Assembly: GCA_963732795.1 (NCBI GenBank)
Contig: CAVTAV010000007.1
Location: forward strand, 18,321 to 82,320
DNA from: an uncultured Alphaproteobacteria bacterium
Lineage (GTDB): Bacteria > Pseudomonadota > Alphaproteobacteria > CAVTAV01
Direction: 5' to 3'
Length of the DNA stretch: 64,000 nt
Shown: piece by piece, positions 1 through 64,000 of the stretch
How positions within the stretch are numbered: position 1 is the first letter of the stretch
How the letters are laid out: each line of letters begins with the position of its first letter
The notes under the pieces: model-generated
Seen by the model: the letters and a program-made list of their open reading frames with translations, nothing else
The model's database searches: none
Told to the model about the DNA's origin: nothing
Translations under genes and position numbers: made by a program

Positions 1-839
1 ACAGATTTCGTCGAATCTCGCCTCGCGATGACAATGGCATGTTGGGCCTTCGCCGATGTAATCTCGGCGTCGCTACCAAGCTCCGCAGCCGCTGAATCGA
101 TAATCACGGTGTCATACCGGCCACTCACCTCTCGAATCAGTTTGGCAAACCTCTCGCGCCCCAAGAGCTCCTCGGGATTCGGCGGGATTGGCCCGGCCTT
201 CAAAATTGACAACCGATCGATAAACGGACAGGGTTCGATTGCCTCCGGGCCGGCGCGTCCCGACAAAATGGACGAGAGGCCAGGTCCATCCTTGCAGCAA
301 AAGAGCTCGTGTTGCCGCGGATTTCTCAGATCGGCGTCGATCAGGAGCGTTGCTTCTCCCAATTGTGCGAAGACGACGGCGAGATTGGCGGTCAAAACGC
401 TTCGTCCGTCGAAACGGTTCGGACTTACCAATGTAACAACGTGGCCGGTCCGGGAAGATCGTTCCGGCCATCGCGACGAGATTTGACTGCGCAAGTGGCG
501 AGCCGTCTGCGCGATGGGGTGATGCGGGTCGAAGGCGGCTACCACGAGGTCGTCGATCAGACCCTCATCGTGCTCAACTACGGGAAATGAGAATTGTCGT
601 GAGAGGGCTAACCGCAACTCGGCGTCGTCGATGATCCCAAGGCGAATTGCCGCTTCGCCGAATTTCAACCCGTGTCGTTGTTGATGTTGGCTGACGCGGT
701 CGGTATCTTCCTCCGTCAATTTCCCAAGTCCGACCAGGATGGCGCCGAGCGTTCGATGCTCGTCCCTTGGATTAAGGCTTCGACCTCCTGTCCCATTGAG
801 GGCTCCAGTCCGGCCATTATGCGTAGTTTGGATTCTCAT
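1..839 (-). CDS. Polysaccharide-biosynthesis tyrosine autokinase (BY-kinase, EpsG-like); the 3' end runs off the window start
   Basis: Not in the ORF track because there is no stop in the window. My translation of the minus strand from ATG 839..837 gives MRIQTTHNGRTGALNG...LGKLTEEDTDRVSQHQQRHGLKFGEAAIRLGIIDDAELRLALSRQF (GspE-N-like domain). It continues VTLVSPNRFDGRSVLTANLAVVFAQLGEATLLIDADLRNP (Walker A/A') and RYDTVIIDSAA (Walker B). The ATG overlaps the stop of the upstream gene (ATGA at 836-839). Confidence 0.8.
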   Translation of the reverse strand, partial: MRIQTTHNGRTGALNGTGGRSLNPRDEHRTLGAILVGLGKLTEEDTDRVSQHQQRHGLKFGEAAIRLGIIDDAELRLALSRQFSFPVVEHDEGLIDDLVVAAFDPHHPIAQTARHLRSQISSRWPERSSRTGHVVTLVSPNRFDGRSVLTANLAVVFAQLGEATLLIDADLRNPRQHELFCCKDGPGLSSILSGRAGPEAIEPCPFIDRLSILKAGPIPPNPEELLGRERFAKLIREVSGRYDTVIIDSAAAELGSDAEITSAKAQHAIVIARRDSTKS

Positions 840-2227
840 GTCGCGAACCTTGATCGTTTGAATGCGCCCAGCATCCGTTCCCACACGGATCGCGGCCGGG
901 CGCCTTCAAATGAAGCCAAAACGGCGAGTCCAAAATTCATTGAAAGATCGGTCGTCGAACGAATTGTTCGATCGAATATTTCCATCAAAAGCGCACCACC
1001 GACTCCGACCACGAGCCCGACAAAAGTCGCCAGAATCAAATTCAAAACGATCTTGGGTTTCGAGGGCGTTAGGGGAGCGGAAGCGCGAGACAGAATTGTA
1101 ACATTGGTCTGCTTCAGTTCGCTTTGTAGGTTGGTCTGGCTGAAGCGCTGGGCAACCATGTCATAGGCCTTCTGCGCGCTTTCGACGTCGCGCTGCAAGA
1201 CTTCCAACCGATTGCGTTTTGACGCTAGGTCAAGGACCTTTTGGCGCTGTTCCTCTATGGCTGCCCGAAGTTTTGCGGCACGGTCGGCGCTGGTCTGGCT
1301 GGCGACTTTCATCGACGAACTGACCTGCGCGATTTCCGAAGCGAGTTTCGCCTTGAGTTCTTTCAGGTTGCTTTCCGCCTCCTGATATTCGGGGTGACTT
1401 GGCCCATACCTCTCGCCGAGCATCTTCAGCTTCGCCGATTGCTGGATAATGTCTTCACGCATGGACTGCACAACCGGATTCTGTAGGACATCCGGGGAGA
1501 CATTCGCTGCAGCCGAGGCTCGCGAAGAAACATCCGCCTCGTCCGCCTGAACCAATGAAAGTTGGTTTGAAAGTTCCGAAAGGCGCGCTGCCTCGACATC
1601 GTATCGGTCGTCGCCGGTGATTCCGTGCTCCTTTTGATACGAGGTCAACCGTCTCTGGGCCTTTTCCAGATTGGCGCGCAGATCGTTGCTTTTGTCGCTG
1701 AACCAGGCTGCGTACCGCCGGGCGGGTTCGACTTGCAGCTCCAGATTTGTGTCCAGATAGGCTTGGGCAAACGCATCCGCCATTCGCGCAGAGCCCGATG
1801 GGTCGGAGTCGGTGTAACTCACGTTTATCACAGTGCTTTGCTGCGACGGTGTAACGGCCAACTTGCGGGCAAAGACGCCAGCGGCCCAGACTGCGAAATC
1901 GCCTTTGCCGTTGGTGTCCTTGCGCCACGCCTTCTGCCACCCGGGATCTTGGTCGAGTTTCAAGAGCTGAATAACTCTCCGCGCGACACGATCGCTCTTG
2001 ACCACCTCAACCTGTGTAGCAACGAAGGTTGGTTGCAAATCGACGGGATTTTCCTGGTTGTCGACGGGATCGCTCGCCCGGATGTCGACAAGCAAAGTGG
2101 CCACCGCGGTATATTGCTTAGGCAGCAATAGGCTGACGATAAGTGCGAAACCGACGATCGCCAGAAAAATGGCGACCGAGATTCGCCACCGGGCACGGAC
2201 GATCGAGACGAATTGCTCAAAAGTCAT
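836..2227 (-). CDS. Polysaccharide chain-length determinant (Wzz/GumC/EpsF-like)
   Basis: 463-aa ORF. N-terminal TM segment followed by LLLPKQYTAVATLLVD (Wzz-type motif), a long coiled-coil periplasmic region and a C-terminal TM (LILATFVGLVVGVGGALLMEIF). Coupled to the downstream kinase. Confidence 0.85.
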   Translation of the reverse strand: MTFEQFVSIVRARWRISVAIFLAIVGFALIVSLLLPKQYTAVATLLVDIRASDPVDNQENPVDLQPTFVATQVEVVKSDRVARRVIQLLKLDQDPGWQKAWRKDTNGKGDFAVWAAGVFARKLAVTPSQQSTVINVSYTDSDPSGSARMADAFAQAYLDTNLELQVEPARRYAAWFSDKSNDLRANLEKAQRRLTSYQKEHGITGDDRYDVEAARLSELSNQLSLVQADEADVSSRASAAANVSPDVLQNPVVQSMREDIIQQSAKLKMLGERYGPSHPEYQEAESNLKELKAKLASEIAQVSSSMKVASQTSADRAAKLRAAIEEQRQKVLDLASKRNRLEVLQRDVESAQKAYDMVAQRFSQTNLQSELKQTNVTILSRASAPLTPSKPKIVLNLILATFVGLVVGVGGALLMEIFDRTIRSTTDLSMNFGLAVLASFEGARPRSVWERMLGAFKRSRFAT

Positions 2228-3087
2228 GGCGTTTCCTCAAACGGGGAGGCCACGACCTCCCTTGTGATAACGATGCGGCAAGCAAACGAACGATACGCGT
2301 AACTTATTGATCGGAACCTGGATGCCCTGGATCAGCATGAGAAAGTCATCACAGTGCCGCCCATGCCTCGAGTTCGACGACACCAATTCTCAAGGCCGAC
2401 ATATTCGCTCGCCAAGCCGTCCTATGTGACTTGACCGGTACACCCGACGGTTCTCGCGGGGGACCACTGGGTCCCTGCCGCACCAATTCTTCCGAGTCTC
2501 GTTTCAAGCTCGATCTGGCTACGCGAAGAATTTGTTTCGCGCAAACCGGCCTCGTGCCCTGATCGTCACTGGCCGCACCCTTCGAAAAGGTCCTTGTACG
2601 GCCCGTTGATCTACGCGATCAGCTGTTGTTCGAAGCGTCCTTCGAAACAATCAAAGTGTAGCGCACCGATACCGATAGTTGCAACATAATGGCTGAAATG
2701 TGGATAGTTCGCATAAGCCGATCTACCGCCTCGATTTTCCCCAGTCTTGTGCCTGTGGACTGTTCCTTCGCAACATATAGATGGTGGGCTTTTGCGGCGA
2801 AGCGGAGCGCGAGTCGTCGGATCGCAATGCGCCCACCGCATCAACCGGAACCTAGAAACATCTTCTGCGTGTGCCGAATCTTCGATCCCAAGTTGTCGCG
2901 TCGAATTTGAGTGGATCGACCAAGCGGGTCGGACGAGAACCCACAAGAACGTCAAGCCCCTACACCTGTCAGGCGGTATAGCCTGTGGAAAAGCTGATCT
3001 GCGATATCCGCGCAAGTTGTGCGATACTTGAGTATGAGACTCTGAGCCACGGGCTATGGCGTCAGAACCAGTTGCTTGAGGACGTGA

Positions 3088-4776
3088 ATGATTATCGACG
3101 CGTTGAAGGTCGTGCCCGATCGCACGATACTCACGAGTGACGTATGTATCGTAGGCAGCGGTCCAGCAGGAGTGACTCTGGCCCTGGAGTTGATCTCATC
3201 AGGGCTGCAGGTCGTTCTGTTGGAGGCCGGTGGACGCCGCTTTTCATCGACGAGCCAGGATTTTTATCGTGGGGAAATCGTTGGCAGGAACACCAACGAG
3301 CTTCTCGAACGGTATCGATACCGGCAACTCGGCGGGACGTCCACGGCATGGGGTGGACGCTGTCTTCTTTTCGACGATATTGATTTTGCACATCGTGACT
3401 ACATCGCCGAAAGCGGGTGGCCGTTTGGGCGCGACGAGCTGCTGCATTACTACGATCGGGCGCTCGTATGGTGTGAAGCTGACCCAAGATCGTACAACGC
3501 GCGAGAAGTCTTGCCCGATGAAACGCCGGAAATCATTCCCGGCTTACCCGACGGAGATGTGGTCACGACGTCGCTTGAGCGATGGAGCCCGCCCACCGAC
3601 TTTGGATCGAAATATCGGGCTGAGCTGAAGAGCGCGCCAAACCTTCGTGTACTTCTCAACGCGGCCTGTGTCGCGATCAACCTCGACGAAGATCATAAGT
3701 CAGTAGCGTCGCTTAAGGTCCGGTCGGGCCCGAGCAAGACGTTCGAGGTAAAATCACGGTTCTTCCTGTTGGCCGTCGGCGGACTCGAGGTGCCGAGACT
3801 GCTGCTGAGTTCCAACCATCAGCTGCCTGAGGGAATTGGAAACCGGCACGACTTGGTAGGCCGCTATTACATGACGCATTTATCCGGCGTCTTGAGCACC
3901 GCATACCTGTCCGTCGATCCGTCCCAAGTGGCCAACGGCTACAAGAAGGACCGGAACGGAATTTATGTTCGCCGGCGGATTTCGATTTCGGAGGAAGCGC
4001 AGCGCCGTGAGCACCTACCGAATATCACCATCCAATTCCATTATCCGCCAGTAACCGATCCAAAGCACCGCAACGCGATCCTCTCCACTTTGTTCGTCGC
4101 CAAGCATATTCAGACGATCCGCAGAGGAATCCCTCCTGGGCTCGGCATCACGGAGACGCAGGGCTTTTCCGAAACAGCGGATCTTTGGCTGAAGCATTTG
4201 ACCAATATCGTGATCGATGCCCCCAATCTGATGTCGTTCTTGCCGAAGTTCGTCTTTGAACGTTTTCTCCGCCGCCGGCGAATTCCGTCAGTCGTCCTGC
4301 CGACCAAATTGCCGGTGTTTCCTTTGCATTATCACGCCGAGCAGACCCCCAATCGCGATTCGCGTGTCATTCTGTCGAATGATCGCGACGTCTATGGCAT
4401 CCCGAGGTTGGCGCTCCACTTCCATGTCAACAAATTCGACATCGAGGGCGTGGTCCGAGCGCATGAAGTTCTGGATCGGCATTTCCGCAAAAGCGGGATC
4501 GGCCGGGTGGAGTTCGATCAGCGTGCCATCGACAAGCTGCAAGGTGGGGGCCACGCGACCAACGGACATTTTGTGGGCACGACGAAGATGGCGATGCAGC
4601 CCAAGAACGGGGTGGTCGATCCCAATTGTCGCGTGTTCGGAGTCGAAAATCTTTATTTGGCGAGCAGTTCCGTCTTTCCGACATCGAGCCACGCCAACCC
4701 GACTTTGACGATCGTGGCAATGGCCATTCGTCTCGCCGAACATGTTCGAAAGTCGGCGGAGGCCGGGGTTCAGTAA
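3088..4776 (+). CDS. GMC-family FAD-dependent oxidoreductase
   Basis: 562-aa ORF. N-terminal dinucleotide fold DVCIVGSGPAGVTLALEL..VVLLEAGG. C-terminal GMC signature region GTTKMAMQPKNGVVDPNCRVFGVENLYLASSSVFPTSSHANPTLT. Confidence 0.8.
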   Translation: MIIDALKVVPDRTILTSDVCIVGSGPAGVTLALELISSGLQVVLLEAGGRRFSSTSQDFYRGEIVGRNTNELLERYRYRQLGGTSTAWGGRCLLFDDIDFAHRDYIAESGWPFGRDELLHYYDRALVWCEADPRSYNAREVLPDETPEIIPGLPDGDVVTTSLERWSPPTDFGSKYRAELKSAPNLRVLLNAACVAINLDEDHKSVASLKVRSGPSKTFEVKSRFFLLAVGGLEVPRLLLSSNHQLPEGIGNRHDLVGRYYMTHLSGVLSTAYLSVDPSQVANGYKKDRNGIYVRRRISISEEAQRREHLPNITIQFHYPPVTDPKHRNAILSTLFVAKHIQTIRRGIPPGLGITETQGFSETADLWLKHLTNIVIDAPNLMSFLPKFVFERFLRRRRIPSVVLPTKLPVFPLHYHAEQTPNRDSRVILSNDRDVYGIPRLALHFHVNKFDIEGVVRAHEVLDRHFRKSGIGRVEFDQRAIDKLQGGGHATNGHFVGTTKMAMQPKNGVVDPNCRVFGVENLYLASSSVFPTSSHANPTLTIVAMAIRLAEHVRKSAEAGVQ

Positions 4777-4832
4777 GGACGACTCTGGTGTAGGTCGCCC
4801 GGGAGCGAACACTCTTATCGAGGCGAATCACA

Positions 4833-6311
4833 ATGAGAACAATCGTCTTGCGGCCTGCAGTATCGGGAGCACTTCTTGGTGGCCTGATTTTCGGAAGCGT
4901 GTCGCTCGCTCTCGCAAGTAACGCGACAACCTCCGGTGCCGCCATCACACTTCGGCCCGGCATGGACCTGAACACCGTGGTACGAGACGCGCCGTCGGGC
5001 GCCCGCTTCACTCTTGAGCCGGGGATCTACCGACAACAAAGGATTGAGCCCAAGGACGGTCAGGAGTTCATCGCGCGAGATGGCGTAATTCTGAATGGTG
5101 CGATGATTCTGGACAGATGGACGCGATCTCCCGGTAGAGAGGTCTGGATCGCAGAAGACATTCCGCCAGGCCCCCGTCCCGACGGCAATTGCGAGAAGGC
5201 CCATCCGCTCTGCGGCTATAGGCAAGATTTGTTCGCTAACAGCGTCCCACTGGCCAGGGTCTCGTCGATGTCGGAACTCGACGAGCATTCCTGGTTCTAT
5301 AAGGATGGCGCGGCATACGTATCGTTCGATCCGAACGGCAAGCTAATGGAACTGAGTGTGACACCGGTGGCATTTACGGGACGGGCACGTAACGTCGTGG
5401 TGCAAAATATGGTCGTCGAAAAATATGCATCGCCAGCTCAACACGGGGCGATAGATGCTCGCGACGGCACCGGCTGGACATTGCGAAAGGTCACGGCCAG
5501 ATGGAATCACGGCGTCGGCCTCTATTTAAATCCCGGCATGCGCATCATTGGCGGTGCATCCAACGACAACGGTCAGATGGGGCTCGGCGGAGTGGCGACG
5601 GGCGCGGTGGTCGACGGCATCGAACTCGCCCGAAACAACTATGCCCACTTCAGCCGCGGCTGGGAGGCGGGTGGCGCCAAATTCGTTCTGTCCCGCGACC
5701 TTATCGTTCGGAACACCTGCGTTCACGACAATGGCGGGCCAGGCTTATGGACGGATGGCAACAACACGAACGTGCTCTACGAAGGCAACAAGGTCTTCGA
5801 CAACGACGGCTCCGGAATCAAACATGAAATCTCTTTCGACGCCGTCATCAGGAACAACATCGTCGCGCGAAACGGAAGGCGGTCGGATGAATGGCTTTGG
5901 GGGTCCCAGATACTGATTCAGAACAGTTCAGGCGTGGAGGTTTACGGCAACACGGTGGAGGTCGCGCCTGCCTATGGTAACGCGATCAGCATGATCTTTC
6001 AGGACCGTCGGTCCCCCAAATACGGGACTTGGTACACGAAGGACAATGACGTCCATGACAATACGATCATCTTCCTGGGTGCCAGCCGAATGGGCGGAAT
6101 CGTTGCCGACTTCGACGAAGAAAAATTCTGGAGCCACAACACGAACAAATTCGACTCGAACCTCTATGTCGTTCCGGATCGACGCCAAAAATACTGGTCC
6201 ACCCGACGGGGTCCAACGCGATGGCGTGATCTTCCGTCCGTCGGAATGGAGATGAACGGTAAGGTCATGGTCGAGCAGCGGACACCGATGAAATTGTCGT
6301 GTGACGTCTAA
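4833..6311 (+). CDS. Secreted right-handed parallel beta-helix repeat protein (possible polysaccharide lyase or hydrolase)
   Basis: 492-aa ORF with a signal-peptide-like N-terminus (MRTIVLRPAVSGALLGGLIFGSVSLALASNA). Repeated N/D-G turns typical of the pectate-lyase fold (VHDNGGPGLWTDGNN, NKVFDNDGSGIKHE, RNNIVARNG, VYGNTVEV). Confidence 0.7.
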   Translation: MRTIVLRPAVSGALLGGLIFGSVSLALASNATTSGAAITLRPGMDLNTVVRDAPSGARFTLEPGIYRQQRIEPKDGQEFIARDGVILNGAMILDRWTRSPGREVWIAEDIPPGPRPDGNCEKAHPLCGYRQDLFANSVPLARVSSMSELDEHSWFYKDGAAYVSFDPNGKLMELSVTPVAFTGRARNVVVQNMVVEKYASPAQHGAIDARDGTGWTLRKVTARWNHGVGLYLNPGMRIIGGASNDNGQMGLGGVATGAVVDGIELARNNYAHFSRGWEAGGAKFVLSRDLIVRNTCVHDNGGPGLWTDGNNTNVLYEGNKVFDNDGSGIKHEISFDAVIRNNIVARNGRRSDEWLWGSQILIQNSSGVEVYGNTVEVAPAYGNAISMIFQDRRSPKYGTWYTKDNDVHDNTIIFLGASRMGGIVADFDEEKFWSHNTNKFDSNLYVVPDRRQKYWSTRRGPTRWRDLPSVGMEMNGKVMVEQRTPMKLSCDV

Positions 6312-6363
6312 CGGGCATTCGTCAACTGAAGGAATGAACGCTCGATGCTGAATTGCGAGGACC

Positions 6364-7665
6364 TCAGCGAAGGGTGATTCGCCAAGCGACACTTGCCGCC
6401 AAGACAATCGAGCCAAGCGCCATCGCATCCGTCAGCGGAAAGAGACGACCGTCTTTTCGCGCCACTATGGCGACAGCTCCGTAGTGGAAGAGGCTTCCGG
6501 CGCCCACACCAAACAGCATGCCTTCGACGCCGGCAACATGAAACCCCACGATCAGGCCCGAGATTCGAGCGGTCGTCGATATCACATTAAGGATCAGTGG
6601 GGTTCGAGTGTTTCCGAACGCGATATAGCTGTTGGTATACATCATCGGAAGAACCGAGATTGCGCCGTTGATGGCCATGATTGAGAGATAGGTTCCCGCC
6701 AACGCGTATCGGGTGTCATAAAGAACATGAATCATTTTTGTCGAGACGAATGACAGTAAGATGAAGACGGGCAGCGTTAAGGCCAGGAGGCGATTTCTGA
6801 GCCACCGAAATTCGTCGTTAAACCTTCCGGATTTTTCTCGGATCGTCATGGACATTCTCGGAAATACCACGGTGCCGATAAATCGATTGGTCAGATCCCC
6901 CATCGCCCACGCGAACGTCCCGGCCACGGCGATGTAACCCAGCGTCGCTGGAGATACGAGCCAACCCTGAATTGCTCTAATGCCCTGGCCGCCGACGAAT
7001 GTGACAATCGTCGAAAGCATAATCCATTGTCCGAATCTGCGTTGAGCATGAAATGCCGCAGGCTCGATTTTGAAGGCGTGTCGATGCCTCGGCAGCATGA
7101 CGTGCCCGAGTATCATTACCACGACCGCCTCGAGAACGCGTCCAATCGCCAAAACCCATACGGATTCATAAATCCACGCCAGGCCGATCGTGACCAGCAT
7201 TGCGGTCACCTGACCGATCAAGCCAATAAGGGTGACGCGACCAAGCACAAGCCGGCGTCGTACGGTTGCGTTCGAGATCGATTGAAATCCGGAAATAGCC
7301 GCGGTAGCGCCTACGGTGCAAAGCAATCCGAACAGGATCGGTTGGCCATATATTTGCGAAATCGGCCAGGCCAGGAGCGCCGCCGCCGCCCAGATCAAGA
7401 GACCGCGAATGATCTGAATCGTCCACGCCGTATTCAGAAAGGCAGGATCGTCGCCGCGCTCGCTTTGAATAATCGCGGACTTGGAGCCGATATCGCTAAA
7501 CATACCGAGCCCTTCCACAAACACGTGGACGAGCGCCATGAGTCCGAACGCGTCCGGAAACAAAAGCCTGGTAAGGATGAGATTATTAGCCAGGCGCACG
7601 CCTTGGCTGAGTCCGAACCCACCGAACGACCACAGCGAAGCACGGAAAATTTGACCTTTATTCAT
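6364..7665 (-). CDS. Oligosaccharide flippase (Wzx / MOP superfamily polysaccharide biosynthesis protein)
   Basis: 433-aa polytopic membrane ORF. The N-terminus SLWSFGGFGLSQGVRLANNLILTRLLFPDAFGLMAL is typical of Wzx-type flippases. EPS context. Confidence 0.8.
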   Translation of the reverse strand: MNKGQIFRASLWSFGGFGLSQGVRLANNLILTRLLFPDAFGLMALVHVFVEGLGMFSDIGSKSAIIQSERGDDPAFLNTAWTIQIIRGLLIWAAAALLAWPISQIYGQPILFGLLCTVGATAAISGFQSISNATVRRRLVLGRVTLIGLIGQVTAMLVTIGLAWIYESVWVLAIGRVLEAVVVMILGHVMLPRHRHAFKIEPAAFHAQRRFGQWIMLSTIVTFVGGQGIRAIQGWLVSPATLGYIAVAGTFAWAMGDLTNRFIGTVVFPRMSMTIREKSGRFNDEFRWLRNRLLALTLPVFILLSFVSTKMIHVLYDTRYALAGTYLSIMAINGAISVLPMMYTNSYIAFGNTRTPLILNVISTTARISGLIVGFHVAGVEGMLFGVGAGSLFHYGAVAIVARKDGRLFPLTDAMALGSIVLAASVAWRITLR

Positions 7666-7785
7666 TGCCGACTGAGCCGGTTGACTATTCTGATCGTTAT
7701 GAGCCCCGAAAGGACCGGGCCTTTTGCGTCAACTTTTCGAGTTGCGCCTGCTGTCAGCAATATCAAACGCCGGATGCACAGATTG

Positions 7786-7807
7786 CAAGTGCGTATCAAG
7801 TGCGTAT
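7786..7807. repeat. Perfect tandem direct repeat, 2 x 11 bp (CAAGTGCGTAT)
   Basis: Read directly: caagtgcgtat caagtgcgtat. Lies in the spacer upstream of the flippase start (7665) and downstream of the beta-barrel gene stop (7885). Confidence 0.9.
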
Positions 7808-7884
7808 AGAGCTTTTGCGCCGGTCTGCGGCGTTTCAGTGTCGCCCTTCGCTTTCCAGCGACTGAGGCCGAGTTTCGTGAGGGC

Positions 7885-9181
7885 CTAAATCTGCGCGTGG
7901 ATGGTCATGGTCAGCCGATTTCCCCTGAAATCGTTCGTTGCCGGCACGTTCTTGGCGTTTCGGCTCGAATGGTCAAAGCCGAAGGTCGCGCGGAATTGGC
8001 GATTAATCAGATAGGTTATCTGAGCCTGAGCGCCCCAGTTTTCGTCCGTGCGCAATATGCCGGTGTAGCGGCTTCGCGAATACTGGAAACCGCCATGCAG
8101 GATGAAAGATTGGCTTACCTCCTGGTCGATCGCGATGCCAGCGGACGACACCAATGCAGCCGACGCCAAATACAATGTTGTCTCATCGGCGGTCTTCAGT
8201 CCGGTCAGCTGGATCGATGTTAGCCGGCTCGGTGACCAGAGGATTTGGCCGCCGTAGCCGAACGTGTGCACGTCGGACAGCGACGGATCGGAAAAATACC
8301 GCGCTATGTAACCGCCAAAAACGCGCCCCTGGATCAACGTTGTGACCGGAAACAGTAATCCGCCATTGATTGCGAAGCCCTTCGAATCGCGATTGAGGCC
8401 GAAGTTGTCGACGGGTTCCTTAAAGTCGACTTTCATGCCATTGACCTGGACGAAAGGCCGAACGAGGCCTCCGGTATCGAGGCCCACCTCTAAGAGAAAG
8501 AGTCCCGATCGTTCGGTCGCGATCGTGGTTGTTGATAAGCGCGCCGTTGATCTGCCGAGTGTCGTGAAAGGTGAAATCCGAGATCGACCCGCTGAGCGAC
8601 CCGAAGATCGCCCCGCGTTGATGTTTTAGTTCCAACTCTCCGTTCGCCACGTCGATCATGACAGGCTTGAGGCCTTTCCTGTCGTCGACGCTGCTGCGTG
8701 CTTCTTGGTATCGCTCGAACGACGCGTTCTCGGTGAGGCTGTCCGACCCGCCAATATCCAGTCGGCCATTCTGAGCGGCGGTGAAATTTGAATAATCTTC
8801 TTTTGAGTGGTTTGCGTGAAACCCAAAATCACCGGACAAGGAAAGACCGAAGGCGTGCCAATTCCATTGGCTGTCCAGGGTGAGCTTCGGCCGAAATGCC
8901 GTTATGAAGTCCGAAATCCGATTGGCATTCGTCGCGTAGATGTTGTCATTGTAGATTTCCAGAATGGAAGCACTCGGTTTGAGGAGAAAAGAGCCGGTCC
9001 GAATTCCGAGTGCCTCGTAATCCGGTTGGGCCCGTGCCGTTACGGAATCGGGGGGCGGCGTAATTTGGTTATTGTAATTTTGCGCTTCCGCATGTTGGAC
9101 CGCAACGCCACACGCCAAAAGCGTTCCCAACAAGATCGTGTGGATCGCCTTCAGCCCACACAATTTTTGCGTCCATGTCAT
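7885..9181 (-). pseudogene. Outer-membrane beta-barrel protein (putative EPS-associated porin), frame-disrupted near 8490
   Basis: Two overlapping ORFs in different frames. 8420..9181 has a signal peptide (LLGTLLACGVAVQHAEA) and amphipathic beta strands. 7885..8487 is a beta-barrel C-terminus ending ...RLTMTIHAQI. The N-terminal frame degenerates after ...DRDRTIGTLSL and the second frame picks up at EVGLDTGGLV. This is consistent with one extra base near 8488-8494. Confidence 0.65.
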
Positions 9182-9508
9182 TTGACCTCACATAGTCTTG
9201 GCAGATTCACGCGGACCTTGTGAAATTCTCTCATGCCGCTACCACTCATGCAATTATTCGTAGTATTTGTGGTTAACGGGGATAAGTGCCGGGATATGAA
9301 CCAAGACGCACGCGAAAACGCGTGACCTGCGCCCTCCCGCAACCAATCCGCCTATCAATCCGGTCCAATTGTAGGGGTTCTGTCTATCTGGTCGACCGGA
9401 CTCGAACCGGACATTTCGTGATGCTTTGTCGGGCGGTAGGGAGTTGGTAAGCTGACGGGCCTCCCGGGCGTATATGCGACGGGTGGTCGACACAACGAAG
9501 GGGGGCAC

Positions 9509-10375
9509 ATGGCATCTGTCTTAGTTACGGGCGCGAGCAAGGGGATCGGTATGGCGATTGCCTTGGTCCTCGGCCGGGCCGGGCATACGGTTTATGCGAC
9601 GATGCGCAATCCCGCCGGTGCGCCGGAATTGGCGCGGATCGCGGCGGAAGAGGGCCTGCCAATTCATGTCTCGGCTATGGACGTGGATTCGGATCGCTCG
9701 GTCGCGGATGCCATCGAGGCGATTACTAAGGCCCATGGGCCGATCGACGTGCTGGTCAACAATGCCGGCATTGAAGGCCGGGGGGCCATCGAGGAGCTCG
9801 ACCTTTCCGTTTTCCGGTCCGTGATGGAAACGAATTTTTTCGGGGCGCTTCGCTGCATCAAGGCGGTGCTCCCCGCGATGCGCGCCCGCAAGAGCGGCAG
9901 CATCGTCAACATCACCTCGCTCGCCGGCCGTGTCGCGCACTCACCCCTGTCGCCCTACGCGGCGTCGAAGCATGCGCACGAGGCGCTGTGCGAGGCGTTG
10001 GCGCAGGAGGTGAAGGCGTTCAACATCCATGTCGCTATCGTAGAGCCAGGCGTCATCGACACGGCCTTGCCCCATCGCATCGGCGAACCGCCGGCCAACT
10101 CGCCCTATCCCCAGACGCGCCGTTTCGCGGACCTGTTCGCGGCGTCGCTGCAAAATCCGAATTCGCCGTCCCTGGTCGGCGAGAAGGTGCGCGAGATCAT
10201 CGAAAGCGGCACCTGGCAACTGCGGCACACCGTCGGACCGGATGCCGAGCCGATCCTGCAATGGCGCGCCTCCATGACCGACGAAGAATGGGTGGATTGG
10301 GGCGCTGCCGACGACGAAACATGGTACGAGCGGGCCGAGCGCGACTTCGGCCTGACCTCTCTCAGACGGGGGTAA
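9509..10375 (+). CDS. SDR-family oxidoreductase
   Basis: 288 aa. VLVTGASKGIGMAIA (TGxxxGxG), NNAG, and S...YAASKHA catalytic motif. Confidence 0.85.
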   Translation: MASVLVTGASKGIGMAIALVLGRAGHTVYATMRNPAGAPELARIAAEEGLPIHVSAMDVDSDRSVADAIEAITKAHGPIDVLVNNAGIEGRGAIEELDLSVFRSVMETNFFGALRCIKAVLPAMRARKSGSIVNITSLAGRVAHSPLSPYAASKHAHEALCEALAQEVKAFNIHVAIVEPGVIDTALPHRIGEPPANSPYPQTRRFADLFAASLQNPNSPSLVGEKVREIIESGTWQLRHTVGPDAEPILQWRASMTDEEWVDWGAADDETWYERAERDFGLTSLRRG

Positions 10376-10474
10376 GTCCAGGGCGGCCAATGTTGACCCG
10401 TCAACGTCCCTGGGACTAAGCTGATCCTTGGGACGACTGGGGCGCATCATTGTCGTCGAGGGGGAAGCACGAGC

Positions 10475-11362
10475 ATGGCGGCGGAGCCTGATACCCGTGG
10501 TTCGACATCACGGATCGGCGCCATGTGCCGGAAAGCGGCGCGGTCGCCCTTTCTGCAATTCCTGGTTCTCGGCGGACTCATTTTCTTGGGGGCCCATGTC
10601 GTGGACGGCTGGCGAGACCGCCGCGCCACAAAGATCGTCGTCGATCGGAATGCGGTGCATCGCATCGCCGCCCTGTACCAGGCCCAGAACGGCGCGCCGC
10701 CGTCGCCCGCGCAGCTCGACCATCTGATCGACGCCTATATCCATGACGAAATTCTGTTCCGCGAAGCCAAGCGAATAAATCTCGACGATGGCGACGAGAT
10801 CGTCAGGCGCCGCCTCATCCAGAAGATCGAATTCCTGACCGCCCGCGCCGATCCGTCCTCCGCGCCCACCGAGGAAGCGTTGCGGCACTATTACGACAGT
10901 CACAAGGATCGCTTCACCCGGCCCGCCCGGGTCGATTTCACCCATCTGTTCTTCAGCCCGGACGAAGCCGGTCAAGCCGCCGCCGAGACCCGCGCGCGGC
11001 AGGCGCTCGCCCGCTTGCAAGCCGATCCCGCAATGGTCGACCGCCTTGGCGACCCGTTCCCGCTGCAAAGCACTTTTGTCGGCATGACCAAGACCGACGC
11101 CGTTCAGCTTTTCGGCGACGCGTCGATCGTCGACGGCTTGTTCCAAGCGCCCGTCGGCATCTGGAGCGGACCGTTCCGGTCCGGGTATGGCTGGCATCTG
11201 ATCCGCGTGACTGCCTCCGAACCCGCCAAGGCTCGGCCGTTCGAGGATGTCAGGTCGGATGTCGCCGCCGCTCTGAGCCAGGAGATGCAGGATCGCGCCG
11301 CCGCAGACGCCTTCGAGGCCATGAAGGCGCGCTACAAAATCGTCCGGCCTGTCAAGCCTTGA
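10475..11362 (+). CDS. PpiC-type peptidyl-prolyl isomerase-like periplasmic protein
   Basis: 295-aa ORF. An alternative start at 10523 (MCRKAARSPFLQFLVLGGLIFL = TM anchor) is plausible. The C-terminal segment WSGPFRSGYGWHLIRV resembles a parvulin/rotamase core. This family often sits next to DUF3604 genes. Confidence 0.65.
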   Translation: MAAEPDTRGSTSRIGAMCRKAARSPFLQFLVLGGLIFLGAHVVDGWRDRRATKIVVDRNAVHRIAALYQAQNGAPPSPAQLDHLIDAYIHDEILFREAKRINLDDGDEIVRRRLIQKIEFLTARADPSSAPTEEALRHYYDSHKDRFTRPARVDFTHLFFSPDEAGQAAAETRARQALARLQADPAMVDRLGDPFPLQSTFVGMTKTDAVQLFGDASIVDGLFQAPVGIWSGPFRSGYGWHLIRVTASEPAKARPFEDVRSDVAAALSQEMQDRAAADAFEAMKARYKIVRPVKP

Positions 11363-11371
11363 GAGGAGACC

Positions 11372-13243
11372 ATGGCACCGATGCCCAGGACCAAAAGAAA
11401 GATCACCAACGGGACCGTGGCGGCTGCGATGCTGCTTGCCGTTCTCGACGGATCGGCGCTCGCGGCGGAAGGCGCCGCAAACGGCAGCACCGTTCCCTAC
11501 AATCCCGAGCGGAACGCCTATTTCGGCGACCTACATCTGCATACCAGCATGTCGGCCGACGCCGCCGCGTCCTTCACCAAGACCCTGCCCGAGGACGCCT
11601 ACCGCTTCGCCATGGGCGAGGCGGTCGAGTATTTCGGGGACAAGGTCCGGCGTAAGGCGCCGCTGGACTTTCTCGCGGTCACGGACCACGCCGAATATCT
11701 CGGGATGGTGCGCGAGGCCTCCGACCCCAACGGACCCTTCGCCGGCACCGACTGGCCCGCCAAGCTCGCCAAGGTCTCGGACGACATGATGGGAATATTG
11801 CGGATCTTCTCCCCGGCCTTCCGCGGCGAGAAGCCGATCCCGGACTTCATGGACAAGAAGCTGATGGAGTCCAACTGGCAACGGGAGATCGCCGCCGCCC
11901 AGAAATACTATCGTCCCGGCAAGTTCACGACCTTTGTCGCCTATGAATGGAGCCCGCTCAAGAACGGCCATATGCACCGCAACGTCATTTTCCGCGGGCC
12001 GAACTATCCGGATCTGCCGTTCAGCGCGATCAATTCCCTGAAGCCCGAGGACCTCTGGACCTATATCGAGGCCAACCGCGCCAAGGGCATCGAGGCGATC
12101 CTGATCCCGCACAATTCCAATCTGAGCCGCGGCATGATGTTCGCCTACAAGGATTCCTACGGCAACATGATCGACCGGGCCTATGCCGAGCGGCGCGTCC
12201 GGAACGAGCGCATCGTCGAGATCACCCAGAACAAGGGCACGAGCGAAACCCGTCCCGAATTTTCGCCGGCCGACGAATTCGCCGATTTCGAGCTGCTGGC
12301 GGTCAATCCCAAGAGCGGTATCGACCAAAGGGGCGGCTATGTCCGTCCGGCCTTCAAGCGCGGGTTGGAAATCGAGTCCCGGACTGGCGTAAACCCGTTC
12401 GAATTCGGCCTGATCGGCAGCTCCGACTACCACACCGGGATTTCGGCGACGGAAGAGTTCAATTTCCCCGGTGGCATGGGCATCGTCGACGCGCAGACCG
12501 ACCGCAAGAAGATCGAGCAGATCTTGAGCCAGCCGCACCCGATCATGCACTCCCGGATCACCATTCTGAGCACGGGCGGCCTCGCCGGCATATGGGCCGA
12601 AGAAAACACGCGCGAATCCCTGTTCGACGCCATGCAGCGGCGGGAGGTTTTCGCGACGACGGGCGGCCGCATCCGGATACGAATGTTCGCCGGCTGGAAC
12701 TATTCCAAGGGTTTGACCAAGAAAACCGATTGGGTCCGCCAGGCTTATGACCGCGGCGTGGTGATGGGGGCGGACCTGCCGGGGCCGGGCAAGGACGGGG
12801 CGAAGAAGCCGACCTTCCTGTTCGATGCGATCAAGGATCCCGACGGCGGTAATCTCGACCGGCTTCAGATCGTCAAGGTCTGGAATGCCGACGGCAAATC
12901 CCACGAGAAGGTGATCGACGTCCTGTGGTCGGGAGACCGCAAGCGGGATCCCAAGACCGGCAAGGTGCCGCCTGTCGGCAACACGGTCGATGTCGCGACC
13001 GCGACCTATACGAATTCCATCGGCGCGGTCGAGCTCAAGGGCCAATGGACCGACCCCGATTTCGACCCGAAAGTCTCGGCGATCTATTACGCGCGCGTCC
13101 TCGAAATTCCGACACCGCGCTGGCCGACCTATCTCGCCGTGCGCAACAACCTGCCGATCCCGGACAATACGCCGCCGTCCTTCCAGGAGCGGGCCTGGAC
13201 GTCGCCGGTCTTCTATAAGGGAACGTCTGTCGACGGCTCCTGA
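11372..13243 (+). CDS. DUF3604 domain-containing secreted protein
   Basis: 623-aa intact ORF. Signal peptide ([18 protein letters not shown]), the early metal-binding-like motif [15 protein letters not shown], and a conserved C-terminus [13 protein letters not shown]...[10 protein letters not shown] typical of DUF3604. Confidence 0.8.
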
Positions 13244-14615
13244 TCAGTTCGTCAGCGCGCCGAGCGGGGAGGGGATGCGGCCGCCTCGGGCGATGAGCCG
13301 ATAGGGCGAAATCTCGTTGACCGGCATTACCGGTGCCCGCCCCAGGAGCCCGCCGAAATCGACGCTTTCGCCGACCGACTTGCCGATCGCCGGAATGATG
13401 CGGGCGGCGGTCGTCTTGTTGTTGATCATGCCGATCGCCGCTTCGTCGCTGATGATGGCGGAGAGGATCTCCGGCGGCGTGTGGCCCGGCACGACGATCA
13501 TGTCGAGGCCGACGGAGCAGACCGAGGTCATCGCTTCGAGCTTGTCGATCGTGATCGCGCCGCGCTCGGCGGCCTGGATCATGCCGATATCTTCGGAAAT
13601 CGGGATGAACGCGCCTGAGAGCCCGCCGACATGGCTCGAGGCCATGGCGCCGCCTTTCTTCACTGCGTCGTTCAAGAGCGCGAGCGCCGCCGTCGTGCCG
13701 TGGGCGCCGACGGTATCTACGCCGATCGCTTCCAGGATGCGCGCGACGCTGTCGCCTTCCGCCGGGGTCGGCGCGAGGGAGAGATCGACAATACCGAAGG
13801 GAATGCCGAGCCGGGTGGCGGCGGTGCGGCCGACGAGCTCGCCGGCACGGGTGATCTTGAACGCCGTCTGGCGAATGGACGCCGTGAGCTGGCCGAAATC
13901 GACGTCGCCCATGGCCTTGATCGTGCGTAGCACGACTGCCCGGCCCGCTCACGCCGACATTGACGGTGCAGTCGCCTTCGCCGACGCCGTGAAACGCGCC
14001 CGCCATGAAGGGGTTGTCCTGGACGGCGTTGCAGAAGACGACGAGCTTGGCGCAGCCGATCGAGTCCCGATCGGCCGTCCTCTCGGCGGTCTCGCGCATG
14101 ACATGGCCCATACGGGCGATGGCGTCCATGTTCAGACCCGCCTTGGTCGAGCCGATATTGACGGAGGCGCAGACCCGCTCGGTCGCGGCGAGGGCTTGCG
14201 GAACGACATCGATGAGCTTCGAATCCGCGGGCGTCGTGCCTTTCTCGACCAGCGCCGAGAAACCGCCGATGAAATCGACATTCACCTCGCGGGCCGCGCG
14301 GTCCATCACCTTGGCGATGTCGAGAAGCTGATCGGGATTGCATTTGCCGGCGATCATCGAGATCGGCGTAACGGCGATCCGGCAATTGACGATCGGAATA
14401 CCGAATTCGATCGAGATATCCGAGCAGACCTGGCGCAAATCCCGCGCGGTGCTCGTGATCTTGGCGAGAATGTTCTTCGCGAGCGCCTTCGGGTCGTCGC
14501 TGCCACAGTCGAGCAGGCTGATCCCGACCGTGACCGTGCGGATGTCAAGTTGCTCCATCCGCACCATCTGGATGGTCTCGATGATCTCCTCGCCGGAAAA
14601 GCTCAGATGTTTCAT
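13244..14615 (-). pseudogene. UPF0210/PFL-like family protein (DUF711), frame-disrupted near 13930
   Basis: The N-terminal part is in ORF 13035..14615 ([37 protein letters not shown]...NVGVSGPG). The C-terminal part is in ORF 13244..13933 (...[15 protein letters not shown]...[13 protein letters not shown]). Together they make about 455 aa. The canonical partner ACT gene lies directly upstream. Confidence 0.8.
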
Positions 14616-14625
14616 CTCGCGGCCC

Positions 14626-14928
14626 TCAAATCCGGTGCATGACTTTGAAGATGTCCTCGCGCTGGATCTCGATCCTCACGCCAAGCTGCTCGCCGCGCTC
14701 GGTCAGCCGCTCGCTCAGCTCATGGAAGGTAACGGAGGCCTGGGCCAGATCGACCATCATGATCATCGTGAAGAAGTCGCGGATGACCGACTGGCTGATG
14801 TCCAGAATATTGACATTGGCCTCGGCGATCGTTGCCGTGACGCCGGCGATGATGCCGACGCGATCGGAGCCGATGATGGTAACGATGGCGCGGCTCGAGG
14901 GGGCGGGGGCGGTTTCTGGTGTATGCAT
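14626..14928 (-). CDS. ACT domain-containing protein (UPF0237 family)
   Basis: [48 protein letters not shown]. Start chosen at ATG 14928 (MHTPE...); the longer ORF reaching 15051 looks like a spurious extension. Confidence 0.75.
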
Positions 14929-15218
14929 TGTTGGGGCCGATGGAGAGAGGGGGAAGACGCCCCGACTATAGTCGTTGCTGCGTGCCGGACAAGCGGGTGC
15001 CTCGGCGATTGCGGCCGCGCACGGTTCGCTCCGATGCCCAAATGCGCGCATTCTCTATCAATTATTCTATCGAAGAAGGCCTTGACGGCAGGCGCGACCA
15101 TAGTCATAAGCGCGCCTCGCGGGAAACCGATGCTCCGGGTCCCGACGTCATTGGTTCTTTCTGACTGACGCAGCCGCCACGAGCGTGCGTATGCTGCGCG
15201 AGACGGCAGCACCGAACT

Positions 15219-16172
15219 ATGCCAAGAGGTGACGACAAGGAAGCCAAGCTTGGGACGTTCGGGTTGCGCCTGAGGGCCTGGTGGGAAGGCTATAGCCCGG
15301 AGGAGTATCTCGCCTGGCTCGAGGCCAGGCGGGCGAAAGGAGCGACCGTCAAGCATAAGACGGGCGCCGCAACGTCGCCCGTGACGGAGATCGCCTGGAA
15401 ACCTGACCGGATCAAAGTGGCCAATCTGATCTGGGGCGAGGGCTATTGCGGTCCGGGCGGGCCGCAGCATGTCGTGGATTTGTCCAAGCTCCTGGGTCTC
15501 ACGCCGGATATGAGCGTTCTCATCGTCGGCGGCGGGCTCGGCGGCCCGGCGCGGGCGCTCGCCGGCAATTTCGGTTGCTACGTCACGGCCTATGAGGAAT
15601 CGGCCGAGCTCGCGGCCGCCGGCACGGAGCTCTCCGTCGGGGCGGGACTAGGCCGCAAGGCGCCGATCGAGCATTTCGATTTCGAGAATATCGAGCCGTT
15701 CACGCGGAAATTCGATGCCGCGGTGGCGAAGGAGTCGCTGCTGACGATCAAGAACAAGTCCGGCGTTCTGCGTGAAATCTTTGCGTCGTTGAAACCCCAG
15801 CAGCTCGTTCTAATCACCGACTATGTCCTCGAGGATTCGACCAGTGCCGACGATCCTGAGGTCGCCGAGTGGCTGACAGCGGAAAAAACCAAATGTCACT
15901 TGCTACGGAATGAGGAGATGGTGCGGCTCATCGAGCGCGCCGGATTCCTGGTGCGGGTCAAGGAGGACCAGAGCGAGAGCTACCGCTCGTTGATCGCCGA
16001 AAGCTGGTCCGAGTCAGGTCAGATCATTCAGCAGTTGTCCCAGGAGGCCGAGGAGAACCAGAGCCTCATCCAGACGCTGCTCGATGAAGCGACGCGGTGG
16101 GCGCGGCTTTCCCACCTGCTGGAGAGCAACAAGCTCCGCCTGATGCGCTACGTCCTCGAAAAGGGCGCGTAG
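15219..16172 (+). CDS. Class I SAM-dependent methyltransferase
   Basis: 317 aa. SAM-binding motif I VLIVGGGLGGPARALA followed by an acidic residue after beta-2 (YVTAYEES). Confidence 0.7.
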   Translation: MPRGDDKEAKLGTFGLRLRAWWEGYSPEEYLAWLEARRAKGATVKHKTGAATSPVTEIAWKPDRIKVANLIWGEGYCGPGGPQHVVDLSKLLGLTPDMSVLIVGGGLGGPARALAGNFGCYVTAYEESAELAAAGTELSVGAGLGRKAPIEHFDFENIEPFTRKFDAAVAKESLLTIKNKSGVLREIFASLKPQQLVLITDYVLEDSTSADDPEVAEWLTAEKTKCHLLRNEEMVRLIERAGFLVRVKEDQSESYRSLIAESWSESGQIIQQLSQEAEENQSLIQTLLDEATRWARLSHLLESNKLRLMRYVLEKGA

Positions 16173-16188
16173 ATCGAAGCCGAATGTC

Positions 16189-17790
16189 CTATCGCGGCGC
16201 GCCCATGCTGGTCATCAGCTTGGCGGTCTCTTCGGCGGGCAACGCAGAGCGGAGTGCGAGCCACATGACGATCGCGCTCCAGACCGCCGTGGCGACCACG
16301 CCTTCCCAGAAGGGAAGCACGGCATAGCCGCCGCCGATATCGCTCATGGCCGAGAGCAACCACATGCCCCCGAACCAGGCGAACAGCCAGCCGATATTGC
16401 GCCAGCCGAAATCCTCTACCGGGTTCCTGGCGACGAAGTGGTAATAGAGCGCGTAAAGAGCGAAACCGATCGCGACGATCAGGAACAGGAACGAATTGGT
16501 CTCATAACCGGTCCAATAGATGATCCAATTACTGCTGATGAACGCGATCGGCGCCAGGATCCCCGCGCCCTTAAGATGGAACGGCCGGTCCAGATGCGGC
16601 TGGTTCTTGCGCAGGACCAGGAGAATGATCGGTCCCAATCCATAGGTCAGCACGGTGATGGAGGTGATGTAGTTCACCATCAGTTGCCAGGCCGGGAACG
16701 GCAGCAGGAACAGGATGCCGATCGCCCACATTACGAGGACCGCGGCCCAAGGCACCTGCGCCTTGTTCAACGCCGTCAGCCAGGCCGGGCCGGACCGCAT
16801 CTCGCCTACGGCATAGAGAATGCGCGCGCCGCCGGTCAGGAACATCAGGCCCGGTGCCGCCCGGCGAGACATAGGCGTCGATATAGAGAAGCGTCGCCAG
16901 CCAGCCGATGCCGAGCGTCGCGGCAAGGCCCGCGAAAGGTCCCGCCTCGCCGGTGAAGGTGAGGTGCTGCCAGCCATTGGCCATGTCTTCCGGCCGCAGC
17001 GCCATCAGGAAGCCGACCTGCAGCAGGACATAGACGACCGCGGTGATCAGCACCGATCCGATCACGGCGATCGGGATGTGCTTGCTCGGATTGGAGCTTT
17101 CGCCGCCGAGATCGATCGCCGTGCGGAAGCCGAGATAGCTGAACACGATGCCGGCCGCGGGCAGGGCGGTGAAGATGCCGGAGAACTGGTAGCTGTTCGG
17201 GGTCGGCCGACCAGACGTCCCAATGGGTGCTGGCGGCGATCAGGACGATGATGGCCAGAAGCGGCACGGCGAGCTTCCACCAGGTGATGGCGGAATTGAC
17301 ATGGAGCAGCTTGCGCACCGCCAGGAGGTTGAACAGCGCGAAAACGCCAAGCAGCGCCGCGCAGGTGATGAAGCCGACGGTGGTCAGCAGATTCTCGGTT
17401 CCGGGCTGGAGGAAATAGGGCAGGTAGTTGTTGGCGTAGGTAACGATGGCCTCGGCCTCGACCGCCGGCACCGCTACATAGGCGAGAAACAGCATCCAGC
17501 CCCAGATGCGCCCCAGCCCTTCGCCATGGCTCGCATGGCTCATATGCACGAGCGCCCCGCTTCGCGGAAACAGCACGGCCAACTCGGCGAAGCACAGTGC
17601 GATCATCAGGATGATCACCGCGCCCGACAACCCAGCTCCAGATCGCCAGCGGTCCGGCGATCTTGGAGGCGTGATAGGCGCCGAACAGCCAGCCCGAGCC
17701 GATCATGCTGGTGGTGCTGGCGAACAGAAGCCCGATGATCTTGGCGTCGCGGCGTAGTTCCCCCTTCACGCCGTTGGCCGATTCAGCCAT
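16189..17790 (-). pseudogene. APC-family amino acid permease, about 3 frame disruptions (near 17625, 17200, 16850)
   Basis: Four overlapping ORFs in different frames each carry consecutive permease segments. These are LFASTTSMIGSGWLFGAYHAS; ALCFAELAVLFPRSGALVHMSHASHGEGLG; FSYLGFRTAIDLGGESSNP; and LLPFPAWQLMVNYITSITVLTYGLGPIILLVLRK. Confidence 0.8.
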
Positions 17791-18146
17791 CAGCCTCTCC
17801 CGTTGTTGCCTCGTCTCCCCTGACCGAAGCGGCGTCCGGCCCTCATCAGGGAGAACACTAAACGGTTGATGGCCGACTGCCTAGAAAATGTGGCGCGGCG
17901 TCAGCGCCAACGCGGAGGACCACCCCGCGAGCTTGAATAAAATTACCAAATAGAGCACTAAAATTTCACGGCGCACCCGGTTGTGAATAGCGCAGAGTCG
18001 ACCGCGATGCTTTGCCACAATTCCGCCGCGACTTGGGATAAGATTCCCGGCGGATTCGGTCGCTCCGGTGGTTCCGCCACCGGCGGTTCGCAACCCACAC
18101 CGACCATCCGTTCGGTGCGCGTTTCACCACATGACTGGAGACTCTA

Positions 18147-18413
18147 ATGAAGAAGTTGCTCATTCCGGCGCTCTCCGTCGCGGCGCTCATCGGCATCAAT
18201 ACGGCGTTCGCGGCTGACGTTACCGGCGAGATCAAGTCTGTAAGCGTGAAGAAGCACGACGTCCTCCTCAATAACGGTCAGCGTTACTGGTTCGGCAAGG
18301 ACTTCGACCTGTCGAAGACCAAGAAGGGCGAAAAGGTGAAGATCACCTTCGAAGAAAAGAAAATGAAGAAAGGGACGAAGAACGAGGCGAGCGCGATCGC
18401 CCTCGTCTCCTAA
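18147..18413 (+). CDS. Small secreted protein (DUF1344-like)
   Basis: 88 aa with signal peptide MKKLLIPALSVAALIGINTAFA and a Lys-rich mature part. SD-like ctggagac upstream. Confidence 0.65.
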   Translation: MKKLLIPALSVAALIGINTAFAADVTGEIKSVSVKKHDVLLNNGQRYWFGKDFDLSKTKKGEKVKITFEEKKMKKGTKNEASAIALVS

Positions 18414-18437
18414 GCCTTTTCCGTTCTATTCCGCTCA

Positions 18438-18467
18438 GCGGCGACCGCGCTGGCCTCCGGTCGCCGC
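18438..18467 (+). terminator. GC-rich hairpin after the DUF1344-like gene (terminator candidate without a U-tract)
   Basis: GCGGCGACCG (18438-18447) and CGGTCGCCGC (18458-18467) are exact reverse complements with a 10-nt loop, about 25 nt after the stop. No T-run follows. Confidence 0.3.
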
Positions 18468-18653
18468 CTATGTCGAAGCCTCTCCCGATACATCACCGAC
18501 GCAAGATGCGTTGACCGAATAGCCTTCCTCCGCTCAAACTGACGCCCGATACAGGGATGATTGCGCCATGCGCGCATGAGAGGGGGTTGAAATGAAACGA
18601 ATTGAATATCGGGACGATGCACATATGCGACGTCGATTGACCGGCGATCGGCA

Positions 18654-20283
18654 TTGTCGCGCATGGCAGGGAGGCGCCGCTTTCCTGGCGAGCGCAACGA
18701 TTGCGGGCTTGTCCGGCCGTCGCGCATCTGGCGGCCGGCGACGCCGTCGCTGACACGGCCTTCGGCAAAATCCGGGGCGCGACGTCGAACGGCATTCATA
18801 TCTTCAAGGGAGTCCGCTACGGCGCGCCCACCGGCGGGGCCAATCGGTTCATGCCGCCAAAGAATCCGGAGCCATGGGCCGGGTATTCGCGACGCGCTGC
18901 ATTACGGCAACAGCGCGCCTCAGACCAATCCGAATGCGAAGGGCGGTGGCGGCGAGTTGTTCGCGCCGGTAGGCGGCGACGAAAAGACCGCCGAAAGCGA
19001 GGACTGCCTGTTCCTCAATGTCTGGACGCCTGGTCTCAATGACGGTGGCAAGCGCCCGGTGATGGTGTGGCTCCACGGCGGCGGCTTTCTGTCGGGGTCC
19101 GGCTCTCGCAAGATCATCGCCGGCGACAACCTGGCGCGCCGGGGCAATGTCGTGGTCGTCACCTTGAACCATCGGCTCAATGCCTTCGGGTTCAGCCATT
19201 TCGGCGATATCGGCGGACCGGAATACGCGATGTCCGGCAATGTCGGAATGTTGGATATCGTCCAGGCGCTGAAATGGGTGCGCGACAATATCGAGCGGTT
19301 CGGCGGCGACCCGTCGCGCGTCATGATTTTCGGCGAGTCCGGTGGTGGCCAGAAGGTTTCGATGCTGATGGGCTGCCCACTCGCCAAGGGCCTGTTCCAC
19401 CGCGCGGCGATCGAAAGCGGCCCCGGGATCAAGATGCTCGATCGGGACAAGGCGACGCATGTCTCCGAGGTCTATTTGAAGGAGCTTGGCCTGACTGCCG
19501 CCCGCCTGCCGGAAATTCAGAAGATGCCGACCGAGAAACTCCTCGCGGCGTTCTTCCCAGCCATGGCTAAAACCGGCGGCATTACTGCGGGCTTCATCGA
19601 CAATTTCTCGCCGGTAATCGATCCGGTGGTCCTGCCGCAGCATCCGTTCTCGCCGAAGGCGGCGCCTTACGCCGCCGACGTGCCGCTCATCATGGGTTGG
19701 AACCGTACGGAGATGACGCTGTTTGCCGATCCGGCCGCGTTCTCGATCGACGAGGCGGAGATGGTCAAGCGCATCACCGCGATCCATGGCGATGCCGCGT
19801 CACGGATTATCAAGACCTATAGAAAGAAATATCCTGACCTGTCCGCGACGGATCTGCAATTTCATCATCTGGTCCGACTATCCGACCATGTTCTTCGAAA
19901 ATCTGATCGCGGAGCGGCGCGCGGCGCAAGACCAGGCGCCGACCTATCTCTATCGCTTCGATTGGCGATCGCCGGTCCAGGGCGGCAAGTACCACACGCC
20001 GCACACGATGGAGATTCCGTTCGTATTCGACAACACCAGGGTCATGACCAGCATGACAGGCGGGACGGCCGAGGCGGCGGTGCTGGCGGCCAAAATCAGC
20101 GACGCCTGGATCGCACTGGCGACGACCGGCGATCCGAATTCGGCGAAGGGCGGGCTCCCCAACTGGAAGGCTTATTCGACGAACGAGCGCTCGACCATGT
20201 TGATCAATACGGAAAGCCGTCTAGCCGCCGACCCCGAAATGGAAGAGCGGGCGCTGTTCGACGAGCTGTATCCGAACATCTAG
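18654..20283 (+). pseudogene. Type-B carboxylesterase (para-nitrobenzyl-esterase-like), at least 2 frame disruptions (near 18885 and 19860; possibly more in the signal region)
   Basis: N-terminus in the frame of ORF 18701 (GKIRGATSNGIHIFKGVRYGAPTGGANRF). Core in the frame of ORF 18654 (EDCLFLNVWTP, VMVWLHGGGF, nucleophile elbow FGESGGG). C-terminus in the frame of ORF 19723 (YLYRFDW...HTMEIPFVFDN...) ending at TAG 20281-20283. A Tat-like MAGRRRF(L) start at 18663 is possible. Confidence 0.8.
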
Positions 20284-20330
20284 CGCCGCCGCAGGAGGGA
20301 TACCTCCGACGGTGGGGGTATTGCCGCGGT

Positions 20331-20360
20331 CATACAAATCATACTAGTATGAAATGTATG
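20331..20360. promoter_or_regulatory. 30-bp AT-rich palindrome overlapping the AbrB-like gene start (candidate operator)
   Basis: CATACAAATCATAC-TA-GTATGAAATGTATG. The arms match as reverse complements at 12 of 14 positions. Built from four CATAC/GTATG pentamers spaced by AAAT. It includes both candidate start codons (20349, 20358). Confidence 0.5.
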
Positions 20361-20615
20361 ACAAAGCGCAAAGGCATGGGGCCGCCGGGCTTCGAGCTCG
20401 AGTTTCACGGCACGACCGTGGTCGGCGAGCGCGGTCAGGCGGTGATCCCGGCCGAAGCCCGCAAGGCGCACGACCTCAAAAAGGGGGACAAGCTCCTGGT
20501 TTTCAGCATGGGCGGCAATATCGTCTTCACCAAGCTCTCCGGCCTGGAGCAGTTCGAGGAGCATTTGAAGAACCGCCTCGCCGCCATCCGCGATCTGATC
20601 GAGAAGAATCGATAA
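20349..20615 (+). CDS. AbrB/MazE/SpoVT-family DNA-binding protein
   Basis: In-frame tail of ORF 18654..20615. MKCMTKRKGMGPPGFELEFHGTTVVGERGQAVIPAEARKAHDLKKGDKLLVFS is a swapped-hairpin (SpoVT/AbrB) motif. Its stop is 1 nt before the ABC ATPase start. Confidence 0.75.
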   Translation: MKCMTKRKGMGPPGFELEFHGTTVVGERGQAVIPAEARKAHDLKKGDKLLVFSMGGNIVFTKLSGLEQFEEHLKNRLAAIRDLIEKNR

Positions 20616-20616
20616 C

Positions 20617-21429
20617 ATGGACGCCACGGCCAACATCATCGAGGTCAAGAACCTCACCAAGAAGTTCGGCGATTTCACCGCCGTGAACGACATCTCCTTC
20701 GCGGTGAGGCCCGGCGAGCGCTTCGCGTTCCTGGGGCCGAACGGCGCGGGCAAGTCGACCACCATCAAGATGCTGACGACGCTGCTGGCGCCCACCGCCG
20801 GCACGATTTCGGTCGCCGGTCACGATCCGGCGCGCGAGGCGAACGGTGTACGCAAGAGTATCGGCATCGTGTTCCAGGATCCCTCGCTCGACGAGGACCT
20901 GACCGCCTGGGAGAACATGGAGTTTCACGGCGTACTCTACGGCGTGCCGCAATCCTTGCGCCGCGAACGGATCGATACCCTGCTCAAATTCGTCGATCTC
21001 GACAGCCGCAAGAACTCGCTGGTCAAGGAATTTTCGGGTGGCATGAAGCGCCGGCTCGAAATCGCCCGCGGGCTGCTGCATCACCCCAAGATCATGTTTC
21101 TCGACGAGCCGACCCTCGGCCTCGATCCCCAGACCCGCAATCACATGTGGCAATACCTCCATAACCTCAATAAGGAGGAAGCGGTCACCGTGTTCTTCAC
21201 GACCCATTACATGGAAGAGGCGGACCGCGTGGCCGAGCGCATCGCGGTCATCGACCATGGCAAGATCGTCGCCATCGGCTCCGGCGCGGAATTGAAGCAG
21301 CAGACCGGCAAGGAGTCGCTCGAAGACGCCTTCCTCGCACTCACCGGCCATGCCATCCGCGAGGAGGAAGCGAGCGCGGCCGATCGGTTCCGAATGATGG
21401 GCAGGGCCTGGAGGGGGCGCGGGCGATGA
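20617..21429 (+). CDS. ABC transporter ATP-binding protein (DrrA / ABC-2 exporter type)
   Basis: Walker A GPNGAGKST, signature FSGGMKRRL, Walker B IMFLDEPT. Confidence 0.9.
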   Translation: MDATANIIEVKNLTKKFGDFTAVNDISFAVRPGERFAFLGPNGAGKSTTIKMLTTLLAPTAGTISVAGHDPAREANGVRKSIGIVFQDPSLDEDLTAWENMEFHGVLYGVPQSLRRERIDTLLKFVDLDSRKNSLVKEFSGGMKRRLEIARGLLHHPKIMFLDEPTLGLDPQTRNHMWQYLHNLNKEEAVTVFFTTHYMEEADRVAERIAVIDHGKIVAIGSGAELKQQTGKESLEDAFLALTGHAIREEEASAADRFRMMGRAWRGRGR

Positions 21430-22172
21430 GCACGGTCTATATCATGTGGCTCCGGGAGCTGAAGAAATTCTTCCGCAATCGCTCGCGCGTGATCGGCGCG
21501 CTGGGCCAGCCGCTCCTGTTTCTGCTGGCCTTCGGCTATGGCTTCGGCGCGGTGTTCCGCGCCGCCGGGGAGGGCGATTACATTCAGTTCCTGGCTCCCG
21601 GCATCATCGGGATGTCGATCATCTTCGGCTCGATCTTCAACGGCATGTCCCTGATATGGGATCGCCAGTTCGGTTTCCTCAAGGAAACGCTTGTCGCGCC
21701 CGTGCCGCGCTTTTCGATCATGTTCGGCCGGACCCTTGGCGGCGCGACGACGGCGGCTTTGCAGGGCTGCGTGGTTCTGGCGATCACCTTCGTTGCCGGC
21801 TTTCACCCCGAAAATTGGGTGCTCATTCCAGCCGCAATCCTGGTGATGGTGCTGATGGGGCTCGTCTTTGCCGCGCTCGGTCTGATGTTCGGCTCGCTCC
21901 TGACCGATATGCAGGGTTTCCAGCTCATCATGAACTTCATGGTGATGCCGCTGTTCTTCCTGTCCGGCGCCCTGTTCCCGCTGAAGGGCGTGCCGACGGT
22001 CATGCTCTGGATCGCCCGCGTCGACCCGGTCGCTTACGGCGTCGACGCCATGCGCATCCTGCTGATCGGCCAGGGCCAGTTCAGCCTCGTCGAGGATCTC
22101 GCGATCTCGGCCGCTTTCGCGCTTGTCTTCCTGACCCTGGGATCGCGCTTCTTCGCAAAGATTCAGATCTGA
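21426..22172 (+). CDS. ABC-2 type transporter permease
   Basis: 248 aa with 6 predicted TM segments. ATGA overlap with the ATPase gene. RELKKFFRNRSRVIGALGQPLLFL is typical of ABC-2 permeases. Confidence 0.85.
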   Translation: MSTVYIMWLRELKKFFRNRSRVIGALGQPLLFLLAFGYGFGAVFRAAGEGDYIQFLAPGIIGMSIIFGSIFNGMSLIWDRQFGFLKETLVAPVPRFSIMFGRTLGGATTAALQGCVVLAITFVAGFHPENWVLIPAAILVMVLMGLVFAALGLMFGSLLTDMQGFQLIMNFMVMPLFFLSGALFPLKGVPTVMLWIARVDPVAYGVDAMRILLIGQGQFSLVEDLAISAAFALVFLTLGSRFFAKIQI

Positions 22173-22178
22173 CCGCCG

Positions 22179-22249
22179 CGTCATTGCGAGCACAGCGAAG
22201 CAATCCAGGTTGGCTGGATCGCCGCGGCGCTTTGCGCCTCGCGATGACG
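22179..22249. repeat. REP-like nested palindromic intergenic element, copy A
   Basis: CGTCATTGCGAG...GCAATCCAG-GTTGG-CTGGATCGC...CTCGCGATGACG. The outer 12-bp arms and an inner 6-bp stem are reverse complements. Sits between the convergent genes ending at 22172 (+) and 22257 (-). Confidence 0.65.
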
Positions 22250-22256
22250 CTTGAGG

Positions 22257-23012
22257 TCATGCCGACGCGGCGATACCGCCGTCGACGTTCAGGATATCGC
22301 CGTTGATGAAGCTCGCCTCGTCGCTCAAGAGGAAGGCGATGGCGTTGGCGTTGTCCTGCTCGTGGCCGAGGCGGCGGAGCGGGATCGTGCGGCCGCGGCG
22401 CTCGTATTCTTCCCTGCTGTTGAGGCCGACCGCGCCGGGCGTCGGGACGGAGCCGGGCGCGACGGCGTTGACTCTCACGCCGCGGGGGCCGAGTTCGGCG
22501 GCGAGGGTCTTGGTCAGGGTCACGGTCGCGCCTTTGACGAGGCTGTAGACGGCCGTTCCGGGAAAGCCGCGATAGGCAACCGGCGAGGCCATGTTGATGA
22601 TGTTGCCACCGCGTTCGGGATCCATGTGGCGGAGAAGCGCCTGCGCGCCCCAGATCGGCGCCTTGAGGCCGACGCCCAGCATCTTTTCCAGGACATCGTT
22701 CTCGACCTTTTCGATCGGCTCGTAGCGGAGCAGCATGGCATTGTTGATGACCACGTCGATGCGCCCGGCCTGTTTCGCGAAATCCGCCGCAGCCTTCTCG
22801 AAGATGGCCTTGTCGGACACGTCGCCGGCATAGGCATAGGCCTTGCCACCGGCCTTCTCGACCTCGGTTCGCGTTTCCTCCGCCGCGTTGCCGTCGAGAT
22901 CGATCACGCCCAGCACGGCGCCGCATTTCGCGAGATGGACCGCGACCGAACGTCCGAGCCCGCGGCCTGCGCCGGTGACGAATACGCATTTGTCCTTGAG
23001 ATCGGGAAGCAT
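22257..23012 (-). CDS. SDR-family oxidoreductase
   Basis: Start set at ATG 23012 (MLPDLKDKCVFVTGAGRGLGRSVA, preceded by AAGGA). NNAM/NNAG region and YSLVKGA catalytic motif. The annotated 397-aa ORF has a spurious N-terminal extension. Confidence 0.85.
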   Translation of the reverse strand: MLPDLKDKCVFVTGAGRGLGRSVAVHLAKCGAVLGVIDLDGNAAEETRTEVEKAGGKAYAYAGDVSDKAIFEKAAADFAKQAGRIDVVINNAMLLRYEPIEKVENDVLEKMLGVGLKAPIWGAQALLRHMDPERGGNIINMASPVAYRGFPGTAVYSLVKGATVTLTKTLAAELGPRGVRVNAVAPGSVPTPGAVGLNSREEYERRGRTIPLRRLGHEQDNANAIAFLLSDEASFINGDILNVDGGIAASA

Positions 23013-23233
23013 CGCTTTGTCCTTATTTGCTGTGCCGGAAAACGAAAGGTGAGCAGGAACAGCACCAGCTTGAGGTTCAAGAGCTTCAGCCCCTTGCGGG
23101 CCTCCTCGGGCGTGAGGCGCGCCTGCATCGGCATGGTGCCGAAGACCTTGCCCTTGATGACGAGCGCGTTGCCGTCGCGATCGAGCGACTTCACCTCCAT
23201 CAGCTCGCTTTTGTCCTTGGAGAAGATCTTCAT
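22904..23233 (-). CDS. Small hypothetical protein, translationally coupled to the upstream oxidoreductase
   Basis: MKIFSKDKSELMEVKSLDRDGNALVIKGKVFGTMPMQARLTPEEARKGLKLLNLKLVLFLL... The ATG 23233..23231 overlaps the upstream stop (ATGA). The 3' end is uncertain because the last 109 nt overlap the SDR gene. Confidence 0.4.
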   Translation of the reverse strand: MKIFSKDKSELMEVKSLDRDGNALVIKGKVFGTMPMQARLTPEEARKGLKLLNLKLVLFLLTFRFPAQQIRTKRCFPISRTNAYSSPAQAAGSDVRSRSISRNAAPCWA

Positions 23234-24816
23234 CAGCGCTGGCCGACCTTGTCGAAGTCGAGATCCATGTCGTCGAACATGCGGATGGCCGTCGCGCGGC
23301 CCGCGCCGAACACGCCGCCGCCGGGGCTCTGGAACGGCCCGACGAGATAGAGCCTCTCGACGCTCGGCACCGTGTTCTGGCCGAGCTCCGGCGTCGGGCG
23401 GTGTGCGCCGGACTGATACATATAGGGCGCGATGCCGTGGATGTCGCCATGCCGGAAGCTCGGCGAGGTGCGCTCCATGTCCAGCGGGCTGTCGGAGTGA
23501 TAGGCGATGATGTTGTCGGGCGTCAGGTTCGAGATATAGGGCTGCATCCGCGCGATCATCTTCTCGACATGCTCGGTCTTGCCAGCGCCGTCCCAATAGG
23601 CCGGTCCGCCGTTGGGATGGTTGTAGGGCACGTAGTCCCAGACCTGCACCGTCGCCTTGCCTTCGGGTGCGCGGCTCGGATCGAACTGGGTCAGGGAGCC
23701 GAGGCCGATCATGGAACGATCGGGGAGCCGGCCATAGCGCAACTGATCGAAGAAATGCCGGATGTCGTCCACTTTGGGCGGCAATAGCTCGATCATATAG
23801 CCGTTGTTGACGTGATCGCCTGCCCGGAACTTCAACGGCTCGTTCAGCGCGGCATGGATCGTGATGCAGCAGTTCTCGGAAATCTTGGTATGGGCCGCGC
23901 GCGACGCGACGCCTTCGTCGATCCCCTCGACTAAGGTGCCCAAAAGATGCGGATGGATGGCGCCGATAATACCGTCCTTGGCCGCGAATTCCTCGCCGTT
24001 CGCCGTCCGCACGCCCGAGGCGCGGCCGTCCTTGGTCAGCACGCGCGTGACCTCGGTATCGGCCCGCACCTCGCCGCCATGATCCTCGATGAATTTGATC
24101 AGCGCCGCCGTCAATTGGCCGCTGCCGCCGATCGGGCAGCCGAAGCCGTAAGCCTCGGTAAAGCCGAGAAACACGAACAGGCCGATACCCGTGCCGAGCT
24201 CTTCCGGCCCGGTCAGGTTCTCGCCGATCAGGCGGGTGAAATGGATGCGGACCTTCTCGTTCTCGAAATATTCGGTGATCAGGTCGTAGCAACTCCGCAT
24301 CATCACCGTCATGATTTCCTGGCCTTCGAGGCTCTGGTCCATCATGGCGTAGCTCGCGCCCATGGGGACGGGCGGGCTGTAGAGCGTGGCCGCGATCATC
24401 GGCAGCTATTTCGCGGCGGTCTCCGAGAGCCGCATGAAGGCGTCGGCATCCTTCTGGGAGTGCCTAGCGATATCGGCGCGGGTGCGCTCGGGGTCGCGGT
24501 AGATGCCGATGGTGTCGCCGTCCTCGAAGACCGAGATGAAGGGCATGTCGGGAAAGACGTATTCGAGGCCGTATTTCGATTTGAGGCCCAGTTCATCATC
24601 CTTCAGCAGCGGATTCCCCTGGATGAAGATATGGGCCATGCTGTGCTGGTCGTGCAGGAAGCCCGGCTTGGTCAATTCGCGCGTCACCACGCCGCCGCCG
24701 AACCAGGAATTTCGCTCCAGGACCAGGACGGATTTGCCCGCCGCGGCGAGATAGGCGGCGGCGACAAGGCCGTTATGGCCGGAGCCGATGGCGACGATAT
24801 CGTAGCTTGAAGACAT
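23233..24816 (-). pseudogene. NAD(P)/FAD-dependent oxidoreductase (phytoene-desaturase/CrtI-like family) interrupted by an in-frame TAG
   Basis: N-terminal ORF 24406..24816 (YDIVAIGSGHNGLVAAAYLAAAGKSVLVLE). C-terminal ORF 23233..24399 in the same frame. The minus strand reads ...ACC GCC GCG AAA TAG CTG CCG ATG ATC..., with the TAG at 24406-24408. Confidence 0.8.
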
Positions 24817-24946
24817 GACGGTGCTGCACTCCCCTGCGCTTTAAGGCGGCGCTATTCTGGCAACTCCCCCGCGCCCCCGCAATGCTTCGATGACGAGGGT
24901 GACACAGGAGTCGCCATGCGGGGCTCAGCCTGTATAATGGCGCGCG

Positions 24947-26980
24947 ATGCGACAGAACGACACGCCGAAAAAGCTCGATATCAATCCACCCGTCTTTCTG
25001 ATTTCCGCTGCGGCGATCCTGGGGATTTCGCTCTTCGGGGTTTCGGCGCCGAAGCGCGCGGCGGTCATTTTCCAGTGGGTTCAGGACGAGATCGTCCAGC
25101 GTTTCGGCTGGTTCTACGTCCTCGTCGTCGCGATCTTCATCGTCGTCATGGTCGGGCTGGCCCTGAGCCGCTACGGCCATATCAAGCTCGGCCCGGACGA
25201 CGCCGAGCCGGACTACAGCTATACCTCGTGGTTCGCGATGTTGTTCAGCGCGGGTATGGGCATCGGGCTCGTGTTCTACGGCGTCGCCGAGCCGATCCTG
25301 CATTACATGAATCCGCCGACCGGCCCCGGCCAGACCTTGGACGCCGCGCGTCAGGCCATGGTCATCACCTTCTTCCATTGGGGAATCCACGCCTGGGCGA
25401 TTTATGCGGTGATCGGGCTGTCGATCGCGTTCTTTTCGTTCCGTCACAAGCTGCCGCTCACCATCCGCTCCTCGCTCTATCCGATCTTGGGCGAGCGGAT
25501 TCACGGGCCGGCCGGCCATGCGGTCGATATCTTCGCGGTGCTCGGCACCATGTTCGGCGTCGCGACGTCGCTCGGCATCGGCGTCATGCAGGTCAATGCC
25601 GGTCTCAATTATCTGTTCGGCCTGCCGACGAGCCTGACGATGCAGGTGGTGCTGATCGCCGTCATCACGCTGATGGCCACCGCCTCGGTCGTCTCCGGCC
25701 TCGATGTCGGGATCAGGCGCCTCAGCGAGCTCAATCTCTTCCTCGCCATCATCTTCGTCCTGTTCGTGCTGATCGCGGGGCCTACGCTGTTCCTATTGAA
25801 CGCGCTGGTGCAGAACGCCGGGCAATATATGTCCCAAATCGTTGGCATGACGTTCCGGCTGTTCGCCTATAAGCCGAACGATTGGATCGGCGGCTGGACC
25901 TTGTTCTATTGGGGCTGGTGGATTTCCTGGTCGCCCTTCGTCGGCATGTTCATCGCGCGGGTCTCTCGCGGGCGGACGGTGCGCGAATTCATCATCGGCG
26001 TGCTCCTGGTTCCGACGCTTCTGACCTTCATCTGGATGACCGTGTTCGGCAATACCGCGATCCAGCTCGACATGACGGCGGGCGGCGCGATCATCGGCCA
26101 GGAAGCGCAGAACAACGCGCCGGTCGCCCTGTTCGCCATGCTTCAGCAACTGCCCTGGTCGACCTTCAGCGCCGCTATCGGCACGCTGATGGTCATCACC
26201 TTCTTCGTGACCTCGTCGGATTCGGCGTCGCTGGTGATCGATATGATCGCCTCGGGCGGCCATGAGAATCCGCCGATCTGGCAGCGCGTCTTCTGGGCCC
26301 TGACCGAGGGATTCGTGGCGGCCGCGTTGCTGATCGCGGGCGGCTCAAGCGCGCTTCAGACCGGCGCCATCGCCACCGCGCTGCCCTTCGCCGTGGTGAT
26401 GCTGTTCATCTGTTACGGGCTCTGGAAGGGCCTCCGCATGGAGGGCGGGCGGCGCATGATCCGCGAGTTCACCCCGCCGCCGACCATCCCGATCACCGGG
26501 ACGCTCGCGAGCTGGGAGAACCGCCTCAAGAATGCGCTCCGGCATCGCGGCGAGGCCGACGTGAAGCGTTTCCTCGCCGAAACGGTCGCTCCCGCGTTGC
26601 AGACCGTGAAATCCGAGCTCGAAAAGCAGGGGCTTACCGTCCGGCTCGATCGCGGCACCGACGAGGTCGGTCTCAAGGTGCTTTATAACGGCGCGACCGA
26701 CTTCCATTACGACGTGAAGCTGGTCGATTACATGGTGCCGGAATTCGCCTTCCCCGAAATGCCGTCAGCCCGCGACCAGCACCACCACTACCGCGCCGAC
26801 GTGTTCCTCCTCGAAGGCCCGCAGCACTACAACATCATGGGCAACACCAAGGAGCAGGTCATCGCCGACGTCGTCTCCCAGTTCGAGAAGCACATGCACT
26901 TCCTGCATCTCGACCCGGTGACCGCAGGGATAGGTGTAGGTCTCAGGCGGTCTTCACATCCACCGCCTCGAGGAACTTGA
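24947..26980 (+). CDS. BCCT-family (betaine/carnitine/choline) transporter
   Basis: 677-aa intact ORF. INPPVFLISA..., SWFAMLFSAGMGIGLVFYGVAEP and WTLFYWGWWISWSPFVGMFIARVSRGRT are hallmark BCCT motifs. Confidence 0.9.
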   Translation: MRQNDTPKKLDINPPVFLISAAAILGISLFGVSAPKRAAVIFQWVQDEIVQRFGWFYVLVVAIFIVVMVGLALSRYGHIKLGPDDAEPDYSYTSWFAMLFSAGMGIGLVFYGVAEPILHYMNPPTGPGQTLDAARQAMVITFFHWGIHAWAIYAVIGLSIAFFSFRHKLPLTIRSSLYPILGERIHGPAGHAVDIFAVLGTMFGVATSLGIGVMQVNAGLNYLFGLPTSLTMQVVLIAVITLMATASVVSGLDVGIRRLSELNLFLAIIFVLFVLIAGPTLFLLNALVQNAGQYMSQIVGMTFRLFAYKPNDWIGGWTLFYWGWWISWSPFVGMFIARVSRGRTVREFIIGVLLVPTLLTFIWMTVFGNTAIQLDMTAGGAIIGQEAQNNAPVALFAMLQQLPWSTFSAAIGTLMVITFFVTSSDSASLVIDMIASGGHENPPIWQRVFWALTEGFVAAALLIAGGSSALQTGAIATALPFAVVMLFICYGLWKGLRMEGGRRMIREFTPPPTIPITGTLASWENRLKNALRHRGEADVKRFLAETVAPALQTVKSELEKQGLTVRLDRGTDEVGLKVLYNGATDFHYDVKLVDYMVPEFAFPEMPSARDQHHHYRADVFLLEGPQHYNIMGNTKEQVIADVVSQFEKHMHFLHLDPVTAGIGVGLRRSSHPPPRGT

Positions 26981-27246
26981 CCTCGACCGGTTTGCCCAGC
27001 AAGTCCGGGATCGTCGCCCGGTAGTTCTTGTAATAGTCCATGCTGCGATGGTGCTCGACGGCGGCCTGGTCGTCATAGACCTCGTAGATATGCAAGGACG
27101 GCTCGTCGCCGGGCAGGCGGTGGAGGTTGTAGACGCGGCAGCCGGGCTCGGTGCGGGTGTGCTTGACCATGTCGACGAGGATGGCCTCGGCTTCGGCCAG
27201 CTTGTCGGGCTTGCGGATAGAAGCTCGCGAAGACGCAGACGGGCAT
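26943..27246 (-). pseudogene. Antibiotic-biosynthesis-monooxygenase (ABM) domain protein, 1-nt frame disruption near 27197
   Basis: ORF 26943..27170 (MVKHTRTEPGCRVYNLH...YEVYDDQAAVEHH) lacks the first beta strand. Upstream, ATG 27246 gives MPVCVFASFYP, and then ccgCaagccc shifts frame. Removing one base restores ...KPDKLAEAEAILVDMVKH. Confidence 0.7.
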
Positions 27247-27271
27247 TCTTTTGTCTCCTTTTCGGCCGCTT

Positions 27272-28156
27272 TCAGCCGCGCGGCATCATGGTTCTGAGTT
27301 TTTCGGTCATTTTCCGGCGCCGTTCCTCGAAATCGAGCCGCGCCTGGGACGCCTTCTGGTCGACCGGGAAGGCGTTCAGGATGTCGTCGAACAGGGCCTG
27401 AACCTCTTCCTTGAACTCGCCATGCGGCAGGATATAGGGCTCGTTCTTCCGGATGCCCTCCAGCACCACCTCGCCGACCTCCAGCGGGTCCATCGCGCCT
27501 TCCATGGTGTTGAACATGGCGTTCGGATCGCCTTCGCGGGCGAGCGGCGTTTTGTCCTCGGGTGTCGGGCCCTGGAGGATGCGGGTCGCGGTGAGGCCGG
27601 GGCAGAGGAGCGAGACGCCGATATTGTGCTGGGCGAGAGTGAGCCGCAAAGACTCGGTCAGGCCCCGCACGGCGAATTTCGACGTCGTATAGGCGCCGCC
27701 TTCATTGGGCAGCGGCACGATCCCGGCCATGGACGAGGTGTTCACGATGTGGCCGCCCTCGCCATGGGCGATCATGCGCTCGGCGAAGACTTTCACGCCG
27801 TTCACCACACCGCCGAAATTGATGCCGAGAACCCGGTCCCAATCGTCGAAATCGGGATCGTCCGCCGATCCGCCGCCGCTGACGCCGGCATTGTTGCAGA
27901 GCACATGAACCTTGCCGAACACGCGCTCCGCTTCGTCGGCTGCCCGCTTTACATCGGCGCGCTCGGAGACGTCGAGCTTGATGAAATGGACGGCGTTGGA
28001 GCCCTTGAGCTCAGCCTTCACTTCATCGAGATGGGCCTGGTTGACGTCCGCAACGACCACCTTCATGCCGGCCTTGAGGAAGGTCCGCACGATGCCGTAG
28101 CCGATGCCGCTCGCGCCCCCGGTGACGAACGCGACCTTGCCTTCGAAGTCCTTCAT
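27272..28156 (-). CDS. SDR-family oxidoreductase
   Basis: Start at ATG 28156 (MKDFEGKVAFVTGGASGIGYGI). NNAG and YTTSKFA motifs. The longer annotated ORF extension overlaps the P450 gene. Confidence 0.85.
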   Translation of the reverse strand: MKDFEGKVAFVTGGASGIGYGIVRTFLKAGMKVVVADVNQAHLDEVKAELKGSNAVHFIKLDVSERADVKRAADEAERVFGKVHVLCNNAGVSGGGSADDPDFDDWDRVLGINFGGVVNGVKVFAERMIAHGEGGHIVNTSSMAGIVPLPNEGGAYTTSKFAVRGLTESLRLTLAQHNIGVSLLCPGLTATRILQGPTPEDKTPLAREGDPNAMFNTMEGAMDPLEVGEVVLEGIRKNEPYILPHGEFKEEVQALFDDILNAFPVDQKASQARLDFEERRRKMTEKLRTMMPRG

Positions 28157-28158
28157 GG

Positions 28159-29341
28159 TCAGGCGGCCTTGAAGCGGATCGGCAGCTTGGCGGGGCCGTG
28201 GCCGATCGTGGTGAGCCACCATTCGAGATCGCCGGCCGATTCGAAGCTCTCGATATGCTTCACGATCGCGCCCAAGAGCGCCTGCGCCTCCATCTGCGCC
28301 AGCGTGCGGCCGACACAGGAATGGACGCCGTAGCCCCAGCCGACATGGCCCTGCAGGTTGCGCTTGATGTCGAACCTGTCGGGCTCCGGCCATTTGCGCG
28401 GATCGCGGTTGGCGGCCGCGAACATCAGCCCGCAGCGCGTGCCTTCCGGGATCACGATGCCCTCGATCTCGACATCCTTCTTGGTGATCCGGCCGGCCAT
28501 GCGCGAAGGCGAATCCCAGCGCAGGCTCTCATCGAACGCCGTCTTGATCAGCGACGGGTCCTGGCGCAGAAGCTGATACTGGTCCGGGAACTCGCAGAAC
28601 GCCCGGATCGCGGTGGACATGGTCATCACCGTCGTGTCCGCCCCGGCCGAAAGCATGGTCAAGCGTCAGGAGCTTCGCATCCTCCTGAGTGATCTCGCCG
28701 CGATCGGCCGCCTCGAACATGGCCATGCCCAGGCTGCCCGGCGCGAGATTCTCCCGCTCGCAGGCCCAGACCGCCCAGTTGATCACGTCGTCCGAGCCCT
28801 CGACGGCCTCATTGAACAGCTCGTTCATCGGCCCCATGGTCGCCCAGACCGCATGGCCGAAGGCGCTCATGTTCTCGCGGCCTTCATGGGGCAGGCCCAG
28901 AAGATCCGGCAGCACCTCATGCACGAAGGGGGCGCAAATCTCGGAATGGGCGTCGATCACCTCGCCCTCGCGCTTCAAAAGCGCCGCGACCTGCTTGTCG
29001 GCGATCTCGTGGAAATGCTGGTCCGCCCGGCTCAAGGTCTTCGGCATCAGCGCCTTGCCGATCACCATCCGGACCTGGGTGTGGCGCGGTGGATCGTCGG
29101 TCAGCAGAATCTCGGGCCGCACGGAGTTCGGATCGTGCCAGGGCCGGGAGGTGTTGGAAAAGGACTTCCAGTCCTGCAATCCCTGCGAGACATGCTCCCA
29201 ACGCGCCAGCATCGCGATGTTCTCGCGCTCGATCCAGAGGACCGGCGCCATCTCCCGCAACGCATCGTCCACCGCGCGCGAGTTGATCACCGACTCGCGG
29301 CTGAATAGATCGTCCTTGTAAACCGGCATCTCAGACGCCAT
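28159..29341 (-). pseudogene. Cytochrome P450, frame-disrupted near 28660
   Basis: The N-terminal ORF 28529..29341 ends in the I-helix region ...AKLLTL. The C-terminal ORF 28159..28662 continues MLSAGADTTV and carries the heme loop WGYGVHSCVGRTLA. cttGaccatg looks like a one-base insertion. Confidence 0.85.
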
Positions 29342-29369
29342 GGGCGTTCTCCTTAACGAAAGTACATGC

Positions 29370-29449
29370 TGTCATCGCGAGGCGCGTCAGCGCCGTGGCG
29401 ATCCAGGAGGCCTGGATTGCCGCGCTCCCTGCGGTCGCTCGCAATGACG
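29370..29449. repeat. REP-like nested palindromic element, copy B (inverted relative to copy A)
   Basis: TGTCATCGCGAG...GCGATCCAG-GAGGC-CTGGATTGC...CTCGCAATGACG. Its reverse complement aligns with copy A (identical CGTCATTGCGAG end; shared GCAATCCAGG / CTGGATCGCC core). Lies between the GMC gene stop (29459) and the P450 start (29341). Confidence 0.65.
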
Positions 29450-29458
29450 GTGTCTGTG

Positions 29459-31105
29459 TCATTCCGCTGCCTCCGGCAGCTCGACGGACTTCAAGGCCGG
29501 CTTGCCGAGCACTAGATCCGCCGCCTTCTCGCCGACCATGATCGCCGGTGCATTCGTGTTGCCGCGGGTGATGCGCGGGAAGATCGAGGCGTCGGCGACG
29601 CGCAGGCCGGCAATGCCGTGCACCTTGAGCTCGTGGTCGACCACGTCGTTCTCGCCCGGCCCCATGCGGCAGGAGCCGACGGGGTGGAACACGGTCACGG
29701 CGGTGTCGCGGATATAGGCTTCGATGTCCTCGTCCTTCTGGACCTCGGGGCCCGGCGCGATCTCGGTGCCGTGCAGGCTTTCGAAGGTCGGCGCGGCGAG
29801 GATCCGGCGCGACATCTTGAAGCCCTTGACCAGGGGCACGATGTCCTCCGGCACGCCGAGGAAATTCGGGTCGATGACGGGGGCCGCGCGCGGATCCGCG
29901 CTGGCCAGAGAGACCTGTCCCCGGCTTTCGGGCGCAAGCGCCACGATGTTCATGCCGTAGCCATGGCCCAAGGGCAGCGGGAATTTCGAGACATTGCGGT
30001 GGGCCGGGATGAAGACGATCTGGAGATCCGGTCGCTCCTGGTTCGGATCGCTTTTCACCAGTCCGTGGGCCTCATAGACGTTGCTCGCGAACGGTCCCGT
30101 CCGCGCCACGGCATATTGCAGCACGTTCCACACGCCGCGCGGAAAAGCCTTCAGCGAGATGCCGTAGGACTCGATGTTCTTGGTGCGCAGCTTGATCGTG
30201 GTGGCGAGATGGTCGTGCAGATGGCGCCCGACGCCGGGAAGCGAATGCACGACGTCGATCCCGTGCTTCTTGAGCTCTTCCGGATCGCCGATGCCCGAGA
30301 GCAGCAGGATCTGCGGCGAGCCGTAAGCGCCGCCCGAGAGCACGATATCGCGCTCCGATTTGATCGTCTGAACCTTGCCGTCGCGCTCGATCTCGACGCC
30401 GGTCGCGCGGCCGTTCTCGACGATCACCCGGCGGACCAGCGCTTCGGTCAGGATGGTCAGGTTCTCCCGGTTCCGGGCGGGCCTGAGGAACGCGGTCGCC
30501 GTGGACTCGCGATAGCCGTCCCGCATCGTGCCCTGGCGCTTGCCGAAACCTTCGGGCGCCGGGCCATTGAAATCGTCGCAGCGCGGATACTGCAGCATGT
30601 CGACGGCGTCGAGGAACCGCTTGATCAGCGGATTCGGCTTCGGCCGCGGGAACATCACGTTCAGCGGCCCGCCCTTGGCGTGATAGGGCCCGGCGGGATA
30701 GTCCTCGTTGTTCTCCGAGCGCAGGAAATAGGGCAGCACATCGGCATAGGACCAGCCGGGATTGCCGATTTCGGCCCAATGATCGAAATCTTCCTTGTGG
30801 CCCCGGTGATAGACCATGCCGTTGATCGAGCTGGTGCCGCCCAGAACCTTGCCGCGCGGGCTCGGGATCGGCCGGTTCGAGAGATGCGACTGCGGCGCGA
30901 GCGTGAAGTTCCAGTTCACGACCGGATGGCTCAGCAGCGCCGCGACCAGGGCCGGGACATGAATGAGCGGCGTCGAATCCTTCGGCCCCGCCTCGATCAG
31001 GCAGACGCGGTTTTTGGGATCCTCCGACAGCCGGTTCGCCAGCACGCAGCCGGCCGAGCCGGCGCCGACCACGATGAAATCGAAGCTGTTCTCGGTGTCC
31101 GCCAT
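29459..31105 (-). CDS. GMC-family oxidoreductase (choline/alcohol dehydrogenase-like)
   Basis: 548 aa. FDFIVVGAGSAGCVLANRLSEDPKNRVCLIEAGP, GGTSSINGMVY, and C-terminal HPVGSCRMG...VVDHELKVHGIAGLRVADASIFP. Confidence 0.9.
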   Translation of the reverse strand: MADTENSFDFIVVGAGSAGCVLANRLSEDPKNRVCLIEAGPKDSTPLIHVPALVAALLSHPVVNWNFTLAPQSHLSNRPIPSPRGKVLGGTSSINGMVYHRGHKEDFDHWAEIGNPGWSYADVLPYFLRSENNEDYPAGPYHAKGGPLNVMFPRPKPNPLIKRFLDAVDMLQYPRCDDFNGPAPEGFGKRQGTMRDGYRESTATAFLRPARNRENLTILTEALVRRVIVENGRATGVEIERDGKVQTIKSERDIVLSGGAYGSPQILLLSGIGDPEELKKHGIDVVHSLPGVGRHLHDHLATTIKLRTKNIESYGISLKAFPRGVWNVLQYAVARTGPFASNVYEAHGLVKSDPNQERPDLQIVFIPAHRNVSKFPLPLGHGYGMNIVALAPESRGQVSLASADPRAAPVIDPNFLGVPEDIVPLVKGFKMSRRILAAPTFESLHGTEIAPGPEVQKDEDIEAYIRDTAVTVFHPVGSCRMGPGENDVVDHELKVHGIAGLRVADASIFPRITRGNTNAPAIMVGEKAADLVLGKPALKSVELPEAAE

Positions 31106-31118
31106 GACCGGGCCCCGG

Positions 31119-31997
31119 TCAGTCCTCGACCTCGAAGCGCGACGAGTCGCCGTCCTTGACGATCCAGCCCGCCGTCGGGTCGCAGAAATGGCTGGCGATG
31201 ATGAAGGCCTTGCGGTCGCCGTAGCGTTTGACGAAATCGGCCCGGGTCGCGGCGCCCTGCGCCTTGTCGAAGTCGAAATTCGCCGGATGCTCGGGCAGCG
31301 CGATCTGGATCGGATGGTGCATCAGGTCGCCGGTGATGACCGCATCCTGGCCCTTGGACGAGATATGGACGCTGACATGGCCGGGCGTATGGCCGGGCGT
31401 CGGGAACAGACTGATTTCGTCCGTCACCTGATATTCGGTGCCGATGAACTGGGCGAGGCCGGCATCGATGACCGGCTCGATCGAATCCGAGAGATGCTCC
31501 ATATGCGGATCGCCACGCCGACGCTTCTCCTGCCAGACGTCCCATTCCTTTTGTCCGAAGAGATAGCGGGCATTGGGGAAGGTCGGCACCCATTTGCCGT
31601 CCACCAGCCGGGTGTTCCAGCCGACGTGATCGAAATGGAGATGGGTGCAGAGCACGGTGGTCACGTCTTCCGGCTTGTAGCCCGAGGCGGCCAAGTCCTC
31701 GAGGAACGAGCCCTGCATGTTGCAGAAGATGTCGTATTCGCGGACCCGGTCGTTGCCGATGCAGGTATCGACCATGATCAGCTCGGTGGGCGTCTTGACC
31801 ACGAAGCATTGGAACGAGATCAGCATGTCGCCGTCGGGCGTCGCGAAATGCGGCTGGAGCCAGTCGTATTTCTTCATCAGCTCGGGCGAGCCGCCTTCGA
31901 GCAAGACCGCGAGCGGGTCCTGATGGGCGTTCACTTCGACGATGCGCGTGACCCGGCAATCGCCGACCGTCCAATGCCGCAAATGTTCCTTGGCCAT
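31119..31997 (-). CDS. MBL-fold metallo-hydrolase
   Basis: 292 aa. The LCTHLHFDHVGWN (HxHxDH) motif and PTPGHTPGHVSVH. Confidence 0.8.
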   Translation of the reverse strand: MAKEHLRHWTVGDCRVTRIVEVNAHQDPLAVLLEGGSPELMKKYDWLQPHFATPDGDMLISFQCFVVKTPTELIMVDTCIGNDRVREYDIFCNMQGSFLEDLAASGYKPEDVTTVLCTHLHFDHVGWNTRLVDGKWVPTFPNARYLFGQKEWDVWQEKRRRGDPHMEHLSDSIEPVIDAGLAQFIGTEYQVTDEISLFPTPGHTPGHVSVHISSKGQDAVITGDLMHHPIQIALPEHPANFDFDKAQGAATRADFVKRYGDRKAFIIASHFCDPTAGWIVKDGDSSRFEVED

Positions 31998-32111
31998 GGT
32001 GCTGCTCTAAATCCCCCTGGTCTCTCAATCCGAACACGCCTCGCGGACGCATCCTACACTGGTATAACAATAATGCGCCCGGCGAAAGACCTTCGCCGCG
32101 CCGATTTTCGC

Positions 32112-32453
32112 CTAGGATTTGCCGTCGCCGTAGCGCAGAACGCTGACCTTTTCGAGGGTGACGAGGCCGCTGCCCATGATCTTGTCGAGCTCGGGCAGAA
32201 AGGCGTCGATCTTTTCCTTGGTATCGACGATTTCGATCACGATCGGCAGGTCCTCCGAGAGCCGTAGGATCTTTGCGGTATGGAGATGGCTCGAATGGCC
32301 GAAGCCCAGCGGGCCGCGCAACACGGTCGCGCCGGCGAGGCCGGCTTTCCGCGCCTTCAGCACGATCGCCTCATAGGCCGGATGGTGGTCCGCCCTGTCG
32401 TCCTCGCCGACGAAAATCCGCAGTAGGACCGCTTGCTCGGGTAGCGCGCTCAT
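32112..32453 (-). CDS. DUF190 domain protein (commonly co-transcribed with crcB)
   Basis: Start at ATG 32453 (MSALPEQAVLLRIFVGEDD...GATVLRGPLGFG...). Begins 8 nt after the crcB stop. Confidence 0.8.
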   Translation of the reverse strand: MSALPEQAVLLRIFVGEDDRADHHPAYEAIVLKARKAGLAGATVLRGPLGFGHSSHLHTAKILRLSEDLPIVIEIVDTKEKIDAFLPELDKIMGSGLVTLEKVSVLRYGDGKS

Positions 32454-32461
32454 GGGGCCTC

Positions 32462-32858
32462 CTATCGATTGATGGTAACGGCCAGGCTGTGGCCGAGCCA
32501 GACGCCCAACAGGCACAGGGCGACCGACAGCACGATGTTCCCCGTGGCCCAGAGCCATTCGCCGTCCTGCATGAGGTTCAGGGTCTGCAGGCTGAAGGAC
32601 GAGAAGGTGGTGAAGCCACCGCACACGCCGACCAGGATGAATTGCCGGCTGCCGGTGCCGATCAGGAGGCGGCCATCAGGGCCGGTCAGGGTGAAGACGA
32701 GACCGATCACCAAGGAGCCGGCGATGTTCACGAACAAGCGTGCCCCAAGGAAAGGTTTCGCCGAACCAGCGCGCAACGAGGCCGGAGCACCAATAGCGGC
32801 CGACGCCGCCGATCGCGCTCCCGAGCGCCACCCAGAGCGGGATCAGCGCGCTCGACAT
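32462..32858 (-). pseudogene. crcB: Fluoride ion channel CrcB, 1-nt frame disruption near 32735
   Basis: N-terminal ORF 32676..32858 (MSSALIPLWVALGSAIGGVGRYWCSGLVARWFGETFPWGTL). C-terminal ORF 32462..32776 (FVNIAGSLVIGL...GVCGGFTTFSSFSLQT). cgcttGttcgtg looks like a one-base insertion. A fluoride riboswitch lies upstream. Confidence 0.85.
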
Positions 32859-32944
32859 GGGTCTTGCGTCCGTCGCGACGGATCGATCGAGGATAGACGG
32901 ATCATGCGGGCCTCCTGGCTCGTTCCCCCTTGGTGGGTTGTTGA

Positions 32945-32993
32945 GGCAGGAGTCATCAGCCGGTCGCGGCGGTTATCGGGGGACTCCATCCCC
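32945..32993 (-). promoter_or_regulatory. Fluoride riboswitch (crcB RNA motif)
   Basis: The minus strand reads GGGGAUGGAGUCCCCCGAUAACCGCCGCGACCGGCUGAUGACUCCUGCC. P1 is GGGG/CCCC around AUGGAGU. P3 is GCCG-CGAC-CGGC. The conserved CUGAUGACUCCU has an ACUCC that pairs with GGAGU to form the pseudoknot. It sits 87 nt upstream of crcB. Confidence 0.85.
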
Positions 32994-33174
32994 ATCGACG
33001 TCGGTCGGATCGAACTTTACGTGGCGGCCTGAGAGCCAGTCAATACAGACGGGCTTGGCTCTCTGCGTCACCCCAGCGCAAGGCTGGGGTCCAGGGCGTC
33101 CGACGTTGCGCTCAACGTCTGACGTGGGGCTGGATGCCAGCCTCCGCTGGCATGACGACGGAGAGAGGTCGCCG

Positions 33175-33375
33175 TTAGCGGTTGATCAGCCACAGAATCG
33201 CGGTCAGGACCACGCTGACGACGATCGAGGTCATGATCGGGATATAGAGCTTGAAATTGCCGCGCTCGATCAGGATGTCCCCCGGCAAGCGGCCGAGACC
33301 GAGCTTCTCGCCGATCAGCCAGGCGACGCCGACCGCGATCAGGATGATGCCGAGAATGATCAGGAGCTTGGGCAT
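33175..33375 (-). CDS. DUF2905-family small membrane protein
   Basis: Start at ATG 33375. MPKLLIILGIILIAVGVAWLIGEKLGLGRLPGDILIERGNFKLYIPIMTSIVVSVVLTAILWLINR (66 aa). Confidence 0.75.
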   Translation of the reverse strand: MPKLLIILGIILIAVGVAWLIGEKLGLGRLPGDILIERGNFKLYIPIMTSIVVSVVLTAILWLINR

Positions 33376-33421
33376 GGCGGTACCGTTGCTCTGATGTAAG
33401 CTCTCCACGGCCCTTTGCCAA

Positions 33422-33787
33422 ATGGACGACCGCATGACCTACGAAGAGTTCAATGCCTTTTGCGACGCCCTGCCGGCCACGAGCTATGTGATGCAATGGG
33501 GCGATTCGCATGTCTGGAAGGTCGGCGGCAAGGTGTTCGCGATCGGCGGCTGGACGGACGGGCCGGGTTATACGTTCAAGGTCAGCGAGATCGCCTATGA
33601 GATGCTGCGGGACCAGCCGGGTTTGCGGCCCGCGCCTTATCTCGCCTCGCGCGGCTTGAAGTGGATCCAGCACTACTCGAAGCCCGGCCTCTCGGACGAG
33701 GACTTGAAATTCTATCTTCTCGAATCCTATCGCATCGTCTCCGAAGGGCTGTCGAAGAAGAAGCGTAAGGCAATTGGGCTATTGTAG
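33422..33787 (+). CDS. MmcQ/YjbR-family protein
   Basis: 121 aa. ...QWGDSHVWKVGGKVFAIGGW...YLASRGLKWIQ... matches the YjbR fold family pattern. Confidence 0.75.
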   Translation: MDDRMTYEEFNAFCDALPATSYVMQWGDSHVWKVGGKVFAIGGWTDGPGYTFKVSEIAYEMLRDQPGLRPAPYLASRGLKWIQHYSKPGLSDEDLKFYLLESYRIVSEGLSKKKRKAIGLL

Positions 33788-33829
33788 CGCGGTCCCGGAA
33801 TCCGCTTTGCTTGGGCCAAGGGGGATGTC

Positions 33830-35234
33830 ATGGCGAATGCACAAGAATACGATCTGGTCGTGATCGGCTGCGGCGCGGCCGGTTTGTCGGCGGCGGTGAG
33901 CTATGGTGCGGTCGCGGTCAGCCAAGGCCGCAAACCGCGGGTGGCCGTGCTGGAGCGGGCTAGCCGGGAGAATCGCGGCGGCGCGACCCGCTGGACCAGT
34001 TCCTGGTTTCGCATCACCGAGGACCGCAAGCCTCGATCCGAATTTCATCCCCCAGATGAAAGCTGTCTCGAACGGGATGGCCGATCTCGATTATTGCGAG
34101 GCGTTGTCGCGCGAAGTGACCGAAACTTTGGGTTTTCTCGAGCGAAACGGCGTCGAATTGATCTATTTTCCGCAGCCTTTCGCCAATCGTAACACCGGCG
34201 GCGGGCTCGGGATGCCGGCCAAGGGCGGGGTCGGGATCGTCGATGGACTGGCGGCGGCCGTCGAAGCGCACGCGCGGGCCTCGACATTCTCTATGAGACC
34301 GAGGCCCTGCGCCTCAGCCAGTCGGACGACGGCCGCGTCAACGGCGTCGTCACCCGCGGGCGCGACGGCTTGACCCGACGGCTCATGGCGCCGGCGGTCG
34401 TCATCGGTTGCGGCGGCTTCGAGGGCAACAAGGAGATGCTGACGCAATATCTCGGCAGCCGGGCCTGCGATCTGCCGCTGGTGGCGCCGACGCTCGTGAA
34501 CAATCGCGGCGAGGGGCTGCGCATGGCGATGGAGGTCGGCGCCGATACGGCCGGTCAGTTCGACATGTTTCACGGCGAGCCGATGGACCCGCGCTCGTCA
34601 AAGCCGGATGCCGTGATCTACGGCTATCCGTTCGGCATCGTCGTCAACAGCGCGGCAAAACGCTTCTTCGACGAAGGAAAAGACAGCTTCGATTCGACTT
34701 TCGAGGCGCTTTCTTTCGAGATCTGGCGCAATCAGGGCCAAAAAGCCTTCTTTATCGGCGATCAGACGACCCTCGAGCATCGATCATTGGGCCGATATCA
34801 ATCTCACCGACCAGCCCATGATCGAAGCGCCGAGCCTTGGGTCCCTCGCCGAAACGCTCGGCCTAGACGCCAAGGCGCTCGAAGCCACGGTCACGGATTA
34901 CAACGCCGCGATCGGCCCCGGCAATTTCGACCCGAAGATCTTCGACGGGACGGCGGCGATCGGCCTCGATCCGCCGAAATCCAATTGGGCGTTCCGGCTG
35001 GAGCGGCCGCCTTTCATCGCCTATCCCCTGACCTGCGCGATCACCTTCACCTTCGGCGGCATCCGCACCAACGCCCAGGCCCAGGTCGTCAGCCCCTCCG
35101 GTGCGCCCATCCCCGGCCTTTATGCCGCCGGCGAAGTCACCGGGCTTTATTATCACGTCTATCCGGCGGGAACCTCGGTGCTGAGGGCGGCGACGTTCGG
35201 GCGGCTTGCCGGGGCGCATGCCGCCTCGGCCTAG
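33830..35234 (+). pseudogene. FAD-binding flavoprotein (fumarate-reductase/TcuA-like), about 3 frame disruptions (near 34030, 34272, 34787)
   Basis: Four frame pieces: YDLVVIGCGAAGLSAAVS...RGGATRWTSSWFR; NGMADLDYCEALSREVTETLGFLERNGVE...; VVIGCGGFEGNKEMLTQYLG...; and IDHWADINLTDQPMIEAPSL...GLYAAGEVTGLYYHVYPAGTSVLRAATFGRLAG. Confidence 0.75.
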
Positions 35235-35282
35235 CCGTAGGGCACGAGTGTGCTAAATTCGGAAAAGAAAGGAGCCCGCGTC

Positions 35283-36159
35283 ATGGAGATCGTTCACGCG
35301 GATTCGGTCCGGACCGACGACGATCCTTTGCCGCATCGCCATGGCGGTATCGCGATCGATTACCTGTTTACCGGCGAGGAAAGCACGCCGGACAATTTCT
35401 CCTGGTCGATCGGGCATGAGACCTCGGAATATTATTCGCCGCGCCACCGGCACAATTTCGACCAGATCCGCTATTGCATCTCGGGCAGTATCCCGATCGG
35501 GCCGCATCTGACCGTCGACGAGGGCGAGGTCGGCTATTTTCCCGAAGGCGTCCATTACGGGCCGCAGGAAGGTGGGCCGAACCGCGAAACCCTGGTGCTG
35601 CAATTCGGCGGGGCCAGCGGTCAGGGCTATTTGAGCGCGCGGCAGCTCAAGGCGGGCCATACCGCGCTCCTGGACGAGGGCCGGTTCGAAAAGGGCGTTT
35701 TTCGGCGTACCTCCGGCGAAGGCAAGAAGAACCAGGATAGCTATGATGCTATCTGGCAGAAGGTATCGGGCCGGCCGCTCGAATACCCCAAGCCGCGTTA
35801 CAAGGCGCCGATCGTGATGAAGCCGGAGAATTTCGACTGGGTGCCGGTGCCCGAGTCTCCGGGCGTCTGCCGGCGTGTGCTCGGGCGCTTCGGCGAGCGC
35901 GGGGTTGGCATCGATTTCCTCGCGATCCCGCCGGGCGAGGGCCATGATATGGGCCGCTCCGAGGCCCGGCGGCTGGTTTTCGTCTGCCGCGGCATGGGAA
36001 AACTCGCGCGGCAATTCCTATTCGCGGCACTCGGCGGTTCGTCTGGAGCCCGGCGAGTCGGTTCGCTTCGAAGCCGGCGACGATACCGAGCTTTTCGTCA
36101 TCACGCTTCCGATGATCGGCGAATCGTCCGTCCAAGCCGCGTCCGCCGCGGCGGAATAG
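35283..36159 (+). pseudogene. Cupin-domain protein, frame-disrupted near 35995
   Basis: Start at ATG 35283, preceded by AAAGGAG. SPRHRHNFDQIRYCISGSI...GEVGYFPEGVHYGPQ is the first cupin. The second cupin tail (AVRLEPGESVRFEAGDDTELFVITLP) is in the frame of ORF 35875..36159. Confidence 0.6.
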
Positions 36160-36275
36160 GCGGCATCGCGTCTCATCCGGGCTTTTGCTATTGCAAATTC
36201 TCGCCCCAAGAGGGGAGTATGCGCCACCGCGCGCCGGGGCGAAGGACCGTGAAATCAAGGTCGGAGGAGAGGCAC

Positions 36276-37035
36276 ATGCTGCAGCTTTATCATTGGGAGC
36301 CCAATGCGAATTCGGGCAAACCGATGCTTACGCTCGCCGAAAAAGGCGTGCCCTATGAGAGCCATTACCTGGATCTTTTGAAGATGGACCAGCACAAGCC
36401 GGACTATCTCAAGGTCAATCCGGACGGCACGATCCCGGCGATGGTCGATGGCGACCGCGTGCTCACCGAATCCACCCCGATGATGGAATATGTCGACGAG
36501 AAATTCGACGGCCCGCCGCTGCGCCCGGAGCGATCCCAAGGAGCGCTGGCGGATGCGCTGGTGGATGCGCTATTTCGATTCCTATTTCGCGCCGTCGGTC
36601 AGCATGATCGGCTGGAACATGTTCGTCGGCCCGTCGGCCCGCACCCGCGATCCCGAGGAGATGAAGGCGGCGATCGAGAAGATTCCGCTCGAATCCCGCC
36701 GCGTCGCCTGGCGCAAGGCGCTGTTCAATGAGTTCACCGAGGACGAGCTCGCCGAATCCCGCCGCCGCACGATCTTCTCCATCGGCATTCTGGAGCAGCA
36801 TCTGACGCACCATCCCTTCATCGCCGGCAATTCCTACAGCCTCGGCGACATCAACGGCTTCAACCTCGCCTATGCGCTGCCGTTCTCCCAGCCGGACCAC
36901 TGCAACGACGACAAGACGCCCAAGATCATGGCTTGGCTCCGGATGATCTATGCCCGTCCGGCGACCAAGGAGACCTGGGCCAAGGGCCGCACCGAACTGG
37001 CCTCGCGCTTGACGAAGCTCGAGCCGAAGAAATAA
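36276..37035 (+). pseudogene. Glutathione S-transferase family protein, frame-disrupted near 36530
   Basis: The N-terminal thioredoxin-like part MLQLYHWEPNANSGKPMLTLAEKGVPYE...VLTESTPMMEYVDE is in one frame. The C-terminal part DPKERWRMRWWMRYFDSYF...FIAGNSYSLGDINGFN is in ORF 36490..37035. gagCgat looks like a one-base insertion. Confidence 0.8.
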
Positions 37036-37051
37036 GGCGGGGAGGGGAACA

Positions 37052-37837
37052 ATGATCGAGCTTTATCACGCCGAGCCGAACGTCTCTTATCTGAAGCCGC
37101 TGATCGCGCTCAAAGAAAAGAACGCCGATTTCCAGGCCCATTATTTCGATCCGACGAAGTTCGAGCAGTTCGGCCCGAATTTCCCGCGCAACATGGAATC
37201 CGATCTGCAGTTGGAGCGCGAGGGCCCGGTCCTGGTGGACGGCAGCGAGGTCATTTCGAGCTCGTTCTTCATGCTCGAATACATCGCCGACGCCATCGAG
37301 GGGCCGGATCTCAATCCCGGCGACGCGTTCAATCACTATCAGGCCCGCGCCTGGGGCCAGTTTCTCGGGCTCTCGCTCGGGCCGATCGTCGGCGCGCTGG
37401 GTTGTGCGAAATATCTCGCACCCGCGCTCAAGACCCGCGATCAGGACGAGCTCAAGGCGGCGATCGCCCGGATCGAGCCGGTGGAGCGGCGCAACGCCTG
37501 GATGGCGGTGATCGATGGCAGCTTCACCAAGGAGTCCGAAAAGGCCGCCATCGAACGGTCCAAATTCCCGGTGAAGCGGGTCGACGGTTGGCTCGGCGGC
37601 AATCCCTGGATGACCGGCCCGGCCTATTCGATTTCGGACATCGATACCTTCGCGCTGATGGCGCCTTTGGCCGATCTCGCGCCCGAGGTCGTCAATGCCA
37701 CCGCGACCCCGAACCTCGTCGCCTTCCTCAAGAAGATGCGGGATCGCGAGGCCGTTCAGGCGGCGCTCGCCATGAGCAAGACCGGCAAGCCGCAGGAGTT
37801 CTACGTCCCCGGCGCCGAGCCATCCCGCTGGGGCTAA
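37052..37837 (+). CDS. Glutathione S-transferase family protein (paralog of the preceding gene)
   Basis: 261 aa, intact. MIELYHAEPNVSYLKPLIALKEKNADFQ...VISSSFFMLEYIAD...WMTGPAYSISDIDTF parallels the upstream GST. Confidence 0.8.
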   Translation: MIELYHAEPNVSYLKPLIALKEKNADFQAHYFDPTKFEQFGPNFPRNMESDLQLEREGPVLVDGSEVISSSFFMLEYIADAIEGPDLNPGDAFNHYQARAWGQFLGLSLGPIVGALGCAKYLAPALKTRDQDELKAAIARIEPVERRNAWMAVIDGSFTKESEKAAIERSKFPVKRVDGWLGGNPWMTGPAYSISDIDTFALMAPLADLAPEVVNATATPNLVAFLKKMRDREAVQAALAMSKTGKPQEFYVPGAEPSRWG

Positions 37838-37916
37838 TCTCTCGCGGCGGTGCCCTTTTCGTGGCATAGTCTAAACAGAGGGAGATCCACTCTGGTTCGA
37901 AGGGGGGCGCGTAATC

Positions 37917-38468
37917 ATGACCGCCACTACCGCCACGACGCTGGATCAACAGCGAGCCGAGTTTGCCCGAAATCCGTTTCTGGCGATGCCTATCGCCGGG
38001 ACAATCATGTGGATATTGATCGGCATTGCCGGAGCGATATTGCCGCTGGGCTTGGCGCTATGGGCGCTTTTCATCGGCACCGGCGTGATCTTCTCGGTTG
38101 GGCTGCTCGTCGCTCGGTTCACCGGCGAAGACCTTTTGGGCAGAACCCGGCCCGGCAATCTGTTCGACCGACTGTTCTTCCTGACGATGGTGATGGCCTG
38201 GCTGGTGTTCGCCATCGCCGTCCCGTTCGCCATCGCCGATCCCACATCCGCGCCGCTGTCGGTCGGCATTCTGTCGGGTCTGATGTGGATTCCGTTTTCC
38301 GCGATGATCGACCATTGGGTCGGCTTGTTCCACGGCTTCACCCGGACGACCGCGGTCCTGGTGGCCTGGTACGCCTTTCCGGACCATCGCTATGTCGCGA
38401 TCCCGGCCGTGATCGTGGCCATCTATCTGGTGACAATCTACGTCCTGGCAAGGCGTCCGCGCGCCTAG
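37917..38468 (+). CDS. Hypothetical integral membrane protein
   Basis: 183-aa ORF with about 5 hydrophobic segments. I do not recognise the family. Confidence 0.55.
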   Translation: MTATTATTLDQQRAEFARNPFLAMPIAGTIMWILIGIAGAILPLGLALWALFIGTGVIFSVGLLVARFTGEDLLGRTRPGNLFDRLFFLTMVMAWLVFAIAVPFAIADPTSAPLSVGILSGLMWIPFSAMIDHWVGLFHGFTRTTAVLVAWYAFPDHRYVAIPAVIVAIYLVTIYVLARRPRA

Positions 38469-38475
38469 GGAGGGC

Positions 38476-39459
38476 TCAGGCCGCTTCGGCGGCGACGTCA
38501 TCGCATTTGTGCACCTCGATCGTCGCATGGACGATGTTGAGGTCATGGGGGATCCGTTCGCGATAGGCGTCCGGTGCGGCCGGGGCGTGGCTGACGATGC
38601 TGATCGAGGCGGCGTATATGCCGGGGCCGACCGACCAGACATGAAGGTCGGCAATCCGGTCGTCGCCGGTTTCCAGCGCGTCGCGGATCGGCTGGACCAT
38701 GGTTCGGGGCGCCTGCCAGTCCAATAGGACCTTGCCGGTATCGCGGAGCAGGCCGTAGGACCAGCGGAAAATCAGCACCGCGCCGACGATGCCCATCACC
38801 GGGTCCATCCAGACCGCGCCGAAATATTTCCCGGTCGCCAGCGCGACGATCGCGAGCACCGAGGTCAACGCGTCGGCAAGGACATGGAGATAGGCCGCGC
38901 GCAGATTGTGATCGTGATGGTGATGATCGTGGTGGTCATGTCCATGGTCATGGTGATGATCGTGCCCGCCCAGGAGCACGACCGCGCTCACCACATTGAC
39001 CACAAGCCCGAGGACGGCGACGAAGATCGCTTGGTTGAACTCGATGCTGATTGGCGCCATCAGCCGGCGGGTGCTCTCCCAGGCCATGGCCGCCGCGAAG
39101 ATCAGCAGCAACAGCGCGCCGGTGAAGCCGCCCAGCGAGTTGATCTTGCCCGTGCCGAAGGAAAGCCGCGCATCCCCCGCGAACCGGCGGGCGAAAACAT
39201 AGGCCATCATCGCAATGCCGAGCGCGAGCGCATGGGACGCCATATGCAGGCCGTCCGCCAAGAGCGCCATCGAGCCGAACGCGATGCCGGCCACGATCTC
39301 CGCGACCATCATGACCGCGGTCAGGAGCACAACGATCAGCGTTCGCTTCTCGCCCGGTTTTTCCCGATCCTGGCCGAAGATGTGATCGTGCCGCCACGCG
39401 TCCAATGATTTGGTATGCATCTCGCCGTTCCGAGCCTTAGATGAATAGCTTGCCTTCAA
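38476..39459 (-). CDS. Cation diffusion facilitator transporter (DmeF/CzcD-like, His-rich loop)
   Basis: HDHIFGQDREKPGEKRT..., LLADGLHMASHA, His-rich loop GGHDHHHDHGHDHHDHHHHDHN and LHVLADALTS. An alternative start at ATG 39420 (MHTKSLD) would avoid overlap with the upstream gene. Confidence 0.85.
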   Translation of the reverse strand: MKASYSSKARNGEMHTKSLDAWRHDHIFGQDREKPGEKRTLIVVLLTAVMMVAEIVAGIAFGSMALLADGLHMASHALALGIAMMAYVFARRFAGDARLSFGTGKINSLGGFTGALLLLIFAAAMAWESTRRLMAPISIEFNQAIFVAVLGLVVNVVSAVVLLGGHDHHHDHGHDHHDHHHHDHNLRAAYLHVLADALTSVLAIVALATGKYFGAVWMDPVMGIVGAVLIFRWSYGLLRDTGKVLLDWQAPRTMVQPIRDALETGDDRIADLHVWSVGPGIYAASISIVSHAPAAPDAYRERIPHDLNIVHATIEVHKCDDVAAEAA

Positions 39460-40342
39460 GCACTTTAACGGCTGACCCGCCGACCCGCACGATCTCCGTG
39501 CCGTGCTCTCCCGTCACTTCGACCGAGACGCGCCCGTCGCGGCCGAGCTCCGTGCCCTGCTCGGCCGTGTAGCGGAGGGGCCCACCATCCATCAGGCCGT
39601 GCCGCGCGATATAGGCCGCGACGCAGCCATTCGCCGACCCTGTTACCGGATCCTCGGGCACGCCGAGATGGGGCGCGAAGGCGCGCAGCTTGACCGAACA
39701 GCCTTTGGCGAGCGCACCGATCGAGAAGGCGCAGATGCCGTTGGTTTGCGACGCCGTGCCGATCGCGCCGACCCGGTCCATGTTCGGGGAGAGCGCGGCA
39801 AGCGCCTCGGGCGAGCTGAGCCGGGCGATCGACCACCAGACGCCGGTCGAAACCGCTTCAAGCGCCGGCTCGGCCACGTCGCCGATCGGGCAATTCAGCA
39901 CCTCCGCCACCGCGGCGCGGCTCGCGTCCATCGCGCGGAACCGGGGCTGCACCTGGGTCATGATGAAAGCGCGGGACTCGCCGTCGCCGCGGACCTCCAC
40001 GGGAATGATCCCGGCGCCGCATTCCTGGCGGATGATCGCGGGTTTGCCTTCGGGCGCGAACCGTCCGCTCGAGACCATGGCGAAGGCGGCGGAAATGGTG
40101 GGGTGGCCGGCGAAGGGAAGCTCGGCGCGCGGCGTGAAGATGCGGGCGCGGTAATCGGCTTCGACGACCGTCGGCGGCAAGAGGAAAACGGTTTCGGAGA
40201 GGTTCATCTCCGCCGCGATCCTGTGCATCTGGTCGGCCGAGAGATCGTCGCCGTCGAACACGACCGCGCAGGGGTTGCCCTTGTACCGTTCGGTGGTAAA
40301 GGCGTCGACCGTCCAGATATCTTGGTGATCATCGACCGGCAC
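39437..40342 (-). CDS. PhzF-family isomerase
   Basis: 301 aa. VDAFTTERYKGNPCAVV, LSETVFLLP and the second-half motif AFAPHLGVPEDPVTGSANG. Confidence 0.85.
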   Translation of the reverse strand: MPVDDHQDIWTVDAFTTERYKGNPCAVVFDGDDLSADQMHRIAAEMNLSETVFLLPPTVVEADYRARIFTPRAELPFAGHPTISAAFAMVSSGRFAPEGKPAIIRQECGAGIIPVEVRGDGESRAFIMTQVQPRFRAMDASRAAVAEVLNCPIGDVAEPALEAVSTGVWWSIARLSSPEALAALSPNMDRVGAIGTASQTNGICAFSIGALAKGCSVKLRAFAPHLGVPEDPVTGSANGCVAAYIARHGLMDGGPLRYTAEQGTELGRDGRVSVEVTGEHGTEIVRVGGSAVKVLEGKLFI

Positions 40343-40427
40343 TCTCGAATGCGTCGGTAGGCATAAACAAACCGGCCGGCTACCGCAAGGCAGCCAGCCG
40401 TTTATCGAGAGTGCGGAAAGTGTGACG

Positions 40428-41181
40428 TCAGCCGCGCTGGCCGACGGGCCAATAGCCGGACAGGATCCGCTCGCCCTTCTGGCCGCGCTCGATCTCGCCG
40501 ATTACGCGCCGGCCGATGCCGGAGATATTGTTCCGGTGCATGCGGTAGAAGAACAGCGGCTCGGCGATATGAAGGCCGGCCCAGCCATTGTCGACGATGC
40601 GCTGCCATTTATGGTGCTTGGTGCCCTTGCGGATCGTCTCGTCGAAGATGCCGGCCTCGACCATGGCGCGGGTCAGTACCACGGCGGGCTCCGGAATGAA
40701 GCTGTACTGAGCGAGAAGCCTTGGGTCGAACGCCGCCGAACGGCCGCGGTCGAGCCAGGTGCCCTCCTCGCTGATCAGGTTGCAGTCGGTATAGACGAAG
40801 CCGATGCTCGGATCCTCGGCATTGGCGCGCGACAGCTCGCCGATGCAGCGCCGGGCATAGCCCGAGGAGAGATAATCGTCGGCATCGAGAATGATGCAGT
40901 ATTGGCCATGGATATGGCTCATCGCGCGGTTGATCGCGGCGAGCTTGCCCTTGTTGTGGCGGCTCGGCAGGACCTCGACCCGGGCGAGGTCCTTGGTCAT
41001 CGGCAGGCATTCGCTGGACGATTTCCATGGAGTTGTCGGTGCTGCCGTCATCCACGATCACGAGCTCGATGGGCTCGTAGTCCTGCCGCACGACGCTTTC
41101 GATCGTCTTGGCGATATAGCGCCCGTAATTGTAGTTGGGCACCAGGATGGACAGCAGGCCCGTTTCATTCTGACTGGTCAT
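40428..41181 (-). pseudogene. Family-2 glycosyltransferase, frame-disrupted near 41020
   Basis: N-terminal ORF 40609..41181 (LSILVPNYNYGRYIAKTIESVVRQDYEPIELVIVDDGSTDNS). The remainder is in ORF 40428..41051 (NKGKLAAINRAMSHIHGQYCIILDADDYL). Confidence 0.8.
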
Positions 41182-41229
41182 ACTTTCACTCTCTCCAAGG
41201 CGGTTCCTGCGTACCGATCAGGCGCGCCC

Positions 41230-42332
41230 TTAGGCGTTGACGAACAAGTTCCCAGGCGACTCATCAAGCTCGCGGACAAGATTCGCGCATAACCGATTGA
41301 TCATGCGCGTATCTTCGTCGGAAATCGAGGCAATTTTTTGCTCGGCGTCCGGCTCGAACTTGGTGGCGTCCTCGTCGTCCTTCGAATGGAACCGGAATTG
41401 CTCCAGCATCACGGACATCTCGTCCGTCGGAATCTTGGCGTCGAGGCCGCGTCCGAGGATGGCCGGGAAGGTCGCCGGCGTGATGTCGGTATAGTTCACG
41501 AGATGGATGCCCTTCCGCACCGCCTTGAGCGCGGTTTGGAAGTAATTGGCATAGCATCGCGCGAGATATTCGATATCGGTCATGGCGGCCGTGTTGGCGC
41601 CGGGCTCGCCGACCAGGAAGCCCGCCTGCCGTCCGCCTTTGGATACCAGCGCCGCCGTCGTCTCCTTCATCACCGAGGCGATGACCTCGACCGGATCGCG
41701 GTAGAGGAAGACGCAGGGCACGTCGGGAAGGCGCGGGAGATGAAATCGAGATAGAGCACGTTCCAACTGATGAATTTCACGAAGCTCGTGTTCTGGTTCG
41801 ACCGGCGCTTGCGGCGTCATGGCGAGAACGAGGCGGCGGAACCGCGCCAGGTTCTCCGGGCTGACGTCTAGCTCGTGCCGCCAGTCGTTCGTCAGCTTGG
41901 ACCAGAAGCCGCGCTGCAAGCGGGCCGCCCTGGTTGATGACGATATTGTGCTCCGAGCGCGCGACGGCCTTGGCCACCAGGGTCGAGCCGCAGCGCGAGA
42001 CATGGAAGATGAAGCCGGTCGGATAAATCCCGTCGGCGCAGACCGCGTCGTCGTCGAGAATGTCGAAATCGCTGGTGAAGGTCATGCCGATCGCGTCGGC
42101 TTCGGCGAGATGCTTGATGGTGTAGATGAACTGCCACTCGCGCAGCGGATAGTCCCCGAGATCGGCCCAGTAGATCTCTGCCGTCGCCGAACGGATCGAT
42201 CGCCACCGGCACGACGCCCGGATTGTCGGCGATCGCGCGCAAGGCCTCGGCGCGATCGAGATGATTATCCTCGATACCCGGCAGAAGGGCTCCGACCACC
42301 TCGTGGTCGGGCAAAGCGAACAACGCTGTCAC
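41230..42332 (-). pseudogene. Sulfotransferase-family protein, about 2 frame disruptions (near 42188 and 41935)
   Basis: Three frame pieces. The middle one carries a PAPS-loop-like FIFHVSRCGSTLVAKA. The last one carries PCVFLYRDPVEVIASV and ...LVNYTDI.... A putative GTG start at 42332 is preceded by GGAGAG. Confidence 0.55.
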
Positions 42333-42616
42333 GTACCTACGCTCTCCTCGGAATCTTATTCGGGCCATTTTGCCGCAAGGGGCCTATGGCGCTCGCAACT
42401 TTTATGTCCTGTGACAACGCGGACCGCCCCGGCCGTTCACCTTTGGGCGGTCATGAGTCTGTCGAGCTGGACCGGCGATCCCGACCGGTATCACAGGAGA
42501 TTAGGTCCGTAATATCAAGTGGTAAAGGCCTTTTTGACCTTGCGGCTCGACGACGTGATCCGGCACTATATCTTGGCATTCTTGCGCTTTGTCAGCGCGT
42601 AAATATAGATAGTGGA

Positions 42617-44032
42617 ATGACCTCTGTTTACAAGAACCCGGTAAAGGCGTTCGGAGCATGGCTCGCGGGCGCGTCACGCGAGTGGCCCGAAGCGGCCGTC
42701 AGATCGGCCCATCGCGAGTTCATCGATGTGATTGCGGTGATGGTGCCGGGCGCGGTCGAGCCCGTCACGCGGCATGTCTTCGAGACGGTGAAGGGATGGG
42801 GCACGGGATCCTCGACGGCGGTCGGCCATTCGCCGAAACTGGCCGCTCCCTGGGCCGCGCTGGTGAACGGCACGGCCGGCCATGCGCTCGATTTCGACGA
42901 CAATTTCGATCCGCCCAAGGCCCATGCGACGACGGTGCTGGCGCCCGCGATCCTGGCTCTGGCCGAGCAGGAAGATCTCTCCGGCGCGGATTGCATCGAC
43001 GCCTATATCGTCGGACTGCAGATCATGGGCCGGGTCGGGCAGGGCGTGAACCCGACCCATCGCAATCGAGGCTGGCATGCCACCGCCACCGTCGGCGCGA
43101 TCGGCGCGGCGGCGGCTTGCGCGCGGCTCTTGAAGCTCGATCCCGAAAAAGCGGCTTACGCAGTCTCGATCTCGACCAGCATGGCGGCCGGCTTCATGTC
43201 GCAATTCGGCACCATGACCAAGCCCTTGCATGCCGGCCTTGCCGCCAAGTCGGGCATTCTCGCGGCGAGCTTCGCGCAAAACGGCGTCGATGCCGGCCTG
43301 GAGACGCTCGACAGCAAGACCGGCATGAACCACCTGATGGTCGGGCCGGACTACGAGGAGCTGCGCGACGCGATCACCAATCCCGAGCACGGCCAGATCC
43401 TGCAATTCGAGACCGAGCATGTCGGCGAGCCGCTCCTGATCCTGGAGCATGGCTTCCGGGTGAAGCGTTTCCCGAATTGCGGTAGCGCCCACCGCGCAAT
43501 GGACGGTGTGATCGCGATCCGCGAGGAGCAGAACTTGAAGCCCGAGGATTTCGCCCGGATCGATATCCGCGCCCCGCGCGTCCATCTCAACAACCTCATG
43601 CATCACGATCCCAAGACCGGGCTTCAGGGCAAATTCTCGATGGAATATGCGCTGGCGCTCTCGGTTCTCTACGGCAACGCGACCCTCGCCGATTTCACCG
43701 ACGAGGCGCTGGAGCGCCCGGAACCCAAGGCGGTCTATCACATCCTGCATCTCGAGCCGGTGGACAAGCTCGAAGGCGAGTTCCCGACCGAGGTCAAGGT
43801 CACGACGAAGGACGGCCGGATCTTCGAGAAGACCATCGACATGCCTCTGGGTAGCGGCCCGGCGCCGTTCACGACCGCGCAGTACTGGACCAAGTTCGAC
43901 GGCTGCGTCGCGGGCATTCTGCCGGACGACACGACTGCGAGCCTGAAAGCGGCGCTCGATCGATTGCCGGAGCTCAAAAGCATCTCGGAGCTGATGCGGC
44001 ATATGGTCTGGCCGCTGTCGGCCGCGGCTTGA
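42617..44032 (+). CDS. MmgE/PrpD-family protein (2-methylcitrate dehydratase family)
   Basis: Start at ATG 42617 (MTSVYKNPVKAFGAW...). AALVNGTAGHALDFDD, WHATATVGAIGAAAA, GTMTKPLHAGLAA. The upstream 266 codons of the annotated ORF are antisense to the sulfotransferase gene. Confidence 0.85.
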   Translation: MTSVYKNPVKAFGAWLAGASREWPEAAVRSAHREFIDVIAVMVPGAVEPVTRHVFETVKGWGTGSSTAVGHSPKLAAPWAALVNGTAGHALDFDDNFDPPKAHATTVLAPAILALAEQEDLSGADCIDAYIVGLQIMGRVGQGVNPTHRNRGWHATATVGAIGAAAACARLLKLDPEKAAYAVSISTSMAAGFMSQFGTMTKPLHAGLAAKSGILAASFAQNGVDAGLETLDSKTGMNHLMVGPDYEELRDAITNPEHGQILQFETEHVGEPLLILEHGFRVKRFPNCGSAHRAMDGVIAIREEQNLKPEDFARIDIRAPRVHLNNLMHHDPKTGLQGKFSMEYALALSVLYGNATLADFTDEALERPEPKAVYHILHLEPVDKLEGEFPTEVKVTTKDGRIFEKTIDMPLGSGPAPFTTAQYWTKFDGCVAGILPDDTTASLKAALDRLPELKSISELMRHMVWPLSAAA

Positions 44033-44076
44033 CACGGCACGCGTCCAACTTAGGTGGTTCATCAAAGGCGGTTGTC

Positions 44077-44885
44077 ATGGTTCAAGCCAATGCGCTCGTG
44101 ATGGCCGCAAGCCGCAAGGGCGCGCGCGATCCGGTCGCACAGATGCAGAACAAGTCGCACAAATGCCTCGTCGAGATCGACGGCGAGGTGATGCTCGTCC
44201 GCGTCATCAACGCGCTGTTCGACAGCGGCCATATCGGCACGGTCTATGTCTCGATCGAAGGCGAGGAGCCGTTGCGGACTGTGCCGCGCCTCGCCCAATG
44301 GCTCGACGAAGGCCGGGTCAAGGTGGCCACGAGCGAAGGCAATCTCGCCGACAGCGTGCTCGCCGGCGTGCCGACCAAATGACGGAGCCGTTCCCGTTTC
44401 TCATCACCACCGGCGACAACGCCCTCCACACGCCCGAGCTCATTCGCGAATTCATGGAAGCGTTCTGGACGCTCGACGGCGACGTCGCGCTCGGCTTCAC
44501 CAGCGAAGCCGTGGTCGCCAAGGAGATCCCGGATTCCGGCCTCGCGTACCATCGCTTGAAGGACGGCGGCTATTCGTCGTGCAATCTCTATGGCATGCGG
44601 CGCGAGAAGGCGCTGAACGGCGTGCGCGTCTTCGCGAGCGGCGGCCAGTTCGGCAAGCGCCACATCCGCATCCTGAAGGCCTTCGGGATCATGCCCTTCA
44701 TCCTCTACAAGCTCCGCGCCGTGGGCATCCATAAGATGGCGAATTGGCTCGGCCGCGGCGTCGGCGTGACGGTCGATATCATCGACCTGCCCTATGCATT
44801 CGGCCCCATCGACGTCGACAACCCGCGATCGTTCGCGCTCTCCGAGCGCCTGTTGCAGGCGCGGCGGGAAAAGGTGCCGGCTTAG
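44077..44885 (+). pseudogene. MobA-like (NTP_transf_3) nucleotidyltransferase family protein, frame-disrupted near 44380
   Basis: N-terminus MVQANALVMAASRKG...KCLVEIDGEVML in ORF 44029..44382. It continues FLITTGDNALHTPELI... in ORF 44163..44885. Confidence 0.65.
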
Positions 44886-44887
44886 CC

Positions 44888-45577
44888 ATGCCAAGCTTTC
44901 GGTTTCTCACCCTCGCGGCGCTCGCCGTCCTCGCCGCCGGTTGCGCGAAGACCGTCAACACGGCGCCGCCCTCCGCCAAGGCGCAGACCGAGGCGCAGAC
45001 CGCCCCGCAGGACCTGCGCACGCGGATCGAGCTTTTCGATTGCCCGAGCTACGGCGACGTCGTCGTCCATTACAGCTTCGGCGAGGTCACGCTGATCCTG
45101 AAGGATCGGACCCTCGTCCTGCCCCAGACGCCGGCGGCCTCCGGCTCGAAATACGGCGACGAGGGTAACCTGTTCTGGGAGAAGGCGCCGGACGCCATGG
45201 TCGCTCTCGTCGGCAAGCCGCAGGAAACCTGCCGGAACGATCCCGCGCGCGCGGCCTGGGTCGATGCCTGGCGGCGCGGCGTCAGCTACCGGGCCGAGGG
45301 AACCGATCCGGCCTGGTGGGTCGATATCCTGGATGGCGACCACATCACTCTCGGCCTCCATGACGGCGACGACATCGTCCGCGCGCCGGCCAACCCGCCG
45401 AAGCGCGAGGACGGCAATCGCGTCTATGAGAGCGATTCCGACGACGGCAAGCTGATCGTCACCATCACGCCCGGCAAGTGCCGCATCCGTCGGGAGCCGA
45501 TCGTCTATCCGGACACGGTCACGGTTCAGCTTCGCGACGCCATGTTTGCCGGATGCGGCAAGCCCGCGGAGCGATGA
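44888..45577 (+). CDS. Lipoprotein with an MliC-like domain
   Basis: Start at ATG 44888. Lipobox LAVLAAGC. LVLPQTPAASGSKYGDEGNLFWEKAPDAMV resembles the MliC (lysozyme-inhibitor) core. Confidence 0.6.
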   Translation: MPSFRFLTLAALAVLAAGCAKTVNTAPPSAKAQTEAQTAPQDLRTRIELFDCPSYGDVVVHYSFGEVTLILKDRTLVLPQTPAASGSKYGDEGNLFWEKAPDAMVALVGKPQETCRNDPARAAWVDAWRRGVSYRAEGTDPAWWVDILDGDHITLGLHDGDDIVRAPANPPKREDGNRVYESDSDDGKLIVTITPGKCRIRREPIVYPDTVTVQLRDAMFAGCGKPAER

Positions 45578-45580
45578 TGC

Positions 45581-46267
45581 TCAAACGATTTCGATCGACA
45601 CCGATCCGACGCCCTCGAGCGACGCGTCGACCTTGTCGCCGCGCACAAGCGGGCCCACGCCGGCCGGGGTGCCGGTAAAGATCAGATCGCCGGGCATCAG
45701 GCGGTAGCCGCGCGAGAGCTGGGAGACGACCTCGACGGCGTTCCAGATCATCAGCTCGATGTCGGACTTTTGCTTGGTGGCGCCGTTGACCGCGAGCTCG
45801 ATCGTGCCCTTGGCCGGCACGGGGCCGCCGCTTAGAGGCTTGAGGGGCGAGCAGGGCGCGGCGTGGTCGAAGGCCTTACCGATCTCCCAGGGCCGCTTGG
45901 CGTCGCGCGCCTCGAACTGGAGGTCCCGGCGCGTCAGGTCGATGCCGACCGCGACACCGTAGACGCAGCCGCTCGCCGCATCCGGCGCAACCTCGAAGGC
46001 CTCGCGGCCGATGGCGAGAACGTATTCCACTTCGTGATGGAAATTCTTGGTCAGCGGCGGATAGGGGATCTTGCCACCCATCGGCACGATCGCGTCGGTC
46101 GGCTTCTGGAAGAAGAACGGCGGGTCGCGGTCGTCGTTGCCCATCTCCTTGATGTGGTCGAGATAGTTTCGGCCGACGCAATAGATCCGCCGCACCGCGA
46201 AGAGCTTGTCGGTGCCGAGAACCGGCAGGGCCGGCCTCGCTCCGAGATCGAAAACATAGTCAGGCAC
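45581..46267 (-). CDS. Fumarylacetoacetate hydrolase family protein (candidate fumarylpyruvate hydrolase)
   Basis: GTG start at 46267 preceded by GGAGGA. RIYCVGRNYLDHIKEMG, FHHEVEYVLAIG, GDLIFTGTPAGVG. Has an 8-nt overlap with the gentisate dioxygenase gene. Confidence 0.8.
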   Translation of the reverse strand: MPDYVFDLGARPALPVLGTDKLFAVRRIYCVGRNYLDHIKEMGNDDRDPPFFFQKPTDAIVPMGGKIPYPPLTKNFHHEVEYVLAIGREAFEVAPDAASGCVYGVAVGIDLTRRDLQFEARDAKRPWEIGKAFDHAAPCSPLKPLSGGPVPAKGTIELAVNGATKQKSDIELMIWNAVEVVSQLSRGYRLMPGDLIFTGTPAGVGPLVRGDKVDASLEGVGSVSIEIV

Positions 46268-47360
46268 TCGGCTTTTCCTCCCGCCAGATATCGAGTTTCT
46301 CCTGCGCCACGCGGTCCGAATAGAGGAACACGACGGCATCCTCGGACGCGGTGTGCTCGTGCAAGGTCCAGCTCGGCGCGACGAAGATGTCCTTCGGTCC
46401 CCACTCGAAGGTCTCGTCGCCGATTTTGGACGTTCCGCTGCCCTCGACAATCGAGAACACCAAGCTGTCGGTCGAGCGGTAGCCGCGCGTCGTGAAGCCC
46501 TTGGGGATGAGCTGCAGCCAGGTCGAGATCGTCGGCATCGCCCAGTCGCCGCTCACCGGATTGATGTATTTCATCTTGTAGGCGTGCCACGGATCGGGAT
46601 CGCGCAGCCGGGCCAGCGCGTCCAGGGCCTCGCGCGATTTCGAATAAGGGTAGTTGAAGATCGGCGTCGTTTTGGACTCGTGCTTCACGTCGACGGGCAG
46701 GAGGTTGTAGCCGAACTCGGCTTCCGCGCTGCCCTCGGGCCGGTCGTTGGGATGCACCTTGCCGGGATAGCCGTCGCGGAAGCTCGCCGCGAACAGGTTG
46801 ACGATATGCATGTCGAGCCCGTCGAGCCACACCATCGGTCCGTCGCCGACATTGCCGTGATCGTGCCAGGCCATGGACGGCGTGATTACGAAGTCACCGG
46901 GCTCCATCATCGTCCGCTCGCCGCCGACGGCGGTATAGGCATTCTTACCCTCGATGATGAACCGGAGCGCGGACGCCACATGGCGATGGGCCGGCGCGAT
47001 CTCGCCCGGCAGGATCACCTGATAGCCGCCAAACAGGCTCTGTGTAATCCGTGACTGGCCGGGGAGGCCCGGGTTTTCGAGCACCAGCACGCGGCGCTCG
47101 GCTTCCTCGGCGCCGATCAGCCGGCAGGCCTCCATGAGATAGGGCCGGACGTCCTTGTAGTGCCAGATTGCCGGCACGCATTTGGTCACCGGCTTCTCCG
47201 TCACCAAGCCGCCGAGCACGCGCCACAGCGGCGCCAGATGCTCGGCCTTGGCGCGATCATAGAACTCCTGCCGGCCTTCCTCGGCCGCAAGATCCACGGT
47301 CTCGACAATGCCGCCGCGATCGGGTTTGGAACCGGCTCGTGCGCTTTGCGAGGATGTCAT
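46260..47360 (-). CDS. Gentisate 1,2-dioxygenase
   Basis: 366-aa bicupin. ...LENPGLPGQSRITQSLFGGYQVILPGEIAPAHRHVASALRFIIEG...WHDHGN.... Confidence 0.85.
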   Translation of the reverse strand: MTSSQSARAGSKPDRGGIVETVDLAAEEGRQEFYDRAKAEHLAPLWRVLGGLVTEKPVTKCVPAIWHYKDVRPYLMEACRLIGAEEAERRVLVLENPGLPGQSRITQSLFGGYQVILPGEIAPAHRHVASALRFIIEGKNAYTAVGGERTMMEPGDFVITPSMAWHDHGNVGDGPMVWLDGLDMHIVNLFAASFRDGYPGKVHPNDRPEGSAEAEFGYNLLPVDVKHESKTTPIFNYPYSKSREALDALARLRDPDPWHAYKMKYINPVSGDWAMPTISTWLQLIPKGFTTRGYRSTDSLVFSIVEGSGTSKIGDETFEWGPKDIFVAPSWTLHEHTASEDAVVFLYSDRVAQEKLDIWREEKPSA

Positions 47361-47436
47361 GACGTTCTCCCCCTAGTCGCCTGGGTCGAGTCTCTGCCGT
47401 CCGCGCGCCGGATGCAAGACCGATCACCGGCAAAGA

Positions 47437-47466
47437 TTGACAGCCGGAAAACCATCTCTGTCTAAT
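47437..47466 (+). promoter_or_regulatory. Sigma70-like promoter candidate for the FadB-like gene
   Basis: TTGACA (47437-47442), an 18-nt spacer, then TCTAAT (47461-47466), about 55 nt upstream of ATG 47521. The palindrome CGCGAT-A-ATCGCG at 47489-47501 lies between the promoter candidate and the start. Confidence 0.3.
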
Positions 47467-47520
47467 GCGCCGAAGCGCAACATTCATGCGCGATAATCGC
47501 GTCGCCGGGATTGGGAAAGG

Positions 47521-49627
47521 GTGAGGCTCGTGTCCGTCGTAAGCTATTCAAGAGAAGGAAACGTCGCCGTCCTCACGCTCGACAGCCCGCCCGTGAATGC
47601 GCTGAGCCACAAGGTGCGCAAGGCGCTCCTGGAAGGGTTCGAGCGCGCCGCGGAAGACGAGAGCGCCGAGGCGATCGTGCTGATCTGCGCCGGTCAGACC
47701 TTTATCGCCGGCGCCGACATCACCGAGTTTCAGAACGGCATGTTCTTCGCCGAACCGACGCTCTACGACGTGCAGGATGCCATGGAGGCGAGCGCGAAGC
47801 CGATCGTCGCCGCGATCCACGGCACGGCGCTCGGTGGCGGCTTCGAGGTCGCGCTTACCTGCCATTGGCGGGTCGCGGTCGAGGACGCGCGGTTCGGCTT
47901 TCCCGAGGTTAATCTCGGCGTGTTGCCGGGCGCGGCGGGCACTCAGCGCTTCACGCGCTTGGCGGGGCCGAAGCTCGCTTTGGAGTACATCATCAGCGGC
48001 CGCCAATTCGGCGCGCCCAAGGCCCTGGAGTGGGGCGCCGTCGATGCCGTCGTCGACGATCTCGAAGCCGGTGCGATCGGCTTCGCGCGCAAGGTTGTGG
48101 CAGAAAAGCGTCCCTTGCGGCTGGTTCGCAACATGACCGAGAAGGTGACCGGTATCGATCCAAAGGTTTTCGCCGATGCCTATGCCACGGTCGCGACGAC
48201 GCGCCGCGGGCTCGATGCGCCGCCGAAGATCATGGAATGCATCGAGGCGGCCTGCACGCTTGCCGCCCGACAAGGGCTTCGCCGTCGAGACCGACCGGTT
48301 CAACGAACTGCGCGACGGCGGGCAGAACCGCGCCCTCGTGTATCAGTTCTTTGCCGAGCGCGAGGCGCGCAAGATTCCGCAAATGCTCGAAGAGCGTGAA
48401 GCCGATCCCGATCGCCTCCGCCGCGGTGATCGGCGCGGGCACCATGGGCGGCGGCATCGCGATGTGCTTCGCCAACGCCGGCATTCCCGTCGCCCTGGTC
48501 GACGCGAATGCCGATGCCCTGGCGCGCGGCCGCAAGATCATCGAGGCGAACTATGCACGCTCGGTTCAGCGCGGCAGCCGCACGCAAGCCTCGGTCGACA
48601 AGGCCCTTGGCCTGATCGCGCCGGCGCTCGACTTCGAAGCCGTGGGTGACGCCGATATCGTTGTCGAGGCGGTGTTCGAGGATATGGGCGTCAAGAAGGA
48701 CGTGTTCGCCCGGCTCGACGCGGCAGCGAAGCCCGACGCGATCCTAGCCACCAACACCTCGACCCTCGACATCGATGAGATCGCCCGCGCGACCAGCCGG
48801 TCCGAAAAGGTCGTCGGCGCACACTTCTTCAGCCCGGCGAATGTGATGCGCGTGCTGGAGAACGTGCGCGGCAAGGAGACGTCCGACGAGACCATCGCCA
48901 CCGTCATGGCGCTCGGGCGAACGCTCGGCAAGATCGCGGTGCTGGCGGGAAATTGCCATGGCTTCATCGGCAACCGCATGTTCGAATTCTGCATGGACGA
49001 GGCGAATTTTCTTCTCGAGGACGGCGCTACGCCGGACCAGATCGACGGCGCGATGGAGGAGTTCGGCATGGCGATGGGGCCGCTCGCGACCATCGATCTT
49101 GCCGGCGTCGATGTCGTGCAGCTCATCAACAAGGCGCGCGCGCCGCTTCTGCCCAAAGGCGAGCGCGTCTCGCCGATCATCGAGCGGCTGCATTTCCATG
49201 GCCGCCTCGGCCAGAAGACGGCCAAGGGCTACTATGCCTATGACGGCCGCAAGCGCTCGCCGGATCCGGAAGCGATGGGCATCATCGAGCATGTCTCGAA
49301 GGAGCTCCACATCAAACGCCGCAAGATTTCATCGGGCGAGATCGTCGCCCGGCTTCTGCATCCGATGATCAACGAAGGCGCGCGGATTCTCGAAGAGCAT
49401 ATCGCGCTTCGGCCCGGCGATATCGACGTGCTTTTTGTCCACGGCTACGGTTTTCCCGCCTATCGCGGCGGACCGATGTATCTGGGGCCAGTCGACCGGT
49501 CTCGAGCATGTGATCGAGACCGCGCGCGACTGCGCGAAGCGTCACGGCCCACGATGGGCGCCGGCGCCGCTGCTCGAGAACTCTCGTCGCGAAAGGCGAG
49601 CCGCTCATCCCTTCCGAATTGAAATGA
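47521..49627 (+). pseudogene. Bifunctional enoyl-CoA hydratase / 3-hydroxyacyl-CoA dehydrogenase (FadB/FadJ-like), about 4 frame disruptions (near 48262, 48390, 49485, 49575)
   Basis: Crotonase part (FIAGADITEF, AAIHGTALGGGFEVAL) in ORF 47521. Linker DKGFAVETDRFNEL... in ORF 48176. Dehydrogenase part (AAVIGAGTMGGGIA...TNTSTL...HFFSPANVM) in ORF 48030. The tail is in two further frames, ending at TGA 49625-49627. Confidence 0.8.
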
Positions 49628-49710
49628 CTGACCGGCGTCGCATCATCGCGAATCTGCCTTCGTGAAATCCCGTCGAAACGGTAATGGAAATTTTACCATA
49701 GGAAGCAAAC

Positions 49711-50211
49711 ATGGCCGCCGTCATTCAAGGGAGAAAGACCGTCGCGATCGACGGAGACTTCGTGGTCTTTCTCATCGGCATGAGGATCAATTCGTTTTGG
49801 AAGATCTGGAAGTGGTGGCCGGCCGTGTCAGCGATGCCGCGTATGTTGCGGGAGCTGGCCCGGAATCCGGATCTCGGACTCCTCCATGCGCGAACCCATC
49901 TGGGCTTGAGATCGGCGACGGTGATTCAGTATTGGCGCTCCTTCGCCCAGCTTCATGCCTACGCGACCAATCGCGCCAACGAACATCTTCCCGCCTGGAC
50001 CGCGTTCAACCGCGCGGTCGATGCCAACCCGGATGTCGGGATATGGCACGAGAGCTATCTCGTCCGCGCGGGAGAGTACGAATGCATCTATCGCGACATG
50101 CCGCGATGGGGCCTCGCCAATGCCGGTACGCTTGTCGATGCGACCGGCCAATCGACGTCCGCCAAAGGACGTCTGAAGTTGAGTCAGGGAGACGATCAGG
50201 CAGTGTCGTGA
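49711..50211 (+). CDS. DUF4188 domain-containing protein
   Basis: 166 aa. FVVFLIGMRINSFWKIWKWWPAVSAMPRMLRELARNP...IQYWRSFAQLHAYA matches my memory of the DUF4188 family pattern. Confidence 0.65.
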   Translation: MAAVIQGRKTVAIDGDFVVFLIGMRINSFWKIWKWWPAVSAMPRMLRELARNPDLGLLHARTHLGLRSATVIQYWRSFAQLHAYATNRANEHLPAWTAFNRAVDANPDVGIWHESYLVRAGEYECIYRDMPRWGLANAGTLVDATGQSTSAKGRLKLSQGDDQAVS

Positions 50212-50289
50212 GATCCGTATTGCTGTTCGGCGATCGACGAGGACGCAACAATATCTTGTGGGCAGGATTGACACGTACCCCAAAATATG

Positions 50290-50318
50290 TTGACACGAAT
50301 CGTGCGAACAAGTAATGG
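50290..50318 (+). promoter_or_regulatory. Sigma70-like promoter candidate for the histone-like gene
   Basis: TTGACA (50290-50295), a 17-nt spacer, then TAATGG (50313-50318), about 40 nt upstream of ATG 50359. A second TTGACACG copy lies 22 bp upstream at 50268. Confidence 0.35.
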
Positions 50319-50358
50319 GCAATGTTGGTCAACTAATTCACCGAAGGGGAGTGAAGCC

Positions 50359-50793
50359 ATGTCACCCAGTGCTAGCGTGAAGAAGACGACGAAGAAGACG
50401 ACCGCGAAGAAGACCGCGAAGAAGACCGTGGCCAAGAAGAAGGCTCCGGTCCGCAAGGCGGCTGCCGCGAAGAAGCCTGCTACCCGCAAGGCTCCTGCTC
50501 GGAAGACTGCGGCGAAGAAGGCACCGGTCCGTAAGGCCGCTGCTGCAAAGAAGCCTGCCGCGAAGAAAGCGCCCGCCAAGAAGAAGCCCGCCGTCAGGAA
50601 GGCTGCCGCGAAGAAGCCTGCCGCGAAGAAGGCCCCCGCCAAGAAGACTGTTGCGAAGAAGCCCGCCGCGAAGAAGAAGCCCGCCGTCAGGAAAGCCGCT
50701 GCGAAAAAGCCTGCCGCGAAGAAGGCTCCTGCTCGCAAGACCGCCGCGAAGAAGGCCCCCGCCAAGAAGAAGCCTGCCGCGAAGAAGAAGTAA
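50359..50793 (+). CDS. Lys/Ala/Pro-rich histone-H1-like (AlgP/Hc-like) basic repeat protein
   Basis: Start at ATG 50359 (AAGGGGAG 8 nt upstream). [22 protein letters not shown]... followed by reiterated [12 protein letters not shown] / [12 protein letters not shown] units. The DNA is visibly tandem-repetitive. Confidence 0.75.
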
Positions 50794-51091
50794 GTTCGAC
50801 ATCCGTGTAATCTTGTCCCTCCATTGTCGAGTGCAGACCTTGGAGGGAGGGATGTTTGAGCTAGAGGGGAAGGGAGTGCCGCCCGCGTCGCTTTGACGTC
50901 TCGCGTGTCTCGCCCTAACTGATCCTCGATCTTCTCGAACGGACGATAAGGGCCGGTTCTATGCCGCCACCGGATCGCTCGTCGCGGTGCCCGTTGACAC
51001 GTCCGAAGGCGACGGCCAAGCTATAGCCACAGCGCTGTCGCGTCGGGGAGGCGTGGTCTGTCGCGCCTTCAGTTCGGGGAAAACAACCGCA

Positions 51092-52721
51092 ATGAGTGAG
51101 TTGGGCTTGCTGTCGCGCGAACGTATCGTCGCGAAGCCGGGCTTTAATCGTTGGACGGTACCGCCGGCCGCCGTCGCCATCCATCTGTGCATCGGGATGG
51201 CCTATGGATTCAGCGTCTTCTGGCTGCCGCTGTCGCGCGCGGTCGGGATCGATGCTTCCGTTGCGTGTCCCGACGGATCCTCGCTGCTCCATCGGCTTGT
51301 CGCGACCGACTGTGACTGGTTGGTCAGCGACGTCCAATGGATGTACACTCTCTTTTTCGTTTTTCTTGGAACGGCCGCCGCGATCTGGGGCGGATGGCTG
51401 GAGCGCGCCGGTCCGCGCCGTGCCGGCGTCGTGGCTGCGTTCTGCTGGTGCGGCGGCTTCGTGATCTCGGCGATCGGCGTCGCGGCCCATCAGTTGTGGC
51501 TGATGTGGCTCGGTTCGGGCGTGATCGGCGGCATCGGCATCGGGCTCGGCTATATCTCGCCCGTCTCGACCCTCATCAAATGGTTTCCCGACCGGCGCGG
51601 CATGGCGACGGGTATGGCGATCATGGGCTTCGGGGGCGGCGCGATGATCGGCGCCCCGCTCGCCAACTGGCTGATGACCGTCTTCGCGACCCGCCATTCG
51701 GTCGGCGTCTGGCAGACCTTCCTGGTACTGGGCGCGGTCTATTTCGTGTTCATGCTGGGCGGGGCGTTCGGCTATCGCATTCCGCCGGCCGGGTGGCGGC
51801 CGGAAGGCTGGGAGCCGCCGAAGGACAAGACGCATGCGCTGATCACCAATCGTCATGTGCATCTGAAGGACGCGCATAAGACGCGCCAGTTCTGGCTGAT
51901 CTGGCTGGTGCTGACCTTGAACGTCATTCCGGGCATCGGCGTTCTGGGCATGGCCTCGCCGATGCTGCAGGAGATCTTCGCCGGCTCGCTGATCGGCGCG
52001 CCGCATGTCGGCTTCACCGCACTCGATGCGTCACAGCGCGTGGCGGTCGCGGCGATCGCCGCCGGCTTCACCGGACTGTTGTCGCTGTTCAATATCGGCG
52101 GCCGCTATTTCTGGGCGTCGGTCTCGGACAGGATCGGCCGCAAGATGACCTATTACACGTTCTTCGTGCTCGGCATCGCGCTCTATGCGCTGGCGCCGTG
52201 CCACCGCCCATATGGGCTCGAAGATCCTGTTCGTGCTGTTCTTCTGCGTGATCCTGTCGATGTATGGCGGCGGCTTCGCGACCGTGCCGGCCTATCTCGC
52301 CGATGTGTTCGGCACGCAATTCGTCGGCGCGATCCATGGCCGGCTGCTGACCGCCTGGTCGGTCGCCGGGCTCATCGGCCCGGTGATCGTGAGCTATATC
52401 CGCGAGGGCCAGATCGCGGCCGGCGTGCCGAATAACCTCGTCTATGATTTCACGATGTATATTCTCGCCGGCATGCTGATCCTCGGCTTCCTCTGCAATA
52501 TGGGCATCAAGCCGGTGAAAGAGCACCTCTATATGTCGGACAAGGAAGTCGCGACGCACGAGGCCAAGGCCCATGCGGTCGTCGCCGGCGCGACCAGTTC
52601 CTACGGGATCGGCCGCGGCGGGTTCGACATGAAAGCGTTCCTCGCCTGGTCGGCGATCGGCATTCCCATCGCCTGGGGCGCCTGGGTCACGCTCAAGAAC
52701 GCCTTCGTGCTGTTCCAGTAG
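51092..52721 (+). pseudogene. OFA-family MFS transporter (oxalate/formate antiporter-like), frame-disrupted near 52198
   Basis: Start at ATG 51092 (MSELGLLSRERIVAKPGFNRWTVPPAAVAIHLCIGMAYGFSVFW). WFPDRRGMATGMAIMGFGGG. The C-terminal half (ILFVLFFCVILSMYGGGFATVPAYLADVFG) is in ORF 52185..52721. gccgTgccacc looks like a one-base insertion. Confidence 0.8.
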
Positions 52722-52725
52722 ATGC

Positions 52726-53904
52726 TCAGTGTCGCGCGGTCAGCGCGACTTTCTGCGTGCGTCCGTTCGCAATAGCACCGGAGAAACGCTCGGCGATCTC
52801 TGCCGCGTCGATCGGAATGCGCGGCGGCGCCTTTGCCCGCTCGGCGCTGGTGAACACACGGATAAAGGCCGGGCCCGGCTTCCTCAGAAGCTCGCCGTCA
52901 CGCGTCAAAGTCTCCGTCGAATGGGCCTCGGCCGAGGCCCGGTAACCGCAGGCGGCGGCGATCGCGCAAAGATCCGTCCGGGGCGAGAGGCTCATCTGGC
53001 CGCCGGTCGAATTCATGGATGCCGTTGTCGAGCACGATATGGAGCAGGTTCCCCGGCGCGCGGCCCCGACAAAGGCGAGCCCCGACAGCCGCATCAGCAC
53101 CGAGCCGTCGCCGTCGAGAACGATCACCCGGCGGTCGGTCGCCGCCGCAATGCCGAGGCCGAGCGCGGGCGCGTGGCCCATCGAGCCCATCATGTAGAAC
53201 CGCGACGGCGCATCGCCGAGTCTGGAACAGCGCGCGGCTTGCAAGCCCTGTGGGCGCGACGATAAGGGCGTCGTCGGGAATGACATCGAGAATGGCTTGG
53301 AGCGCCGCATCCCGAGGCGGGGACGGGCCGGCCTCGTCGCGAGAGAATTTCTCACGGCGTATCGACGGAGATCCGTTATGGCCGTGACGTCGACGTCGCA
53401 GAACAGTTTCATCGGCACCAGGATGGCCTGGGACGCCCCGCCGGCGGCGACTGTGCGCGCACAAACCTCGGCAAGGCCCGCCGCATTGTCGGCATCCGCG
53501 ATATGGACGGCGACGCCGCAGGCCTTGAGGAACGGCTCGGTTAATCCGCCGACCAGTCGGTGCTGCGGTTCATCATGGACGCCGGGCCGGCCGCGCCAGC
53601 CGATGACCAGCAGAACCGGAATGCGATAAGGCGCGATCAGCGAGGTCAGCGCATTCGAGAGATTGCTGAGCCCCGAATTCTGGCACAGTACCGCCGCCGT
53701 CCTGCCGCCGAGCCGTGCCCCGGCGGCGAAGGCGAGCGCTTCGCCTTCGTTGGGCGCGTTGGCGAAATCGAGCGCGGGGTCGGCGAGCATCGCGTTCATC
53801 AGCCCCGTCATCGACGAGCACGGCACGCCTGTTGCGAGCGCCGCCCCGCCGCGTTTCAGTCCCGCCAGAAAATCGACGGGATCGGCTTGCTTCGCCCCCG
53901 TCAT
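52726..53904 (-). pseudogene. Phosphonopyruvate decarboxylase (ThDP-dependent, Fom2/AepY-like), with internal out-of-frame stretches (about 4 junctions near 53340, 53215, 53060, 53010)
   Basis: N-terminus TGVPCSSMTGLMN...APNEGEALAFAAGARLGG...LCQNSGLSNLSNALTSLIAPYRIPVLLVIGWRGRPGVHDEPQH matches the Ppd signature as I remember it from AepY/Fom2. ThDP-binding part YMMGSMGHAPALGLG...VIVLDGDGSVLM. The segments DALIVAPTGLASRALFQ and NLLHIVLDNG sit in the frame of ORF 52898..53464. Confidence 0.75.
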
Positions 53905-54956
53905 AGAAGTGCCGCCGCGCGCCGCCGAATGTCCGCGACGATCCCGGGCTCCGGCGGCACGACCGATCGGTTCGCGCGATCGGGATTGAGCGCCTTGTCG
54001 TTAGCAAGGATCGTCTCGGGCGTGACGGCCTCGGCGACGAGACGCGCCGCGCCGGTCCTGCGCCACAACTTCGGCAGAACGTCCAGTGAGCCAATGGCGT
54101 CAGCCCGACGACGGTCGATCACAGGCAGCAAACCCGCCGTGCCCAAGGCGAACAGCCCGGCCGCGAGGCCGTGGCGCAATCCGTGCGCGCCCGTCAGCGG
54201 ATAGGAGAGGGCATGGGCGATTCCCGTCCGGGTCTGGCAGATCGCCGCTCCCGCCGCGGCCGCGCCGAGGGAGAGGTCCCGGAGGATGCGATCATCCGAA
54301 ATGTCCGCCGACTGCAGCGTCCGTAATATTGTTTCGAGCGCGAAGGACGCATATCGATCCGACTCCCGGGTCGCGTTGCGGCTCCACAGCGCTTCGAGCG
54401 CATGGGAGATTGCATCCCAGAACGCGGCAATGCGGATCTCCGGCCCGGCCGTGACCAGGAGTGCCGGATCGTAGACTGCATCGCTCGGCTGTAATGCCGG
54501 ACCTTCGATGGAGGATTTGACGCCATCGTCCCAAAGGCTCGCGGTCGGCGTCAGCTCCGATCCCGAGCCGGCCGTGGTGGGCAGGCAGATCAACGGAGCG
54601 TCGTCCGGTTCCCGGTCTGCGCGCCACGATCCGCCGAAAAGATTTGCCTGCCGGACGAGCTTCGCCGCGTCCAGGACCGATCCCGATCCGATGCCGACGA
54701 CCTGGGCCGGCCCCGACCGCCATGCGTGGCGCAGACCGCGAGTGGTCAACAGGCCGGGCGGGACGATGATCGCCTCCGTGGGCGGCGTCAGGCCGTCCAG
54801 CAGGTCTTGGCAACGGCTCAATCCGCCGGCGCTGATGACCAGACTCCATGGACCGGTGACCAGCTCCCGCAACGCCGTCCGCGCGGCTCGGCCGAAATGC
54901 AGGCGGGTCTTGAGATCGCCGGTTGGAAAGAAGGGCGCGCCCGGCTGGATGGTCAC
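53901..54956 (-). CDS. Iron-containing alcohol dehydrogenase (phosphonoacetaldehyde-reductase-like, FomC/PhpC-type by context)
   Basis: Fe-ADH motifs VVGIGSGSVLDAAK, LPTTAGSGSE, FWDAISHALE and GIAHALSYPLTGAHGLRHG. Putative GTG start at 54956, 5 nt after the upstream stop. The stop overlaps the Ppd ATG (ATGA at 53901-53904). Confidence 0.75.
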   Translation of the reverse strand: MTIQPGAPFFPTGDLKTRLHFGRAARTALRELVTGPWSLVISAGGLSRCQDLLDGLTPPTEAIIVPPGLLTTRGLRHAWRSGPAQVVGIGSGSVLDAAKLVRQANLFGGSWRADREPDDAPLICLPTTAGSGSELTPTASLWDDGVKSSIEGPALQPSDAVYDPALLVTAGPEIRIAAFWDAISHALEALWSRNATRESDRYASFALETILRTLQSADISDDRILRDLSLGAAAAGAAICQTRTGIAHALSYPLTGAHGLRHGLAAGLFALGTAGLLPVIDRRRADAIGSLDVLPKLWRRTGAARLVAEAVTPETILANDKALNPDRANRSVVPPEPGIVADIRRRAAALL

Positions 54957-54961
54957 GGGTC

Positions 54962-55592
54962 TTATCCGGCCGTGGCCAGAACATGCCCGGCGACGTCCTC
55001 GGCGATCGTCCCCGCGTCGCGCGTCGCGTCGATCGTGATCCAGCCGTCGCGCGCCGCCCAATCGCGAAGGACCGCCCGGACCGCGGACTGGTGCTTGAGG
55101 AACCGTTCGGGCCTCATCTCCGGGTCGCAGCCGCATTCATAGGGCGTGAGGTCGCCGGCAATCTTGCGTTCGAGCGCCATCTCCGGCGTCGACATCGAAA
55201 TAGAGGGTGAGGTCGGCATTCGGCATCGCCTCGACATAGCCTTCGATCATGGCCCGCGAGGCGCCCATGGCGAGTTCGGCGGCGGCGTGCTTCATCCAAT
55301 AGCCGTCGGAGATGAAGCAGTCATAGGGCTCGGTCATCGAGCGCGTGGTGGTGAGCGCGATGCACCAGAACAGAAAAAGCGCGCGGCCCGGCCCCTTCAT
55401 CTCTGAAATGCAGACCCGGAGCTCCTCCAGATTGGAGTCCATGAAGCGGCATTCGGGATGAATGGTTGGGTCGAGCACGTCCCATTTGTCGATGATCTTG
55501 ACCGAGCGGCCGTCGTCCCCGAGACGTGTGGCGAGCGCTTTGGTCTGGGTCGATTTTCCGGCCCCGTCCAATCCGGCGAAGGCGATCAGCAT
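54962..55592 (-). pseudogene. P-loop kinase of the dTMP-kinase fold (possible FomB-like role), frame-disrupted near 55195
   Basis: MLIAFAGLDGAGKSTQTKALATRLGDDGRSVKII... (Walker A) within ORF 55137..56132. The C-terminal part STPEMALERKIAGDLTPYE...WITIDATRDAGTIAEDV is in ORF 54962..55237. The ATG 55592..55590 overlaps the upstream stop (TGATG). Confidence 0.65.
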
Positions 55593-56402
55593 CAGGCCAC
55601 CGCCGGGATGGGTTGCGCCGCGCCAGGCCGGATCCAGGTGCCGGGCGGCGGCGCGGCGAACAGCGCGGGTTCGAGGAGATCGGGCCGGCCCGAACAGATC
55701 ACGCCCTCGATGCCGTGCCGCGCGAGACGCATCATGACGCTCAACTTGCGGCGCATCCCGCCGGTGATATCGGGCTTCTCCGATGGCGTGATCGCGTCGA
55801 ACGCCGTCGCCCGGTCGGAGGGGCGGAGCGTGGCCGCGATCGCGCCGCCGATGCGCAGCCCCGCGACGTCGGACAGCGCGGCGAACCGCTTGACCCGGAA
55901 CGCCTTGGCGACGAAGAGCGGAAAGAGATCGCTGGTTAAGACGGTCGCATGGCCGCGCTGGAAGATGACGCTCGGCATCAGCACCGGCGTCACACCGGCG
56001 TCGAGGGCGGCGTGAAGCGGGGCGGGGTCGAAGCGAACCCCCGGCCCCGTGTCGCGCAGAATCCGGTCGGCGGTCAGCACGGTCACGGCCGGCCCAGCCC
56101 GCTGCCAGATCCGCTCGAACAGTCCCGCCCATTCATGAAACACCGGCGCGGCGGCCGCGACGCGATCGGCGGCGTCGGATGCAAATTCAGGATGGGCGAG
56201 GGCGTGACCGAAGCTGCCGCCGCCGGCGATCAGGATGACCCGCCGCCGCAAAACGGGCGTCAGCGCCCCGAAGGCCCGCGCGAAGCTCATGATCGCCGCC
56301 TTGTCGGCGGTCATGAGCCGCGCCTTGTCGGTGATGATCGAGCCACCGAACTTACCGATGACGTAGTCGTGATGTCCGTTGTCCGAGTTCTGGCTGTGTC
56401 AT
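55592..56402 (-). pseudogene. Amino-acid-kinase-family kinase (FomA / isopentenyl-phosphate-kinase-like), 1-nt frame disruption just after the start (near 56390)
   Basis: ORF 55592..56314 plus upstream in-frame codons give ...DYVIGKFGGSIITDKARL...VILIAGGGSFGHALA...DITGGMRRKLSVMMRLARHGIEGVICSG. That frame is closed by a TGA. The only ATG (56402..56400, overlapping the upstream stop as TGATG) is one base out of frame (cagCcagaac). Confidence 0.7.
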
Positions 56403-56965
56403 CACGTCCTGTAGTTGATCGCGAGCACCTCGGCGGTCTCTCCGATCGACGAGAAGCTGTGCGGCAGGCCGGGGTCGACATAGACCGAGGCACCCTGCTG
56501 AAGGCGGGCCGTCCGCTGCGCGCCCTCCGGGTCGACCCAGTCCATCCGGACGTCGCCCTGGAGCACGTAGATCAGCTCCTTCGCGTCGTGACCGTCATTG
56601 AGCACAATCCCTTTCTCGGAGTTGCAGTGCAAGGTCAATTTGAGCGCCATCAGCTCGGGCGCGGCATCGGTGGTCGCGAGATGCTGATAAGTGTAATAGG
56701 GGGCGCCGCCGCGCTCGCCGGTGATCCGGAAGCCTTCGCCGGGCTCGGCGATCTTCACGCCGCCGTCGAGATCGGTCGTGCCGGACGGTTCACCGCCGGT
56801 CAACGCCGATGCCGGGACAATCAACTTTGACGCGAGCTTGGCGAGGGCCTCGGCTTCCGGCAGCTCGACGCTGCCGTTCTCGACGCGAAAACCGCGGATG
56901 AGGTCGTCTATCGGCATTTTCCGCGAGATTGCAACTTGTTCCAGGATATTGAGGTCGATCTTCAT
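56402..56965 (-). CDS. HppE-like protein: (S)-2-hydroxypropylphosphonate epoxidase (Fom4/Psf4) family candidate, HTH-like N-domain + cupin
   Basis: 187 aa, intact, GGAG 7 nt upstream. DLDGGVKIA...YYTYQHLATTDAAPELMALKLTLH...NDGHDAKELIYVLQGDVRM...VDPGLPHSF...LAINY. The H-x3-E...H spacing equals the 2-His-1-Glu triad of HppE. The atypical N-domain resembles HppE more than a canonical XRE HTH. Judged from memory of the Fom4/Psf4 sequences. Confidence 0.65.
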   Translation of the reverse strand: MKIDLNILEQVAISRKMPIDDLIRGFRVENGSVELPEAEALAKLASKLIVPASALTGGEPSGTTDLDGGVKIAEPGEGFRITGERGGAPYYTYQHLATTDAAPELMALKLTLHCNSEKGIVLNDGHDAKELIYVLQGDVRMDWVDPEGAQRTARLQQGASVYVDPGLPHSFSSIGETAEVLAINYRT

Positions 56966-57063
56966 GGCTGGCTCCTGTCGGTTTGAAGGGGCATTTCCAT
57001 ATGCGGGAAAAGATTACTATTTATACTCGCAAAAGGAGTATATAGTCGCGCAAAAGTTGTGAC

Positions 57064-57082
57064 AAGCGGCGACATGCCGCTT
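57064..57082 (-). terminator. Hairpin downstream of the nucleotidyltransferase gene (weak intrinsic-terminator candidate)
   Basis: AAGCGGC-gacat-GCCGCTT (7-bp stem) about 30 nt after the stop at 57113. On the minus strand it is followed by GUCACAACUUUUGC, a short and distant U-run. Confidence 0.35.
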
Positions 57083-57112
57083 GGCAGACCGATCAGATTT
57101 CAGGGAATGGCT

Positions 57113-58225
57113 TTAGAGCCGGCCGAACATGTGGGGCCAGAAGTCGCCGATATCGTTTGAGGACCTCGGCGTCTCGCCCGGACGCAGGGTCTGCCACTGA
57201 TCGAGAAGGTATCGGAACGATTCCGGCATCGCCTCGCCGAGGACGCCCGGCATCCGGCGTAGAACATAGGCGGCGCCGCGCCGCAGATTGTGGCCTTCCA
57301 CCAGGCTGGCGAAGGCGTCAATCTCTTCCTCGTCGAGCGCCAGGGCGATCCGGGCGAAATCGGAGAGATACTGGAAGCCCTTCCGATTGGACTGCGCGCC
57401 CTCCCAATAGAGCTTGAACAGTGCGTGAAATGCCATCCACTCGGCCGGCGGCAGCAGGAACGGGGTGCCGTTCCAGTCACGGGGGACCGGCCGGTCCAGG
57501 ATGTCGTCGATGGAAATTCCCGAGCCGATGGCGTGATGAATATCGACGAGGATAGGCGTACGGACCGAATTTCCGTCGACCTCTGAAGCGAAGGGCAAAA
57601 GGTCGCCTGTCCAGCGGAACCCCTCGGCGACCTGCGGATCGACCTGGCCGAGATCCATGATCTTGAGCCAGAAGCCAAGCGCGTAATGGTCCAACTCCTC
57701 TTTGGCCCGGCTTTCGAAATTCGTGGGCGCGAAGGTCTGGGTTTCGGGGTCGTAGGCACCCGGCCAGAACCCGATCGAGCGCAGGATCGTCTTGGCATCG
57801 TCCAGCGCTTCCTCCCGAACGCCGAAATCAAGATCGGCGCCGGTCCGGCAGGTCGGATCGTCATAGCCGACAAATCCGTTCGCCGTGCCTTTCAGCGCGA
57901 CAAGCTCGATGCCCCGGTCGGCGAAGGCGCGCGCAACCTCGGCCGCGACTTGGCGTGACAGACGGCCTTGAAGCGCCGCCGCGGCGGAGATCGCGGTAAG
58001 CCGCTCGCGGGTGTCGGGCTTCAATTGGCTCCCGTATTGCTCCAGGAAAGCCGGAATCGCCACGGACGCGACCTGCCACACCCGCCCGATCCAGCCGGCG
58101 AGGGACTTGGCTTCATCATCCGTTATGGGCCGTTCGAGCGGCCGTCCGGCCAATATTTTCGCGACGTCATATTCCAAACGCGCCGGACCCGATCCGTCGA
58201 CAGAATTGTAATTACGCTCGTTCAC
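57113..58225 (-). CDS. Uncharacterised nucleotidyltransferase family protein (NTP_transf_5 / PF14907-like)
   Basis: 370 aa, intact. ...GIELVALKGTANGFVGYDDPTCRTGADLDFGV...ILVDIHHAIG... is typical of that family as I recall it. Confidence 0.65.
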   Translation of the reverse strand: MNERNYNSVDGSGPARLEYDVAKILAGRPLERPITDDEAKSLAGWIGRVWQVASVAIPAFLEQYGSQLKPDTRERLTAISAAAALQGRLSRQVAAEVARAFADRGIELVALKGTANGFVGYDDPTCRTGADLDFGVREEALDDAKTILRSIGFWPGAYDPETQTFAPTNFESRAKEELDHYALGFWLKIMDLGQVDPQVAEGFRWTGDLLPFASEVDGNSVRTPILVDIHHAIGSGISIDDILDRPVPRDWNGTPFLLPPAEWMAFHALFKLYWEGAQSNRKGFQYLSDFARIALALDEEEIDAFASLVEGHNLRRGAAYVLRRMPGVLGEAMPESFRYLLDQWQTLRPGETPRSSNDIGDFWPHMFGRL

Positions 58226-58414
58226 TTGAAACCCCCAGCCTGTTGGCCGTCAAATCCTCCATGTCTCGGTCTTGTGGAGCTATATAGGGCGATGCCGGTA
58301 ACTGCGCTTTGCGGCTAGTCAAATCATAGAAAAATCTTGCCGGCATCTCTCCAGTTGACAGTATAACGCCGAAGGGCCGATTTTTCGACGGGCCATCGTT
58401 CAAGCGGACTTTCC

Positions 58415-59452
58415 ATGCATTTTGGAAGCGATAACACCAGCGGCGTCGCGCCGGAGATTCTCGAAGCCATCGCGCGGGTCAATTCCGGCTATGCGCCGAG
58501 TTATGGCGCAGACGAGACCACGCGCCGGGTGGAGCAGAAGCTCGCCGACCTGTTCGAGACCGATCTCGCGGCGTTCCTCGTCGGTACCGGGACGGCGGCC
58601 AATTCCCTCGGCCTCGCGGCGTTGGTCAAGCCTTATGAGGCCGTGTTCTGCCATGAAGCGAGTCACATCTATTGGGACGAATGCGGCGCGCCGGAGTTCT
58701 TCACGGGCGGCGCCAAGCTGATGGCGGTGAACGGCCTATTGGGCAAACTGCACCCGGAAGATGTCCGGAAGGCCGTGTCGTTCATCCGGCCCGATTTTCC
58801 GCATCAGGCGCAGCCCGCCGCTTTGAGCCTCTCGCAGCTCACAGAATTCGGCACGACCTACAAGCCCGAGGAAATCAAGGCCTTGAGCGAGGTGGCGCGC
58901 GAGCGCGGCATGGCGGTGCATATGGACGGAGCGCGGTTCTCCAATGCCGTCGTCTCGACCGGCGCGAGCCCGGCCGATCTCACTTGGCGCAACGGCGTCG
59001 ATGTTCTCTCCTTCGGGGCGAGCAAGAACGGCGCGATGGGCGTCGAGGCGGTGATCGTGTTCGATCCGGGCCGGGTCGGCGCGCTTCCCTCGCTCCGCAA
59101 GCGCGCCGGGCAGCTTTTCTCCAAGGGGCGGTTCCTTGGCGCCCAGATGGAGGCCTATCTCGACGGCGAGCTCTGGCGACGTCATGCCGCGCACGCCAAC
59201 GCCATGGCGACGCGGCTCGAGCAGGGCCTGCGCTCGGTTCCGGGAGTCGAGATCAGCTACCCCGTTGAAGGCAACGAGATCTTCTGCGTCTTGCCCGACG
59301 AGATCGACAAGCGGCTCAAGGCGGCCGGCGCGGTCTACCATCCCTGGAAAGCGCCGGGCGATACCGCGCCGGGCGACAAGATGCGCCTCGTGACGAGTTA
59401 CGTGACCGCCGAAGATGCGGTGGATGAATTCCTGGAGATAGCCCGCGGCTGA
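58415..59452 (+). CDS. Low-specificity L-threonine aldolase (PLP-dependent)
   Basis: 345 aa. MHFGSDNTSGVAPEILEAI...YGADETT...GTGTAANSLGL...SFGASKNG (PLP lysine). Confidence 0.85.
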   Translation: MHFGSDNTSGVAPEILEAIARVNSGYAPSYGADETTRRVEQKLADLFETDLAAFLVGTGTAANSLGLAALVKPYEAVFCHEASHIYWDECGAPEFFTGGAKLMAVNGLLGKLHPEDVRKAVSFIRPDFPHQAQPAALSLSQLTEFGTTYKPEEIKALSEVARERGMAVHMDGARFSNAVVSTGASPADLTWRNGVDVLSFGASKNGAMGVEAVIVFDPGRVGALPSLRKRAGQLFSKGRFLGAQMEAYLDGELWRRHAAHANAMATRLEQGLRSVPGVEISYPVEGNEIFCVLPDEIDKRLKAAGAVYHPWKAPGDTAPGDKMRLVTSYVTAEDAVDEFLEIARG

Positions 59453-59461
59453 GCCGACCGG

Positions 59462-60166
59462 TCAGATCCGCGTGATCTTGAAGACGGCAGCCGGGGGAAT
59501 GTTGCGGAACACGCGGCCGAGAAAGTGCTCTTCGAGGCCGATGCTCTCCAGCATGGGCTTGGGCAGCGGCGCGCCGAGGCCATAGGTGAACTGATAGAGG
59601 GCCGCGCCCGGCGCCAGCCGCTGAAACACCAGGCGCAGGAGCTGGCGGCGCGTCGGCCAGGGGAAATTGAGGAGCGGCAGCCCGCTGATGGCTGCGCCGA
59701 AGCGCTCGCGGCCGATCTCGCTGTCCTGGAGGGCGCGTTCGGCCGGAGCGTTGACGACGTTGATCCCCGGAAACCGCCGGGTCAGCCGGTCCGCGAAGAC
59801 CGGATCGAGCTCGACGGCCACGACATCCTGCGGCGAAATACCGCGCTGCAGCAGGGCGGCGGTGAAGATCCCGTCGCCGGCGCCGAGTTCCAGAACCGGT
59901 CCCGTGTTGGGGTCGATCTCGGAAGTGATGAGGGCGGCGAGATGCGGGCCGCTCGGCGCGACCGCTCCGACGGTCGCCGGGCTCTTGAGATATTTCAGGA
60001 AGAAGGAGAGGGTCGAGACGGGCTCGAGCTGCGGGTCATCCTTGTCGATCCACCGCCGCCGGCGCTCGGCGCCGAACAGCGGACGCGTCAACGCCGCCAA
60101 TTGCGACCGCATCCGGGCATCGGGCAACGTGGATCGCGCCCAGCTCTTGTCGTCCTGTACGCTCAT
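59462..60166 (-). CDS. Class I SAM-dependent methyltransferase (phospholipid N-methyltransferase / RrnaAD-like)
   Basis: 234 aa. FLKYLKSPATVGAVAPSGPHLA...VLELGAGDGIFTAALLQRG...VVAVELDPVFADRL. Confidence 0.7.
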   Translation of the reverse strand: MSVQDDKSWARSTLPDARMRSQLAALTRPLFGAERRRRWIDKDDPQLEPVSTLSFFLKYLKSPATVGAVAPSGPHLAALITSEIDPNTGPVLELGAGDGIFTAALLQRGISPQDVVAVELDPVFADRLTRRFPGINVVNAPAERALQDSEIGRERFGAAISGLPLLNFPWPTRRQLLRLVFQRLAPGAALYQFTYGLGAPLPKPMLESIGLEEHFLGRVFRNIPPAAVFKITRI

Positions 60167-60278
60167 GTACCCCTGTCTCGGGCCGGCTTCTCACGCGCGG
60201 CCCGGAAAGCATTAAAGTGAGATGACCATACACGGTTATCGCCTGTGAACAAAATGCGGATTTTCGGAGAAGTCCGGG

Positions 60279-60315
60279 CAAAAAGAGAGGGAGCACGTGT
60301 GGTCCGCGTGCTCCC
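60279..60315 (-). terminator. Rho-independent terminator downstream of the TonB-dependent receptor gene
   Basis: The minus strand reads GGGAGCACG-cggaccaca-CGTGCUCCC followed by UCUCUUUUUGCC. That is a perfect 9-bp GC-rich stem, a 9-nt loop and a U-tract. Confidence 0.7.
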
Positions 60316-60413
60316 CCTTGCCCCTTTAGCCCGCTGTATGCAGACGGATTATCGGGGGCGGGCCTCTTTGAAGCGCCGGCAGAGGATTTCCGCGCGGCGC
60401 TCGCCAAAGACCG

Positions 60414-63400
60414 TTACATCCTGAACGTCACGCCCGCCGTAAAGCGCCGTCCCAGGACATCGAACAGCGTCGGATTGTACTGGTTCGAATAGCCCAGGAA
60501 CACGCTGTAGTAAGGCGTGATCGGCGGATCCTGGTCGTTCAGATTTGTTCCGGCGACAAACACTTCGAATGTCTGCCCATTTGCCATCTCGATTTGCTTG
60601 GACAGCCGAAGATCGAGATAGAAGGCCGAGCCGACATGGTTCCTCTCGATGTCCACTCCCTCGACCAAAGCGTTCTCGATCTTGCCGGAACCGATATAGC
60701 GCCCTTGCAGGAAGGCCGTGAAGCCACCATTGCGATAGGTAATGTTACCCGTAGCCTTGAAGTCCGGCAGTGAATAGGCGACGCCATCCGATTCTTGAAT
60801 ACCGGTCTGGCCCGCACGATCGATATTCACGGCACTCCCGATACCTTGGGTGTTCTTACTCAGGAAGCTCGCTAAGAACCGTGCGCCGAGCGTCTCGGCT
60901 TCTCCACCGAAGATCGAAACGTCCCTCGTATAGTCGAGCTCGAGATCGACGCCACTCACAACGGCTTTGGTAATGTTGATGAATTGCGCACCTACCAGAA
61001 TGATGCGATCGGTCGCGGTGTCGCGCGTGATAAACGAGCACAACTCCGTTGCGCCCTGAGCGCAGCCGTCAACGACCGACTGCGGCGAGAGCTGTCCGAT
61101 CTCATCCTTGATCTTGATGTGATACCAATCGACCGACGCGGAAAGCCCCGGAACGAAGTCCGGCCGATACACCGCACCGGCCGTGAACGTGTCGCCGCTT
61201 TCGGGGTTAACGTTCGGATTTCCGCCTGAGAAGATCGTTACGTTTATCGGGCCATCGCCTGGGTAGCGGGGATCGGTAATCGTATTCACGCCGCCCGTCT
61301 TGTCGAATCGTTCGGAAAGGTTCGCGGCGCGCACGTCACGGGAGTACGTGCCACGTAAGCGCAACCCGCCCATGAATTGAACGTCGAGTCCACTTTTATA
61401 AGCCCAGACCGAGCCGCTGCCGGAATACCGCGCCCAGCGACCGGCCAGATTCGCGGCCGCCGATTCGATGATGCCTGTACTTTCCAACAGAGGAATCTGC
61501 GTTTCGGCGAAGAGTTCCTTCACGCTGATCGAACCGATGATGTTCGACACTTTCGAATATTGAATGCCGACCGTGTTTGCACAGTCCGGCGGATTGACAC
61601 CGCGCAGGCCCGGCGCCTCGCCGTCGCAAAGCACGGGGTGGCCGGAGTCATGGTTCGATGACTGATTGGTCGAATCGCGGACGATCTGAAGGACGTGTTC
61701 ACGACGGTAGGATCCGCCGAAGGCCCCCAAAATCGGTCCGGCCCAACCATCGACGATCGTGCCGCTGGCCGATAATTCGGCGACGTGCTGGGTAAGCGTG
61801 GTTCGATTCACCTTGGCCTCTTGGGCGGTATAAGAATCGGTCCGACCGAGCGAGAAGCCCGAACCCGCGAAGTAGAGGGGTGTCGTGATTTGTTCGCCGA
61901 CGTCGTTGCCTACAACATAATCGAGGGCGGCCGCCGAGGCGTTTCCCTGACCGAACAGGTTTATCGGCTCACATCCCGGAAACGCGTTGCCGAACAGCGT
62001 TACGCGGCAAACGGCAGCGCCGGTGGCGGGGTCCACAACCGCGTCGGCGGCGGCGAAGATCCGATCAACCCGAAAGCCGACCTGGTTCCACGTTCTTTTG
62101 TTGTGGCCGTATTGGTAATAGCCATCGACGATCCAGTTATCGAACAATCCGTCGTTATCCACGGTGTATTTGAACCCGCCGGTGATCGAGTCCATCTTGC
62201 TGTCGTCGGTCAAGGTTATGTCCGGGCTGTTGATTTGAGCATGAAGCTTGAACGACTGGATGCCGTTATTGATCATGATCTGGCTGGAGCGAATCCGGGA
62301 GGAATGCGTTGTCCTGGAAGATCGTGACCTGGGTCGGCGTGCCATTCAGCGACCCTCGCGGCGTGTTGTACCGGAAGCTCGAGTCCTCGCCGTGGATGTA
62401 TTGGGTATAGATCTTGAAGTTGGAGCTCACGTCATAGTCCGCGTAGCCGAAGAAGCTTTGACGTGAGAAGTCCGGATATAGGGTTTGCTGGGTCCCGCCA
62501 CCCAAGTCGTCGGCGCTGCCGCCAACACTGCGCGAAGGTGGAACGCCAATGGGGGTGCTGGTTGAAGGGCTTCCCGGTTGAAGAGGCGAGTAGCTGCCGT
62601 CTGGATTGAATTGAAGGCCGTTGATTGGCGTGCCGGGCGCGGAGATCAGTCCGCCGAAGGTTGCGTTGTTGGAAACGACGTGCGGCCGAAGGAGCAACAT
62701 TCCGTTCGAGTCCGGTACAGTGCCCCAGGCCTGATACCAATCCCGGCCGTTGTAGTTGTGGACGCCGTCCTGATGGAAGCGTTCTGCCGAAAGCTGAATA
62801 TGTGCGCGCTCCCCGATGTCGGTGCCAAACGCCGCGGACAGCTTGTAATTTGTGCCATCTCCGCGCGACGTGACGCCGCCCTGAGCGCTGACTTCCATGC
62901 CGGTGTAGTCGGTGTTTAAGATGAAGTTGACGACGCCGGCTACGGCATCCGTGCCATAGGCCGCCGAAGCGCCGCCGGTCACGGTTTCCACCCTGGAAAT
63001 CATAGCTTCGGGGATGACATTGACGTCCACGCCGCCGAAGACTGTCGACGACACGATCCGGCGTCCGTCGAGCAATGTCAGCGTGCGGTTGATTCCGAGG
63101 CCGCGCAGATCGAGGTTTCCGTATCCGCCTCGATTGAACCAGCTGGCGGTCGAATTCGGAGTCTGGCTTTGATAGAATTCCGGCAGCTGGGTGAGGCCTG
63201 AGACCACCGTGTCGGGCGCCATCGCCTTGAGCTGATCTGCCGGGACCGACGTTACAGGAACCGGACTTTCCATGCCGGGTTGCTGGATGCGCGACCCAGT
63301 GATCGTGATCACGTTGACAGGCTCATTGCTGGCGGTCTGATCCTCGGCCGCACTTGCCGCGGCCATGCCGACCGCCATCGCGGCAACGCAGGCGCTGCTG

Positions 63401-63474
63401 AGCATCAAGCTCCGAATGACAGTTTGCCGGCTCGTTCGCCGGTCTACGGTCGAGGCTCGAAACGTATTTTCCAT
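60414..63474 (-). pseudogene. TonB-dependent receptor, frame-disrupted near 62300
   Basis: N-terminal ORF 62266..63597, with the start set at ATG 63474 (MENTFRAS...signal...AAEDQ). Plug motifs ITITGSRIQQP, LDLRGLGINRTLTLLDGRR, VETVTGGASAAYGTDAVAGVVNF. Barrel ORF 60414..62345 ends ...GRRFTAGVTFRM, a typical C-terminal aromatic-x strand. Confidence 0.85.
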
Positions 63475-63926
63475 GGATGTTCCCCCAAAGAGAAGAGTGT
63501 CAATTTGGCTGGATTCTATCTGCGCGGAAGAAGGGCCAGCCCTTGCCTCTCCGGCGACGCGGCAGTCCCGACCCGCTGTTCGTGCATCGGCCGGCATCCC
63601 TCCGCATCGCTGCTCCGCGTTCTTCTGGTCGTCGAAGAACCATGGCGGCGTGAATCAACACAGACCTTTGGCCGCAACGCGCCGAAAAGCGCCCTGCGGC
63701 GGTAAACGCCATTACCGTCAAAGTCCTCCGGAGATATCCATCCCGATTGATCCGCGGTACGTCCAGCCCACGAGATACGGAACGAACGCCTCCAGCCCAA
63801 CAGACGAATTTGATCTGGAAATGCGAACTATTATTCAATTTTGGTCCGAAGCCGCCCCCGCCGATTCGGGCCGTCGCGGGCCTTCGGTCGCGGCTCTAGG
63901 TCGCCGTCTTCAGTCCGAAAATCCGC

Positions 63927-63975
63927 GGAAATTCGCACTGCATAACCAAAATGCGAATTTCCATTCGCTTTTTTC
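63927..63975 (+). promoter_or_regulatory. Perfect 11-bp inverted repeat overlapping a small hairpin + T-tract (operator or leader/terminator candidate)
   Basis: GGAAATTCGCA (63927-63937), 14 nt, then TGCGAATTTCC (63952-63962). Overlapping it is GCGAAT-ttcc-ATTCGC followed by TTTTTT (63953-63975). Confidence 0.35.
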
Positions 63976-64000
63976 GGCAAGGGTCGTTTAAACTGCGGTC

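What the first reader, a model, noticed from the sequence alone, without database searches (positions are those of the whole stretch)
32843..32993. Fluoride riboswitch whose apparent SD-sequestering partner serves a 20-codon uORF overlapping the crcB start; crcB itself is frame-broken
The riboswitch core (32993->32945, minus strand) is canonical. About 26 nt downstream lies CCAGGAGG (32918-32911). This is the only strong SD in the leader, and it is complementary to the riboswitch strand ACUCCUG, which also forms the fluoride-dependent pseudoknot with GGAGU. That is the arrangement expected for translational ON control.

However, that SD is spaced 5 nt from ATG 32905, not from the crcB ATG at 32858, which has no obvious SD. 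ATG 32905 opens MIRLSSIDPSRRTQDPCRAR and stops at TGA 32845-32843, 14 nt inside crcB in another frame. Either crcB is expressed by termination-reinitiation coupling from a riboswitch-controlled uORF, or an assembly indel hides a longer crcB N-terminus.

crcB also carries a one-base insertion near 32735. If that insertion is real, a functional riboswitch would be driving a dead channel plus an intact DUF190 gene.
Basis: partly seen in the sequence, partly recalled or inferred. Interest (0 to 1): 0.6.

Follow-up and report, generated by a model that had tools for sequence, protein, structure and literature searches.

The report
Fluoride switch gating a leader ORF
A genuine fluoride-sensing RNA switch here controls the ribosome-binding site of a roughly 20-codon leader ORF that ends just inside the fluoride-channel gene crcB; relatives keep this layout, and the apparent break in crcB is most likely an assembly error.

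Summary
All sequence details of the finding are correct.

- **Riboswitch.** The aptamer is a full-length RF01734 match (58.1 bits, cut-off 34) at 32940-33002 (-).
- **Switch geometry.** Its 3' tail CUCCUG is predicted to pair with the only strong Shine-Dalgarno (SD) site of the leader, CCAGGAGG at 32918-32911.
- **Leader ORF (uORF).** That SD sits 5 nt before ATG 32905. The ATG opens a 20-codon uORF that stops at 32845-32843, which is nt +14..16 of crcB.
- **Not an indel artefact.** Nine further sequences from independent assemblies keep the same SD, a start codon at 5-nt spacing, and a 20-23 codon uORF ending at crcB +14..16 (once at +6..8). The peptide sequence is not conserved. Three of them have no aptamer at all. 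All close CrcB homologues start at the equivalent of ATG 32858.
- **Best reading.** A translational ON switch works through a relay uORF coupled to crcB. The nearest precedent is the B12 riboswitch/uPPE2 system of M. tuberculosis. This rests on comparative evidence only.
- **crcB frame break.** One extra base at 32732-32738 is real in the assembly. Eight of 18 neighbouring genes are also frame-broken relative to the congener, mostly by 1-nt insertions. The break is therefore most likely a sequencing error, not a dead channel.

The parts
33014..33043 (-). Promoter-like site TTGACT-18-TAAAGT, about 12 nt upstream of the aptamer. The TTGACTGGC motif recurs in the congener G002.
   Evidence: This is a consensus match only.
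32940..33002 (-). Fluoride riboswitch aptamer (RF01734).
   Evidence: 58.1 bits against a gathering score of 34, full model 1-64.
32983..32987 (-). GGAGU, the 5' strand of the fluoride-dependent pseudoknot.
   Evidence: alignment; sequence.
32947..32953 (-). ACUCCUG, the 3' pseudoknot strand. Its CUCCUG part is also the anti-SD.
   Evidence: paired with 32912-32917 in the MFE and centroid folds.
32911..32918 (-). CCAGGAGG, the riboswitch-gated Shine-Dalgarno site of the uORF.
   Evidence: -10.3 kcal/mol to the anti-SD. Invariant in all aptamer-bearing relatives.
32843..32905 (-). uORF of 20 codons plus TGA (MIRLSSIDPSRRTQDPCRAR), overlapping crcB by 16 nt in the +1 frame.
   Evidence: Position and length are conserved in 9 related sequences; the peptide sequence is not.
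32739..32858 (-). crcB 5' part, in the frame of ATG 32858 (CRCB profile positions 1-30).
   Evidence: The start matches 131-aa homologues.
32732..32738 (-). Site of one extra base in crcB: G000 CTTGTTC versus ATGTTC in G002 and CTCACC in L107.
32462..32734 (-). crcB 3' part in the shifted frame (CRCB profile positions 30-102), ending at TAG 32464-32462.
32112..32453 (-). DUF190 gene (113 aa), intact, with its own SD UAGGAGG.
   Evidence: 137 bits; -10.2 kcal/mol.
33175..33435 (-). DUF2905 gene upstream. It is a conserved neighbour and is not part of the regulated unit.
   Evidence: synteny.

Best explanation
The locus is a fluoride-inducible crcB-DUF190 operon whose riboswitch acts through a relay uORF.

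1. Without fluoride, the aptamer's 3' tail CUCCUG pairs with CAGGAG of the leader's only strong SD and blocks initiation at ATG 32905.
2. With fluoride, the tail is held in the pseudoknot with GGAGU. The SD is then free and ribosomes translate a 20-codon uORF of arbitrary sequence.
3. These ribosomes terminate 13 nt downstream of the crcB ATG, which has no SD.
4. They deliver translation to crcB by termination-reinitiation, by opening local structure, or both. They probably also protect the leader from premature termination.

The one-base insertion that breaks crcB is an error of an indel-rich assembly; the organism most likely has an intact 131-aa CrcB.

Shown here: the aptamer, the predicted pairing, the uORF geometry and its conservation, and the indel load. 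Inferred: uORF translation, coupling to crcB, and the fluoride response.
For: **Riboswitch and pairing.**

**uORF geometry in ten sequences from independent assemblies** (G000, L107, G002/L020, L021, L115, L022-24, L025/26, L114):
- All keep AGGAGG plus a start codon at 5-nt spacing.
- All have a 20-23 codon uORF.
- The stop lies at crcB +14..16 in nine of them, as TGA or TAA.

**Divergence pattern.**
- The uORF interior is only 31-56% identical between lineages. The crcB 5' end is 78-93% identical and the SD plus start 75-100%.
- The start-to-start distance stays at 47 or 50 nt. The adjacent aptamer-to-SD linker varies by 1 nt.

**Re-framed case.** In G002/L020 a 2-nt spacer change re-frames the uORF onto a GTG start. 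There a synonymous TCT-AGC in crcB creates a TAG at +6..8.

**Aptamer-less lineages.** L025, L026 and L114 lack the aptamer but keep the promoter-like site, SD, ATG and a 21-codon uORF.

**crcB start.**
- It has background-level SD strength in G000, G002, L025 and L114.
- Close homologues all start at the equivalent Met.

**Recurrence elsewhere.** SD-led uORFs ending within -12..+20 of the crcB start occur in 12 of 83 loci, against 1.2 in shuffles. These include the unrelated lineages L095 and L027/28/33.

**Precedent.** B12 riboswitch, uPPE2 and termination-reinitiation in M. tuberculosis (PMC11260477).

**Assembly error.**
- 8 of 18 G002 orthologues hit G000 in more than one frame, against 3 of 31 in the reverse direction.
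- The differences are mostly 1-nt insertions, four of them in one 1.3-kb gene.
- Completeness is 81% for an 11-contig assembly.
- A P450 and an MFS gene are split.
Against:
- uORF openness alone is weak evidence: about 0.06 by chance for six lineages. The other frames of the interior are also nearly stop-free.
- The lineages are related, so frame and length may partly be inherited.
- The sequestering helix is invariant, so it offers no covariation.
- Leader folds are no more stable than shuffles, with z about 0.
- Most alphaproteobacterial crcB genes sampled (23 of 28) show no SD core either, without any uORF, so an SD-less crcB need not depend on coupling.
- In the GTG-start sub-clade (L021-24, L115) crcB has its own SD inside the uORF.
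- In G002 the ancestral ATG is followed directly by TGA.
- The extra base in crcB is not in a long homopolymer.
Confidence: 0.6

Rival explanations
1. The uORF as such is incidental. The gated SD plus start codon acts only as a ribosome loading or standby site (or as a start-stop site, as in G002). crcB initiates by itself at its SD-less start, and fluoride control is exerted mainly through ribosome-dependent protection of the leader from Rho or from decay.
For: - SD-less crcB starts are the rule in the class-level sample.
- G002 and L020 have ATG-TGA right after the SD.
- In S. meliloti the SD of a SAM-II riboswitch is needed for translation that starts 74 nt downstream (PMC9373788).
- The uORF's openness is not significant by itself.
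Against: - The start-to-start distance is kept at 47 or 50 nt, and the stop stays within 16 nt of the crcB start in all ten sequences, despite saturated divergence of the interior.
- A TAG is newly created in the re-framed G002 lineage.
- The uORF persists in lineages that lack the aptamer.
Confidence: 0.2
2. The one-base insertion is real, so crcB is a recent pseudogene in this organism and the riboswitch now drives only DUF190.
For: - The insertion is present in the assembly.
- It is not in a long homopolymer.
- Reads could not be inspected.
Against: - It is the only crcB in the genome.
- All 20 closest homologues are intact.
- Both halves remain about 90% identical at DNA level to L107 with no further damage.
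- Neighbouring genes carry the same kind of 1-nt insertions at roughly one per 2 kb.
Confidence: 0.1
3. An assembly indel in the leader hides a longer CrcB N-terminus that starts at ATG 32905.
For: - The assembly is indel-rich.
- ATG 32905 carries the strong SD.
Against: - Independent assemblies (megahit contigs among them) show the same out-of-frame uORF with the same 47 or 50-nt spacing.
- The uORF interior is unconserved at peptide level.
- Homologues start at the equivalent of ATG 32858.
Confidence: 0.01

Closest known systems
Translational fluoride riboswitches (crcB motif, RF01734) with direct SD sequestration
   Same: - Same aptamer.
- Same logic: the 3' pseudoknot strand ACUCCUG alternatively pairs with a CAGGAG SD.
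- Same target genes (crcB, DUF190).
- Direct versions were seen here in L058, L074, L082 and L106.
   Different: In the direct versions the gated SD lies 4-7 nt before the crcB ATG, in leaders of 17-44 nt. Here the SD serves a 20-codon uORF, and crcB starts 47 nt further on without an SD.
M. tuberculosis ppe2 B12 riboswitch with uPPE2 and termination-reinitiation (Kipkorir et al. 2024, PMC11260477)
   Same: - The riboswitch controls translation of a short leader ORF.
- The main ORF overlaps the uORF stop.
- The uORF serves as a 'landing pad' for ribosomes.
   Different: - That system is an OFF switch for B12 in an actinobacterium with a 4-nt AUGA overlap, and it is experimentally shown.
- Here the switch is an ON switch for fluoride in uncultured Alphaproteobacteria with a 16-nt overlap (8 nt in G002), and the mechanism is only inferred.
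[quoted passage not shown] 2022, PMC9373788)
   Same: - It is alphaproteobacterial.
- The SD inside the riboswitch is required for translation that starts far downstream.
   Different: There AUG1 and AUG2 are in frame and a terminator lies between them. Here the upstream ORF is out of frame and ends on the main start.
Classical translational coupling of overlapping genes (termination-reinitiation; from my own knowledge of the field)
   Same: The upstream stop lies within a few nucleotides of a downstream start that lacks an SD.
   Different: The upstream cistron here encodes no conserved protein, and its initiation is ligand-gated.

Membership tests
Fluoride riboswitch (RF01734) | Covariance-model score at or above the curated gathering score, over the full model | tested here: met
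   58.1 bits against 34, model positions 1-64, no non-canonical pairs.
Fluoride riboswitch (RF01734) | Pseudoknot between the P1-loop GGAGU and the 3' ACUCC | tested here: met
   Both strands are present at 32987-32983 and 32953-32949.
Fluoride riboswitch (RF01734) | Located upstream of fluoride-resistance genes on the same strand | tested here: met
   crcB (PF02537) and DUF190 (PF02641) lie downstream.
Fluoride riboswitch (RF01734) | Binds fluoride and changes gene expression | not testable with these tools
   Needs in-line probing and reporter assays.
CrcB/Fluc fluoride channel (PF02537) | Pfam CRCB match covering the domain | tested here: met
   profile positions 1-30 and 30-102, but in two reading frames.
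CrcB/Fluc fluoride channel (PF02537) | A single open reading frame of about 125-135 aa | tested here: not met
   One extra base at 32732-32738 splits it. Orthologues are intact at 131 aa. The split is most likely an assembly error.
Riboswitch-gated uORF with coupled main ORF (ppe2 type) | The riboswitch's alternative pairing covers the uORF's SD | tested here: met
   CUCCUG/CAGGAG pair in the MFE and centroid folds. Both strands are invariant in relatives. This is a prediction only.
Riboswitch-gated uORF with coupled main ORF (ppe2 type) | The uORF stop overlaps or abuts the main ORF start, and this is conserved in relatives | tested here: met
   The stop is at crcB +14..16 in 9 sequences and at +6..8 in the G002/L020 lineage.
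Riboswitch-gated uORF with coupled main ORF (ppe2 type) | The main ORF lacks its own ribosome-binding site | tested here: inconclusive
   Met in G000, G002, L025 and L114. Not met in the GTG-start sub-clade. SD-less crcB genes are common anyway.
Riboswitch-gated uORF with coupled main ORF (ppe2 type) | The uORF is translated and main-ORF expression depends on it | not testable with these tools
   Needs reporter fusions, toeprinting or ribosome profiling.

The most novel reading that the evidence does not exclude
A short relay uORF that ends on the crcB start may be a recurrent, undescribed kind of expression platform for fluoride riboswitches and crcB. In one form the riboswitch gates the uORF's SD directly (the G000 clade, L095, L046). 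In another, the uORF sits behind a terminator-type switch with a conserved ..PSPxRLTLNS.. peptide (L027, L028, L033). The uORF also survives loss of the aptamer, which implies that crcB translation in these lineages generally needs an upstream ribosome 'landing pad'.
Probability: 0.3. Interest if true: 0.6.

Novelty: new variant of a known kind. Interest (0 to 1): 0.42.

Why it matters
Fluoride riboswitches are textbook examples with two described outputs: a terminator, or direct sequestration of the gene's own SD. A third output, a relay through a sequence-free uORF coupled to the channel gene, would extend to a second riboswitch class, and to an ON switch, the riboswitch/uORF interplay so far shown experimentally for B12 switches in mycobacteria. 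It would also matter for annotation and for riboswitch-based fluoride biosensors, where the leader is often trimmed to the aptamer plus SD.

The practical lesson for this genome is that frame breaks, here and in many neighbouring genes, should not be read as pseudogenes.

Tried and rejected
- **First frameshift count.** It used all ORFs of at least 150 aa and was confounded by spurious long ORFs in GC-rich DNA. I replaced it with GC3-filtered ORFs.
- **Aptamer regex.** My regular expression missed about half of the riboswitches, so I re-scanned all loci with Rfam.
- **Covariation in the sequestering helix.** The 6-bp core is invariant and the extension is inconsistent, so it is uninformative.
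- **Structure hiding the crcB start.** Folds are no better than shuffles. P(unpaired) of the crcB initiation region is 0.19-0.44 with no common motif.
- **uORF openness as a statistic.** It is too weak alone.
- **Third genome of the genus (G001).** It has no close crcB; the assembly is 67% complete.
- **Genome-contig scan.** It returned only G002 and a distant Terrimicrobiaceae hit.
- **Class-level sample of 400 species.** No further G000-type leader was found.
- **Programmed frameshift in crcB.** Rejected, because no relative shares the extra base.
- **Literature.** No paper in the held library links fluoride riboswitches or crcB with a uORF or leader peptide.

Full report
**1. Observation**

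- Rfam finds one family in the whole window: RF01734 at 32940-33002 (-), 58.1 bits against a gathering score of 34, full model, no non-canonical pair.
- It is the only fluoride riboswitch and the only crcB in the 3.95-Mb, 11-contig assembly.
- CCAGGAGG lies at 32918-32911.
- ATG 32905 opens MIRLSSIDPSRRTQDPCRAR and stops at TGA 32845-32843.
- The crcB ATG is at 32858.
- Pfam places CRCB profile positions 1-30 in the ORF from ATG 32858 and positions 30-102 in another frame. DUF190 (32453-32112) is intact, and DUF2905 lies upstream.
- A promoter-like site, TTGACT-18-TAAAGT, sits about 12 nt before the aptamer.
- No intrinsic terminator lies in the leader.
- The MFE and centroid folds both pair CUCCUG (32952-32947) with CAGGAG (32917-32912).
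- Pairing energy with the anti-SD is -10.3 kcal/mol before the uORF start and -3.2 before the crcB start. Background has a mean of -2.4 and a 1st percentile of -8.9.

**2. The crcB frame break**

The same-genus genome G002 is titled 'MAG: uncultured Alphaproteobacteria bacterium isolate MFD05684.bin.1.14' and is 98% complete. It has the same DUF2905, riboswitch, crcB, DUF190 and metallo-beta-lactamase-fold order and an intact 131-aa crcB.
- At the break G002 reads ACG ATG TTC GTG and G000 reads ACG CTT G TTC GTG. That is one extra base within 32738-32732.
- The closest relative found, L107 (about 90% DNA identity, from a megahit contig), also lacks it.
- All 20 nearest CrcB proteins are intact. 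They are 131 aa (one 127 aa) and begin MSS, MSG or MPG, at the equivalent of ATG 32858.

I then asked whether G000 is generally indel-ridden.
- In about 60 kb of synteny (about 80% DNA identity), 8 of 18 GC3-filtered G002 genes match G000 in two to four frames.
- The reverse comparison gives 3 of 31, and these are by-products of the same breaks.
- DNA alignments show mostly single-base insertions in G000, for example four in one 1.3-kb gene whose pieces are 86-93% identical in protein.
- A cytochrome P450 and an MFS transporter in the window are split in this way.
- Completeness is only 81% despite 11 contigs.

At roughly one frame switch per 2 kb of coding sequence, a break in a 396-nt gene is unremarkable. 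I put about 0.88 on an assembly error.

**3. The uORF is not an artefact and its geometry is conserved**

I fetched leaders from independent assemblies through exact-protein look-ups and read them. All ten sequences carry AGGAGG followed at 5 nt by a start codon.

| Sequence | uORF peptide | Codons | Stop |
|---|---|---|---|
| G000 | MIRLSSIDPSRRTQDPCRAR | 20 | TGA at crcB +14..16 |
| L107 | MKTVIVCLFACGGVSPCRAR | 20 | TGA at +14..16 |
| L021 | MTFASETPTDHPRRAAPCRAS | 21 | TAA at +14..16 |
| L115 | MTFASEKPTDCLGRAAPCPAL | 21 | TGA at +14..16 |
| L022 | MISVFGRLSFCLWRAAPCPAS | 21 | TGA at +14..16 |
| L023 | MKSVFGKRSRYLERVAPCPAW | 21 | TGA at +14..16 |
| L024 | MKSVFGRQPCCLERVAPCPAW | 21 | TGA at +14..16 |
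| L025/L026 | MFRACGIHRDGPFPSPSCRAA | 21 | TGA at +14..16 |
| L114 | MTRTGGIRFNGPFESVTCPAA | 21 | TGA at +14..16 |
| G002/L020 | see below | 23 | TAG at +6..8 |

- **Divergence.** Between lineages the uORF interior is 31-56% identical, which is essentially saturated. The crcB 5' end is 78-93% identical and the SD plus start 75-100%.
- **Length.** The distance from the uORF start to the crcB start is 47 or 50 nt. The neighbouring aptamer-to-SD linker varies by single nucleotides, 27 or 28.
- **Re-framed lineage.** In G002 and L020 a 2-nt shorter spacer puts the old ATG directly before TGA. A GTG now sits at the 5-nt position and opens a 23-codon ORF in the other frame. That ORF ends at a TAG at crcB +6..8, created by the synonymous pair TCT-AGC, where other lineages have TCG-AGC or TCC-GGC.
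- **Aptamer-less lineages.** L025, L026 and L114 have no aptamer: L025 and L026 show none at gathering threshold, and in L114 there is no room for one. They keep the homologous promoter-like stretch, GAGGAGG, the ATG and the 21-codon uORF.

**4. How strong is this?**

Weak points:
- Openness of a 20-codon frame in this composition is expected in 44-69% of shuffles per lineage, about 0.06 for six lineages.
- The other frames of the interior are nearly stop-free too.
- The sequestering helix is invariant, so it gives no covariation.
- Folding energies equal those of shuffles.
- No common structure hides the crcB start.
- In a class-wide sample, 23 of 28 crcB genes lack an SD core without having a uORF.
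- In the GTG-start sub-clade crcB has its own SD inside the uORF.

The case therefore rests on the following:
- the invariant SD and start geometry;
- the conserved length and stop position against a saturated interior;
- the re-framed but still crcB-terminating uORF in G002;
- survival of the uORF without the aptamer;
- regulatory logic: the only thing the conserved switch can occlude is the uORF's SD, so its output must reach crcB through uORF translation.

**5. Wider survey**

Of 80 metagenomic crcB loci that are 48-66% identical, 25 carry RF01734. Their platforms fall into these groups:

| Platform | Number | Loci |
|---|---|---|
| Direct SD in front of the crcB start (leaders of 17-44 nt) | 11 | e.g. 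L058, L074, L082, L106 |
| Terminator-like hairpin followed by crcB | 8 | L036-38, L041, L047, L050, L053, L071 |
| Terminator followed by an SD-led uORF ending on the crcB start | 3 | L027 (AUGA), L028 (UGAUG), L033 |
| Switch-paired SD leading a uORF | 2 | L095, L046 |
| Unclear | 1 | L080 |

- In L027, L028 and L033 the uORF shares ..PSPxRLTLNS...
- In L095, GTAGGAGG is followed at 5 nt by TTG; the uORF has 35 codons and stops at -6.
- In L046 the uORF has 43 codons and stops at +8.
- SD-led uORFs ending within -12..+20 of the crcB start occur in 12 of 83 loci against 1.2 after shuffling. The 12 fall into only four or five independent groups.
- Two unchecked notes of this scan describe coupled uORFs before crcB in other genomes.

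**6. Mechanism**

- Shown: the aptamer; the predicted alternative pairing; the uORF geometry and its conservation.
- Inferred:
  - Fluoride stabilises the pseudoknot and frees the SD.
  - Ribosomes translate the uORF and terminate 13 nt past the crcB AUG.
  - They reinitiate there, open the region, or both, and incidentally shield the leader from Rho.

Rivals:
- A loading or standby role without true coupling: 0.2.
- A real pseudogene: 0.1.
- A hidden N-terminal extension: 0.01.

**7. Comparison with known systems**

The closest precedent is the M. tuberculosis ppe2 B12 riboswitch. Its uPPE2 uORF is required for PPE2 expression by termination-reinitiation at an AUGA overlap (PMC11260477). In S. 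meliloti, the SD of a SAM-II riboswitch is needed for metA translation that starts 74 nt downstream (PMC9373788).

No paper in the held library links fluoride riboswitches or crcB with a uORF or leader peptide.

**8. Verdict**

- The locus is an ordinary fluoride riboswitch operon in its parts.
- It has an unusual relay-uORF expression platform with comparative support, which makes it a new variant of a known kind.
- The 'dead channel' is an assembly artefact.
- Interest is moderate.

Noticed in passing
window 16204-17760, 28162-29353, 33836-35228, 36237-37029, 51077-52715 (and beyond the window on the same contig): Many genes are frame-broken relative to the congener G002, mostly by single-base insertions. 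Examples are a cytochrome P450 (28162-29353, -) and an MFS transporter (51077-52715, +). The assembly appears indel-rich, so apparent pseudogenes in this genome should not be trusted.
   Followed up: partly
L027 about 610-700, L028 about 520-610, L033 about 610-690: In a different crcB clade (60-66% identical), a terminator-type fluoride riboswitch is followed by an AGGAG-led uORF of 22-27 codons. The uORF ends on the crcB start (AUGA, UGAUG, or 4 nt before it). It shares a conserved ..PSPxRLTLNS.. peptide and CGACTCACGCTAAACAGC nucleotide block.
   Followed up: partly
L025 1377-1500, L026 727-850, L114 60-175: These close relatives lack the aptamer but keep the homologous promoter-like stretch (TTGACAGGCC...GGGGCAGTT), GAGGAGG, the ATG and the 21-codon uORF in front of crcB. 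The aptamer looks like a module cleanly inserted or deleted between the promoter and the SD.
   Followed up: partly
L004 1468-1463 (-), L020 about 1125-1130: In G002 and L020 the SD-proximal ATG is followed directly by TGA, giving a start-stop mini-ORF. An overlapping GTG two bases later opens the 23-codon uORF.
   Followed up: no
L095 553-689, L046 546-683: Two unrelated metagenomic crcB loci also have the riboswitch-complementary SD serving a uORF. These have 35 and 43 codons and end at -6 and +8 of the crcB start.
   Followed up: no
window 31119-31997 (-): A metallo-beta-lactamase-fold gene follows DUF190 in G000, G002 and most relatives (L020, L023, L024, L108). It is a conserved neighbour of the fluoride operon of unknown relevance.
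   Followed up: no
all ten leaders of the clade: ATG-start crcB genes (G000, L107, G002, L025, L114) have no or weak SD. GTG-start crcB genes (L021, L115, L022-24) carry a GGAGG-type SD 8 nt upstream, inside the uORF.
   Followed up: partly

Follow-up and report, generated by a model that had tools for sequence, protein, structure and literature searches.

A five-gene operon in the window, the 64,000-nt stretch of DNA analysed here, may encode a functional late half of a fosfomycin-type phosphonate pathway. In this reading, which we hold with moderate confidence, the g5, g4, g1, g2 and g3 products would act in that order and would be followed by transfer of the product by a PF14907 nucleotidyltransferase, with the PEP mutase gene lying in another part of the genome and the frameshifts in the window being assembly errors.

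Organization of the operon

The DNA comes from an uncultured soil alphaproteobacterium. The operon is composed of five minus-strand genes (56965-52726), each abutting or overlapping its neighbour, and the following features lie within and around it.

56965-56402, minus strand: g1, HppE homologue, 187 aa
56402-55592, minus strand: g2, putative FomA-like amino-acid-kinase-family phosphonate kinase (Pfam AA_kinase)
55592-54962, minus strand: g3, dTMP-kinase-fold P-loop kinase in the FomB position (Pfam Thymidylate_kin, P-loop end only)
54956-53901, minus strand, GTG start: g4, Fe-dependent alcohol dehydrogenase (Pfam Fe-ADH and ADH_Fe_C)
53904-52726, minus strand: g5, putative Fom2-like phosphonopyruvate decarboxylase (Pfam TPP_enzyme_N and TPP_enzyme_C)
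57065-57037, minus strand: sigma-70-like operon promoter, TTGTCA-17-TATACT (10/12 promoter matches)
57041-57023, minus strand: perfect palindrome ATACTC-N7-GAGTAT, overlapping the operon promoter (element 57023..57065)
57113..58225, minus strand: PF14907 (NTP_transf_5) nucleotidyltransferase directly upstream of the operon (Pfam E 8e-24)
50987..52721, plus strand: MFS transporter (MFS_1) converging on the operon, with a frameshift at 52199

The g1/g2 and g2/g3 junctions are both TGATG (56404-56400 and 55594-55590), g3 and g4 are separated by 5 nt (GACCC), and g4 and g5 overlap in ATGA at 53904-53901, just as an earlier note on this DNA had described them. The note had also proposed a single operon with its own promoter; consistently, the sigma-70-like site lies in an AT-rich upstream region with a GC content of 44-49%, compared with 67% in the operon. 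The palindrome has no other perfect match in the 64-kb window. Its ATAC...GTAT core, the -10 element and the RBS ACAGGAGCCAG are invariant among diverged loci, and the palindrome is likely to be the operator of the operon.

Proposed formation and epoxidation of a hydroxyalkylphosphonate

g1 encodes a true homologue of HppE of the Psf4 type, predicted by homology to be a non-haem-iron cupin epoxidase. Among solved structures, it matches Psf4 (PDB 5u55) over residues 8-185 with an E-value of 8.7e-33, followed by Streptomyces HppE (3e-18), MPnS (3.5e-12) and HEPD (5.5e-7). H126, E130, H169, R85, Y90, Y91, N123 and F171 are invariant in the alignment, and K16 and Y93 are nearly so. The N-terminal half, thought earlier to be HTH-like as in Fom4 and Psf4, aligns with the N-domain of Psf4 rather than with that of Streptomyces HppE, which is helical and HTH-like.

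The phosphonopyruvate decarboxylase model TIGR03297 has a cut-off of 312.5 bits; the repaired g5 protein of the window scores 312.5 bits and the intact orthologues of L002 and L005 score 321.8. The best PDB match of g5 is the putative phosphonopyruvate decarboxylase 9iz3. The reading frame of g4 is intact in the window, and its columns D181, H185, H248 and H262 are invariant. The best NCBIfam model for g4 is TIGR03405 Phn_Fe-ADH, a phosphonate-type family in keeping with the FomC-like assignment made earlier, although the score of 133 bits is far under the cut-off of 423.7. From this family match and its pairing with g5, g4 is presumed to encode a FomC/PhpC-like phosphonoacetaldehyde reductase.

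Could g1 instead be an XRE/PuuR-type cupin regulator, and g5 and g4 a sulfopyruvate decarboxylase and a sulfoacetaldehyde reductase that make isethionate, with no phosphonate system at all? The Cupin_2 domain of g1 is indeed generic, and there are secondary matches to sulfopyruvate decarboxylase models (146-150 and 72-84 bits) and to SarD (53-62 bits). However, g1 aligns with Psf4 over its full length and keeps every HppE catalytic residue, which bears out the HppE call of the earlier note. Likewise, phosphonopyruvate decarboxylase, also the note's choice, is the equivalog whose cut-off is reached, whereas both sulfopyruvate models fall far short of theirs. The nearest relatives of all five genes, moreover, adjoin PEP mutase. 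This explanation is the least probable of those considered and is barely credible.

In the preferred phosphonate pathway, g5 and g4 would act in turn on phosphonopyruvate, giving phosphonoacetaldehyde and then 2-hydroxyethylphosphonate, as suggested by the equivalog-level score of g5 and by the family and pairing of g4. g1 would then oxidise a 2-hydroxyalkylphosphonate to an epoxide, a role that its complete set of catalytic residues and its 41-49% identity to HppEs from full fosfomycin clusters point to. The known HppE substrate is 2-hydroxypropylphosphonate; no precedent for HppE acting on 2-hydroxyethylphosphonate was found in the literature.

Kinases, nucleotidyltransferase and transporter

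The g2 product matches Pfam AA_kinase (1e-18). As the earlier note had it, g2 is FomA-like: among solved structures, its best match is FomA (3d40), with an E-value of 5.4e-19 compared with 8.5e-12 for isopentenyl-phosphate kinases. The dTMP-kinase fold proposed for g3 is in line with its P-loop end match to Thymidylate_kin and its best PDB match, 2plr. Its identity to the equivalently placed kinase is 51-57% for L023 and 39-47% for L004, L011, L013 and L028. g2, by homology, and g3, by position, would add phosphate groups to the phosphonate, yielding the monophosphate and the diphosphate.

The PF14907 gene forms a separate transcription unit with its own promoter region, which does not contain the palindrome of the operon. 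It lies upstream of the operon in every locus of the lineage that reaches far enough (L001, L002, L003, L005, L009 and L017-L020), its dN/dS is 0.21-0.37, and the motif KGT...ADLDF...DIHH is readable in the protein, for which no solved homologue was found in a search of solved structures. PF14907 matches above the cut-off occur in the alphaproteobacterial lineage as well as in L013/L014 and Salinibacillus L011 (E 4e-11); L004, L023 and L028 give weaker nucleotidyltransferase signals, and L010 and L012 have neither the kinases nor a nucleotidyltransferase. Thus, among well-sampled HppE clusters, a nucleotidyltransferase-like gene is present in every one with both kinases and in none where the kinases are absent. 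Because the gene is conserved with the operon and such genes accompany both kinases in other HppE clusters, the nucleotidyltransferase, formerly described as an orphan, is probably part of the system, with a proposed role, by analogy, as the conjugating enzyme. This co-occurrence agrees with a 2026 proposal that kinase-nucleotidyltransferase trios activate and conjugate phosphonates (bioRxiv 2026, PMC13622209). In the last step, the nucleotidyltransferase may move the activated phosphonate onto an acceptor, as co-occurrence and the analogy with FzmF/FzmK/FzmU suggest.

The MFS gene converges on the operon, as noted earlier, but its assignment to the OFA type gave way: the orthologue in L002, which is intact, reaches 305 bits with NF049980, the SfMCT L-lactate transporter model (cut-off 320), and 150 bits with the OFA family, which suggests a lactate/monocarboxylate transporter of the SfMCT type. 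At 83-90% conservation and a dN/dS of about 0.1, the gene is more conserved than the operon, and it is therefore a conserved neighbour and at most a candidate member of the system.

Conservation and frameshifts

The operon and the upstream PF14907 gene recur in about a dozen loci (L001, L002, L003, L005, L009 and the metagenome fragments L017-L022). Because all loci with this architecture belong to one uncultured alphaproteobacterial lineage with conserved synteny, adjacency among them counts as a single observation.

Alignment to L002, which is 98.6% identical in DNA and has the same genes intact (269 aa for g2 and 209 aa for g3), places a +1 nt insertion at 56388/9 in g2, another at 55189 in g3, and five changes in the 53354-53010 interval of g5, of which four are +1 nt insertions and one is a -1 nt deletion. 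Three of the five genes are therefore disrupted in frame, as reported earlier. Seven single-base indels in three of five genes, together with the absence of early pathway genes, could mean that the operon is what is left, as pseudogenes, of a decaying fosfomycin cluster, an option raised earlier alongside a resistance-only remnant, but a very improbable one. The genes are intact in L002 and in more distant relatives, and similar single-base indels or split frames affect further genes, among them the FadB-like gene, the MFS gene and one of UPF0210 type (13-14.6 kb). The contig_N naming of related contigs may also point to long-read assemblies. Because the frameshifts are absent from L002 and hit unrelated neighbouring genes too, they are most likely assembly errors. 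Furthermore, when the window is compared with L002, the substitutions in the broken genes have a pN/pS of 0.14-0.20, and all five operon genes show a dN/dS of 0.18-0.32 at a dS of 0.65-1.7 across the lineage; such purifying selection contradicts a remnant of either kind, decaying or kept for resistance only.

Source of the phosphonate precursor

The early genes reported missing from the window, which would form the carbon-phosphorus bond and attach the methyl group, could not be found there by other means either: tblastn (E<=1e-3) detected no PEP mutase, Psf2, PsfC, Psf3, Fom3-like or Fom1-like (cytidylyltransferase and PEP mutase) gene in the 64-kb window, the PepM motif EDKx5NS is absent from it, and CxxxCxxC is absent from every window ORF of 150 aa or more. 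In five relatives, the 10 kb on either side of the locus likewise yielded no PEP mutase and no Fom3-/Fom1-like gene. Among the Fom3 matches listed, which reached down to 26% identity, none fell on a contig matching those of the relatives in length (2.4 Mb, 0.5 Mb and smaller). With neither Fom3 on these contigs nor Psf2, PsfC or Psf3, there is no visible route to 2-hydroxypropylphosphonate. Since no PEP mutase is encoded locally, phosphonopyruvate is assumed to come from one encoded elsewhere in the genome.

Alternatively, the operon may finish ordinary fosfomycin as part of a split cluster, with genes of the fom1, fom3 and fomD types or of the psf type residing at a second locus, the kinases serving self-resistance only and the nucleotidyltransferase being a bystander. 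The active-site and hydrophobic pocket residues of g1 are indistinguishable from those of HppEs in 2-hydroxypropylphosphonate-making clusters, fom3 and fom1 are present in the sister cluster L023, and resistance is the classical function of the FomA and FomB kinases (PMC9088020). However, the lack of a listed Fom3-like protein extends to the 2.4-Mb contig, no early-pathway gene was found within 52 kb of the operon on one side and 10 kb on the other, and the pairing of nucleotidyltransferase with kinases in unrelated hosts argues against a bystander. We regard a split cluster as possible but rather doubtful.

It is unlikely that the lineage lacks PEP mutase and uses the operon for scavenging and detoxification, converting imported phosphonates and inactivating fosfomycin-like epoxides by phosphorylation. 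Possible inputs would be phosphonopyruvate from phosphonoalanine transamination or environmental 2-hydroxyalkylphosphonates. PepM was not found locally in any locus, a transporter always adjoins the operon, and the conserved operator-like palindrome suggests inducible control. However, in other systems a dedicated phosphonopyruvate decarboxylase and an enzyme that forms epoxides serve biosynthesis, the transporter is lactate-carrier-like and conserved above the operon level, and no genes for phosphonate catabolism of the PhnX, PhnW, PalA or C-P lyase types were seen among annotated neighbours.

Comparison with known systems

The window contains counterparts of Fom2, FomC, Fom4 and FomA of the Streptomyces fosfomycin cluster (fom1, fom2, fom3, fom4, fomA, fomB, fomC, fomD), together with another kinase placed like FomB. 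It differs in having no Fom1 or Fom3 nearby and in an HppE nearer to Psf4 (9e-33) than to Streptomyces HppE (3e-18). In L023, an uncharacterised metagenomic cluster of the Streptomyces type, these five genes occur in identical order and follow immediately after genes for a B12-radical-SAM (Fom3-like) and an HD-cytidylyltransferase-PEP mutase (Fom1-like) protein. The L023 copies are the nearest relatives of HppE, of the two kinases and of g4 (41-44% identity, compared with 37% for L007), and g5 is about equally near L023 (41-46%) and L007 (46%). The module thus probably descends from a Streptomyces-type cluster (fom3, fom1, then the five genes), with PEP mutase, cytidylyltransferase and Fom3 now absent locally; the place of fom1 in L023 is taken by the PF14907 gene.

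With the Pseudomonas syringae psf cluster (Psf1-4, PsfC, FosC) the window shares an HppE of the Psf4 type, including its N-domain, and the block of HppE, AAK kinase and P-loop kinase recurs in the psf-type clusters L004, L011, L013 and L028, whose AAK kinases are only 26-29% identical to that of the window. Instead of Psf1 (PEP mutase), Psf2, PsfC and Psf3, the window has the decarboxylase and Fe-ADH. HEPD and MPnS are detectable homologues that share the cupin 2-His-1-carboxylate fold with g1 and act on 2-hydroxyethylphosphonate, the expected product of g5 and g4. However, they are ~450 aa long and matched in two separate stretches, whereas g1, at 187 aa, matches HppE far better.

FzmF/FzmK/FzmU and the proposed FomA/FomB/FomU likewise place two kinases beside a nucleotidyltransferase in a phosphonate cluster. 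Because FzmF is an ATP-grasp enzyme, the window kinases are analogues, not homologues, of the fosfazinomycin ones, and no RRE, AS-like enzyme or precursor peptide was seen near the window operon. The logic of these trios is conversion of a phosphonate to its diphosphate, followed by NMPylation-like transfer to a nucleophile.

Organization of the operon

Three-frame translation and the junction sequences confirm the five abutting or overlapping minus-strand genes that the earlier note had described.

Genes of the operon, with predicted products and Pfam matches
56965-56402, minus strand: HppE homologue (Cupin_2)
56402-55592, minus strand: FomA-like amino-acid kinase (AAK) family enzyme (AA_kinase); TGATG junction with the HppE gene at 56404-56400
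55592-54962, minus strand: P-loop kinase (Thymidylate_kin, P-loop end); TGATG junction with the AAK kinase gene at 55594-55590
54956-53901, minus strand: Fe-alcohol dehydrogenase (Fe-ADH and ADH_Fe_C); GTG start, five nucleotides past the stop of the P-loop kinase gene
53904-52726, minus strand: phosphonopyruvate decarboxylase (TPP_enzyme_N and TPP_enzyme_C); ATGA junction with the Fe-ADH gene at 53904-53901

The AT-rich promoter region proposed upstream of the operon is also found. The 147-bp region 5' of the HppE gene has a GC content of 44-49% compared with 67% for the operon, and a sigma-70-like promoter, TTGTCA-17-TATACT, lies ahead of the gene at 57065-57037. A perfect palindrome, ATACTC-N7-GAGTAT (57023-57041), overlaps the -10 element; it is the sole perfect match in the 64 kb and is absent from the upstream region of the neighboring nucleotidyltransferase gene (57113-58225, minus strand). 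The -10 element, the ATAC...GTAT core of the palindrome and the ribosome-binding site do not vary among the loci of the same uncultured alphaproteobacterial lineage.

At the other end of the operon, the gap between the decarboxylase gene and the convergent MFS transporter gene is 4 nt both in the window and in its closest relative, L002. In more distant relatives, an ORF of 126-129 aa lies 3' of the decarboxylase gene (L001, 14353-14733; L003, 14197-14580; L005, 5769-6158; L009, about 14416-14730). This ORF, which is missing from the window and L002, has a weak lipoprotein-signal match and weak Pfam matches of OmpH and spectrin-repeat types, all below cut-off.

Frame disruptions and selection

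The locus L002 (NCBI GCA_964493815.1) is 98.5-98.8% identical to the window over 15 kb and was used as the reference for mapping indels. The alignment bears out frame disruptions in three of the five genes. Compared with L002, the window has extra single bases at 56388/9 in the AAK kinase gene, at 55189 in the P-loop kinase gene and at 53354, 53343, 53223 and 53010/11 in the decarboxylase gene, which also lacks one base at 53063. In L002, these three genes are unbroken and encode proteins of 269, 209 and 392 aa, respectively, and an apparent gap in the Fe-ADH gene is a run of N.

Indels of the same sort are present in the MFS gene (52199) and in a FadB-like gene (six events, 47.9-49.6 kb), and a UPF0210-type gene at 13.0-14.6 kb is also visibly split. 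Frameshift-split genes of unrelated function are distributed across the window, for example at 13035-14615, 16189-17702, 18606-20615, 47913-49622 and 60414-63654, and include UPF0210-type, amino-acid permease, carboxylesterase, FadB-like and TonB-receptor genes. Such window-wide splitting fits an error-prone long-read assembly. When the indels are removed, pN/pS between the window and L002 is 0.14-0.20 in the seemingly broken genes, similar to that in their neighbors. The frameshifts of the window are thus very probably assembly errors; it is improbable that they are real and that the genes were inactivated very recently in just this strain.

Within the lineage, at dS of 0.65-1.7, the five genes have a dN/dS of 0.18-0.32 and the nucleotidyltransferase gene has one of 0.21-0.37. 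Because of this low ratio and the recurrence of the operon across the lineage, the operon is considered to be upheld by selection rather than decaying. The earlier note had offered a decaying remnant as one explanation, which does not agree with the low dN/dS across the lineage or with the unbroken genes of L002. A pseudogene remnant is rejected in view of the intact relatives, the similar indels in unrelated genes and purifying selection.

Enzymes encoded by the operon

The product of the first gene matches the HppE of Pseudomonas syringae (Psf4, PDB 5u55) over its full length (residues 8-185 against 13-189, E 8.7e-33) and Streptomyces HppE (Fom4) at E 3e-18, and MPnS and HEPD are distant matches only. 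It has the two-domain HppE build (about 190 aa) together with the binding residues. The iron triad of H126, E130 and H169, which we take to be the equivalents of H138/E142/H180 of the S. wedmorensis enzyme, is invariant in alignments of 17 and 13 sequences that include Psf4 and Streptomyces HppE. R85, Y90, Y91, N123 and F171 are also invariant, and K16 and Y93 are nearly so, Y93 being replaced by phenylalanine in some lineage members. Presumably, K16, R85, Y90, Y91, Y93, N123 and F171 correspond to the substrate- and phosphonate-binding residues K23, R97, Y102, Y103, Y105, N135 and F182 of Streptomyces HppE. HppE carries out the peroxide-dependent epoxidation of (S)-2-hydroxypropylphosphonate, which yields fosfomycin. 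No lineage-specific active-site substitutions hinting at a smaller substrate are seen in the HppE alignment. Because of the Psf4 match and the conserved catalytic residues, the protein is a bona fide Psf4-type HppE homologue, in agreement with the HppE-like epoxidase proposed earlier. A PuuR-like or XRE-cupin regulator is rejected because of the full-length match and the retained catalytic residues.

The second gene product had been likened to FomA or isopentenyl-phosphate kinases. It has the AA_kinase fold, and of the proteins with a solved structure, FomA is the nearest (5.4e-19), followed by isopentenyl-phosphate kinases (8.5e-12). However, it scores 70 bits with the FomA equivalog model NF000338, whose cut-off is 550, and an archaeal isopentenyl-phosphate kinase model gives an equal score. 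It is therefore classed, by sequence, as a FomA-like enzyme and not as a FomA equivalog. The third product has a dTMP-kinase fold by PDB sequence search and matches no FomB reference sequence or model; in six kinds of cluster, the AAK kinase is followed by a member of its family.

For the fourth product, the top family is the phosphonate-type Fe-ADH TIGR03405 (132-133 bits, below the cut-off of 423.7). The Asp/His metal-ligand columns are invariant, and the gene overlaps and pairs with the decarboxylase gene, as in the relative L007 and in L023, a metagenome contig with a Streptomyces-type cluster. The fifth product scores against the phosphonopyruvate decarboxylase model TIGR03297 (cut-off 312.5 bits) at 321.8 bits in L002, 321.7 in L005 and 312.5 in the repaired window copy, and its top PDB match is a putative phosphonopyruvate decarboxylase. 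The predicted identity as phosphonopyruvate decarboxylase accordingly stands as the earlier note had it. A sulfopyruvate decarboxylase is rejected, since the enzyme and its orthologues reach the TIGR03297 cut-off but remain under both sulfopyruvate cut-offs (beta model 146-151 bits, cut-off 221.5; alpha model 72-84 bits, cut-off 148).

Distribution and ancestry

The arrangement of a PF14907 nucleotidyltransferase gene, the five genes and a convergent MFS gene recurs in L001, L002, L003, L005 and L009 (uncultured Alphaproteobacteria bacterium MFD05684.bin.1.14) and on the metagenome fragments L017-L022. The GTDB relatives were found by an alignment-based scan; exact peptide patterns gave none. 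The HppE proteins of this set share 70-99% identity. HppE is rare: of 1.84 billion cluster representatives, 85 match at E<=1e-3, many of which have the size of HEPD/MPnS, whereas only 10 match this HppE at E<=1e-30, the lineage collapsing into one. Among 72,556 plasmids, there is no match to the operon (megablast) or the HppE (tblastn), and a plasmid origin is rejected.

A full biosynthetic route adjoins every HppE locus outside the lineage that is long enough for its flanks to be seen. Clusters of the psf type, with PepM, Psf2, PsfC-like and/or Psf3, are found in L004, L013/L014, L028, Pseudomonas fluorescens (L010), Salinibacillus kushneri (L011) and Xenorhabdus (L012). The psf-type clusters of Xenorhabdus sp. 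TCT-1 (L012) and the metagenome contig L028 each end in an additional, diverged HppE paralogue (27-32% identity), located at 12841-13407 and 13966-14586, respectively.

The Streptomyces-type cluster is represented by L023. Genes for a B12-binding radical-SAM protein (Fom3-like) and an HD-cytidylyltransferase-PEP mutase (Fom1-like) lie directly 5' of five genes in the same order as in the window: HppE, AAK kinase, P-loop kinase, Fe-ADH and decarboxylase. The lineage HppE (46-49%), AAK kinase (38-40%, compared with 24-29% for others) and P-loop kinase (51-57%) are nearest to the L023 copies. The lineage Fe-ADH is 41-44% identical to that of L023 versus 37% to that of L007, and the decarboxylase is about equally near to those of L023 (41-46%) and L007 (46%). 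Because the gene order is shared with L023 and the genes are akin to its copies, the window operon is interpreted as the second half of a cluster of the Streptomyces type, with fom3 and fom1 presumably lost or never received.

The complete cluster of L023 spans 6431-18296 on a metagenome contig of 56.5% GC. Its Fom1-like gene bears an extra N-terminal PhnZ-like HD domain, and the five shared genes are followed by those for a P450, an SDR, a 618-aa nucleotidyltransferase-like protein and a MacB-type permease.

Missing early-pathway genes

The earlier statement that the window contains no PEP mutase, Fom3-type or Psf2/PsfC/Psf3 gene agrees with both motif scans and tblastn. Neither the PepM motif nor the radical-SAM cysteine motif is present in the window, and PepM, Psf2, PsfC, Psf3, Fom3-like and Fom1-like proteins have no tblastn match in the window or in the ±10-kb flanks of the relatives (L001, L002, L003, L005 and L009 for PEP mutase). 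Positive controls for these searches succeeded on L004 and L023. By Pfam, nothing phosphonate-related is found among the remaining ambiguous ORFs of the window.

The pairing of the decarboxylase with a PEP mutase, present in L007 and L023, is thus not seen in the window or the flanks of its relatives, nor is the fom1 and fom3 pair of the Streptomyces-type cluster. The window also lacks psf1, psf2, psfC and psf3, so that the HppE homologue has no neighboring genes for producing 2-hydroxypropylphosphonate by either the Fom3 or the Psf2/PsfC/Psf3 route.

A search of the Fom3-like family gave 164 matches, reaching down to 26% identity. None of the 164 lies on a contig that agrees in length with those of the relatives (2,416,758, 505,726, 305,763, 138,091, 69,455 and 32,089 bp). 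Provided that gene calling did not miss it because of long-read errors, this argues modestly to weakly against Fom3 elsewhere in the relatives, for those contigs only. Fom3-like B12 radical-SAM proteins 57-61% identical to that of L023 occur in Neorhizobium, Telmatospirillum and Vitreimonas (Alphaproteobacteria), Micromonospora and Streptomyces.

Nucleotidyltransferase and proposed conjugation

In fosfazinomycin synthesis, two kinases turn a phosphonate into a diphosphate, and the nucleotidyltransferase FzmU then ligates the phosphonate diphosphate to a nucleophile (2026 preprint, PMC13622209). The same role has been proposed for FomA, FomB and an overlooked "FomU" gene beside Streptomyces fosfomycin clusters (PMC13622209). 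At the gene level, the window has the set of two kinases and a nucleotidyltransferase that characterizes FzmFKU and the proposed FomABU.

The PF14907 gene lies directly upstream of the operon in every lineage locus extending that far. PF14907 exceeds the Pfam cut-off together with both kinases in the alphaproteobacterial lineage, in Salinibacillus (L011, E 4e-11) and in L013/L014, where the order is nucleotidyltransferase, orf196, HppE, AAK kinase and P-loop kinase. Weaker signals are seen in L004 (NTP_transf_2, E 0.002), in the 618-aa protein of L023 (GS...DFD motif, MTPAP-like at E 7e-4) and in L028, where there is the motif only and a five-sequence custom HMM ranks the ORF first of 314 at E 0.09. 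In L010 and L012, neither the two kinases nor any nucleotidyltransferase is present.

The nucleotidyltransferases of different lineages have no pairwise BLAST match to each other, and a PDB sequence search gave no solved homologue of the PF14907 enzyme. Its single-sequence AlphaFold model (pLDDT 37.7) is unusable.

Because the co-occurrence with the kinases is consistent across a small sample, in which about six independent lineages show it and two do not, the nucleotidyltransferase is probably part of the system. Its description as an orphan is thus not upheld: it is conserved with the operon, and other kinase-bearing HppE clusters have the same pattern. The kinases and the nucleotidyltransferase occur together across Alphaproteobacteria, one Bacillota genome and several metagenomic lineages. 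This provides independent genomic support for the proposal that the second, long-unexplained phosphorylation, by FomB, readies the antibiotic for conjugation, and the six-gene set offers a compact system for testing this idea.

In L013 (2886-9397; L014 is identical), a psf-type HppE cluster lies directly 3' of several RiPP-like genes. These are a 45-aa ORF ending in ...DFVLVSGG|VSSHEPIMDQL, with the look of a double-glycine leader, and genes for an HlyD-type protein, a Peptidase_C39-ABC exporter and a 435-aa PF14907 nucleotidyltransferase. This neighborhood suggests a ribosomal peptide-fosfomycin conjugate.

Other features of the window

On the minus strand, positions 32940-33002 hold a fluoride riboswitch (RF01734, 58 bits, E 1.6e-13). 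The next ORF of that strand (32675-32112), whose translation looks DUF190-like by eye, lies about 265 nt further downstream. Positions 1-9200 have a GC content of 54-58% compared with 60-68% elsewhere, and their ORFs look exopolysaccharide-related by translation (a tyrosine-kinase/Wzz-like pair, a GMC oxidoreductase, a beta-helix protein and a Wzx-like flippase). This region may be a horizontally acquired island. A plus-strand gene at 50287-50793 encodes a histone-H1-like protein made almost wholly of AKKA/PAKK repeats; it is syntenic in relatives, where its length is 86-172 aa.

Proposed pathway and comparison with known systems

In the most likely course, phosphonopyruvate would be supplied by a PEP mutase encoded elsewhere in the genome. 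The decarboxylase would convert it to a product that the Fe-ADH reduces to 2-hydroxyethylphosphonate. The HppE homologue would form an epoxide from a 2-hydroxyalkylphosphonate, the two kinases would make the mono- and then the diphosphate, and the nucleotidyltransferase would hand the phosphonate to an acceptor. The gene identities, conservation, selection, ancestry and co-occurrence are observed; each catalytic step, the phosphonopyruvate source outside the locus and the conjugation are inferred from them, and the pathway as a whole may equally well be right or wrong.

The epoxide would be either fosfomycin, for which methylation genes would have to be present at another locus, or an analogue without the methyl group. 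An undescribed phosphonate seems rather unlikely: lacking Fom3, the lineage would use 2-hydroxyethylphosphonate itself as the substrate of its HppE homologue and obtain 1,2-epoxyethylphosphonate ("desmethyl-fosfomycin"), the kinases would produce a triphosphate-like diphosphate, and the PF14907 enzyme would ligate it to an acceptor. If so, fosfomycin-type warheads would be made as conjugates and not as free acids. In the literature searched, we found no report of HppE acting on 2-hydroxyethylphosphonate and no description of the operon architecture of the window.

The operon places a rare enzyme, HppE, in a new setting, an uncultured soil alphaproteobacterium. Should the missing steps be encoded at another site of the genome, fosfomycin producers would span a wider range than is known; if not, an unmethylated epoxyphosphonate or phosphonate scavenging is indicated. 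To our knowledge, only two fosfomycin cluster architectures have been described, those of Streptomyces (fom) and Pseudomonas (psf). The window operon is a third architecture, in which a Psf4-type epoxidase is joined to early enzymes of the Streptomyces type and which is devoid of local C-P bond formation and methylation. It would work in the manner of the known fosfomycin pathways but carries neither the full Streptomyces-type set, with fom1 and fom3, nor the full psf-type set.
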